IMG/VR virus record: IMGVR_UViG_3300023197_000064 | Coordinates: 1 to 42,400 of that record | Direction: 5' to 3' (one strand) | Length of the DNA: 42,400 nt | From: a virus | Lineage: Duplodnaviria > Caudoviricetes | Shown here: positions 1-42,400 of the stretch, one piece after another | Numbering within the stretch: the first letter of the stretch is position 1 | Layout of the letters: every line of letters starts with the position of its first letter | Position numbers and translations under genes: made by a program | Notes under the pieces: model-generated | The model's input: the letters and a program-made list of their open reading frames with translations, nothing else | What the model was told of the DNA's origin: nothing | The model's database searches: none

Positions 1-252
1 CGCAGCGTCCCGCAAACGGCCGATCCGAGCGAAAATGCCGGCGGTTCTCATGACGTTGCGCTCACTTCAATCCCTGTGCGCTTTCCACGGAAACACCACA
101 GCCCCGGCGCCGGTTCCCGGGCACGTCGGCGAGAGCGCGATGAGCCGACGTCGAAGCCGTTTGCCAGCCTCCTCACGCCCTCGCATTTTTCCAAGATCGC
201 CGCGGACGGCAGCGCGCAATTTCCTTGCCGTCAAGGCAGCATGGGAACACGG

Positions 253-273
253 TGTGCCCCGCCACATGGTCTT
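253..273 (+). repeat. Left end (attL-like): terminal TG plus first transposase-binding motif
   Basis: TGTGCCCCGCCACATGGTCTT versus reverse-complemented right end TGTAGCGCGCCACGTGGTTTT; same TGT-N4-CGCCACRTGGT spacing. Confidence 0.8.
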
Positions 274-372
274 GGTGAACCGGGATATGCCGAGAAATTG
301 GGGGATATTCTGGGATAGATCGGGGCGGATCAGGGGGGTTGGGAGGCGCTGGGCGCACGCTGGTGCGCGGTG

Positions 373-617
373 GAAGTGGCAACCGCTACGCCACTTCAGA
401 AGGTGGCCGCGCAAAGTGGTTTTGAAGTGGGCGTACGGCCGTGTAAGGCCGCGATGCAGCCGCCCCACGACAGGGAACGGTTACGGGGTCGTGGCGCTAA
501 GCCGCAACTAAGGTTGCTGCTTGCCACACTCCCGACTGCGGATCGTAACAGGCTGCGCACGCGGTATTTTGATGCGGCGCCAGTGTGGAGGCGCGCACGA
601 GAAGTGGCAACCGCTAC
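373..617 (+). repeat. 17-bp direct repeat GAAGTGGCAACCGCTAC (373-389, 601-617) in a non-coding region rich in AAGTGG/CCACTT
   Basis: Exact repeat seen in the sequence, between the left end and the repressor 3' end. Confidence 0.7.
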
Positions 618-769
618 CGCTACATGGTGACCGCGCACTTCCCGGCTCAGGGCAAGAAGTGGGAAGCGTGCTTCCTACTTGCCGGCGATGTGTGTGCAGG
701 CCAATTATGTCGCAAAAACAGTGGGTTGTCCGAACAGGTTCGGCGATGCAGCCGAGCGGAACTGGGAAA

Positions 770-1537
770 TCACGTTAGGCGCGCGACCATGCAGACGCGG
801 CCAACGACCGTGAGCTGGCTCGCCTCCGCCGCGTCCAGGCGTTCCTCATGGTAAGCGGGGTTGTCGCTGCGGACAACGACGTGGCCGCGGATGTCGCGTT
901 GGACGCGCTTCACCTTTAATTGTCCGGCGTATTCAAGGACATAAATAGCATCGTCGGCGATGCGTTCGATGCCGCGATCCACCAGCACCAGGTCGCCGCT
1001 GCGGATCGTCGGCTCCATGCTATCGCCCACGGCCGTGATCAGGGCGAGCTTGTTCGGTGTAGTGTGTAAAACGTTGTAAATCCACCTTTTGCCAAGGGCA
1101 AAGTGATCGACAACGTTCTCGGCAGCCAAGTCGCGCCCGCCGCCAGCGGCGGCCTCCGCGCTGTAAAGCGGCACAACGGCAAAGTCATCATCATCATGGT
1201 GAGTTCGGTCCGCCGGTGACGGAGCCGGTGTCGGACTGGAAGCGGCCGTCTCGGCCTGCGCGGGCGATTGCAGGGGCTGTCCGGTAGCGAGCCACTGGAC
1301 GGAGACGCCAGCAGCGTCGGCCAACGCGCAAAGGACATCAACCGGTGTCGTTGCCCCCCGAGTGTACCGCTTTATCTGTTGAACAGATTTGTTGGACGCT
1401 GCGGCAGCGTGTGTGGGCCCGAGCTGCTCGACAACCCATCGAAGCCGGCTTGACAGTTCAGAAGTGGAACCGTCAAGCGCGCTTTCCGGTTCTGCGCGCC
1501 CCTCTTCGCCCCGAGTTTTTTCAGCGTTCTCGGTCAC
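770..1537 (-). CDS. Phage repressor, N-terminal HTH plus C-terminal S24 (LexA/CI-type) peptidase
   Basis: HTH-like N-terminus (DVLCALADAAGVSVQWLATG), AAAGGG cleavage-region motif, GDSMEPTIRSGDLVLVD, LKVKR, SDNPAY; divergent from Ner. Confidence 0.92.
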   Translation of the reverse strand: MTENAEKTRGEEGRAEPESALDGSTSELSSRLRWVVEQLGPTHAAAASNKSVQQIKRYTRGATTPVDVLCALADAAGVSVQWLATGQPLQSPAQAETAASSPTPAPSPADRTHHDDDDFAVVPLYSAEAAAGGGRDLAAENVVDHFALGKRWIYNVLHTTPNKLALITAVGDSMEPTIRSGDLVLVDRGIERIADDAIYVLEYAGQLKVKRVQRDIRGHVVVRSDNPAYHEERLDAAEASQLTVVGRVCMVARLT

Positions 1538-1594
1538 TTACGCTTTATCTCCATATCTGTTTTGCGCATTAGAACCGTAAAGCGGCTACCCCTC

Positions 1595-1623
1595 TTGATC
1601 TGGTGACCAGATATGTCTATCGT
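1595..1623 (+). promoter_or_regulatory. Candidate early promoter with overlapping palindromic operator
   Basis: TTGATC-N17-TATCGT upstream of ner; inverted repeat ATCTGG-TGA-CCAGAT at 1598-1612 overlaps the -35 and spacer. Confidence 0.55.
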
Positions 1624-1688
1624 CAGTCACACAGTTGACCTTCGAGGCCCGAGAAAAGCCGGCGCGCAGGCCGGCGGCAGAGGAGCGG

Positions 1689-1976
1689 ATGCCGCGACGC
1701 ACGAACCTTCATCCGGCCGATGTGCAGGCCCGTGTGCGGAAGGCGGGCGGCTCGCTCATCGGGATCGCGCGCGAGATGGGTGTGGACCATTCGACGGTCA
1801 GCCACGCCCTGCGCCGTCCGATCCCGCGCGTGAACCGCCAGATCGCCGCGTTCCTTGGCAAGCGGCTCTGCGACCTATGGCCGGAGTGGTTCGACGCCGA
1901 CGGGCACCGATCCTCCACCGCCAACGGTACGCAGGCGCCGGGCCGGAGTCAGCGTCAAAAAGCGAGGGCGGCATGA
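1689..1976 (+). CDS. ner: Ner-like DNA-binding protein
   Basis: MPRRTNLHPADVQARVRKAGGSL...RVNRQIAAFLGKRLCDLWPEWF is the Ner/SfsB pattern; AGGAG RBS; first gene of the early operon. Confidence 0.85.
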   Translation: MPRRTNLHPADVQARVRKAGGSLIGIAREMGVDHSTVSHALRRPIPRVNRQIAAFLGKRLCDLWPEWFDADGHRSSTANGTQAPGRSQRQKARAA

Positions 1977-2266
1977 ACGAGCAGGACCGGGACAACCGCA
2001 GCATGGCTGACACGCCGGACGGGGTAGATCAGGGCGTGTCGGGTTCGGCCGAAGCCCCCGACCCGGACCGGGTGGTCCCCCGTGACCAGGTCGCGCCCTT
2101 CCTAGAGGGGCTGGGGCTCTTCGAGCGCCGTCTGACCGCCCGGCAGTGGGCGGCCATCGGCCACCAGACCCTCCTCGTCGAGCTGGGGTGTTTCCCGGCT
2201 ACTTCTCTTCGTCAGCTCTGTGAAGGGCTCGAAGCTCCCTCAAACGCTCAAGGGCCGGACGATTGA
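1973..2266 (+). CDS. Hypothetical protein (97 aa)
   Basis: ATGA overlap with the ner stop; MNEQDRDN... Confidence 0.55.
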   Translation: MNEQDRDNRSMADTPDGVDQGVSGSAEAPDPDRVVPRDQVAPFLEGLGLFERRLTARQWAAIGHQTLLVELGCFPATSLRQLCEGLEAPSNAQGPDD

Positions 2267-2474
2267 ATTCGGCTACGCGCGGGTCGCTGGCTTCAATGTC
2301 CGCTTCGAGGTCAGAAATAATGTCGTCGATCGAGACGGTTTCGCTGGTCTCAAAGCGCTCCAAGACCTTGGTGGCGATCAGGCGTGCCAGGAATGTGTGC
2401 CCGCCTTCGCTCCACGTACGGACCATCGTGTCACCGAGCTTGCGGGCGTCCTGTCGCGGGTCGTTCTCGGACAT
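2199..2474 (-). CDS. Hypothetical moron-like protein (91 aa)
   Basis: Antisense to the early operon, lower GC, AGGGGAAAC RBS, duplicated upstream promoter element. Confidence 0.7.
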   Translation of the reverse strand: MSENDPRQDARKLGDTMVRTWSEGGHTFLARLIATKVLERFETSETVSIDDIISDLEADIEASDPRVAEFNRPALERLRELRALHRADEEK

Positions 2475-2513
2475 CGGTTTCCCCTGCCTCTCCGTTGTTC
2501 CCGCACGTGACGG

Positions 2514-3026
2514 TAAGGGGATTCGGGCCGGTCGTCATCGCGCGACGGTGGCGGCCGGTCCGTCATTCACGTCAAAGCAGGAGGTGGGTTATGAGCGCAG
2601 CTACTCGGTATCGGGATCAGATGAGGCGTCTCCGGGGCCATCTCGCCGAGATGCGGAGAGCCGCCGAAGCAATTCGTGCTGTGATGCGATTGTCATAGCC
2701 GATCCTGTCTCGGAAAAGACGCCCTCAAATTCCTTGAGCAGGTCGCCGGCGGCTTCGATCGGCTCGGCGGCCTCTTCTCCCATTTGTGAGCGGGTGAAGT
2801 CGGCCGTTTTTTGTAAATGCTCCAGTATATCGGATCTGTCGAGGACGCCTTTATCGATCAATATGCCCGCAAGGGAAATGAAGAGCATCGTGTTCCCTTT
2901 GACCAGGCTCTCGATCTCTTCAAAGCGTTTTTCTGACATCTGTTTCCCCTCCGTCGCTTCGTTGGGCACCCGCGACGATAAGGGGATTCGGGCCGGTCGT
3001 CATCGCGCGACGGTGGCGGCCGGTCC
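2514..3026. repeat. 48-bp exact direct repeat (2514-2561, 2979-3026) upstream of two antisense genes
   Basis: TAAGGGGATTCGGGCCGGTCGTCATCGCGCGACGGTGGCGGCCGGTCC occurs twice, 465 bp apart; on the minus strand each reads ATGACG-N17-TAYCGT. Confidence 0.9.
2601..2939 (-). CDS. Hypothetical moron-like protein (112 aa, MSEKRFEE...)
   Basis: GGAGGGGAAACAG-ATG RBS; same leader architecture as 2199..2474. Confidence 0.7.
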   Translation of the reverse strand: MSEKRFEEIESLVKGNTMLFISLAGILIDKGVLDRSDILEHLQKTADFTRSQMGEEAAEPIEAAGDLLKEFEGVFSETGSAMTIASQHELLRRLSASRRDGPGDASSDPDTE

Positions 3027-3056
3027 CTCGCGCGCGGCGGGCCGGGAGGCCCTGGC

Positions 3057-3527
3057 GTGATGGCGCGCCAGCGGACAGATGCGGCGACGATGGACCTGCT
3101 CACCTGGGAGCGGGCCGAGACGCTGGTGTCGCGCTACGACGACCGGCAGGTGCGCACGGTCACGCTGCGCTCGAAGATCGCGCGGGCCGTGGCGGAGACG
3201 CTGCGCGAGGCCGACAAGGCACGCGAGCAGATCGCCCAGGACATGACCGAGTGGCTGGGGGAGGACGTCACCAAGAACATGCTGGACGCGTACGCGAGCG
3301 AGGCGCGGGAGGATCACACCATCCCGTTCCTGCGCCTGCTGGCGCTCGTCCACGTCACGGGCGACACGCGGCCGCTGCAGCTCGGCGCGGAGCAATTCGG
3401 CTGCGCGGTGGTGGAGGATCGCTACCTGCCTTGGGTCGAGGCGGGGCAGCTCGCGGAAGTCCGGGACAAGGCGGAACAAGAGCTGCAGGCCGCGCGCCGG
3501 CGCGCGCGCAAGGGGGTGCGGGGATGA
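3057..3527 (+). CDS. Mu-like prophage early hypothetical/regulatory protein
   Basis: REQIAQDMTEWLGEDVTKNMLDAYASEAREDH motif typical of proteins just upstream of transposases in Mu-like prophages; GC-rich codon use. Confidence 0.75.
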   Translation: MMARQRTDAATMDLLTWERAETLVSRYDDRQVRTVTLRSKIARAVAETLREADKAREQIAQDMTEWLGEDVTKNMLDAYASEAREDHTIPFLRLLALVHVTGDTRPLQLGAEQFGCAVVEDRYLPWVEAGQLAEVRDKAEQELQAARRRARKGVRG

Positions 3528-4120
3528 TGGTGCGCGAACGGCTACGGCAGGTCTTGGAGATCCGCCGCACAGTCCTGATCAGCGCCGACCGCCCCGTCAC
3601 GGTCCTCGTGCGCGACCTCGATCATCTGGGGGTGCGCTGGGCATCTGCGATGGTGCGGGGTGAGTGGGCACTGCGCAGGGCCGCTGAATGGGAGGCGCGC
3701 GCACTCTTCTTCCTCCCGGAACTCGCTTTCGGCGCCCAAAAGGTCCTCACCGATTTGCTGGCGCGCTTGCATAAGGGCGTCGTTCGACATGTCCAGCGGC
3801 GAACGCCGGGGGCGTTTCGGCCATCTTTGGGCATCTTTTCCTTGTCCTTGCGCCTGCTCCAGTTCGGCCTCGCCATGCATGAGGCGCGGATGTCGGCCAT
3901 CGACTGCCAGCGCGCCAACATGCGCGCACGGTTCGCCCTGAGACCGCTACAGCACAAGCTGCGGTGCCGGCATCAGGTTCTTCAATGCTTCGATGAGCAT
4001 GATCTCGTCGAGGCGCGGCCGCGGCGCAGCAGTGAATGGGCATGCCTCCACCCATCACCGGTTACGCATCAGGCTGTGATGCCAGATAGTCGCCACGTCG
4101 GCGGAGGCGGCCGGCCATGA
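3524..4120 (+). CDS. Hypothetical protein (198 aa)
   Basis: ATGA overlaps with both neighbours; 3' half has atypical codon use. Confidence 0.4.
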   Translation: MMVRERLRQVLEIRRTVLISADRPVTVLVRDLDHLGVRWASAMVRGEWALRRAAEWEARALFFLPELAFGAQKVLTDLLARLHKGVVRHVQRRTPGAFRPSLGIFSLSLRLLQFGLAMHEARMSAIDCQRANMRARFALRPLQHKLRCRHQVLQCFDEHDLVEARPRRSSEWACLHPSPVTHQAVMPDSRHVGGGGRP

Positions 4121-6336
4121 AGCGCTGGTACACCGCCGCCGAGCTGGCCGAGCTGACCCTGCCCGATATGCCGGGCACCAAGCAGGGCGTCGCCGAGGTG
4201 GCGCGCCGCGAGGGCTGGCAGGAGCGCGTTGACCCCGACGGCAAGCCGCTCTCGCGCCGGCGCCAGGGGCGTGGCGGTGGCTGGGAGTACAACGTCGCGC
4301 TGTTGCCGGAGCGGGCGCGGGCAGCGTTGGCGGCGCGGCACGCGCCGGTGGGCGAGCCGGCGGCGGACGAGAGCACGTCGTCCCAGCGCGGGCTGGCCGA
4401 GACGGCGGGCCTGGATGAGCGCCGCCGGCGCCGCGCGGAAGCGCGGGCGGCGATCGTGCACGCCTGCCGCCGCTATATCCGTGACGGCGATCTGCAGATG
4501 GAGCGCGGGCTGTGGCTGTTCGCCGAGGCCTACAACCGCGGCGAGGTCGCCGTGGCGGGCTGGGTTCAGTCCGAGGTCGAGCGCGTCAGCCGCGGGTCGC
4601 TGCGCAACTGGTGGAAGCAGCTCGACCGCGAGGGGTTGGCGCGGCTGGCCGGGAAGTACGGCAACCGCCGGGGCACCGGGCAGATCGACCGGGTGCCGGA
4701 GATGCGGGAGGTGGTGGAGGCGATGCTCTACACCTACCCGCACGCCTCGGCGAAGCACGTGATGCGGGCGCTGCGGGCGCGCTTCGCGGAAGATCAGATG
4801 CCCGCATTCCGGACGGTGCAGCGCTACATCACCCAGTGGAAGAAGGCCAACAAGCAGGTCCACGCCAAGGCGCAGAGCCCCGACGGCTGGCGCAGCGCGC
4901 ATCAGGCCGCGTCGGGCGTGCAGGCCGAGACGGTGGCGCGGCTGAACCAGGTGTGGGAGTTGGACAGCACGAAAGCCGACGTGATGCTGGCCGACGGCAA
5001 GCGCCACGCCATCATCGCCGGCATCGACGTGTACTCCCGCCGGCTGAAGCTGGTGGTGGACCGCACCAGCCGGTCGGGCGGCATCGCCGCGCTGCTGCGC
5101 CGGTCGCTGCTGGACTGGGGTGTGCCGGAGGCGATCAAGACCGACAACGGCACGGACTACGTGAGCCGCCACATCACGGGCGTGTTCGCGGCGCTGGATA
5201 TCGACCAGCAGCTCTGCCCGCCGTTCAGCCCCGACAAGAAACCCTTCGTTGAAAGGGCTTTAAAAACTTTCCTCCACGACCTGGTGGAGCTGCTGCCGGG
5301 CTACACCGGCCACAACGTGGCCGAGCGCAAGGCCCTGGAGGATCAGCAGGCCTTCGCCGACCGGCTGATGCGCGCGGGTGATGACCCGATCCGCGACGTC
5401 CAGCACCTCACCCCGGCGCAGCTGCAGGACATCTGCGACCGGTGGTGCGAGAACATCTACGAGCAGCAGCCGCACGGCGGGCTCGGCGGCAAGTCGCCGT
5501 TCGAGGTGGCGCAGGCCTGGGGGCAGCGCGTGCGTCGCATCGAGGACGAGCGGGCGCTGGACGTGCTGCTGTCCGCGCCCGTCGGCGACGGCTGGCGGAC
5601 GGTGCGCAAGAAGGGCATCCAGCTCTTCAATACCTACTACGACGACCCGGCGCTGGGCGGCCTGGAGGGGCAGCGCGTCCAGGTGCTGATAGACGAGGCC
5701 GACGCCTCGCACCTCTTCGTGTTCTCCGAGCAGGGCGAGTTCGTCTGCAAGGCCTTCGCGCCCGAGGCATCCGGGTTGTCGCGCCAGGAGCTGGCCGCAA
5801 AGCGCCGCGCCAACCAGCGCCAGGCCGTCAACGCCGGCACGGCCGCCCTGCGCCGGAGCGCGCGCAGCCAGGACGTCAGCAACATCGCGGGCGAGATCCT
5901 GGATCAGGCGGAGCAGCGGCGCGCCAAGGTCGCCAGTTTTCCGACGCCGAGCGAGACGCACCGCACGGGCGCGCTGGACGAGGCGGGCAAGGCCGCCCGC
6001 GCCGGGCGCGCGCCCGAAGCGGCGCCGCGCAGTGCGGCCGAGGAGGAGCAACACCGCCGGGTGGTGGAGGATCTCAGCGCCCACCGCCCGGCGGCCAAGG
6101 AGCCGTTTCAGCCACCCAAGGATCCACTGGAGCGCACGATCCTGCGGCTGGATATCGCCGACGCTCAGGCCTGCGGCGAGGCATTCGACGCGGACGCCGT
6201 GGCCTGGGCGCAGAGATACGCCGCCACCGACAGGGGGCGGCGCGAGATGGAAACCCAGCAGGAATTCGCGGAAGCGCGCCGGGCTCTCCGGCAGGGAGCG
6301 CACGCCCGGCGCGCAACCGCAAAGAAAGGAGCCTAG
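4117..6336 (+). CDS. Mu-like DDE transposase A
   Basis: N-terminal Mu-HTH (WYTAAELA...GRGGGWEY), WELDST (D), IKTDNGTDY (D), KKPFVER (E), Mu transposase C-terminal RTVRKKGIQL. Confidence 0.95.
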   Translation: MKRWYTAAELAELTLPDMPGTKQGVAEVARREGWQERVDPDGKPLSRRRQGRGGGWEYNVALLPERARAALAARHAPVGEPAADESTSSQRGLAETAGLDERRRRRAEARAAIVHACRRYIRDGDLQMERGLWLFAEAYNRGEVAVAGWVQSEVERVSRGSLRNWWKQLDREGLARLAGKYGNRRGTGQIDRVPEMREVVEAMLYTYPHASAKHVMRALRARFAEDQMPAFRTVQRYITQWKKANKQVHAKAQSPDGWRSAHQAASGVQAETVARLNQVWELDSTKADVMLADGKRHAIIAGIDVYSRRLKLVVDRTSRSGGIAALLRRSLLDWGVPEAIKTDNGTDYVSRHITGVFAALDIDQQLCPPFSPDKKPFVERALKTFLHDLVELLPGYTGHNVAERKALEDQQAFADRLMRAGDDPIRDVQHLTPAQLQDICDRWCENIYEQQPHGGLGGKSPFEVAQAWGQRVRRIEDERALDVLLSAPVGDGWRTVRKKGIQLFNTYYDDPALGGLEGQRVQVLIDEADASHLFVFSEQGEFVCKAFAPEASGLSRQELAAKRRANQRQAVNAGTAALRRSARSQDVSNIAGEILDQAEQRRAKVASFPTPSETHRTGALDEAGKAARAGRAPEAAPRSAAEEEQHRRVVEDLSAHRPAAKEPFQPPKDPLERTILRLDIADAQACGEAFDADAVAWAQRYAATDRGRREMETQQEFAEARRALRQGAHARRATAKKGA

Positions 6337-6339
6337 GGT

Positions 6340-7077
6340 ATGACGAACGTCGATCCGCCGATCAACGGGACGACGGCGCCGCTGCGCAATGTGGCGCTGT
6401 TTCAGAGCCTTGTCCAGGAAGTTGTGAACCGGCCGCGTCACCTGCCCGGTATGGCCACGTTCCACGGCTTCAGCGGCTACGGCAAGACGAAGGCCGCCAC
6501 ATATGCGGCTAACAAGTTCCGGGCCTACTACATCGAGGTCGGGGAGAGCTGGACCAAGCGCAAGTTCATCCAAGCGTTGGCCACGGAGTTGGGGCTGGAT
6601 ACCCGCGGCACGGTCGCGGACCTGGTGGACAAGATCATCGCCCAGCTCGTGATCACCGACCGCCCGATCATCATCGATGAGTTCGATCATGTGGTGCGGC
6701 GCCGGTACCACGAGGTGATCCGCGAGATCCACGACAAGTCGGACGCGCCGATGCTGCTCATCGGCGAAGAGCTGCTGCCTCAGCTTCTGCAGGCCTCCGA
6801 GCGCTTCCACAACCGCATGATCAACTGGGTTCCCGCGCAGCCGTCCGACGGCAGCGACGCGGCGCAGCTCGCCCAGCTCTTCGCGCCGGAGATTGCGCTG
6901 GCCGACGACCTGGCGGCGCAGGTGGCGGAGACCTCGGCCGGCCAGGTGCGCCGGATCGCGGTGAACATCGAGCGCATCCGCCAGGAAGCCGCGATCAACG
7001 GCTGGGAGATGGTGGACGCCGCGACGTGGGGCGGCCGCGAGCTGTTCGCCGGGCGTCCGCCGGCGCGGAGGCAATAA
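6340..7077 (+). CDS. MuB-like AAA+ transposition ATPase
   Basis: Walker A GFSGYGKT, Walker B IIIDE; immediately after the transposase. Confidence 0.93.
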   Translation: MTNVDPPINGTTAPLRNVALFQSLVQEVVNRPRHLPGMATFHGFSGYGKTKAATYAANKFRAYYIEVGESWTKRKFIQALATELGLDTRGTVADLVDKIIAQLVITDRPIIIDEFDHVVRRRYHEVIREIHDKSDAPMLLIGEELLPQLLQASERFHNRMINWVPAQPSDGSDAAQLAQLFAPEIALADDLAAQVAETSAGQVRRIAVNIERIRQEAAINGWEMVDAATWGGRELFAGRPPARRQ

Positions 7078-7079
7078 CG

Positions 7080-7706
7080 ATGGCGAACCGGCCGATCGAC
7101 GAGCGGGTGCGCCTGTCGGTCCGGGTGCCCCGCGGCATCCAGGGGTACTGGGACATCATGCGGCGGCTATCAGCCGAGCAGGGCGTGTTCACGCTGCGCG
7201 ACGTGGACCTCCAGTCGAACGTCAACAAAGACGCGATCCGCGACTTCCTCAAGCGCCTGGAGCGCGCGGGCTACGTCGCGCACACGGGCTACCGCGACAA
7301 AGCCAAGCTCTACCAGCTGCGGCACGACCAGCCGGAGGCGCCTCGGCTGCGCCGCGACGGCTCGCCGGCGCGCGAGATGGGGCGCGCCAACGAGCAGGTG
7401 TGGCGCACGGCGAAGATGCTCAAGCGGTTCACCACGCGCGAGTTGGCCGTGCACGCCTCCACGGAGGACGTGCCGGTGCGCGAGGAGACGGCCTACCAGT
7501 ACCTGCGTCATCTGGAGCACGCGGGCTACGTCCGGAAGGTCGAGGCCGGGCGCCCCGGCCACAAGCCCGGTACGGGCAAGCAGGCCACCTACGCCCTGCG
7601 CCCGGACATGATCACCGGGCCGCTGGCGCCGCAGATCCAGCGCACCGACTGGGTGTGGGATCCGAACCTCAAACGGCCGATGGGCCCGGAAGGGGGTGAA
7701 GCATGA
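7080..7706 (+). CDS. Hypothetical tandem winged-helix-like early protein
   Basis: Two repeats (FLKRLERAGYV; YLRHLEHAGYV) and a TGPLAPQ...WDPN tail; usual position after B. Confidence 0.75.
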   Translation: MANRPIDERVRLSVRVPRGIQGYWDIMRRLSAEQGVFTLRDVDLQSNVNKDAIRDFLKRLERAGYVAHTGYRDKAKLYQLRHDQPEAPRLRRDGSPAREMGRANEQVWRTAKMLKRFTTRELAVHASTEDVPVREETAYQYLRHLEHAGYVRKVEAGRPGHKPGTGKQATYALRPDMITGPLAPQIQRTDWVWDPNLKRPMGPEGGEA

Positions 7707-8077
7707 GCCGCACCTCCGCTCACGAGCGCGCCCGCAAGGGCTGGGGCGAGACGCTGCCGCCGTGGATCGCGGCCCTCGCCCGCGCCTGCGACGAGGGCAC
7801 GCAAACCGATGTTGCGCGCCGGCTCGGCTACTCGGTGGCCGTGGTGAACACCGTCCTGCGTGGCACCTACCGCGGCGACACAAAGCGCGTCGAGACTGCG
7901 GTGCGCGGCGCGCTCATGGCCGAGACCGTCGCCTGCCCGGTGCTCGGCGAGATCGACAAGCAGCGGTGCCTCGCCGAGCAGGCCAAGCCCTTCGCCGCGA
8001 CCAGCAGCCTGCGGGTTCAGCTTTACCGCGCCTGCCGCAGCTGCCCGAACAATCAAGGAGGTCGCAATGCTGAGTGA
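7703..8077 (+). CDS. HTH transcriptional regulator with Cys-rich C-terminus
   Basis: QTDVARRLGYSVAVVNTVL HTH; CPVLG...C...CRSC. Confidence 0.75.
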   Translation: MSRTSAHERARKGWGETLPPWIAALARACDEGTQTDVARRLGYSVAVVNTVLRGTYRGDTKRVETAVRGALMAETVACPVLGEIDKQRCLAEQAKPFAATSSLRVQLYRACRSCPNNQGGRNAE

Positions 8078-8315
8078 CGACTTGAAGGCGGTCCAGGACA
8101 AGCTCACGGCCGCGCAGGCGGCCGGCGGGCTGTCGCGCCAGGATCTCGACGCGGCCGCGGCCAGCATCGCGCAGGCCGTCGCCGACGCGCGCCACCTGGA
8201 GGCGGCGGCGCTGACCGCGCAGGCCCGCGCCGTGCCCGAAGGCGCGAACGTCGTCTCGCTGTCGGCCCGGCGCCGGACGGCGGCGCCGGCTCCCGGCGGC
8301 GGGAGTGCGGCATGA
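8067..8315 (+). CDS. Hypothetical protein (82 aa)
   Basis: GGAGG RBS before ATG 8067; overlaps neighbours. Confidence 0.65.
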   Translation: MLSDDLKAVQDKLTAAQAAGGLSRQDLDAAAASIAQAVADARHLEAAALTAQARAVPEGANVVSLSARRRTAAPAPGGGSAA

Positions 8316-8632
8316 CGGGGCGCCTGTATCAGCCGGGCGATCGGGTGGCGCTGGCGGATGCGCCCGACACGCCCGTCGGCGAGGTGGTTGCGGTCGAGAC
8401 CCTGGGCGACCGGCAGATCCTGCGGCTGCAGGAAGCGGATGGTGCGTTCCGGGCCGTGGCGGTCGATCACGCGGGCGGCATCATCAGCGGGCCCGTGGAT
8501 CTCGACGAGGCGCACCGCCTCGCCCGCGCCGCGCTGAGCGGGCGGCCGCTGCGCGTTCCCGAGCAGCTTCAGCTGACGACACTCGCCAGCGCCTTGCTGG
8601 TGCTCACCCCGGAGCACTGGAGGTCGGCATGA
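8312..8632 (+). CDS. Hypothetical protein (106 aa)
   Basis: ATGA coupling; GC-rich codons. Confidence 0.65.
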   Translation: MTGRLYQPGDRVALADAPDTPVGEVVAVETLGDRQILRLQEADGAFRAVAVDHAGGIISGPVDLDEAHRLARAALSGRPLRVPEQLQLTTLASALLVLTPEHWRSA

Positions 8633-8775
8633 TCTGGGCGGCGAGCATGTGCAGTCCGCTGCGGGCCTTGGACCGGCTGGGGCTCCGCCCGCCCCGCCGG
8701 AAGGCCACGCGGTGGAAGCTCCTGGCGTTGTCCGGCGCGGTGAGCGCCCACAACGCGACTTTTAACGGCTTTTAA
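8629..8775 (+). CDS. Small hypothetical protein (48 aa)
   Basis: GGAGG RBS and ATGA coupling; fills the gap to the next gene. Confidence 0.4.
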   Translation: MIWAASMCSPLRALDRLGLRPPRRKATRWKLLALSGAVSAHNATFNGF

Positions 8776-8787
8776 AAGGAGGTGGCG

Positions 8788-9327
8788 ATGTCGCGCCTCA
8801 GCGATATCGAAGAGACGGCTGAGCAGTACCGCGGGGTCCGCGACGACCTCTCGGCTCGCGTCACCGAAATGGAGCGCGAGGTCGAAGATGTAAAACGCCG
8901 GCACATGCCGGCGATCCGCGAGCTGGCGGGCCGGGCCACGGACCTGCAGACCAAGCTGCGCGAGCAGGTGCGTGAGGCGAAAGGTGTGTTCACGCAGCAG
9001 CAGCGCACGATCACGGTCTCCGGCATCCGGGTTGGCTGGCGCAAGACCACCGGCCGGGTGAAGATCCGCGACGGCAAGCGCACGGCCGAGCTGATCCAGA
9101 AGCATTTCCCCGATCGCTACGACCAACTCGTTCAGGTCGAGTACAAGCCGGTGAAGTCGGCCCTCGCCAAGCTGTCGGCGGGCGAGCTGCAGAAGCTCAA
9201 CGTCTCGCTGGAGGGGGGCCACGACGAAGTCGTGATCAAACCCCAGGACAGCGAGATCGACAAGTTGGTCGACAAGCTGTTGGAGGAAGACCAGCAGCAC
9301 AACCAGCCGGAGGTGGGCCATGCCTGA
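8788..9327 (+). CDS. Host-nuclease inhibitor Gam-like protein
   Basis: Coiled-coil N-terminus then RTITVSGIRVGWRK...YKPVKSAL, like the Mu Gam family; strong AAGGAGG RBS. Confidence 0.7.
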   Translation: MSRLSDIEETAEQYRGVRDDLSARVTEMEREVEDVKRRHMPAIRELAGRATDLQTKLREQVREAKGVFTQQQRTITVSGIRVGWRKTTGRVKIRDGKRTAELIQKHFPDRYDQLVQVEYKPVKSALAKLSAGELQKLNVSLEGGHDEVVIKPQDSEIDKLVDKLLEEDQQHNQPEVGHA

Positions 9328-9571
9328 TGCGGGCTACGGCGGCATCTCGCCCGAGCAGCTTCGGAACTACATCGAGCGCATCGAAAAGCTGGAAGAGGAA
9401 AAGGCTGCGCTGCAGCAAGATCTCAACGAGGTCTACAACGAAGCCAAGGCCAACGGCTTCGACACCAAGATCATGCGTCAAATCATCCGCCTGCGCAAAA
9501 AGGACCACGAGGACCGCCAGCAGGAGGAGAGCATGATCGACCTGTATAAAAATGCGCTGGGGATGGAGTGA
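9320..9571 (+). CDS. DUF2312 / GapR-family DNA-binding protein
   Basis: QLRNYIERIEKLEEEKAALQQDLNEVYNEAKANGFDTKIMRQIIRLRK...LYKNALGM is the family signature. Confidence 0.92.
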   Translation: MPDAGYGGISPEQLRNYIERIEKLEEEKAALQQDLNEVYNEAKANGFDTKIMRQIIRLRKKDHEDRQQEESMIDLYKNALGME

Positions 9572-10686
9572 TCACCATGCAACACACGATGGACACACGC
9601 GCGCACCTTCTGGAGCGGAGCCTCGACGCCGGCCTCGCCCCGCTTGAGGCTCTCACCGCGGCGCAGCGGATGTGGCGCTTCGTCCGCGACGGCGACGGCG
9701 CCCCGGATGGCCGGGCGGCGATCATCGGCATCGAATACAGCCAGTCCCGCGGCTGGCGGCGGATCGACGTGGACGGCAATCGCTTCGAGCCCCAGGACGG
9801 GTTCTTCGACAGCCACCCTGTTTGGGGCGAAATTCGGACCGTCTCTGTCGAGGGGCAGATTATGGTCGAGATCCCGGCCTTCTACGTCCGCCGCGAGCAC
9901 AGCGGTGACGCCATGCGGCTGTGGGTCAGCCCCCAGCCGGCGGCCGGTTTTCATCGCCACGCGGCCTTCCGGTTGCTGGGCATCGACCTGCCGGCGGTCC
10001 AGGTGGGCGCCTACGAGGCCTGCCCCAACGGCGACGTGGCTGGCAGCCTTGCGGGCGTGGACCCGCTCACGCGGATCGACTTCCCGGCGATGCAGCGGGC
10101 CTGTCGGCGCCACGGCGGAAACGGCTTCGGGTTGTGGTCGATCTACGAGCTGTCCGCCATCCAGACGCTGGTGCTCATTGAGGTCGGCTCGCCGGACGTC
10201 CAGGGCGAGGTCGGCTTCGGCAACGTCCACGGCGGCGGCCCGAAGCTCACCGGCAGCACATCGGCGTGCTGGCGCGGCATCCACGAGCTGTGGGGCAACG
10301 TGCTCCACATGGTGGACGGGCTGCAGCACGACCCGGACGGCCAGATCCTGCTGTGGGACGAGGACGGTCATGGGTCCTGGGTGCACACCGGCATCCAGTC
10401 GGCGGGGCTGAACAGCATCGGCGCCATCGATGGCTTCCGGAGCGAGCAGGCCTTCGCCGATGTCTTCCTGCCATCCGCGATCGGTCGCAGCGACGATGGG
10501 GCAATTCTGTCGGACCTGTACGTCGCGCCGGATGTCGGCCGCCCAAGCGTCGCCTACCACGGCGGCAACTGGAGCAATGGCTCGCGGGCGGGCCTCTTCA
10601 TCCTGTACTGCAACAACACCGCGTCGGGTTCCGGCTCGCTTATCGGCGGTCGCCTCGCAAGGCGCGTTCTGCACCCGGAAACCTGA
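9568..10686 (+). CDS. Second (remote) DGR target protein with C-terminal C-type-lectin-fold-like domain, paralogous to the tail-fibre C-terminus
   Basis: Aligns over ~330 aa with the C-terminus of 37241..40078 (HPV.G, MVEIP.FY, IDFP.MQ, LWSIY, LWGNV, VAYHGG...IGGRLA) and ends in a VR. Confidence 0.9.
   Translation: MITMQHTMDTRAHLLERSLDAGLAPLEALTAAQRMWRFVRDGDGAPDGRAAIIGIEYSQSRGWRRIDVDGNRFEPQDGFFDSHPVWGEIRTVSVEGQIMVEIPAFYVRREHSGDAMRLWVSPQPAAGFHRHAAFRLLGIDLPAVQVGAYEACPNGDVAGSLAGVDPLTRIDFPAMQRACRRHGGNGFGLWSIYELSAIQTLVLIEVGSPDVQGEVGFGNVHGGGPKLTGSTSACWRGIHELWGNVLHMVDGLQHDPDGQILLWDEDGHGSWVHTGIQSAGLNSIGAIDGFRSEQAFADVFLPSAIGRSDDGAILSDLYVAPDVGRPSVAYHGGNWSNGSRAGLFILYCNNTASGSGSLIGGRLARRVLHPET
10558..10661 (+). 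repeat. DGR variable region VR2
   Basis: Colinear with TR 40818-40921; 9 mismatches, all at TR adenines. Confidence 0.95.
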
Positions 10687-10717
10687 GTTCTGACGGCCCC
10701 GCCGATAGGCGGGGCCG
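10678..10717 (+). promoter_or_regulatory. VR2 downstream DGR cis element: GAAACCTGAGTTCTGA plus 10-bp hairpin with GATA loop
   Basis: CGGCCCCGCC-GATA-GGCGGGGCCG at 10694-10717; same offset from the VR as the VR1 element. Confidence 0.85.
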
Positions 10718-10796
10718 ATCCCCCGGCGAAACCGCGCCCGCGGTCTGCGGGGAATGGGCGCCCCGCACTGACGAGCCAGCCCGAAACGGAGGAACC

Positions 10797-11312
10797 ATGG
10801 GTCAGCGCAGCCTCCTCAAAGCGCCGCCGCGCTACACCGAGGCCTTCGAGCGCTTCTGGAAAGCGTATCCCACGCGCCGCCCCAACCCGAAGGCGCTCGC
10901 CGCCCAGGCTTTCGCCGAGCTGGAGCGCGCGGGCGAGGATCCGGAGGAGGTGGTCCGCGCAGCGCGCCGCTTCGCGGCGGAGTGCGAGCGCCTGGAGATC
11001 GCGCCGGCCTACATTCCGCATGCGCGCACCTGGCTCTCCCAGCGGCGCTTCGAGGATTACATGGGCCCCGGAGAGCCGGAGGGCGATGCCGGGGCGGAGC
11101 CGGCGGACGATCCGCTGTACGGCGCCCTGGATCTGCAGCCGGCCGAGTATCGCAACTGGATCGCCCCTCTGCGCATCGAGCGCGGCGAGCGCGCGGCGCG
11201 TATCCACGCACCCAGCCGCTTCCATGCGGATTGGGTGCGTAGGCAGTACGCCGACCGGCTTCGCCGCGCGCTTGGCCGGCCCGTCGAGATCATCGCCGGA
11301 GGCGGACGATGA
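10797..11312 (+). CDS. Hypothetical protein with phage replication-protein-like N-part and DnaA N-terminal-like C-part
   Basis: FERFWKAYP...YIPHARTWL..RRFED, then YRNWIAPL...IHAPSRFHADWVRRQY (DnaA domain I-like); GGAGG RBS. Confidence 0.7.
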   Translation: MGQRSLLKAPPRYTEAFERFWKAYPTRRPNPKALAAQAFAELERAGEDPEEVVRAARRFAAECERLEIAPAYIPHARTWLSQRRFEDYMGPGEPEGDAGAEPADDPLYGALDLQPAEYRNWIAPLRIERGERAARIHAPSRFHADWVRRQYADRLRRALGRPVEIIAGGGR

Positions 11313-12064
11313 CCGCCGCACATCAGCAGTCGGATCGGAAGACCTTCGGCGGTGGCCGCAATGCCGCCTTGGCCAAGCTCCACAAGGCGGCGAAGGACTG
11401 CGGCCACGGCGACGAGACCAGGCGCGACGTCATCGAGCGCGTCACGGGCAAACGCTCGGCCGCGCAGCTCAGCGTGGCGCAGCTCGACCAGGTCGTGAAT
11501 CACTACAAGCGTGAGTTGGGCTGGCAGGAGCGCGGCAAAAAGCGTCGCCAGGGCGGCGGCAAGCGGCGCGGCGGCGGGCTTGCGCCGGGCGAGGTGCAGG
11601 CCAAGGCGCGCGCGCTCTGGCTCTCGTTGTATCATCTGGGCGAGGTGCAGGAGCCGGGCGAACAGGCGCTGGACACGTTCGCGCGCCGGCAGCTCGGCTA
11701 CGACAGTCTGCGCTTTCTCCCGGCGGCCGAGGCGTCGGCCGTGGTGGATGCGCTGAAGGCATGGTGCCGGCGCGCAGGCTTCGCCGTGGGCGACGCGGAC
11801 GCCCATCGGCGCATCCAGGATTTCCGCGTGTTTTGCGGCCGCGCGGAGGCGCTCGCGCACCCCGACAAGGTGATCCTGATCCGCGCCTTGTGGGAGAAGC
11901 TGATCCAGGAGGGCGCGATGTATCATGGCATCCACGCCAGCCTGGAAACCTACCTCCTCCGCCGTGGCTACGGCACGGACAAGGTCGATCTTTTGACCGA
12001 CGCTCAGGCGGACGACGCCGTCGAGCGCCTCGGTCGCTGGTATCGGAGGGTCGTGGATACATGA
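11309..12064 (+). CDS. gemA: GemA (Mu gp16, DUF1018) family protein
   Basis: LAKLH...RDVIERVTGKRSAAQLSVAQL...KARALWLSLYHLG...ASAVVDALKAW; directly upstream of Mor as in Mu. Confidence 0.85.
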   Translation: MTAAHQQSDRKTFGGGRNAALAKLHKAAKDCGHGDETRRDVIERVTGKRSAAQLSVAQLDQVVNHYKRELGWQERGKKRRQGGGKRRGGGLAPGEVQAKARALWLSLYHLGEVQEPGEQALDTFARRQLGYDSLRFLPAAEASAVVDALKAWCRRAGFAVGDADAHRRIQDFRVFCGRAEALAHPDKVILIRALWEKLIQEGAMYHGIHASLETYLLRRGYGTDKVDLLTDAQADDAVERLGRWYRRVVDT

Positions 12065-12423
12065 TCGTCTCCGCCCAGCTCCAGGAAATCGCGGACGTCA
12101 TCGGCGAGGTGCCGGCGCTGCGCCTGGCGGAAGTCTACGGCGGCCAGGAGCGCTGTTACGTGCCGCGCACGCCTTCGCCCACGCACCGGTGGGCGCAGGT
12201 GGTCGGCTGGGAGGCGTGGCGCGCACTGTGCGAGCACTTCGGCGGCGAGCGCATCGACATCCCGCGGAATGCGTTTGCACGCAGCAAAAAGATCCGCATC
12301 GTGGAGCTGGCGCAGCGCGGCGTGAGCCACGCCGAGATCGCGTCCCTCGTCGGCTGTACCGAGCGCTGGGTGCGCAGCGTCGTGAACGCCGGCGCCGAAG
12401 AAGGCCAGCCCGAGCTGTTCTAG
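12061..12423 (+). CDS. Mor/C-family transcriptional activator
   Basis: ALRLAEVYGGQ.CYVP...LCEHFGGERIDIP and C-terminal HTH (SHAEIASLVGCTERWVRSV); last gene before the lysis operon. Confidence 0.85.
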   Translation: MIVSAQLQEIADVIGEVPALRLAEVYGGQERCYVPRTPSPTHRWAQVVGWEAWRALCEHFGGERIDIPRNAFARSKKIRIVELAQRGVSHAEIASLVGCTERWVRSVVNAGAEEGQPELF

Positions 12424-12440
12424 CTGGCCAAGCGGCTTCG

Positions 12441-12487
12441 CCCGGAAGCCGTTCCGGGCATTCCCCTGCGTGTGTCCGTCCCATGCT
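12441..12487 (+). promoter_or_regulatory. Candidate Mor/C-activated late promoter 1 (lysis/head operon)
   Basis: CCCGGAAGCCGTTCCGGGCA followed after 21 nt by -10-like CATGCT. Confidence 0.7.
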
Positions 12488-12525
12488 CTCCGCGACCGCA
12501 AGGTGACGCCGACGCGGAGGGCGCC

Positions 12526-12969
12526 GTGACCGTCTACACCAAGCTCGACGTGGATACGCTTGCCCGCACGCTCTACGGAGAGGCGCGGGGTGAAGGCATC
12601 GACGGCATGCACGCCGTGGCGCACGTGCCGTTGAACCGCCTGAAAAACCCCGGCTGGTGGACGCGCGAGCAGGGCGACGGCATCCCCGACGACACCGTGG
12701 CCGCCGCGTGTCGCGATCCCTATCAGTTCAGCACCTGGAATGCCGGCAACCCCAACCGCGACCTGATCCAGAAGGTCACGTTGGACGACCCGGTCTTCCA
12801 GAAGGCCTACGGCGTGGCGATCGCGGTGCTCCACGGCCTCGGCGGCTTCGGCGAGGATCCGGCGAACGGCGCGACACACTATCACACGGTGAACGTGTCG
12901 CCCTCGTGGGCGGAGGGGCGCGAACCCGTCAAGCGGGTCGGCGATCACCTGTTTTACACCGACATCTGA
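12526..12969 (+). CDS. Endolysin, cell-wall hydrolase (SleB/Hydrolase_2 family)
   Basis: LARTLYGEARGE...VAHVPLNR...YQFSTWN...GATHYH...PSWA...GDHLFY; GGAGG-GTG start. Confidence 0.9.
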   Translation: MTVYTKLDVDTLARTLYGEARGEGIDGMHAVAHVPLNRLKNPGWWTREQGDGIPDDTVAAACRDPYQFSTWNAGNPNRDLIQKVTLDDPVFQKAYGVAIAVLHGLGGFGEDPANGATHYHTVNVSPSWAEGREPVKRVGDHLFYTDI

Positions 12970-12980
12970 AGGGGGTCGTC

Positions 12981-13217
12981 ATGGGCGGCAAGAAGCCCTG
13001 GTACAAGTCGAAGACGGTCTGGTCCGGCGTGATCACCGTGGGCGCAAGCATCGCCGGCACGTTCGGCGTGCAGGTGGACCCGGAGACGCAGCAGCAGCTC
13101 GTCAATCAGATCGTCCCCGCCATCACCACGCTGACCGGGCTGGGCGCGGTCATCGGCCGGCTCATCGCGCGCGATGAGCTGTCGGACAAGAAGGGCTCGG
13201 ACGAAGGGCAGTCCTGA
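12981..13217 (+). CDS. Putative holin (78 aa)
   Basis: KPWYKSKTVW plus two hydrophobic segments and a charged tail, after the endolysin. Confidence 0.7.
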   Translation: MGGKKPWYKSKTVWSGVITVGASIAGTFGVQVDPETQQQLVNQIVPAITTLTGLGAVIGRLIARDELSDKKGSDEGQS

Positions 13218-13426
13218 TGTGGCTGGCCCTCGTTGGCGGAGCCGGCTTCGTGGCGGTCGCGGCGTTCGTGGTTTGGCGCTACGGCCGCTCGAAGTACGAG
13301 GCCGGCCAGGCCGATGCGAAGCGTGAGCAGGTCGAGAGCGCCCGTGATGCCCAGAAGCGCATGGACGACGTGGACCCGAAAGGCGAGTCCGGCACCGTCG
13401 AAGAGCTGGAAGACGGCGGGTACTGA
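13217..13426 (+). CDS. Putative i-spanin-like membrane protein
   Basis: N-terminal TM segment then a charged helical region, within the lysis cassette. Confidence 0.55.
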   Translation: MWLALVGGAGFVAVAAFVVWRYGRSKYEAGQADAKREQVESARDAQKRMDDVDPKGESGTVEELEDGGY

Positions 13427-13439
13427 CGGCCGCCGGTAC

Positions 13440-13682
13440 GTGGCGGCGCTCTTGGGCGGTCTGGCCGTGGCGGCGTGCGCCGGCGGCGCCGGCTACGTCG
13501 CCGCGCCGGAGCTGCAGCGCTACAGCGACGCTTTTCAAGATCGCCTGGCGCGCGAGATGCAGCGCGCCGACGGTTCACCGTGCAGCCGCATTGAGCCGCA
13601 GGACGGGTGCCTCGCGTGGAAGCGCGTCGTCATCGATCACGGCACGATGCGCGACAAGATCCGGGCGGCGGAGGACGATTGA
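13440..13682 (+). CDS. Putative o-spanin-like lipoprotein
   Basis: Signal/lipobox LLGGLAVAAC; follows the i-spanin candidate; start uncertain. Confidence 0.5.
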   Translation: MAALLGGLAVAACAGGAGYVAAPELQRYSDAFQDRLAREMQRADGSPCSRIEPQDGCLAWKRVVIDHGTMRDKIRAAEDD

Positions 13683-13683
13683 G

Positions 13684-14052
13684 GTGGAGTGGCTCGACGT
13701 TCTCTACCGCCTGTGGCCGGTGGCGAGCCTGCTGATCACCGGTTTGGCGGCGTGGCTGCTGTGGTCCATCCGCAAGCACTTCGTCACGCGCCAGGAGTTC
13801 AAGGACACGCTGGAGGCGCTTCAGGGCGATGGTCAGGACCGCTCGGAGCGCATCGCCGCCCTGGAAAACCGGATCGCGCACGTCCCATCCCAGGACGACG
13901 TCCACGATCTTCGTCTGTGCATCACCCGATTAGAAGGGTCGATGGACACGCTCGGCAAGCGTCTGGACGGCACGGAGCGCCTGCTGGAGCGGTTCGAGAG
14001 CGTCGTGAACCGCCAGGAAGACTACCTGATGAACCACGGAAGCGGGCGATGA
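13684..14052 (+). CDS. DUF2730-like (Mu gp25-like) membrane/coiled-coil protein
   Basis: N-terminal TM, FVTRQEF...RIAALENRIAHVPSQDDVHDL...; Mu synteny. Confidence 0.7.
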   Translation: MEWLDVLYRLWPVASLLITGLAAWLLWSIRKHFVTRQEFKDTLEALQGDGQDRSERIAALENRIAHVPSQDDVHDLRLCITRLEGSMDTLGKRLDGTERLLERFESVVNRQEDYLMNHGSGR

Positions 14053-14357
14053 ATTATCAGCAGCACGTAACGGCGGACCGGCGTCTGCAGATCCTGCGGC
14101 TGCTCGCGCAGGATCCCGGCGGCCAGACCAACCACATCATCCTCCACCAACTGCTGGAGGAAGTCGGCCACCGGCCGAGCGTGGACCAGATCAAGGACGA
14201 TCTGGCGTGGATGGAGGAGCTGCAGCTCGTGGAGGTGTCGGTCGTCGGCCAGGGGACGTACCACACCGCGCAGATCACCGAGCGGGGCAGCGACGTCGCC
14301 AACGGGCGCAGCACCGCGCGCGGCGTGCGCAAGCCGCGGCCGAGCGAGCTGGGCTGA
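14049..14357 (+). CDS. Mu gp26-like winged-helix protein
   Basis: DRRLQILRLL...DDLAWMEELQLV...ITERGSDVANG...GVRKPRP. Confidence 0.8.
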   Translation: MNYQQHVTADRRLQILRLLAQDPGGQTNHIILHQLLEEVGHRPSVDQIKDDLAWMEELQLVEVSVVGQGTYHTAQITERGSDVANGRSTARGVRKPRPSELG

Positions 14358-14368
14358 CGGAGGCGTCT

Positions 14369-14923
14369 ATGGCGCGGCGGAGCAGCCTCGAAGACCTCCC
14401 CCAAGAGTTGCTGGACGAGGTCAACAGCCTCGTCGGCGAGCGCGGCTGGACGATCGACCAGGTCGTTGAGTATCTGCGCGAGGCGGGGTATCCGCGCTCG
14501 CGCTCGGCCGTGGGCCGGCACAGCAAGCGCGTCCGCGAGCTGGGCGAGCGGTTGCGCCAGTCGCGGGAGATTACCGAGGCGCTGGTCAAGGAGATGGGGC
14601 CGGCCGCGCAGGAAGGCCAGCAGGGACGCCTGCTGGCGCAGATGCTGCGCACACTGGTGCACGACCACCTTGAGCAGCAGCTGCAGGAGGGTGGCAGCAC
14701 GCCAGACCCCGAGCAGTTCGCCTACTTGGCGCGCACACTCAAGGAGATCTCGCAGGCAACGCGCCACGACCAGGACTTCGAGCAGAAGATCCGCGAGCAA
14801 GTGCGCCAGGAGGAGCGCGAGCAGGCCGCGCAGCAGGCCGTCGAGGCCGCGAAGAGCGCCGGCCTGTCGGGTGAGAAGGCGGCGGACATCCGCCGCGACA
14901 TCCTCGGAGCGCCGGCCGCATGA
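14369..14923 (+). CDS. Mu gp27-like (DUF3486) terminase small subunit
   Basis: MARRSSLEDLP...SRSAVGRH...GLSGEKAADIRRDILG; precedes TerL. Confidence 0.85.
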   Translation: MARRSSLEDLPQELLDEVNSLVGERGWTIDQVVEYLREAGYPRSRSAVGRHSKRVRELGERLRQSREITEALVKEMGPAAQEGQQGRLLAQMLRTLVHDHLEQQLQEGGSTPDPEQFAYLARTLKEISQATRHDQDFEQKIREQVRQEEREQAAQQAVEAAKSAGLSGEKAADIRRDILGAPAA

Positions 14924-16494
14924 GCGAGCCCGAGGCGCCGTTCGTCCTGCTGCCCTATCAGCAGCGCTGGGTCGGTGACGACGCTGCGGTCAAGGTGGCC
15001 GAAAAGAGCCGGCGTGTCGGCCTGACGTGGGCCGAGGCCTCGGACGACGTGCTCATCGCTGGCATGCGCGCTGACGCCGGCGGCGCGGACGTGTGGTACA
15101 TCGGCTACAACCAGGACATGGCGCGCGAGTTCATCGAGACCTGCGCGGCCTGGGCGGCGCAGCTCCGGCGCGCCACCACGGCGATGACGGCGCCCGGCGA
15201 CGCGGAAGAGGTCCTGGTCGATGACGACGACAAGGACATCCTGGCCTTCCGCATTCGCTTCGCTTCAGGGTTCAAGATCACCGCGCTATCCTCGCGCCCG
15301 TCCAACCTGCGCGGCAAGCAGGGCGTGGTCGTCATCGACGAAGCGGCCTTCCACCCCGATTTGAACGCGCTTTTAAAAGCGGCGTTCGCGTTGCTCATTT
15401 GGGGCGGGCGCGTGCGCGTCATCTCCACGCACGACGGCGTGGAGAACCCGTTCAATGAGCTGATCGAAGACATCCGCGCCGGCCGCAAGGAGTACAGCCT
15501 GCACCGGATCACCTTCGACCAAGCACTTTCCGATGGCCTGTACCAGCGCATCTGCCGGGTCAACGGCGAGACCTGGACGCAAGCCAAGGAAGACGCCTGG
15601 CGCCAGGAGATCCGTGCCATCTACGGCGACGGCGCCAGCGAAGAGTTGGACGTCATCCCGCGCGCCAGCGGCGGCAAGTGGCTGCCCCGCGCCGTCATCG
15701 AAGCGCGCATGACCGAGCGCGCGTCCGTGGTGCGCTGGTCGTGCGAGGACGGCTTCGTGGACCGGCCGGATCACGTGCGTCGGGCGGATTGCCGTGACTG
15801 GCTGGATGCGGAGCTGCGCCCGATCCTGGACCGCCTGACGGCCTACGACGCCACCTATATCGGCGAGGACTTCGGCCGCACGGGCGACCTGACCGTGCTC
15901 TGGCCGTTCGTGGTGGATCAGCACCTGAACCGCCGGGCGCCTTTCGTCGTCGAGCTGCGCAACGTGCCGTTCACGCAGCAAGAGCAGGTCGTGCAGTACC
16001 TCATCGATCGCCTGCCGCGGTTCTCCGGGGGCGCCTTCGATGCGCGGGGCAACGGGGCGTATCTCGCCGAGCGCGCGCGCCAGCTCTACGGCGCGTCGAT
16101 GATCCACGAGGTCCAGCTTTCCGAGGCTTGGTACCGCGAGAACATGGCGCCCGTGAAGGCTGCGTTCGAGGACGGCACGATCGCCATCCCCAAGGACGCG
16201 GACATCCTGGAGGACTTCCGGGCAGTCGAGGTGGTCAAGGGTGTGCCCAAGGTGCCGGACACGGCCCGCACGCGCGGGCGCACCGGCCAGCGTCACGGCG
16301 ACGCGGCGATCGCCTGCGCGCTCGCCTACGCGGCGACGCGCGCCGAGACGGGCCCCGCCGAGGTGCAGGTCGCGGGCGACCGCCGGGCCGGCGCCGCGCC
16401 GGGCGTGCTGGGCGAGGATCACCCGATGGGGTTTGACGCCGGCGACGACCTGCCGCTGCCGGGCGCCGGGGACTTCGAGGAGTTCATGGCATGA
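14920..16494 (+). CDS. terL: Terminase large subunit (Mu gp28-like)
   Basis: LLPYQQRW, EKSRRVGLTW, LRGKQGVVVIDEAAFH, GEDFGRTGDLTV, RHGDAAIA. Confidence 0.95.
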   Translation: MSEPEAPFVLLPYQQRWVGDDAAVKVAEKSRRVGLTWAEASDDVLIAGMRADAGGADVWYIGYNQDMAREFIETCAAWAAQLRRATTAMTAPGDAEEVLVDDDDKDILAFRIRFASGFKITALSSRPSNLRGKQGVVVIDEAAFHPDLNALLKAAFALLIWGGRVRVISTHDGVENPFNELIEDIRAGRKEYSLHRITFDQALSDGLYQRICRVNGETWTQAKEDAWRQEIRAIYGDGASEELDVIPRASGGKWLPRAVIEARMTERASVVRWSCEDGFVDRPDHVRRADCRDWLDAELRPILDRLTAYDATYIGEDFGRTGDLTVLWPFVVDQHLNRRAPFVVELRNVPFTQQEQVVQYLIDRLPRFSGGAFDARGNGAYLAERARQLYGASMIHEVQLSEAWYRENMAPVKAAFEDGTIAIPKDADILEDFRAVEVVKGVPKVPDTARTRGRTGQRHGDAAIACALAYAATRAETGPAEVQVAGDRRAGAAPGVLGEDHPMGFDAGDDLPLPGAGDFEEFMA

Positions 16495-17969
16495 GCGAGA
16501 GCCAAGCGCCTGTCTTCGAGGAGATCGCGCGGGCGCGCGACGACGAAAACATCGTCGGCGGCCTGATCAGCGAGCTGCGCACGCCGCGCGACGAGATCCT
16601 GCGCACGCGCGGGCGCGGTGACCTGTCGCTGTACGAGCGCACCAAGCGCGACGACCAGGTGCAGTCGTGCCTGCAACAGCGCTTCCACGCGCTGGTCAGC
16701 CGGGAATGGCAGGTCGAGGCCGGTGGGCGTCGCCGGCGCGACCGGCAAGCGGCGGATTTCATGCGGGAGCAGCTGGAGCATGTGCGCTTCGACGACGTCA
16801 CCCAGAAGATGCTCAACGGCATCTGGTTCGGCTACGCGGTGGCGGAGTGTCTCTGGGCGCCGGACGGCACACGCGTAGCGCTCGACGACGTTAAGGTGCG
16901 CCGGCCGGCGCGCTTCGCCTTCGATGTGGACGGGCGGCTGCGCCTCCTCAAGCCCGGCCTGCACAGTGGCGAGATCATGCCGGGGCGCAAGTTCTGGACC
17001 TACGCCTTCGGCGGCGACGACCACGACGACCCTTACGGCCGCGGCCTCGCCTACTGGTGCTATTGGCCGGTCTGGCTCAAGCGCAACGTGCTCAAGTTCT
17101 GGAGCATCTACGCCGAGAAGTTCGCCGCGCCCACCGTGCGCGGGACCGTGCCGCACGGCTGGTCCCAAGAGGAGCGCAACAAGGTGCTGCAGGCGCTGCG
17201 CGCCATGACCTTCGATAGCGCCGTGGTGATCCCCGAGGGCGTTGACGCGCAGCTGCTGGAGGCGAGCACGCGCACCGGTGGCGATTACCAGCAGTTCTAC
17301 CAGGAGATGAACGGCGCCATCTCCAAGATCATCCTGTCGCAGACGATGACGACGGATGACGGCAGCTCGCGGGCGCAGGCCGACGTGCACGACCGCGTGA
17401 AGCTGGAGGTGATCCGCCGGGACGAGCAGGTCCTCAACGAGTCTTTCAACGCGCAGGTGGTGCGCTGGCTGACGGACTGGAACTTCCCCGGCGCCGCCTA
17501 TCCGCACGTCTTCCGCGACGTCCAGGAGGCCGAGGATCTGAAGGCGCGCGCGGACCGCGACGTCCAGATCTCCAAGCTCGGCTACAAGCCCACTCAGACC
17601 TACATCGACGAGACCTACGGCGAGGGCTTCGAGCCGGCCGCCGGTGGGGGCGGCGACAGTCAGCCGCCCCGGCAAGACCAGGGTAGCAGCGCGAACGGCC
17701 AGTCGTTCGCCGAGGCCGAGGAGGCCGAAGACCAGCGCGACGAGCTGACACGCCAGCTCGATACCCTGGCCGAGGACGAGTTGACGGCCTGGATCGACGA
17801 AATCCGGCGCATCGTGGACACCGCTCCGGATATCCCCACGGCCATCGAGCGGCTGGAGGCGCTCTACCCGGATCTCTCGCTCGACCGCCTGGCCGCCTTG
17901 ATCGGCGACGGCATGGCCGTGGCGAACCTGCAGGGCCGCGCCGAAATCCAGGACAGCACCGATGGTTGA
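16491..17969 (+). CDS. Portal protein (Mu gp29 / DUF935)
   Basis: GYAVAECLW, DPYGRGL...YWPVWLK, ISKIILSQTMTT, SSRAQADVH; follows TerL. Confidence 0.92.
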   Translation: MSESQAPVFEEIARARDDENIVGGLISELRTPRDEILRTRGRGDLSLYERTKRDDQVQSCLQQRFHALVSREWQVEAGGRRRRDRQAADFMREQLEHVRFDDVTQKMLNGIWFGYAVAECLWAPDGTRVALDDVKVRRPARFAFDVDGRLRLLKPGLHSGEIMPGRKFWTYAFGGDDHDDPYGRGLAYWCYWPVWLKRNVLKFWSIYAEKFAAPTVRGTVPHGWSQEERNKVLQALRAMTFDSAVVIPEGVDAQLLEASTRTGGDYQQFYQEMNGAISKIILSQTMTTDDGSSRAQADVHDRVKLEVIRRDEQVLNESFNAQVVRWLTDWNFPGAAYPHVFRDVQEAEDLKARADRDVQISKLGYKPTQTYIDETYGEGFEPAAGGGGDSQPPRQDQGSSANGQSFAEAEEAEDQRDELTRQLDTLAEDELTAWIDEIRRIVDTAPDIPTAIERLEALYPDLSLDRLAALIGDGMAVANLQGRAEIQDSTDG

Positions 17970-19185
17970 GACCCTCGCGGAAGGCCAGCCTTTCAAAGAG
18001 GCGGCGGATTTCTTCGCGCAGAAGGTCAACCTGCCGACGGACGCCTGGACCGATCTTCGCGAAGGTGAGCACGCACGCGGCTTCGTGGTCGCGGGCGCCA
18101 AGAAGGACGCCTTGTTGGCCGATTTTCGCCAGGCCCTGCAGCGGGCCTTCGATGAGGGGCGAACGCTGGCGGACTTCCGCAAGGACTTCGACCGGATCGT
18201 CGCGAAGCACGGCTGGAGCTACCGCGGATCGCGCGGCTGGCGCAGCCGGGTGATCTACGACACGAACCTGCGCACGGCGCACGCGGCTGGGCGCTGGCAG
18301 CAGGTGCAGCGCCTGAAGGACCGGTTCCCGTACCTCGAATACGACGCGGTGCGCGATAGCCGGACCCGCCCCCTGCACGCCGACTGGGACGGCACCGTAC
18401 TGTCGGCCGATGACGCCTGGTGGGACACGCATCACCCGCCGAACGGGTGGAACTGCAGGTGCACCGTCCGCATGCGCTCCGAGCGCCAGCTCCGCCGCCA
18501 GGGCAAATCCGTCAGCTCGCGCCCGGCCGTCCAGACCGAGGATAGGGTCGTGCGCACGCCCTCGGGCACGGCCAACTGGCGTACGCCGCGTGGGATTGAC
18601 ACCGGCTTCGGCCACAACGTCGGCAAGGCCGCCTTCGGGCAGCGCCTGGACGAGGCGACGATGGCCGCCTGGCGACAGCAGGGCTCACAGGCGTGGGAGC
18701 GCTTGACGCCCGGTGGGTGGCAGGGTGCCGGGCGGCCGGGCACGCTGCCGCGCAGCTCGCCGCAGACACCGGCGCCCAGCGCCTCGCCGTCCGATCGGCC
18801 CGCCTACGCGCGCGAGATCCTGGGCGGCGAGGAAACCGTGGCCGAGATGCCGGATGGCGGCCGCGTACATCTGTCGGCCGATGCGCTCGCCCAGCACACC
18901 CCGGACGAGCGCGTGAGCGATCTGCGCTTCGTGACGGACACGTTGACCTCGCCCAGCGAGGTGTGGCTCAGCTTCGAGCGCCACAAAGGCACGGGGCGCG
19001 TCGAGCTGCGCAAGCGCGCCGTCAAGGCCATCCGGCTGGATGGCGGCGGCTCGCGCGTGGTGACGGCGCAGACGGTCGGCGGGCGCTTCGAGGCGTTGAC
19101 GGCCGAGCCCGGCGACGGCGAAGCTGATGCGCCGGCCAGCCGCGTGGGCCGCCTGATTTACAGCCGGGATGGCGGCGGTGGCTGA
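17962..19185 (+). CDS. MuF (gp30) minor head protein with C-terminal extension
   Basis: FVVAGA, RVIYDTNLRTA, HPPNGWNCRCTV, GIDTGFGHNVG, plus ~180 extra residues. Confidence 0.9.
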   Translation: MVETLAEGQPFKEAADFFAQKVNLPTDAWTDLREGEHARGFVVAGAKKDALLADFRQALQRAFDEGRTLADFRKDFDRIVAKHGWSYRGSRGWRSRVIYDTNLRTAHAAGRWQQVQRLKDRFPYLEYDAVRDSRTRPLHADWDGTVLSADDAWWDTHHPPNGWNCRCTVRMRSERQLRRQGKSVSSRPAVQTEDRVVRTPSGTANWRTPRGIDTGFGHNVGKAAFGQRLDEATMAAWRQQGSQAWERLTPGGWQGAGRPGTLPRSSPQTPAPSASPSDRPAYAREILGGEETVAEMPDGGRVHLSADALAQHTPDERVSDLRFVTDTLTSPSEVWLSFERHKGTGRVELRKRAVKAIRLDGGGSRVVTAQTVGGRFEALTAEPGDGEADAPASRVGRLIYSRDGGGG

Positions 19186-19344
19186 TGAAAGCGCGTGTGC
19201 GGCCACACAGGCGGTACACCCGTTGGGCGGGCGATCCCCCGAAAGTAGGCGCACCCCCTTTTAAAAACCCTTTTAACGGTCGCTCTATCGCCATTCCCGC
19301 GCGCGGTCACGGCAGGCCCCGGCCTCACCACCGCTGAAGGCTTT

Positions 19345-19391
19345 CCCGGAAGCCGTTCCGGGCAGGCGCCGGACGGCGGCACGCGCATTGT
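19345..19391 (+). promoter_or_regulatory. Candidate Mor/C-activated late promoter 2 (head operon)
   Basis: Identical CCCGGAAGCCGTTCCGGGCA, N21, CATTGT, just upstream of the protease gene. Confidence 0.7.
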
Positions 19392-19423
19392 GCGCTCAGC
19401 AGCGGACAGCGCGTGAGGCAGCC

Positions 19424-20704
19424 GTGAACCCGACGATCGAGATCTTTCGCGCCGGCAAGCACACCGCGATGAGCGGTGAGAGCATCCCGTTTTCCGAGAA
19501 CGACCTGGACGGGATGGCCAACGCCTACGATCCGGCGCTCCACGAAGCACCCGTTGTGGTCGGCCACCCGCAGACGGATCAGCCCGCCTACGGCTGGGTG
19601 AAGGGGGTGAGCCGCCAGGGCGACCGGCTCAACGCCCAGGTCGGCCAGATCGACCCGAGCTTCGCGGAGATGGTGCGCGCGGGGCGCTACAAGAAGATCT
19701 CCGCGTCCTTCTACAAGCCCGACAGCTCGGCCAACCCCGCGCCGGGCTCCTTTTACCTGCGTCATGTCGGCTTCCTGGGGGCGCAGCCGCCCTCGGTCAA
19801 AGGGCTGGCGCCGGTGGAGCTGCAGGAGGCCGCCGAGGGAACGGTCACCGTCGAGTTCGGTGAGGCCGGGGGCGATGAGCGCAGCGCGCTGCAACAGTTC
19901 GGCGACTGGCTGCGCCAGACCTTCGGCAAGGGTGCCGCGGATCACGTCCTCAACGCGAGCGCGTTCGGCGAAGACGGCGCTGGCTCGGGTTCGGCCGAGT
20001 TCGGCGAGACGCGGCTGGGCGCCCGGCTGCGCAAGCTGCGCGACGAGAAGGGGCTGACCAACGCCGATCTCGGCCGCGCCATGGGCATCGATGAAAGCAC
20101 GGTCAGCGGGATCCTGTCGGGCAGCATCCAGCGCCCGCCGGATGAGCGCCTGCGCGGCGCGGCGGACCTGCTCGGCGTGTCCTTCGAGGGGCTGCGCCAG
20201 CTCATCCCGGAGGACCGCCGCGGCGACGATTTCGCGGAGGAGCAAAGCATGAACACCAAGACGAGCGCCGGCGAGAGCCTGGAAGAGCGCGAGCGCCGGA
20301 TCCAGCAGAAGGAGGCCGAGTTCGCCGAGCGCGAGCGTCGGCAGCGGCGCGAGGCCAACCAGGCCGCACTCGCCAAGATGGTCCAGCAGGGCACCCCGCT
20401 GCCGTGCAATCAGGAGCGCCTGCTGGCGTTCATGGACCAGCTCGCCGAGAGCGGGGCGGTCCAGTTCTCGGAGGGCGAGAGCAAGGATCCGCTGAAGTTC
20501 TTCACCGACGAGGTGCTGGGCGGGATGCCCAAGCAGGTGGACTACGGCGAAAAGGCCCCGCGCGACGACAGCGACACCGAGGTGGACACCGCGGATTCCG
20601 TCGCCCGCGCGGCCGTCCAGTACCAGGAGGAGATGCGCCAGAAGGGCATCGTCGTCTCCACGAGCGAGGCCGTGGCGCACGTTCAGCAGCAGAAGGGGGC
20701 GTAA
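19424..20704 (+). CDS. Prohead protease/scaffold (Mu I/Z-like) with internal XRE HTH
   Basis: IEIFRAGKH, EAPVVVGHP, PAYGWV, YKKISASFY, LRHVGFLGAQPPSVKGL; HTH at ~20012-20209; coiled-coil scaffold-like C-terminus. Confidence 0.88.
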   Translation: MNPTIEIFRAGKHTAMSGESIPFSENDLDGMANAYDPALHEAPVVVGHPQTDQPAYGWVKGVSRQGDRLNAQVGQIDPSFAEMVRAGRYKKISASFYKPDSSANPAPGSFYLRHVGFLGAQPPSVKGLAPVELQEAAEGTVTVEFGEAGGDERSALQQFGDWLRQTFGKGAADHVLNASAFGEDGAGSGSAEFGETRLGARLRKLRDEKGLTNADLGRAMGIDESTVSGILSGSIQRPPDERLRGAADLLGVSFEGLRQLIPEDRRGDDFAEEQSMNTKTSAGESLEERERRIQQKEAEFAERERRQRREANQAALAKMVQQGTPLPCNQERLLAFMDQLAESGAVQFSEGESKDPLKFFTDEVLGGMPKQVDYGEKAPRDDSDTEVDTADSVARAAVQYQEEMRQKGIVVSTSEAVAHVQQQKGA

Positions 20705-20707
20705 GCG

Positions 20708-21085
20708 ATGGCGCTGCGCGGAACTCCGGGGCTCACGCGCGCGCTGCGCGCGTCCGGCTCCATCAAGGCCAAGCGCATCGTGGCCTGGACCAGCAATGGG
20801 CGCGCCGCCCAGGCGGCCGCGGCGGGCGATGCGCTCATCGGCGTCACGGAGATGGGCGCCGGCGACGGCCAGACGGTCGATGTCACCGTGGAGGGTGTCC
20901 CGGCGGTCGAGTTCGGCGGCGCCGTGGCCTACGGCGACCCGATCACCGCCGACAGCGAGGGGCGCGCCGTCAAGGCGGCGCCGGCCTCGGGCAACACGGC
21001 TCGCGTGATCGGCCATGCCTGGCTGGACGGCGTCGCGGGCGACGTCGGCGAGATCCACCTCGCCCCGCACCAGATCACCGGCTAA
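20708..21085 (+). CDS. Capsid cement/decoration protein (DUF2190-like)
   Basis: Small Gly/Ala-rich protein (GGAVAYGDPITADSEGRAV) between scaffold and capsid genes. Confidence 0.75.
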   Translation: MALRGTPGLTRALRASGSIKAKRIVAWTSNGRAAQAAAAGDALIGVTEMGAGDGQTVDVTVEGVPAVEFGGAVAYGDPITADSEGRAVKAAPASGNTARVIGHAWLDGVAGDVGEIHLAPHQITG

Positions 21086-21115
21086 CCCCCGTTAACGACG
21101 AAGGAGTGCCCCGGC

Positions 21116-22048
21116 ATGGCCACGAACCGGCCTTTCCCCGTCCGGCAGCACCACACCGCGATCGCCATCGCCTACCGCAACCAGTCGATGATCGCGGACC
21201 AGGTGTTGCCCCGCATCAGCGTCGGCGGCGAGCGCTTTACCTGGTACGAGTACGACAGCGCCGAGCGCTTCACGGTCCCGGACACGACCGTCGGCCGTAC
21301 CAGCCGCCCGCCCGAGCTGCAGTTTTCCGCGCGTGAGCACGAAGCGCGCACCCAGGACTACGGCCTCGACGCGCCCATCCCGAACAGCGACCGCCAGGAG
21401 GCGCCCGAAGGGCACGACCCCGAGGACCAAGCCGTCGAGTATCTCTCCGACATCCTGGAGCTGGACCGGGAGGTGCGTGTCGCGAACAAGGTCTTCAGCG
21501 CCGACACCTACCCGACCGACAACAAGGAGACGCTGTCGGGTTCGGATCAGTGGCAAGACGGCGCTTCCGATCCCAAGCAGCAGCTCATGGACGCGCTGGA
21601 TACCCCGCTGGTCCGGCCGAACGTGCTGGCGTTGGGGCAGCGCGCGTGGACGGTGCTCCGCCAGAACCCGACGATCGTCAAGGCCGTGCACGGCAACGAC
21701 GGTGGCTCCGGCGTCGTCACGCGCCAGCAGGTCGCTGAGCTGCTGGAGATCAGCGAGGTCATGGTCGGCCAGGCGTTCGTGAACGTGCAGCGCCCCGGCC
21801 AGGATCCGGAGATGCACCGGGTGTGGGGCAATCACGCGCTGCTGTTCATGCGCAACCGCCTCGCCAACAACCGCCAAGGTGTCACGTTCGGTTACACCGC
21901 CCAGCGCGGCAACCGGATCGGCGGCTCCATCGAGGACCGCGACATCGGCATGGAGGGCGGCGTGCGCGTGCGCGTGGGCGAAAAGGTGCAGGAGATCGTC
22001 TCCGCCCCGGCGGCCGCGTACTTCTTCGAGAACGTGGTGACCTCGTAA
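21116..22048 (+). CDS. Major capsid protein
   Basis: 310 aa; TAIAIAYRN..IADQVLP...LDREVRVA...RPNVLALG...AAYFFENVV; AAGGAG RBS; position. Confidence 0.88.
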   Translation: MATNRPFPVRQHHTAIAIAYRNQSMIADQVLPRISVGGERFTWYEYDSAERFTVPDTTVGRTSRPPELQFSAREHEARTQDYGLDAPIPNSDRQEAPEGHDPEDQAVEYLSDILELDREVRVANKVFSADTYPTDNKETLSGSDQWQDGASDPKQQLMDALDTPLVRPNVLALGQRAWTVLRQNPTIVKAVHGNDGGSGVVTRQQVAELLEISEVMVGQAFVNVQRPGQDPEMHRVWGNHALLFMRNRLANNRQGVTFGYTAQRGNRIGGSIEDRDIGMEGGVRVRVGEKVQEIVSAPAAAYFFENVVTS

Positions 22049-22230
22049 TGCCGACCTACGAAGTGAAGAGCCCTGTGCGCGCGGGCGGCCAGCGTCACGC
22101 GGTCGGCGCGCGCATCGAGATGAAGGAGGCCGACGCCCAGCCGCTCGTGGAGCGCGGCCGCGTCGAGAAGGTCCAGGCCAAGGGCGGCAAGCAGAAGGGC
22201 GGCGAGGAGGCTTCCGGCGAGGACGCCTGA
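22048..22230 (+). CDS. Small head-associated hypothetical protein (60 aa)
   Basis: TAATG coupling to the capsid gene; MPTYEVKSPVR... Confidence 0.7.
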   Translation: MPTYEVKSPVRAGGQRHAVGARIEMKEADAQPLVERGRVEKVQAKGGKQKGGEEASGEDA

Positions 22231-22239
22231 ACCCGCGAG

Positions 22240-22311
22240 GGCTGACCGCGGCACCGGGCGGCGGTCAGCCGAAACAAAAGCCCAAGGGGCGGCGCCGGCG
22301 CGCGCCGCCCC
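22240..22311. terminator. Two GC-rich 10-bp hairpins after the head genes
   Basis: GGCTGACCGC/GCGGTCAGCC (22240-22270) and GGGGCGGCGC/GCGCCGCCCC (22286-22311); no U-tract on the + strand. Confidence 0.4.
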
Positions 22312-22338
22312 ACCCGGACAACCAGCGAGGCAAGCGCC

Positions 22339-22764
22339 ATGTACGCCACGACCGACGACGTTCAGGCCCGCATCCCGGAGGCGCTGCTGCAGCAGCTCAC
22401 CTCCAGCGACGGCCAGAGCGTGGACACCGGCAAGATCGACGCCGCGCTGCGGGACGCGGGCAGCGTCATCCAGGGCTACCTGGAGCGCGCGCCGGTCAAC
22501 AGCCGCCCGTCCGACACCGTGCTGCGCCCCTACGCCATCGACATCGCGATCTACCGCCTGGCGCAGGGGCGGCCGGGCCAGAACTTCGAGAGCGTCAAGG
22601 CCGCGCACGACGAGGCGGTACGCTTTCTCTCGCGCATCGCCGAGGGCCGGTTGCCCGACCGCGGCGTGGCGGACAGCGACGAGAGCGGCAGCGAAGCCGG
22701 GAGCGGCGTGGCGATCGCCGGCCCCGAGCCGACCATGACCCGCGAGAACCTGGACGGTCTGTGA
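22339..22764 (+). CDS. Head-tail adaptor (Mu gp36 / DUF1320-like)
   Basis: MYATTDDV...IDAALRDAGSVIQGYL...DIAIYRL...AVRFLSRIAEG. Confidence 0.85.
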   Translation: MYATTDDVQARIPEALLQQLTSSDGQSVDTGKIDAALRDAGSVIQGYLERAPVNSRPSDTVLRPYAIDIAIYRLAQGRPGQNFESVKAAHDEAVRFLSRIAEGRLPDRGVADSDESGSEAGSGVAIAGPEPTMTRENLDGL

Positions 22765-23213
22765 TGGCTGTGCGGCTGCGCACCCGTCTCGACAACGACG
22801 AACGCCTGAAAGCCGGCCTGGGGCGGCTGCGCTCGCTCATCGCCGACTTGACGCCCGTGATGGACGAGATGGGCGCGGAGATGACGGCGGCCACGCAGGA
22901 CCGCTTCAAGTCGGGCGTCGCGCCCGACGGGTCGCCGTGGCCCGAACTGGCGCAGGCCACCAAGGACAAGCGCGGCGCGGACGCCAAGCCGCTCGTGGAC
23001 CGCGGCCACCTGCGGGACTCCATCTCCTGGCAGGCCTCGGCCACCGAGGTGAGCGTCGGCAGCAACCGCGCCTACGCCCGCATCCACCAGTTCGGCGGCC
23101 AGGCGGGGCGCAACAACGCCGTCACCATCCCGGCGCGCCCGTACCTCGGGGTGGGCGAGGACGACAAGGCGCTGCTGGCCGAATTGATCGGCGACCATCT
23201 GAGGGCGGGCTGA
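22761..23213 (+). CDS. Phage virion morphogenesis protein (Mu G / P2 S family)
   Basis: PDGSPWPEL...LVDRGHLRDSI...VGSNRAYARIHQFGG...IPARPYLG. Confidence 0.9.
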   Translation: MMAVRLRTRLDNDERLKAGLGRLRSLIADLTPVMDEMGAEMTAATQDRFKSGVAPDGSPWPELAQATKDKRGADAKPLVDRGHLRDSISWQASATEVSVGSNRAYARIHQFGGQAGRNNAVTIPARPYLGVGEDDKALLAELIGDHLRAG

Positions 23214-23716
23214 TGTTCACGGGCGATATCGTCGATGCCGCCGTCACCCACCTGAGCGCGCGGATCCAGACGCTGGTGGTGGAGCACTTTCCCGACGATC
23301 CCAGCCAGTACGCGCTCATGCACCCGACCGGCGCGGTGCTGGTGGCGTACGGCGGCTCGCGCTTCGGCGAGGTCGAGGATCTCGACGCCATCGTTCAGGA
23401 CCGCGACGCGCAGCTCGACATCACGCTGCTGATCCGCGGCCTGCAAGGCCCCTCCGGCGCCAACGCGCACCTGGACGCGATCCGCACGGCGCTGACGGGC
23501 TTCAAGGTCGGCGGCGCGCAATCGAAGCTCAAGCCGATGCGCGAGCGCCTGGTCGGCCACGACAACGGCATCTGGCGCTTTGAAATGAACTTCTCGGCCA
23601 AGGTTCGGGAAGTCGAGCGCGGGCCGGACGAGGCCTGGCCGCTGCTCACGCGCCTGACCTGGGACGGCAAGTACGAAACCACGGAGGTCACCAGTGGCGA
23701 CCAAGAAGACGCATAA
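23213..23716 (+). CDS. Gp37-like tail terminator
   Basis: VEHFPDDPSQYALMHPTGAVLVAYGGSRF...LDAIRTALTGF; position before the sheath. Confidence 0.75.
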   Translation: MFTGDIVDAAVTHLSARIQTLVVEHFPDDPSQYALMHPTGAVLVAYGGSRFGEVEDLDAIVQDRDAQLDITLLIRGLQGPSGANAHLDAIRTALTGFKVGGAQSKLKPMRERLVGHDNGIWRFEMNFSAKVREVERGPDEAWPLLTRLTWDGKYETTEVTSGDQEDA

Positions 23717-23918
23717 GCGTTTCACCTACTACGGGCCGACCAGCGGCATGACGCTGCGCCTGCCCGAGGGTGATCGCGAGGTGATGCTGTTCAACCGGCG
23801 GGTCTACGACCTGCCCGCCGCCCACCCGCTGGTGGATCGCCTGGTGCACAAGGGGCACCTGGTCGAGCACAGCCAGCGCGGCGCGCAGGCGCCCGCATCC
23901 ACCACGGAGGCAAGCTGA
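23694..23918 (+). CDS. Small hypothetical protein (74 aa)
   Basis: GGAGG-GTG start; fills the gap before the sheath. Confidence 0.6.
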   Translation: MATKKTHKRFTYYGPTSGMTLRLPEGDREVMLFNRRVYDLPAAHPLVDRLVHKGHLVEHSQRGAQAPASTTEAS

Positions 23919-23919
23919 C

Positions 23920-25383
23920 ATGGCCCCGAACTTCCTTCACGGCGCCGAGGCCATCGAGGTCCCCCAAGGCGCGCGCTCCATCCGCCAGGTCAAGACCGCC
24001 GTGATCGGCCTGGTGGGCACGGCGCCGATCCACCTCCTGGCGGATCAGAACAAGGCGAGCGTCAACGAGATCACCCAGGTCCTCGGCGACCAGGACGCCG
24101 GCGAGAAGGCGGGGGCCGATCTCGACGGCTACACCATCCCGCAGGCGCTGGATGCGATCTACGCGCAGGGCGCCGGGACGGTGATCATGGTCAACGTCTT
24201 CGATCCGGCGACGCACAAGAAGTCCGTCACTGGCGAGACGGCGACCTTCAGCGACGACAAGCTGACCCTCGCCGAGACCGACGGCGGCATCATCTCCGCC
24301 ACGGTGAAGTCCAGCGACGGCAGCACCACCTACGCCGAGGGCGAGGACTACACGATCGACCGCAAGACCGGCGAGATCACGCGCCTGTCCGGCGGCCAGA
24401 TCGCGTCCGGCGCCGAGGTGACGGTCGATTACGACCGGGGCGACCCGGCCGCCGTCGAGGGCACCGACGTCATCGGCGGCACCGACAGCTCCGGCAACCG
24501 CTCGGGGATGCAGGCTTTCCTGAACACCTTCAACCGGTTCGGGTTCTGGCCGAAGATCCTCATCGCCCCGAGCTACTCCACCCAGCGCTCGGTGGCCACG
24601 GAGATGCAGGCGCTCGCCGACGAGCAGAAGCTGCGCGCCGTGGCGCTGGTGGATGCGCCCATCGGCACCACGCGTGACGAGGCCATCGCCGGCCGCGGGC
24701 CCGAGGGGGACATCCCGTTCGACTTCGGCGACGACCGGGTGATCCTGTGCTTCCCGCATTGGCGCGCCAGCGCGCCCGACGGCGGCACGCGCCTGGAGCC
24801 CTACTCCCAGTATTGGGCGGGCGTGCGCGCGGCCACGGACATCAATCTGGGCTACTGGTACTCGGCCTCGAACAAGTCCGTGAAGGGCGTCGTGGGCGCC
24901 GAGGTCGACCTCTCGGCGATGATCAACAACCCCACCTCCGACGTGAACGCGCTCAACGAGGCCGGGATCGTGACGATCTTCCGGTCCTTCGGGTCGGGCT
25001 TCCGGGTGTGGGGCAACCGCTCGTCCGCGTTCCCGCGCGACACCAGCCAGACCAACTTCATCCAGACGCGGCGGACGCTGGACGTGATCCACGAGAGCCT
25101 GGAGTTCGCCATGCTCCAGTTCCTGGACCGCCCCATCAACTCCGCCCTCATCGACGGGATCCTGGAAAGCGCCAACGACTTCATCCGCACCCTCATCGGG
25201 CGCGGCGCGCTGATCCAGGGCAGCCGGGTGCGCTGGCTCAAAGAGGACAACCCGGACAGCGAGATCGCGGCCGGGCACCTGACCTTCCGGATCGACGCCC
25301 TGCCGCCCCCGCCGGCCGAGCGCATCACCTTCAAGTCCCACATCGACATCAACCTCCTGCAGAACCTGCAGGCGGCCGCGTAA
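23920..25383 (+). CDS. Contractile tail sheath (P2 FI-like)
   Basis: NFLHGAE...TAVIGLVGTAP...PKILIAP...YWYSASN...GFRVWGNR...PPPAERITF. Confidence 0.93.
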   Translation: MAPNFLHGAEAIEVPQGARSIRQVKTAVIGLVGTAPIHLLADQNKASVNEITQVLGDQDAGEKAGADLDGYTIPQALDAIYAQGAGTVIMVNVFDPATHKKSVTGETATFSDDKLTLAETDGGIISATVKSSDGSTTYAEGEDYTIDRKTGEITRLSGGQIASGAEVTVDYDRGDPAAVEGTDVIGGTDSSGNRSGMQAFLNTFNRFGFWPKILIAPSYSTQRSVATEMQALADEQKLRAVALVDAPIGTTRDEAIAGRGPEGDIPFDFGDDRVILCFPHWRASAPDGGTRLEPYSQYWAGVRAATDINLGYWYSASNKSVKGVVGAEVDLSAMINNPTSDVNALNEAGIVTIFRSFGSGFRVWGNRSSAFPRDTSQTNFIQTRRTLDVIHESLEFAMLQFLDRPINSALIDGILESANDFIRTLIGRGALIQGSRVRWLKEDNPDSEIAAGHLTFRIDALPPPPAERITFKSHIDINLLQNLQAAA

Positions 25384-25395
25384 GGAGCACCGGCC

Positions 25396-25917
25396 ATGCC
25401 CGAGGTCAACAAGGTCCACAACGCCAACGTCTATCTCGGCGCGGACAAGTCGCTCATCGGCCGCGCCAACGAGATCTCGCTGCCCGACATCAAGGCGACG
25501 GTCACCGAGCACACCGGCCTGGGGATGGTCGGCAAGCTGGAGCTGCCCAGCGGGCTGGAGGTGCTCAACGCCACCGTCACCTGGAACGGGTTCTACGCCG
25601 ACCACCTGCGCCAGGGCGCCAACCCCTTCAAGGCGCGCCAGTTGCAGGCGCGCGCCAACGTGGAGACCCACGGCCCCGACGGACGCCTGGAGGAGAAGCC
25701 GCTCGTCTGGATCATGACGGCCTGGTGGAAGAAGGCCGGCGGCGGCTCCGCCACCCCGCGCGAGGCCATGACGTTCGAGGACGAGCTGGCCGTGAGCTTC
25801 CTGAAGATGAAGTACGACGGCCAGGATGTCGTCGAGATCGACGTCTTCCAGAACATCTGGCGCGTGGACGGCGAGGATCTGCTCCAGACCTACCGCGAGA
25901 ACATCGGCCAGGGGTAA
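25396..25917 (+). CDS. Major tail tube protein (P2 FII-like)
   Basis: NANVYL...EISLPDI...GLGMVG.LELPSGLE...EIDVFQNIWRVDGEDLL. Confidence 0.9.
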   Translation: MPEVNKVHNANVYLGADKSLIGRANEISLPDIKATVTEHTGLGMVGKLELPSGLEVLNATVTWNGFYADHLRQGANPFKARQLQARANVETHGPDGRLEEKPLVWIMTAWWKKAGGGSATPREAMTFEDELAVSFLKMKYDGQDVVEIDVFQNIWRVDGEDLLQTYRENIGQG

Positions 25918-25923
25918 TCGGAG

Positions 25924-26157
25924 ATGACCGAGCCGAGGCACGACCCTCACGCGCCACTCAACGGTGAGCGCGGTGATGAAGCCCAGCCCAACAAGCGTGC
26001 GCGCGACGTCGCCCAGCGCATCGCGGACGTCCTCGATGAAGAGGGTATCCACTCCTACGAGGCGCGCTGCAACACGATGCTCGTGGCGACGATGAACGCC
26101 TGCGGTGCGGCGGGCTACCACTTCATCGTGGATCGGCTCTTGCTCAACCGCCGGTAA
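25924..26157 (+). CDS. Hypothetical protein (77 aa)
   Basis: GGAG RBS; convergent with the 26144..26557 gene. Confidence 0.45.
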   Translation: MTEPRHDPHAPLNGERGDEAQPNKRARDVAQRIADVLDEEGIHSYEARCNTMLVATMNACGAAGYHFIVDRLLLNRR

Positions 26158-26557
26158 CGAAGCGGCTCAGCTCGGATATGCAGGCTTTGATCAAAGAAGA
26201 GCGGGCATCGGCTGAAGCCTCTCTGGCAGCGGTTATCAGCCGCTGCCCCAAGGTTTCTTGCCCGGCTAAAGACGTCGGAACGGCATCAAGGGTGCGCAGT
26301 CCTTCCGAGGTCAAGCGGGCGTCCATGAGGCCGAAATCGATGGGCTCGCCCTGGATGAGGCCGAAATCGGTCAGCCTGCGGACCGTGTTCACGAAGAAGC
26401 GAGCATCTTCGGAGAGAGCATCGTTGTCGGTGAACGCGTTGCCGACAAAGGGCTCCGGGCTCAACACCACCGGCTCGGGGAACCGATCGTAAAGGTGCGC
26501 CAGGATCCGGGCGGCAAGGTCGTTGAAGCGGCGGATGTTTTCGGGTTCGGCACCCAT
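26144..26557 (-). CDS. Hypothetical moron protein (137 aa)
   Basis: MGAEPENIRRFNDLAARILAHLYDRFP...RLTSEGL; antisense, lower GC, inside the tail operon. Confidence 0.7.
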   Translation of the reverse strand: MGAEPENIRRFNDLAARILAHLYDRFPEPVVLSPEPFVGNAFTDNDALSEDARFFVNTVRRLTDFGLIQGEPIDFGLMDARLTSEGLRTLDAVPTSLAGQETLGQRLITAAREASADARSSLIKACISELSRFVTGG

Positions 26558-26588
26558 GACCACACTCACGCAAGCCAGCGGGGATGAG

Positions 26589-26912
26589 ATGACCACATCG
26601 CAGTCGAACGAAGGCAAGCCCGAGGCACAAGATCAGGGCGGCAAGGGCGAGCGCCGGGTCGACCTGCCCAGCGGCAGCACCGCCACGGTGCACCAGGCCT
26701 ACGGCCGCCACCTCAAGCAGGCCGGGCGCATGGCCGGCGGCGAGGTCGCCCAGAACCCCATGATGCTGACCTTCGCGCTCATCGCCGCGACCGTGACGAT
26801 CGACGGCACGGCCGTGACGATGGAGGACGTGGACGAGATGCCGATCGACGACGTCCTGGCGCTGCAGCGCGAGGTCATGGGGGGAAACGCCTCGTTACCC
26901 GGCGTCACCTGA
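26589..26912 (+). CDS. Tail assembly chaperone (gpE/G-like) with -1 frameshift extension to 27073
   Basis: Ends ...DDVLALQREVMGGN at slippery G GGA AAC (26882-26888); the -1 frame gives a gpE'-like peptide (GWLSHSEMMAMSWPEI...) stopping at 27071-27073. Confidence 0.8.
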   Translation: MTTSQSNEGKPEAQDQGGKGERRVDLPSGSTATVHQAYGRHLKQAGRMAGGEVAQNPMMLTFALIAATVTIDGTAVTMEDVDEMPIDDVLALQREVMGGNASLPGVT

Positions 26913-27069
26913 CGGCGCTGCAGGCCGAGGGCTGGCTGTCGCACAGCGAGATGATGGCCATGTCCTGGCCGGAAATCCTGGCGGAGCTGGACGATTTCGC
27001 GGAATACCAGGACGAAAAGCGCAAGGCCGAGCAGCGGGCCGTCGACAACGCCAAAAGCCGGGGCGGGCG

Positions 27070-27345
27070 TTAATCCCCGCCCTGGCGCTTCGCCTCGCGC
27101 TTGGCCTGGCGCCGCCGCTCATCCTCGCGGGCCTGTTCAAGGCCCTGCTGGATGTCCTCTTTCCAACGGCGAGGCGTCATTTCGCGAGCTAAGCGTGCGA
27201 ACCCTCGGCCGGCCTCGCGCACAACCGTCCAGAAGAGGCTGCCGAAGCCCCAGGAGATGACACCCAAGAAGGACAGGATGGTGACCAGCGCGGCGATGCC
27301 CGCGCCGATACCGAAGAAGACCAGGAAGATCCACACGAACGTCAT
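27070..27345 (-). CDS. Small membrane moron protein (91 aa)
   Basis: MTFVWIFLVFFGIGAGIAALVTILSFLGVISWGFGSLFW then a charged tail; antisense, between chaperone and tape measure. Confidence 0.7.
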   Translation of the reverse strand: MTFVWIFLVFFGIGAGIAALVTILSFLGVISWGFGSLFWTVVREAGRGFARLAREMTPRRWKEDIQQGLEQAREDERRRQAKREAKRQGGD

Positions 27346-27364
27346 ACCTGTGACTGTAGGCTGA

Positions 27365-30300
27365 ATGCAGGACCTCTTCAACCTATCCGTCATCCTCTCG
27401 GCCGTCGACCGCGCCTCGCAGCCCATCAACGACGTGGCGCAGGCGACGGGCAACCTCGCCCAGCACACCCAGGCGATGACGCGGGCGGGCGAGCAGATCA
27501 CGATCGCCGGCGCGCTCACCCAGGGCGCGGCGGACCAGATGACGGGGGCGCTCGGCCAGGTCGTCCAGCCCGCCATCCAGTTCGAGAGCGCGATGGCGGA
27601 CGTGCGCAAGGTGGTGGACTTCCCCACCCCCGACGCCTTCGCCGGGATGGGCGAGGACATCCGCGAGCTGTCCACGCAGATCCCGATCGCCGCCACGGGG
27701 CTGGCGGACATCGTGGCCTCGGCCGGGCAGTCGGGCGTGGCGCGCGAGAACCTGACGGCCTTCGCCGAGGACGCGGCGAAGATGGCCACGGCCTTCGACA
27801 TCTCCGCCAGCGAGGCGGGGCAGATGATGGCCGACTGGCGCGCGGGTCTGAAGATTAGCCAGGAGCAAACCGTCGCCCTGGCGGACGCGTCGAACTTTCT
27901 GTCCAACAACATGAACGCCTCCGCCGGGGCCATCGGCGAGGTCATCCAGCGCCAGGGCGCGGTGGCCAAGACGGCCGGGCTGGCGGAGACCGAGACGGCG
28001 GCGCTGTCGGCGGCGCTGCTGTCCTCCGGCAAGGGGCCGGAGATCGCGGCGACGGCGCTGAAGAACCTGACCGGCTCGCTGACCGCGGGCGAGGCCGCGA
28101 CGGGCCGGCAGAAGGAGGCGCTGGAGGCGCTCGGCTTCTCGGCCGAGGGCATGGCCTCGAAAATGCAGCAGGACGCCCAGGCGGCGATCCAGAGCGTGTT
28201 CCAGGCGCTGGCGCAGCAACCGGCCGAGCAGCAAAGCTCGCTGGCGTCCATGCTGTTCGGGGAGGAGAGCAAGGGCGCGATCACGCCGCTGCTGTCGAAC
28301 TTGGAGAACCTGCGCGGCGCCTTCCAGCTCGTGGGCGACGAGGCGAACTTCGCCGGGTCGATGGCGGCGGAGTTCCAGGCGCGCTCGGACACGACGCAGA
28401 ACGCGCTGCAGCTCCTCAACAACCAGGTCAACACGCTGGCGGTGACCGTGGGCTCGCTGGTGCTGCCGGCGCTGAACGACGTGCTGCCCCACGTTCAGGC
28501 GTTCGTGGAGGCCGTGCAGGACTTTGCCGAGGCCAACCCGCTGCTGTTCCGCATCGCGCTGGGCTTCGCGGGCATCCTGGCGGTCGCCCTGGCCGTGGTG
28601 GCGCCCATCCTGTCCATCGGCGGCGGGCTGCTGTTGATGGGCTCGCACGGCCTGGCCGGCGTGGCGATGGTGGCGCGCGGCCTGGGCTGGCTGATCCCCA
28701 TGACGGGGCGGGCTGTCGCTGGGCTGTTCCGGCTTATCGCCAGCTCCCTGGTTTACGCGCGCACGGCTGCACCACGGATGCTGTTCAGCCTTGCGCTGCT
28801 CGCTCGTTCCCTCACGGCGCGGCTGATGCCGGCGGTGGTGGCGGCGATGCAGCGGCTGTGGGCGCTGACCGCGGCGAGCCTGCGCTTCGCGGCCGGGGGC
28901 GCGGCGCGCTTCGTCGCGGGTGCGGCGCGCATGGCGGCGGGCATGGCGGCGTCGCTGATCCCGGCCCTGTGGGGCGGCGTCACGGCGGCGTGGGCGTTCA
29001 CGGCGGCGCTATTGGCCAATCCGATCACCTGGATCGCGCTGGCGATCGCCGGCGCGGCGGCGCTGATCATCGCGTTCTGGGATCCCATCGCGGACTTCTT
29101 CACGCGGATTTTCACCCGCGTTCAAAACGCCTTTGAAGACGGCTTCCTCAACGGCGTCGTCGCCGTGCTGCGCGAGTTCAACCCGATGGTCTGGGTGGCG
29201 CGTGGGATCAACGCGTTGGCGCAGTATCTCTTCGGGGTGGATCTGGCGGCGGCCGGGCGCAGCGCGCTCACCAGCATCTGGGCGGGCGTGGGCGACGCCG
29301 CGGCCGTGCTGACGGGTTGGATTTCGGACGTGGTCTCGGCCGTGTCCACGTTCCTGTTCGGCGTGGACCTCTCGCCCGCCGGGCAGCGCGCATTGGCAAG
29401 CGTGTGGGACGCCTTGGGGCGGCTGGCCACGCAGCCCTTGGCTGTGCTCCAGGACGCGATCTCGGCCGTCACCACGTTCTTGTTCGGCGTAGACCTCTCC
29501 GGGTTCGGCGCGCGGGCGCTCGGCACCGTGTGGGATGGGCTGACGGGCGCCGTGCTCGCGCCCGTGCAGTGGGTGAGCGAAGCCGTCGGCGCGGTGACGC
29601 AGTTCCTGTTCGGCGTGGACCTGTCGGCCGTCGGCCGGCGCGCGATGGCCAGCGCCTGGTCGGGCCTGCAGGCGATCGCCACCGATCCCGTGGGCTTCGT
29701 GCGGGACGCGGTGTCGGCCGTGACCACCTACCTCTTCGGCGTGGATCTCTCGGCCGTGGGCGGGCGCGCGCTCGCCACGGTTTGGGATGGGCTGCGCCAG
29801 CTCGCCAGCGATCCCGTCGCGGCCGTGCGCGGCGCGCTCACGGACGTCCAGAACCTGCTGGCCAGCGTGGACCTCAGCGAGTCCGGCCGGCAGCTGCTGC
29901 TGACGGTCGTGGACGGCGTGAAGTCCGTCGCCTCCGCGCCAGCCGATGCCGTGCAGAGCGCGTTGCAGGAGGTGCGCGACTTCCTGCCGTTCTCCGACGC
30001 GCGCACGGGCCCGCTGTCGGATCTGACCCTGTCGGGCCGGCGGCTCATCGAGACCGTGGGCACCGGCATCGAGGGCGCCGGGGCCGCGCCGGTCGCGCGC
30101 CCGCTCGCCGCCGCCTTCGCCAGCGCCATGACGGCCGCCGCGGCCAGCACGCCCACGCCAGCGCTGCCGGCGCCCACGGTGGAGCGCCCCGCGGTGCCGG
30201 ACGTCCCGGCGCCCGCCGTCGAGGCGCCGGACGCGCCCGGTGTGCCCGTGCCGCCGCCCGCCATTCAGCGCATCCAGCCCATCGCCGACGCCGCCGATCT

Positions 30301-30673
30301 GCCCGAGATCCCGCCGGCCATCCAGCGGGTGCGCCGGATCGCCGAGGGGCCCGCCGGTGTGACTGCGCCACCGCGGCTCGCCAGCCAGCCCGCCGCGCCG
30401 GATGTCGGGCCCGTGCCGCGCTTCGCGCCGCTGCCGCCGCCGGGCCCCGCCAGCACCGCCCCCGGAAGCCGTTCCGGGCAGGCCGCGGGCGGCCCGGTGA
30501 ACATGACGGTGAACCTGTCGGTGACCATTCAGGGTGACGCCACGGACGGCACCGTGGACGAGCTGGAGAGCCGCTTGCGGGACTTCCTGCGCGAGAACGC
30601 GGACGAGTTGGTGGACGCGGTGGAGAGCGAGCAGCGCCGCGCCGGCCGGACCAGCTTCGAGGGCACGGGTTGA
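27365..30673 (+). CDS. Tail tape measure protein (TP901-family core)
   Basis: FESAMADVRKVV...LFGEE...ALLANPITW; 1102 aa, Ala-rich, internal repeats. Confidence 0.93.
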   Translation: MQDLFNLSVILSAVDRASQPINDVAQATGNLAQHTQAMTRAGEQITIAGALTQGAADQMTGALGQVVQPAIQFESAMADVRKVVDFPTPDAFAGMGEDIRELSTQIPIAATGLADIVASAGQSGVARENLTAFAEDAAKMATAFDISASEAGQMMADWRAGLKISQEQTVALADASNFLSNNMNASAGAIGEVIQRQGAVAKTAGLAETETAALSAALLSSGKGPEIAATALKNLTGSLTAGEAATGRQKEALEALGFSAEGMASKMQQDAQAAIQSVFQALAQQPAEQQSSLASMLFGEESKGAITPLLSNLENLRGAFQLVGDEANFAGSMAAEFQARSDTTQNALQLLNNQVNTLAVTVGSLVLPALNDVLPHVQAFVEAVQDFAEANPLLFRIALGFAGILAVALAVVAPILSIGGGLLLMGSHGLAGVAMVARGLGWLIPMTGRAVAGLFRLIASSLVYARTAAPRMLFSLALLARSLTARLMPAVVAAMQRLWALTAASLRFAAGGAARFVAGAARMAAGMAASLIPALWGGVTAAWAFTAALLANPITWIALAIAGAAALIIAFWDPIADFFTRIFTRVQNAFEDGFLNGVVAVLREFNPMVWVARGINALAQYLFGVDLAAAGRSALTSIWAGVGDAAAVLTGWISDVVSAVSTFLFGVDLSPAGQRALASVWDALGRLATQPLAVLQDAISAVTTFLFGVDLSGFGARALGTVWDGLTGAVLAPVQWVSEAVGAVTQFLFGVDLSAVGRRAMASAWSGLQAIATDPVGFVRDAVSAVTTYLFGVDLSAVGGRALATVWDGLRQLASDPVAAVRGALTDVQNLLASVDLSESGRQLLLTVVDGVKSVASAPADAVQSALQEVRDFLPFSDARTGPLSDLTLSGRRLIETVGTGIEGAGAAPVARPLAAAFASAMTAAAASTPTPALPAPTVERPAVPDVPAPAVEAPDAPGVPVPPPAIQRIQPIADAADLPEIPPAIQRVRRIAEGPAGVTAPPRLASQPAAPDVGPVPRFAPLPPPGPASTAPGSRSGQAAGGPVNMTVNLSVTIQGDATDGTVDELESRLRDFLRENADELVDAVESEQRRAGRTSFEGTG
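29228..29860 (+). repeat. Five 126-bp (42-aa) tandem repeats in the tape measure gene
   Basis: LFGVDL recurs with its Phe codon at 29231, 29357, 29483, 29609 and 29735. Confidence 0.85.
30461..30507 (+). promoter_or_regulatory. Candidate late promoter site 3 inside the tape measure 3' end
   Basis: Identical CCCGGAAGCCGTTCCGGGCA; the N21 position reads CATGAC (weaker -10). Confidence 0.5.
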
Positions 30674-31218
30674 TGTGGGCGCTGTTCGGCGACATCGCGC
30701 TGGACATCCAGCCGGTCGAAGGCTTCGACCTCAAGGACGCCTGGTCCTACGCGGAGCACGGCGTCGTGGACGGTGCGCCGCACGTCCAGGGCACCGGGCG
30801 CGACCTGCGCAAGGTGACGCTGCAGGTGCGCCTGCACTGGGCGTTGGGCGATCCCGAGGAGCTGCTGGACCGGCTGCGCCAGACGGCGGATGCCGGAGAG
30901 GCCAAGCCGCTGTCGCGCGGCGACGGCCGCACGCTCGGCACCTTCGTGATCGCCTCGCTCTCCGAAAAGCCGCAGTGGACCTTCGAGGACGGCAAGCCGA
31001 TCGCCGTCGAGGCGCGTCTGCAGTTGCGCGAGTGGCTGGGCGAGCAAGCCGCCGGCCGGCCGGAAGCCGCCGCGGCGCGCGGGTCGCCGCTCGCCCGCCA
31101 GTTTCAGCCGAGCCCGAGCGGCGGCGCGCCCGCCAACCGTGTGCCGGCGGATGACGCCGGAAGCGGCGGGCTCGACGATGCGCAGGCGGTATCCGGCCGG
31201 GCGATCACGAGGCGGTAA
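30670..31218 (+). CDS. Tail protein (P2 gpU-like)
   Basis: MWALFG...YAEHGVVDGAPHVQGTG...G.FVI..LSE...LQLREW. Confidence 0.85.
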   Translation: MMWALFGDIALDIQPVEGFDLKDAWSYAEHGVVDGAPHVQGTGRDLRKVTLQVRLHWALGDPEELLDRLRQTADAGEAKPLSRGDGRTLGTFVIASLSEKPQWTFEDGKPIAVEARLQLREWLGEQAAGRPEAAAARGSPLARQFQPSPSGGAPANRVPADDAGSGGLDDAQAVSGRAITRR

Positions 31219-31436
31219 TGGCGGAGTACCTGGAGTACACCACGCAGCAGGACGATCGGTGGGATCTCATCGCCTACCGGTTCTACGGCGACGCCACGCG
31301 CTACGAGCCGATCGTGCGCGCCAACCCGCACGTGGCCATCCGCCCAACGCTGCCCGCCGGCGAGACGCTGCGCGTGCCGGTTCTGGAGGCATCCGACGCG
31401 GTGCCCTCGGCCGAGCTGCCGCCCTGGAAGCGCTGA
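31218..31436 (+). CDS. Tail protein X (LysM-like)
   Basis: YTTQQDDRWDLIAYRFYG...ANPH...LRVPVL...LPPWKR. Confidence 0.9.
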   Translation: MAEYLEYTTQQDDRWDLIAYRFYGDATRYEPIVRANPHVAIRPTLPAGETLRVPVLEASDAVPSAELPPWKR

Positions 31437-31439
31437 CCC

Positions 31440-32423
31440 ATGAAGGTTCCCGCCCCGGACTGGCGCATCGTCTATCAGGGCACGGACATCACGCGCGACA
31501 TCGCGCCGATGGTCACGCGCGTGCGCTACACCGACCGCGCCCACGGGAAGTCCGACGAAATCGAGGTCACCGTGGAGGACCGTGGCGGCCGGTGGCGCGG
31601 TGCCTGGTATCCGGCCAAGGGCGACACCATCGATGCCGAGATCGGGCGCACGGGCGAGCTGATGCCCGCCGGCACCTTCAAGGTAGACGAGGTCGAGTTC
31701 AGCAGCCAAGGCCGGCGCGGCGACCAGGTCACGATCCGCGGCCAAGCCGCGGCCATCACCCAGGATCTGCGCACCAAGAAATCCCGTTCATGGGAGGGGC
31801 AGACGCTGCGGGGCATCGCCGACACCATCGCCGGGGCTCACGGCCTGGAGGTGGTCGGCCCGGTTGCCGACGTGCCCTTCGAGCGCGTCAGCCAGGACGA
31901 TGAAAGCGACCTCGCCTTCCTCAAGCGCATGGCGGAGACCTACGGCCACGCGGCCTCGGTGCGCGGCGAGCAGCTGGTCTTCATTCGGCTGCGGGATCTG
32001 CGCGACGGGCAGGCCGTGGCGCGCTACACGCGCCGCGACCTGGGCGGCTTCCGGCTCAAGGACAAGGAGAGCGAGGTCTACAAGGAGGCGACGGTTCGCT
32101 ACCAGGACCCCGAGACCAAGGAGATGGTCTCCAAGACCGTCCAGGCGGAGAACGTGGCGAGCGGCGACACCCTCAAGCGCACGGTGCGTGCCGAGAACGA
32201 AGCGCAGGCGGAGGAGAAGGCGCGCGCGCTGCTGGACGAGCACAACCGCACCAAGTTCGCCGGCGACATCACCGTCGCCGGAGAGCCGCGCCTGGTCGCC
32301 GGCGCCAAGGTCGAGCTGGCCGAGCTGGGCGAGCTGTCCGGTCGCTATCTGGTGACCAGCTCGACGCACTCGGCATCCCGGCGCGGCGGCTACACCACGC
32401 AGGCGGAGGTGGAGCGTGTATAG
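31440..32423 (+). CDS. Baseplate hub / late control D protein
   Basis: YTDRAHGKSDEIEVTVED...QDDESDLAFLKRMA...GEPRLVAG...GYTT. Confidence 0.9.
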   Translation: MKVPAPDWRIVYQGTDITRDIAPMVTRVRYTDRAHGKSDEIEVTVEDRGGRWRGAWYPAKGDTIDAEIGRTGELMPAGTFKVDEVEFSSQGRRGDQVTIRGQAAAITQDLRTKKSRSWEGQTLRGIADTIAGAHGLEVVGPVADVPFERVSQDDESDLAFLKRMAETYGHAASVRGEQLVFIRLRDLRDGQAVARYTRRDLGGFRLKDKESEVYKEATVRYQDPETKEMVSKTVQAENVASGDTLKRTVRAENEAQAEEKARALLDEHNRTKFAGDITVAGEPRLVAGAKVELAELGELSGRYLVTSSTHSASRRGGYTTQAEVERV

Positions 32424-32853
32424 GTTGGGGATCGTCACGCAGACCGACCCGGAGGCCGCCAGGGTCAAGGCACGCTTTCCGCACCACGACAACGTGGAGA
32501 GCTGGTGGCTGGACGTCCTGCAGCCCAAGACCCACGCCGACAAGGTCTACTGGATGCCGGACCCCGGAGAGCATGTGGCGTGCTTCCTGGACCCGCACGC
32601 CGAGGATGGCTGCGTGCCCGGCGCGATCTACTCCGCGGCCGATCCCACGCCGATCGCCGACCAGGACAAGCGCCACACGGAGCACAAGGACGGCACGGTG
32701 GAGCAGTACGACCGCGCCGCGCACCACTGGCTGCTGGATCTGCGCGCGAACGACGGCACCGTGGAGATCCTCACGGGGACGTCCCAGGTGCTCATCAAGC
32801 CGGACGGGATCTTCCTGCGCGGCGACGTCATCCACGAGAACGACGACAGGTAG
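32416..32853 (+). CDS. Baseplate assembly protein V (spike)
   Basis: ARVKARFP...SWWLDVL...MPDPGEHVAC...GAIYS...DGTVEQYDR. Confidence 0.88.
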   Translation: MYRLGIVTQTDPEAARVKARFPHHDNVESWWLDVLQPKTHADKVYWMPDPGEHVACFLDPHAEDGCVPGAIYSAADPTPIADQDKRHTEHKDGTVEQYDRAAHHWLLDLRANDGTVEILTGTSQVLIKPDGIFLRGDVIHENDDR

Positions 32854-32860
32854 TATCGCC

Positions 32861-33157
32861 ATGCCCGCCCAACACCGCAAGGCCGACATCTGCACCGGGC
32901 ACGGCTCCTGGCCACCGCGGCCGAATGCCGAAGGCAGCCCGAACGTCTTCGCCAACGGCAAGCCCAAGCACCGCCAAGGCGACGGTTGGGAGCCGCACGG
33001 CTCGTCCTCGCCCTCGCCGCCGCACGGCGGCTCCCTGGCGCAGGGCTCGCCGAACGTCTTCGTGAACGGCCAGCAGTCCGGGCGCATCGGCGACCCCGTG
33101 GACTGCGGCTCCGTCGCGGCAACCGGCAGCGCCAACGTGTTCGTCAATGGCGGATGA
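32861..33157 (+). CDS. PAAR-domain spike tip protein
   Basis: MPAQHRKADICTGHG...GSPNVFANG...GSPNVFVNG..GRIGDPVDCG...GSANVFVNG. Confidence 0.9.
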   Translation: MPAQHRKADICTGHGSWPPRPNAEGSPNVFANGKPKHRQGDGWEPHGSSSPSPPHGGSLAQGSPNVFVNGQQSGRIGDPVDCGSVAATGSANVFVNGG

Positions 33158-33671
33158 CGAGACCACCCTCAGCGTCTCCTGGATCACGCCGGCCGGGCGG
33201 CTGGCCTCGGAGGTGAACTCCGCCAACGGCCGCGAGCTGTTTAATTGGCGCAAGCAGCTCGAAGCCGATCCGGCCGGCGACGTCGAATACCAGGTCGTCG
33301 CCGGGGTCCTGCCGGGCGGGCTCGCGCTGGACGCCGACACCGGGGTGATCGACGGCACGCTCACGGAGATGGACAGCTATGTCGCCGAGTGGTCCGATAG
33401 CCTGGACAGCTACGACAAGGCCGAGACCACGGGCGGCAAGTACGCCACCGTCGGATCGGCCGCGGCGGGCGAGCGGGTCTTTCCGTTCACCGTTCGCGCC
33501 CGGCTCGTGACCGACGAGACCGTTTACGCCGACCGGGACTTCGAGATCCTGGTGGTAAACAACTGGAGTTCGGACCGGGATCGCTTCGTGCGGGAGCACC
33601 CGAGCCTCGGCCCCGAACGCGAAGAGCGGCTCCGCCAAGACGGCTGGCTGCCGCCGCTTTCCAACGCCTGA
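33147..33671 (+). CDS. Putative Ig-domain protein
   Basis: GVLPGGLALDADTGVIDGT...FTVRA, like the putative Ig (He_PIG) repeat. Confidence 0.7.
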   Translation: MADDETTLSVSWITPAGRLASEVNSANGRELFNWRKQLEADPAGDVEYQVVAGVLPGGLALDADTGVIDGTLTEMDSYVAEWSDSLDSYDKAETTGGKYATVGSAAAGERVFPFTVRARLVTDETVYADRDFEILVVNNWSSDRDRFVREHPSLGPEREERLRQDGWLPPLSNA

Positions 33672-33718
33672 CCCGGAAGCGCTTCCGGGCAGGAGCTGCC
33701 CCGACCGCCGCATAGAGT
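33672..33718 (+). promoter_or_regulatory. Candidate Mor/C-activated late promoter 4 (baseplate wedge/fibre/DGR operon)
   Basis: CCCGGAAGCGCTTCCGGG (perfect palindrome) + CA, N21, TAGAGT, 7 nt before ATG 33726. Confidence 0.7.
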
Positions 33719-33725
33719 ACGCCAC

Positions 33726-34127
33726 ATGGCGAAGGCGGTCGGCAACATCCGTTCTCTTCATTGGCAGCCCGCACTCGGCCGCGACGGCGAGGTCGTCGAG
33801 GGCGTAGCCGATGTGGACCAGGCCATCCGGATCATTGTCACGACGCGCAAGGGGCAGGTGCCCCACCGGCCCGAGTTCGGCTGCGATTGCATGGAGCTGG
33901 TGGACCGGCCGGTGAATGAGGTGCGCCCGCGCCTCGTGCGCGACGTGCGCGACGCGATTGAGCGCTGGGAGCGCCGGGCGAAGGTCGAGCGCGTCGCGGT
34001 CACGCCGTTCAATGCCGGCGTTGAAGTGAGCATCCATTGGCGCCTTGCCGAGGGCATTGGCGAGCTGCAGACGACGCGCATCCAGCTCCCCTCGCGCGGG
34101 CCGGACGCGATTGAGGTGGCGGCATGA
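33726..34127 (+). CDS. Baseplate wedge protein (gpW/gp25 family)
   Basis: DVDQAIRIIVTTRKGQVPHRPEFGC...AIERWERR. Confidence 0.9.
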   Translation: MAKAVGNIRSLHWQPALGRDGEVVEGVADVDQAIRIIVTTRKGQVPHRPEFGCDCMELVDRPVNEVRPRLVRDVRDAIERWERRAKVERVAVTPFNAGVEVSIHWRLAEGIGELQTTRIQLPSRGPDAIEVAA

Positions 34128-35230
34128 ACGGCCTGCCGTCGCCCGTTTTCGTGGAGCGCGATCCCGAGGAAATCACTCGGGAGATGGTCGCGGAGTACGA
34201 GCGGCTTGCCGGCAAGCCGCTGGAGCCCGCGCAGTTCGAGCGCATCTTCATCGACATCGTCGCGCACCGCGAGGTGCTGCTGCGCGAGGCGATGCAGGAG
34301 ACGGGTGAGCAGAACCTGCTCGCCTTCGCCGCCTTCCCGATGCTGGACTATCTGGGCGCGCTCTACGGTGTCGAGCGCCTGCCCGCCCGGCCGGCCACCA
34401 CGACCCTCGCCTTCACGCTGGCCGAGACGCGCGACAGCTCGGTGGTGGTGCCGAAGGGCACGCGGGTGCGCTCGAAGGACGGCAACGCGACCTTCGCGAC
34501 GGACGCGGATCTGGTGGTGAAGCCCGGATCGGGCTCGGTCGAGGTCGGCGCCACGGCGGTTTCGGCGGGTGCGCACGCGAACGGGTATCGCGCCGGCGAC
34601 GTGGCCACGCTCGTGGACGCGGTCATCGGCATTGCCGGGGGCGAAAACGTCGCGGTGACGTTCGGCGGCGCGGACCGGGAAGATGACGAGCGCCTGCGCG
34701 AGCGCATCCGGCTGGCGCCCGAAGCGCTTACCGTGGCCGGATCGGTCGGGGCGTACCGCTTCCACGTGAAGAGCGCGCACCAGGACATCATCGACGCCGG
34801 CATCACCAGCCCGGAGCCAGGGCGGGTTCGCCTGAGCGTCCTGGCCAAACAGGGCCTGCCGGGGGCGGAGCTGCTGGACCAGGTCCGCAGCCACGTGTCG
34901 GCCGACGACGTCCGGCCTCTCACCGACGCAGTCGAGGTGATCGCGCCCAACCGCGTCGGCTACGACTTGGATGCGACGCTCACCCTCCGCGAGGACGCGG
35001 ACGCGGACGCCGCGCTCAAGGCCGCGGAGGAGGCCGCGAACCGCTGGATCGCGGACCGGCGATCCCGGCTCGGCGCCGACCTGGTCCCCAGCCAGATCGT
35101 GGCGGCGCTGTCCGTGGCCGGCGTCTACGACGTCACGGTCAACACCCCTACCTGGCGTGTGCTTGGGCAGCACGAATGGGCCGATGCCGCCTCCGTATCC
35201 GTGAAGATCGGAGGGTCGGCCGATGGATGA
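34124..35230 (+). CDS. Baseplate J/gp47 family protein
   Basis: NLLAFA...LDYLG...GGADREDDERLRER...AGSVGAYRFH...VRPLTD. Confidence 0.93.
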   Translation: MNGLPSPVFVERDPEEITREMVAEYERLAGKPLEPAQFERIFIDIVAHREVLLREAMQETGEQNLLAFAAFPMLDYLGALYGVERLPARPATTTLAFTLAETRDSSVVVPKGTRVRSKDGNATFATDADLVVKPGSGSVEVGATAVSAGAHANGYRAGDVATLVDAVIGIAGGENVAVTFGGADREDDERLRERIRLAPEALTVAGSVGAYRFHVKSAHQDIIDAGITSPEPGRVRLSVLAKQGLPGAELLDQVRSHVSADDVRPLTDAVEVIAPNRVGYDLDATLTLREDADADAALKAAEEAANRWIADRRSRLGADLVPSQIVAALSVAGVYDVTVNTPTWRVLGQHEWADAASVSVKIGGSADG

Positions 35231-36269
35231 CCTGCTCAAGCTGATCCCCGATGGGATCGACGATGAGCGCGCCCGCCGCATGGTCCAGCTCCTCAAGCGG
35301 TGGGACGAGCTGCGCCTGGAAAACCTCCTGGTGTATCGCTGGGACCGCGCCGGCGAAGACGTGCTGCGCCAGCTCGCATGGCAGTTCCACGTCATGGGCT
35401 ACGAGGGGTGGGCGCTGGCCACGACCGAAAGCCAGCGCCGCGAGCTGGTCCGGCGGGCGATGGCGCTGCATCGGCGCAAGGGCACGCCCTGGGCGGTCAA
35501 GCACGCGCTGGGCGCGCTTGGCCTCGATGCCGAGACGGTCGAGTGGTTTCAGCCGGACAGCGATCTTGCCCCCTTCGAGTTCGGCGTGCGCGCGGTGATC
35601 ACGGCGCCCGTCTCGGAGGGTGTTCTGGTGGACGAGCGCACGTCCGAACTCGTGAGCGCGCTCATCGCCGAATACAAGAACGTGCGCTCCCATCTCGCGT
35701 GGACCGCGTTTTCCGTGCGGCTGGATGTCACCGTGCCGCCCGCCAGGGCCGCCGGGCGGTGTGCCGTCCGCCGCAGCGTGCGGGCGCCCGTCGAGATCCT
35801 GCCGGTGTTCGACCGCGTCGCTGCCGATGCGCGCGCCCTGGATGCGCGGCCGATCGGCCAGCGTCTTGCCGTGCGATCCAGGGCCTCGGCCGCCGTCCAG
35901 CTCGGCGGCGCGATGCGGATGGATCGTCGCTTCGCTGATGGCGCCGCGCCCGACGGCGCGCCGCTCGATGTGCTGCTGCCGTATCGCGAGGGCGAGAGGG
36001 TGCCGCCGGCGGAGCTGGCTTGGTCGCGCGCCCGGATCAGCGCGGCCGGGCGTGTGCGCCGCGCGTCCGCCGGTGCAAGCCGAACCGCACGCCGGTCGGT
36101 ATCCATCGCCAGCAGCGTCGCGGCGAGCCCGCGGATCGCAACCAGGTCCCGCGCTTTCGCCGCCGTGCCGCCGGCCCGCCGTGGCCATCTCGACCTCTAC
36201 CCCCGCTTCGATTTCGTGGGCGCGGACCGCGTCCCGTTGGACACACCGATGGAGACCGTGAATGCCTGA
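35223..36269 (+). CDS. Tail protein I (P2 gpI-like) with extended C-terminus
   Basis: LRQLAWQFHV...ALHRRKGTPWAVKHAL...EWF...EYKNVRSHL. Confidence 0.85.
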   Translation: MDDLLKLIPDGIDDERARRMVQLLKRWDELRLENLLVYRWDRAGEDVLRQLAWQFHVMGYEGWALATTESQRRELVRRAMALHRRKGTPWAVKHALGALGLDAETVEWFQPDSDLAPFEFGVRAVITAPVSEGVLVDERTSELVSALIAEYKNVRSHLAWTAFSVRLDVTVPPARAAGRCAVRRSVRAPVEILPVFDRVAADARALDARPIGQRLAVRSRASAAVQLGGAMRMDRRFADGAAPDGAPLDVLLPYREGERVPPAELAWSRARISAAGRVRRASAGASRTARRSVSIASSVAASPRIATRSRAFAAVPPARRGHLDLYPRFDFVGADRVPLDTPMETVNA

Positions 36270-36672
36270 GCCGTGGAAGCAAGCACGCGTGCTGGGCGCG
36301 TATTACAGCCGGTTGGCCCGCGCCCTGCTTGGCGAGACCGCGTGCCCCGTGGCGCGGACGTTTCGGATCGCGCCTGGCTGGCTGGATGACACCAAGGATC
36401 CGCCGCAGCCCGTCGAGCCGCCATTCGACGCAAGCGCGCTGCCGGCCGACCCGGTCTTCAGCGGCACGGTGAGCGGATCGGCGTCCGACAAGAGCGCGCT
36501 GCTGACCTGCGTGGTGCCGGAGGGGGCGGTGTCCGCCCCGACGCGCGTCACGGCGATCGGCATCTACGATCAGAGCGACACGCTCATCGCCGCCGCGAGC
36601 TTCTTGCCGGAGTGGATCACCCCGGACAAGGAGTTCGAGAACCTCATCCACGTGACGTTCCCGGAGGAGTAA
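36262..36672 (+). CDS. Tail-collar/fibre-attachment-like protein
   Basis: AIGIYDQSDTLIAAASF resembles P2 fibre N-terminal/collar motifs; position after gpI. Confidence 0.6.
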   Translation: MPEPWKQARVLGAYYSRLARALLGETACPVARTFRIAPGWLDDTKDPPQPVEPPFDASALPADPVFSGTVSGSASDKSALLTCVVPEGAVSAPTRVTAIGIYDQSDTLIAAASFLPEWITPDKEFENLIHVTFPEE

Positions 36673-36675
36673 GCC

Positions 36676-37236
36676 GTGGCCCTGACCGCAGACGTCCAGT
36701 TCCGCGAGCAGTACGCCTCGCACGCTCTCAATCGGAAGCTCGCCGGCGTGACGGAGCCGGGGGTGTATTGGGGGTTCGAGGTTGCGCCGGCCGGCGGCAT
36801 GGCGGTGTCGATCGGGATCGGCGACGACCCGGATTATCCCTGGTCCGTGGCGGTGGTCGAGCGCGACGGCTTCTCGCTCACCTGCCGCATGGACACCGAA
36901 GAACAGCTCGACGTGCCGGAAGCCGGCAAGGGCTACGACGTCGTCCTGGAGGCCAGCTACGTGCTCGGACAGGAGACCGAGGCCCGGCTCAAGCTGACCC
37001 CGAGTGCGGCGGACCATCATGTGGTGCTGGCGCGCCTGGACGTGCCGGCCGACGCCACGGCGATCGCCGATGACATGATCGACACCAACGTGCGCCAGGT
37101 CGGTCACCCGGCGCACATGCTGATGCAGCTTCTCACCCAGATCACCACGCTCACCGAAGACCTGACCGACACGCGCGCCCGGCTGACCGCGCTGGAGGCG
37201 TGGGCGAAGGAAAACGGCTTTTCAACGGAGCTTTAA
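36676..37236 (+). CDS. Hypothetical tail-associated protein (186 aa)
   Basis: Co-oriented, GGAG RBS, LNRKLAGV..PGVYWGF, C-terminal coiled coil. Confidence 0.7.
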   Translation: MALTADVQFREQYASHALNRKLAGVTEPGVYWGFEVAPAGGMAVSIGIGDDPDYPWSVAVVERDGFSLTCRMDTEEQLDVPEAGKGYDVVLEASYVLGQETEARLKLTPSAADHHVVLARLDVPADATAIADDMIDTNVRQVGHPAHMLMQLLTQITTLTEDLTDTRARLTALEAWAKENGFSTEL

Positions 37237-37240
37237 CGCC

Positions 37241-40078
37241 ATGAGCATGTCGCAGCAGATCCTGGCGCAGCAGCAGGCGATCGAGGCGCTGCGCCAGCGC
37301 GTCGAGACGCTGTTGACCGCCTTCGGCGAGGAGGCGCTCGATACCGAAGAGATCAAGCAGCGCATCGACAACGCCACGCAGGACGCCATCGACCAGGTCA
37401 TGGCGGAGTTGGAAGGGCTCGACGTCTCCGACCTCAAGCAGCGCTCGGAGCTGCAGCGCAAGCTGCTCGGCCTCAAGAACGCGTATGCCGAGCCGCGGTT
37501 CTTCTTCGAGTTCTTCGACGACCTCTACGACGCGGCGGACACCATCGAGGTCGGCGGCGTGGAGACCGTGGCCGGCGACAACTCCGTGGATATCTCCGAT
37601 ACGAGCCGTCTGGTCGTGGGGCGTGAGTACGTCCTGGAGACCGATGCCAGCCAGGAAGTCGTGACGATCGCCGAGATCCTCTCGGCCACGCGCTTCACGG
37701 CCACGGCGAACCTCGGCGCGTCCATGACCGGGGCGACGCTGCGCCGGACGAACTGGTCGATCAGCGGCGGCCGCGCCACGGCGCAGGACGGGCAGGTCTA
37801 CTATTCGCTGCCGCTCTCGCTCGGTGGCGTCGCCGGCGACAAGGCGGTGGTGGTGCGCCGCCAGAACAACGACACCAAACTGAGGCTCTTCTACCGCCAG
37901 GACGGCGGCGCTTGGACCGAGGTGCCGTGGTCCTGGCAGCGCGACAGCGACAAAGGGCTGACGGACCTCGGCCTCGTCGGCCAGCAGGACGACACCGGAA
38001 ACATCGACGTCGAGTATCACCTGCCGGTGCAAGGCGCGTTCTCGCTCAAGCTGATGGCCGAAGGCGGCCAGGTCACGGTGCACCACATCGTCGGCCTGGA
38101 TCGCGCTACGGGGCTTGGCGGCACGCACCACGCCCCGCTGCAGCCGACGAACGACTCTCCGGCGGCCGGCGCCACCGGCCTGCCCGAGCAGCCGACCCTG
38201 GCGCTGGCGCAGTATCGCTCGCCGGTGGACAGCACCCAGGCCGGCCTGCAGGTCCAGGTGACGACAACGCCGGGCGATTACAGCTCGCCGCTTCACGACA
38301 GCGGAGGGATCGCGGCGGGGCTGTCCTACAAGCTCCCCGAGGGCGTGCTGTCGGAAGGCACGACCTATGGCTGGCGCGCGCGAGTGCAGGACAGCGAAGG
38401 TGCGTGGTCGCCGTGGTCGGCCGAGACGACGTTCGAGACCGACAGCACCTGGGAGTTCATCGTCGCGCCCAACAACCAGAACCCCCCGGCTGGGGCGACG
38501 GACATCCCCGCGCGGCCCACCCTCCGCACCAGCGCGTTCGACACGCAGGGCTTTCAGCCGATCGACCTGAACGATGGCAGCTCGGATCTGTGGACGCAGA
38601 GCGGCGCCACGACCGGGGAATACTATTACACCGGCAGCGCCGTGACGGTGAAGCCGAGCCGAGTGCTGGCCGCCGGCGCGGAGCTGAGCGAGGGGTCGGT
38701 CGGCAGCCTCGCCACGGGCGAATGGGCGTGGGCCGACAACGACAGCATCGGCAGCCCGACGATCTACGTGAAGATCTCCGCCGGTGATCCGGATGCGCAG
38801 ACTGCGGGGCACGTGCAAGCCGGCGAAAGCCACGCGGCGACGCAATGGCAGATCCGCATCGAAGGCGGGGATTACAGCTCGCCGACGTGGGACAGCGGCG
38901 ATGACACTCTGGATCTGACCGATAAGGTCGTGCCCGACGGCGTGCTGCAGGATAGCCAGACCACCTACTACTTCCGCGCGCGGCACAAGGGTGCAAACCT
39001 CGGCTACTCCGAGTGGTCGGCCGAGACGAAATTCACCACCAAGCAGCTCTTCGCGCAGCCGATCGGCCTGGCTCTGACATCCTCCGGTGGTGGCGGCGGA
39101 AGCTGGCAACAGGTGGACAAGGACGGCAACAACACCTCGCCCACGGCAAGCTACTTCGAGAACCACCCGGTGTTCGGCGGGATCAAGGACGTCGTCATCG
39201 ACGGCCAGGACATGGTCGAGATCCCGAAGTTCTACTACAAGGTCGGCGCCGCCCCCTCCGGATCGGATCAAGCTGGCAACAAGGTCTGGTGGATTTCCGA
39301 CGCGCCGCTGGACGGCTACGAGCCGCACCCGGCGTTCATGGACGGTGGTTCCGAGATCGACTGCTTCTACATCGGGAAGTATCAGGCGGTCGACGACCCG
39401 AACGCCAGCGGCACGAAGGCGGCCAGCCTGGCCGGCAACATGCCGCTGGTCAGCATCGACTTCCCGACCATGCAGGACCGCTGCGCGAACCGAAACAACG
39501 CCAGCGGCGTGGACGGCTTCATGCTGTGGTCGATCTACCAGCGGGCGGCCATCCAGATGCTGGCGATGATCGAAGTCGCGGGCGCCGACAGCCAGTCCCT
39601 CATCGGCCAGGGGCGCGTGAACCAGAGCAGCGCCGCGAACGTGGATGCCACGGACGTGGCGGAGGCGACATATCGCGGCATCGTCGGCCTGTGGGGCAAC
39701 GTCCGGCAGATGTGCGACGGCCTGCAGATCGACGGCAACCACGTCGTGAGCGTGTGGGACCGCAACGGCAACCAGACCTTTGTGGACACCGGCGTGACCA
39801 CCGTGCAGGGCAACGATGGCTGGCAGGTGTCCATGCACGACGAGACGGGCGCCGACTACGACCTGCGCGACATCTTCCTGCCGAAGAGCACGGACGGCAC
39901 CGAGAACAACGGGACCTTCGGCGACTACCTCTGGGCGTCGGATAGCGGCGAGACGAACGTCGCCTACCACGGCGGCCGCTGGGGCGATGGCTCGCGGGCG
40001 GGCCTCTTCGACCTGCACTGCAGCAGCGCCGCGTCGAATTCCAGCTCGGCTATCGGCGGTCGCCTCGCAAAGGTCTAA
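37241..40078 (+). CDS. Tail fibre/receptor-binding protein, DGR target 1 (coiled coil, two FN3-like repeats, C-terminal C-type-lectin-fold-like domain with VR)
   Basis: Last structural gene; YGWRARVQDSEGAWSPWS and YYFRARHKG...SEWS repeats; C-terminal GLWGNV...GG.W...GGRLA ending in VR1. Confidence 0.9.
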   Translation: MSMSQQILAQQQAIEALRQRVETLLTAFGEEALDTEEIKQRIDNATQDAIDQVMAELEGLDVSDLKQRSELQRKLLGLKNAYAEPRFFFEFFDDLYDAADTIEVGGVETVAGDNSVDISDTSRLVVGREYVLETDASQEVVTIAEILSATRFTATANLGASMTGATLRRTNWSISGGRATAQDGQVYYSLPLSLGGVAGDKAVVVRRQNNDTKLRLFYRQDGGAWTEVPWSWQRDSDKGLTDLGLVGQQDDTGNIDVEYHLPVQGAFSLKLMAEGGQVTVHHIVGLDRATGLGGTHHAPLQPTNDSPAAGATGLPEQPTLALAQYRSPVDSTQAGLQVQVTTTPGDYSSPLHDSGGIAAGLSYKLPEGVLSEGTTYGWRARVQDSEGAWSPWSAETTFETDSTWEFIVAPNNQNPPAGATDIPARPTLRTSAFDTQGFQPIDLNDGSSDLWTQSGATTGEYYYTGSAVTVKPSRVLAAGAELSEGSVGSLATGEWAWADNDSIGSPTIYVKISAGDPDAQTAGHVQAGESHAATQWQIRIEGGDYSSPTWDSGDDTLDLTDKVVPDGVLQDSQTTYYFRARHKGANLGYSEWSAETKFTTKQLFAQPIGLALTSSGGGGGSWQQVDKDGNNTSPTASYFENHPVFGGIKDVVIDGQDMVEIPKFYYKVGAAPSGSDQAGNKVWWISDAPLDGYEPHPAFMDGGSEIDCFYIGKYQAVDDPNASGTKAASLAGNMPLVSIDFPTMQDRCANRNNASGVDGFMLWSIYQRAAIQMLAMIEVAGADSQSLIGQGRVNQSSAANVDATDVAEATYRGIVGLWGNVRQMCDGLQIDGNHVVSVWDRNGNQTFVDTGVTTVQGNDGWQVSMHDETGADYDLRDIFLPKSTDGTENNGTFGDYLWASDSGETNVAYHGGRWGDGSRAGLFDLHCSSAASNSSSAIGGRLAKV
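39968..40070 (+). repeat. DGR variable region VR1
   Basis: 103 bp colinear with TR 40818-40920; 13 mismatches, all at TR adenines. Confidence 0.96.
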
Positions 40079-40087
40079 CGGCCACCT

Positions 40088-40126
40088 GAAACCTGTGTTC
40101 TGAAGGGCCGCGCGATAGCGCGGCCC
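40088..40126 (+). promoter_or_regulatory. VR1 downstream DGR cis element: GAAACCTGTGTTCTGA plus 9-bp hairpin with GATA loop
   Basis: GGGCCGCGC-GATA-GCGCGGCCC at 40105-40126. Confidence 0.85.
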
Positions 40127-40144
40127 AATCCCACGGAGGAAGCC

Positions 40145-40429
40145 ATGAAGATCGGCCAGACGATCGAATGGGGCGCGATCGAAAGCCTCGGCCTTCCGGC
40201 CTTCGAGCACTCGCTGCCCGACGGCAGCGTGCGTCGCGAGATCCGGGTCTATCGCGTGCCCGAAGTCGTGGACGCCAGCCGCTACGTCGTCACGGACACC
40301 GAGGCCGGCGGCGTGGAAGAGGTGCCGTACAGCCGGGTGCGGGAGACGGACCTGCTGGTGCACTTCACGCTGCAGCCCGACGGCGAGGCGCTCCTCGTCA
40401 GCGCGCGCGAGGAGGTGCGGCGGGCGTAA
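40145..40429 (+). CDS. Hypothetical protein (94 aa) between DGR target and avd
   Basis: GGAGG RBS, GC-rich codons, stop abuts the avd ATG. Confidence 0.7.
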   Translation: MKIGQTIEWGAIESLGLPAFEHSLPDGSVRREIRVYRVPEVVDASRYVVTDTEAGGVEEVPYSRVRETDLLVHFTLQPDGEALLVSAREEVRRA

Positions 40430-40819
40430 ATGTCAACGCTCGACGGGTTCCGGATCCTGGCGAAATTGGAAGAGCTGGATGTGTACAGCCACCAAGCCTC
40501 CCTACAATTCCCGCGGTACGAGCGGCACGTGCTGTGCGCCGACATCCGGCGAAGCTGCAACGAACTCATGCGTCTCGCCGTCCGCGCGGCTAAGCGCTAC
40601 CACAAGAAGACGACCCTTCAGGATCTCGACATCGAGGTCGAGGTTCTGCGGACCTTGGTCCGCAAAGCCCATCGCATGCAGTACATCAACCACCGCCGCT
40701 ACGAGATCTGGTCGCGCGAGATCGACGAGGTGGGGCGCATGGTGGGCGGCTGGATCAGGTCGCAAGCGAACGGCGCGGGTGCGCGATCGGGCGCCCGCGG
40801 CTCGGGCGATGGCCAATAA
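40430..40819 (+). CDS. avd: DGR accessory variability determinant (Avd, four-helix bundle)
   Basis: QFPRYERHVLCADIR...KKTTLQDLDIEVEVLRTLVR...YEIWSREIDEVGRMVGGWIRS; directly upstream of TR. Confidence 0.92.
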   Translation: MSTLDGFRILAKLEELDVYSHQASLQFPRYERHVLCADIRRSCNELMRLAVRAAKRYHKKTTLQDLDIEVEVLRTLVRKAHRMQYINHRRYEIWSREIDEVGRMVGGWIRSQANGAGARSGARGSGDGQ

Positions 40820-40921
40820 CGGCGGCAACTGGAGCAATGGCTCGCAGGCGGGCCTCTTCAACCTGAACTGCAACAACACCGCGTCGAATTCCAGCTCGAA
40901 TATCGGCGGTCGCCTCGCAAG
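40818..40921 (+). repeat. DGR template repeat (TR)
   Basis: Adenine-rich copy (9 AAY triplets in the target frame) of both VRs, between avd and RT. Confidence 0.96.
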
Positions 40922-41095
40922 CGGAACAGGCCAGAAGGCGTCGGCTCACGGGCCGGCGTCCAGCGCCTTTCATCTTGGGGCTGTCGTCCGCGCCATGGCT
41001 GCACGCGCGAGGCTATGGCGAAAGATCAACCGGGGGCCGCGGCAAGTAGCTTGCGCGGCGAACGTTGCGGCCCCTTCTTTTCTCCGCGGAGGCGC
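40921..41095 (+). ncRNA. Structured TR-RT spacer (3' part of the DGR RNA)
   Basis: Stems AAGGCG/CGCCTT (40935/40964), CGCCATGGC/GCTATGGCG (40991/41012), GGGGCCGC/GCGGCCCC (41033/41067); same position as the BPP-1 Sp region. Confidence 0.5.
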
Positions 41096-42147
41096 ATGAT
41101 GCCGCGCCGCCTCAAGAATGTGTGGCCTGACATCGCCAACTTCCTGAACCTCTACGAGGCATACCGGGATGCCCGTCGCGGGAAGCGGTACACGGATGCG
41201 TGCCTGAAGTTCTCATGGGCGCTGGAGAGCCGCCTTTTTGACCTCGAAGGCCGTTTGGTCAACGAGGTGTGGCAGCCCGGCCGGCCCTACGAGTTCAAGG
41301 TGTTGGAGCCGAAGCCCCGTTACATCCAAGCGCCGCCGTTCGCCGATCGCGTCGTGCACCAGCCTTGGTGCGTCAGATCGAGCCGGCGTTCGAGCGCCGC
41401 TTCATCCGCGACAGCTACGCTTGTCGGCGCGATGCCGGGACGCACGCAGCGGTCGATCGTCTTCAGTATTTCCTGCGGCGAGCCCAAGCCCGTTGGGGCG
41501 ATCCGTGGGTGCTGAAGGCGGACATCAGCAAATACTTTCCGTCGGTGAACCACGAGCGCCTGCTGAGCCTGTTGGGCAGGGTGATCGGAGACCGTCGGGT
41601 CATGGATCTGGCGCAGCGGATCTTGAAGGGGTACGGGCACGACACTGGCGTCGGCATGCCGCTCGGCGCGCTCACCAGCCAGCTATTCGCGAACGTCTAC
41701 CTAGACCGGCTCGACCACCATGTGAAAGAAGACATGGGGGTGGGGTTCTACCTGCGGTACATGGATGACTTCGTGGTGGTTGGTCCCGACAAGCGGACGC
41801 TGTGGGCTATCCACGACGACATCGCGGACTTCTTGGCGACGGATCTGCGCCTTCGGCTGAACCACAAGACCGACGTCCATCCGGCTCGCCACGGGGTGGA
41901 TTTCTGCGGCTACCGCACGTGGGCAACCCATCGGCTCCCGCGCAAGAAGACGGTGAAGAAGGCGCGTCGCCGCTTCCGCGAGTTGGCCGCGCTCTATCAC
42001 GCCGGGCAGATCAGCTCGGCCGATGTCCGCCCCTACGTCGCGAGCTTCCTTGGGTACACGAAGCACTGCAACGCGCACCGGACCGTCGAAGGGCTGCTGA
42101 ACGACTTCGTGCTGCGGCCTGGTTCGGTGGATTCGGCGGCGACGTAA
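41096..42147 (+). pseudogene. DGR reverse transcriptase with a 1-bp frameshift at ~41363 (real lesion or sequencing error)
   Basis: First frame: NLYEAYRDARRGK...EPKPRYIQAPPFADRVVHQ; other frame: ALVRQIEP...SYACR...VLKADISKYF...GMPLGALTSQLFANVYL...RYMDDF...GVDFCGY. Adding one G (CAG GCC) restores ~350 aa. Confidence 0.92.
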
Positions 42148-42214
42148 CGGCCGGCATCGTTGGCCCCGCGCTGGGGCGCTCTTTGACATCGTTCACCACG
42201 CCGCGCGCGGCTTC

Positions 42215-42257
42215 AAAGCCATGTGGCGTTGTCTTTAAAACCACGTGGCGCGCTACA
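42215..42257 (+). repeat. Right end (attR-like): two transposase-binding motifs and terminal CA
   Basis: AAAGCCATGTGGCG (42215-42228) and AAAACCACGTGGCG (42237-42250), 22 bp apart, then CGCTACA; inverted match to the left end. Confidence 0.8.
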
Positions 42258-42400
42258 GGACATTCGCCAGCGTATCGACCCCCGTGGCTTGCACGACGTC
42301 GCGCGGGTGTTCGTCGTCCGGACGGGGCTGTGCATCGGTCGTGTCCGGTTCCGGGGGCGCTGCGGCCTCTGACGCTTCGGCGTCGTCGGCCGGCGTCTCC
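42258..42400 (-). other. Host flank; possible acidic host ORF running into the prophage right end
   Basis: Minus strand reads ETPADDAEASEAAAPPEPDTTDAQPRPDDEHPRDVVQATGVDTLANV and meets a TAG just inside the phage end. Confidence 0.3.

Follow-up and report, generated by a model that had tools for sequence, protein, structure and literature searches.

A distal second DGR target in the early region of a Mu-like phage and the family to which it belongs

Introduction

Why would a phage hypermutate a protein of its early region as well as one of its tail? The role of distal second targets of phage DGRs is a question that has been posed in print. It arises again here from a 42.4-kb virus record of a Mu-like myophage with a contractile tail; the whole stretch of 42,400 nucleotides that was analysed is termed the window. 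Two genes in the window have a VR that matches the same template repeat (TR). The first target, T1, is a tail-module protein and the second, T2, is a short gene situated among early genes.

The phage and its DGR cassette

The gene order along the window, by Pfam and PHROGs, is repressor, MuA, MuB, Gam, GapR, T2, a DnaA_N-like gene, GemA and Mor. Mor is followed by Mu-type head genes, the contractile tail and then T1-Avd-TR-RT. An earlier note on this DNA had placed T2 in the early region upstream of GemA/Mor, and this order is confirmed. MuA, MuB, Gam, GemA, Mor and a Mu-type portal are all present, as in Mu-like transposable phages, and the repressor is on the strand opposite to the MuA-to-Mor run. 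T2, being between GapR and GemA/Mor, is not encoded in the late tail module, and Avd, the TR and the DGR reverse transcriptase (RT) are all found in the same element as T2. The genes and repeats concerned are as follows.

8782-9327, + strand: Mu Gam-like gene, an early operon marker (Pfam/PHROGs)
9320-9571, + strand: GapR-like gene, immediately 5′ of T2 (Pfam/PHROGs)
9577-10686, + strand: T2, second DGR target gene, 369 aa from the likely start
10797-11312, + strand: replication-protein-like gene with a DnaA_N domain, immediately 3′ of a hammerhead ribozyme (Pfam/PHROGs)
11309-12064, + strand: GemA (Pfam/PHROGs)
12061-12423, + strand: Mor-like activator (Pfam/PHROGs)
37241-40078, + strand: T1, first DGR target, a 945-aa tail-module protein with a C-terminal CLec paralogue of T2
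40430-40819, + strand: Avd (Pfam/PHROGs)
40818-40921, + strand: TR, with 25 A and 14 variable codons (~4e13 peptide variants)
41099-42147, + strand: DGR RT, its frame broken in this record by a one-base frameshift near 41363-41376

The matched halves of the window's RT are separated by 14 nt. An intact RT allele of 349 aa (P0076) is on record, and it is identical to both halves. No close cultured phage with a T2 homologue was found in the phage collection searched, which gave three weak matches at 23-29% identity.

Other features of the window were also recorded. A 94-aa gene at 40145-40429 (+), between T1 and Avd, is ~42% conserved in several relatives and has no family match. The Mu-type head protease (19388-20704, +) has an HTH_3/HTH_31 domain in mid-protein, at residues 209-268, and the MuF minor head protein (17962-19185, +) has a PBECR2 nuclease-type domain at its C-terminus. 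Two 59-nt direct repeats (2506-2564 and 2971-3029) that are 95% identical and 465 nt apart lie between the repressor and the transposase, in a region with no Pfam or PHROGs match. The tape-measure gene displays five repeat copies with a spacing of 126 nt at 29213-29920.

Two targets of one template repeat

The VR sequences were defined by comparison with the TR, and each is followed by a hairpin.

39968-40071, + strand: VR1
40105-40126, + strand: VR1 target hairpin, 9-bp stem and GATA loop, the loop 43 nt past the VR1 end
10558-10661, + strand: VR2, with an invariant GC-rich, IMH-like 3′ end of 21 nt at 10641-10661
10694-10717, + strand: VR2 target hairpin, 10-bp GC stem and GATA loop, the loop 43 nt past the VR2 end

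VR2 differs from the TR at nine of 104 nucleotides, and all nine differences are at TR adenines (25 A in the TR; hypergeometric P=7e-7); they make up the seven codon changes that had been listed when VR2 was first described as a second target. VR1 shows 14 differences, 13 at A, the remaining one being the last base. The two VRs have two identical substitutions in common and differ at 16 sites, in keeping with the earlier claim that VR2 was diversified separately. The hairpin stems of VR1 and VR2 differ in sequence, but the GATA loop and the 43-nt spacing are the same. Hairpin-region z values are -3.6 for VR2, -2.9 for VR1 and -1.4 for the TR, where no hairpin stands out.

The same signature is seen when 12 two-target genomes are pooled. 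In VR2, 126 of 269 TR adenines are changed versus 6 of 883 other bases, and VR1 bears the same load (130 of 269 adenines, and six other bases). Adenine signature, hairpins, pooled counts and the variation between copies described below all uphold the proposal that one TR/RT targets both genes, and it is practically certain that VR2 is targeted by the phage's DGR. By analogy with BPP-1, Avd-RT would make mistakes at adenines when copying TR RNA, and the mutagenised cDNA would home to VR1 and VR2 independently.

A cluster look-up yielded one near-identical copy each of T1 and T2. The T2 copy differs at four of 369 aa, three of these being VR codons that are AAC in the TR; the T1 copy differs at 10 of 945 aa, all within VR1. 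The suggestion had been made that variation should be sought at TR-adenine sites, and in this one variant copy such a bias is what is found, in three of four T2 changes and 10 of 10 T1 changes. In sequencing run X1, which is not necessarily independent of the source of the window, a 1978-nt contig across T2 has six letters unlike the window, and among those listed two are outside the VR (9861 and 10104). The other four are the minimum required by the three VR residue changes of the T2 copy. The T2 variant protein can probably be tied to this contig, through its length and the 9861 change. The same run shows no differences in 4000-9393 (5.4 kb 5′ of T2) and one in 12100-16000. Two 127-nt contig variants were found at 11420-11546 in GemA, one of which has six differences, and the X1 population is thus not uniform outside the VR either. 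A near-identical copy that varies almost solely at TR-adenine codons, together with an intact RT allele, argues that both T1 and T2 have recently been diversified, as judged from the sequences of a single variant copy.

The T2 protein

The likely start of T2 is the ATG at 9577. It has GGAG upstream, database copies and a 58% homologue start there, and it is 5 nt past the GapR stop. A GTG at 9568 was considered and rejected in favour of this ATG on the evidence of the GGAG, the database copies and the homologue. The length given previously, 372 aa, is therefore more likely 369 aa. Since the start is more likely this ATG, behind the GapR stop, the GTGA overlap is probably not what couples T2 to GapR.

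T2 is 40% identical to residues 622-944 of the fibre T1 over 324 aa, and the proposed paralogy with the fibre C-terminal domain is therefore sound. The Ig-like part of the fibre, given as FN3 in the earlier note, scored as Pfam Ig_Rha78A_N. No hydrophobic, signal or transmembrane segment was found in T2, as had been noted before: the best 19-residue Kyte-Doolittle mean is 1.33, and that of the N-terminal part is 0.7. The parts of the protein are as follows.

9577-9690, + strand: N-terminal two-helix cap (aa 2-17 and 22-38), from the predicted structure; found in this T2 lineage only
9718-10668, + strand: CLec (FGE-type) domain, from predicted structure and profile; the closest solved fold is TaqVP, 5VF4

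The structure model, built from 109 sequences, has a pLDDT of 93.8 and consists of two helices, a linker and a single domain; it supersedes a poor model from 15 sequences (pLDDT 55.5). Compared with TaqVP (5VF4) the model gives Z 28.1 and rmsd 2.6 with 253 residues aligned, and lower values with TvpA (Z 15.2) and Mtd (Z 13.8). TaqVP is also the sole sequence match to T2 among solved structures (profile E 1.7e-17). T2 would thus share its FGE-type CLec fold with TaqVP (PMC6328139) and Mtd, and by prediction and homology it is a CLec-fold protein with a C-terminal VR.

A profile of the two-helix cap found nine matches among 1.84 billion proteins, four of which are T2-family N-termini. The other five are multi-stretch matches and are taken as chance (one of the five was inspected). 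An Atlas search for the cap as a known domain yielded no usable match. Other T2 proteins start at the first CLec strand or bear N-terminal extensions that are unrelated to each other. The Rhodospirillum centenum T2 has a P-loop-like peptide added at its N-terminus (L011:8664-8870), and a Desulfovibrio T2 has an 85-aa helical N-terminal addition with no Pfam match (L004:9737-9990).

The T2 family and its genomic context

Three scans gave 132 related loci, duplicates between collections included, and these were classed by ORF length and flanking genes. Thirty-three are short, stand-alone T2-type copies outside the tail module; the rest are mostly long fibre-type copies, with about ten unclassified. 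Members of the T2 family are found in prophages of environmental bacteria that are in culture, namely R. centenum, Devosia elaeis S37, Pseudoruegeria aquimaris CECT 7680 and Gulbenkiania mobilis DSM 18507.

The neighbouring genes were scanned at 20 of the 33 T2 loci, and at 17 of the 20 they are early, replication, recombination or regulatory genes. In Mu-like prophages T2 is between MuB/DUF3164 and GemA/Mor; an orthologue in this position is what the earlier note had advised looking for in Mu-like DGR prophages. In non-Mu phages, lambdoid ones included, T2 is found beside YqaJ, RecT/ERF, SSB, RdgC or methylases. The exceptions are one T2 immediately behind the cassette (L109) and two uninformative neighbourhoods. 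Methylases adjoin T2 in four of the 20 relatives scanned (L004, L020, L087 and L091). In the window, no anti-defence gene is recognisable among the T2 neighbours (Gam, GapR, DnaA_N-like and GemA).

Does this position allow a function in the prophage state? In Mu, the MuA-to-Mor run is silent in lysogens. T2 is on the lytic strand within that run, opposite the repressor, and a promoter scan of 1400-13500 gave one site versus 0.8 expected, i.e. no internal promoter above chance. These observations, and the absence of an effector part from most T2s, make it quite unlikely that T2 is a prophage-borne sensor or blocker which recognises a variable protein of superinfecting phages in the cell. Such a sensor would fit a soluble binder whose hypervariation is independent of VR1 and whose N-terminal add-ons vary as swappable effector parts would, and bacteria do have DGR-diversified putative antigen sensors (PMC10907252).

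Perhaps T2 has no function of its own, and is a passenger or an archive: a duplicated fibre tip that is mutated for the signals it retains, or a silent donor of VR sequence. The homology between T1 and T2, which runs beyond the VR (207 nt at 77%), would be expected of such a duplicate, as would the loss of the TR match in some T2s. However, outside the VR dN/dS is 0.03-0.33 in 12 of 12 T2 pairs, compared with 0.06-0.51 in eight T1 pairs; the pairs are not independent, and the set is made up of T2s other than that of the window. Reading frames and hairpins are intact across the family. The sequence comparisons thus indicate that the T2 family is under purifying selection. The T2 lineage is in addition old and separate, and its VR has been matched to new TR types, as described in the next section; the passenger reading is largely refuted and very improbable.

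As to origin, a quick tree of 55 rows computed without the VR places the T2s on their own branches in two groups, the window T2 being long-branched. In a second quick tree, of 28 of these rows, 12 of 13 T2s are on one side, and a single T2 clade is not rejected (p 0.30); the Desulfovibrio T2 is there a sister to its own fibre. The trees therefore disagree between two groups and one clade, and by sequence T2 may have had one origin or two. A recent duplication from the phage's own fibre, which would make the window's T1 and T2 sisters, was tried as a candidate and rejected (p-AU 0.004).

Is hypervariation itself kept?

The VRs of 23 T2 loci were set against the TR of the same record or genome; L090 lacked a TR for this comparison. 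At 18 of the 23 loci at least 75% of the differences are at adenines. Drifted cases are L015/L104 (6 of 10 at A), L016 (9 of 20-22 at A) and L012, which has no TR match. These T2s have diverged from every TR found, so that not all members of the family have kept their hypervariation.

An RT search in 10 genomes found an RT in nine, and in four of these there are two in tandem. The tandem Avd-TR-RT cassettes (L145-L148, in genomes G007-G010) have different TRs. In G010 and G009 the TR of cassette 1 matches the adjacent gene, and that of cassette 2 matched only the remote T2, with 11 of 12 and 10 of 13 differences at A, respectively, across the 60 kb and 81 kb that were examined. The match between the second TR and T2 has drifted in G008 (9 of 22 at A), and in G007 the second TR is lost. 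Three further genomes (G001-G003) have a tail target of another family, TaqVP-like, whose G001 member is 35% identical to T2; here the VR of T2 conforms to the TR type of the phage that carries it. T2s of different TR types are still 76-77% identical upstream of the VR end. The simplest reading of these sequences is that T2 persists while tail cassettes swap, its VR having been rewired to the resident TR.

The VR residues can also be compared between the two targets. At changed codons, VR1 and VR2 have the same residue in 20 of 71 cases within genomes versus 107 of 548 across genomes (p=0.12), and VR2 residues do not appear to track the VR1 of their own genome. This bears on the idea that T2 is a soluble copy of the fibre tip that masks the phage's own receptor, for exclusion or to shield the progeny against debris of the receptor when the cell lyses. 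Some other phages make receptor blockers early, and T2 shares the fold and the TR of the fibre tip. Yet VR2 is mutated separately and matches VR1 no better than it does across genomes, and this separate mutation would break a receptor specificity shared with VR1. In addition, T2 has no export signal, and it persists beside a tail target of a different, 35% identical family. Receptor masking is thus improbable. The receptor decoy and swappable fibre tip, which had been offered as options earlier, are both weakened: VR2 does not follow VR1, and the T2 lineage is old and separately selected.

A virion function of another kind has to be weighed as well. In seven relatives the cassette-adjacent targets in the tail module are stand-alone CLec proteins of 351-383 aa, and Mtd of BPP-1 is a separate protein (PMC10743442); a bare CLec domain can therefore be a virion part. 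As stand-alone CLec proteins of the same size occupy tail modules, the lack of an anchor in T2 says little on a non-virion role. T2 might then serve in the virion as an accessory adhesin or as an alternative tip for receptor binding, made early and assembled on the tail or head, perhaps via the cap. Its paralogy with the fibre tip, its best viral fold matches, which are fibre C-termini, and a residue spectrum at AAY codons that is alike in VR1 and VR2 are all consistent with this, and a doubling of host range has been proposed for the paralogous Lagaffe pair (PMC11792537). On the other side, the early-module position of T2 is repeated across unrelated phage types, and many T2s have no extension before the first CLec strand, the existing extensions being mutually unrelated. 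The closest structure, TaqVP, is a monomer (PMC6328139). An adhesin is accordingly unlikely, albeit less so than the other alternatives considered above.

A type II hammerhead behind T2

Directly 3′ of the VR2 hairpin is a ribozyme motif that was absent from the earlier note.

10724-10785, + strand: type II hammerhead ribozyme (RF02276), predicted cut after GUC at 10745, 4-bp pseudoknot

The motif scores 49.5 bits versus a gathering cut-off of 37 (E 6.5e-7), has the core CUGANGA / GAAA / NUH, and stems I and III are closed. Among five sources scanned, the window and L019 pass. A core-and-stem pattern is present behind seven of 26 T2 loci, all of them cap-bearing, and was not found behind the other 19; there is no other match in 2.3 Mb. 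The stems and a pseudoknot of 4-6 bp are retained in 12 of 12 hammerhead copies checked. Of 29 hammerhead loci from pattern scans, 13 follow a T2-type gene. The other 16 follow unrelated genes, and the hammerhead is therefore a general phage intergenic element that travels with the T2 lineage. At the RNA level, cleavage of the early message by the hammerhead is predicted at 10745, so that the T2 part would end just past the VR2 hairpin.

The type II hammerheads described by Perreault et al. (2011; PMC3088659) are, in the text available, also found between prophage genes, and have an intact core, a short stem II and a pseudoknot between loop I and the 3′ tail. The window hammerhead differs from these in its association, within one T2 lineage, with a DGR target and the hairpin of that target.

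Relation to known systems

The published systems are described here from those parts of the papers that were available. The cassette resembles the BPP-1 DGR (mtd-avd-TR-brt) in gene order, AAY-rich TR, GC-rich VR end and downstream inverted repeat. BPP-1 has one adjacent target, whereas in the window another target lies in the early region, at a distance of 30 kb. DGRs of Mu-like phages (PMC5883640, PMC9769972) and two-target cassettes (PMC10743442) are known. A study of Mu-like phage DGRs leaves out remote targets by design (PMC8144416), and in the catalogue of Wu et al. (2018; PMC5758913) many phage DGRs combine an adjacent target with another that is not adjacent but lies within 50 kb.

A close parallel is Quimbyvirus (Benler et al., 2021; PMC8008677), where one TR likewise serves two CLec targets, of which one follows the tail genes and the other is distal. 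Both vary at adenines, the RT is frameshifted in the record as it is in the window, and the distal target was read as non-structural and linked to phage-host conflict. Quimbyvirus differs in being a phage of Bacteroidota whose distal target is encoded on the opposite strand, within an island rich in methylases. The window phage is Mu-like, and its target, inside the Gam-GemA-Mor run, is paralogous to the fibre tip over the full domain, bears a two-helix cap and is followed by a hammerhead. Four inducible gut prophages have a second VR distal to the RT cassette and near counter-defence genes (Dahlman et al., 2025; PMC12629997); the hosts are gut bacteria, and the portion of text seen holds no analysis of target family, selection or cassettes. 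Lagaffe_CP, Lelie and CP11 are Faecalibacterium phages with two-target DGRs (PMC11792537). The Lagaffe_CP pair are Mtd-like paralogues of 40% identity, as here, but are read as a possible doubling of host range, and the sections at hand do not discuss an early position.

The novelty that had been attached to a distal non-structural second target was therefore overstated, as such targets are in print (PMC8008677, PMC12629997, PMC5758913). Searches of mainly open-access papers, in their main texts, found nothing on this proteobacterial T2 family, on DGR cassettes retained to serve an early target or on a hammerhead that follows a DGR target. What is added to the known kind is the family-level evidence of selection, the dedicated second cassettes and the hammerhead.

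Possible function of T2

In Mu, the stretch between B and mor holds early, semi-essential genes, and T2 would be co-transcribed with the early operon. The early, non-structural reading put forward at the outset has gained from one observation, the conservation of the early-module position in unrelated phage types, and has lost from another, the existence of stand-alone CLec proteins of the same size in tail modules. On balance T2 probably has an early, non-virion role.

Comparison of the family members suggests how this may have come about. An old duplicate of the fibre-tip domain would have shed the fibre and then settled in early operons, and T2 would have been kept hypervariable for its own sake, its VR being rewired to the resident TR and second cassettes being kept. 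T2 would then bind its own ligand, most probably a host protein that varies and is encountered within the cell. The best explanation, which stands about an even chance, is that T2 is a soluble CLec protein, made early, that binds a variable protein of the host within the infected cell and functions in counter-defence or host takeover. Published distal second targets adjoin counter-defence genes (PMC8008677, PMC12629997). A more elaborate version is offered tentatively, and is somewhat doubtful: T2 would be an antibody-like intracellular weapon of proteobacterial temperate phages, an old, fibre-derived early CLec binder directed against a variable target in host defence or takeover, which it would neutralise. 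Hypermutation itself would be selected, and the ribozyme would free the message in the Mu-like branch.

The T2 family is evidence that distal second DGR targets are selected proteins and not debris, given the dN/dS values, the rewiring and the dedicated cassettes. Should the ligand be an intracellular host protein, DGRs would drive phage counter-defence, beyond the switching of tropism.
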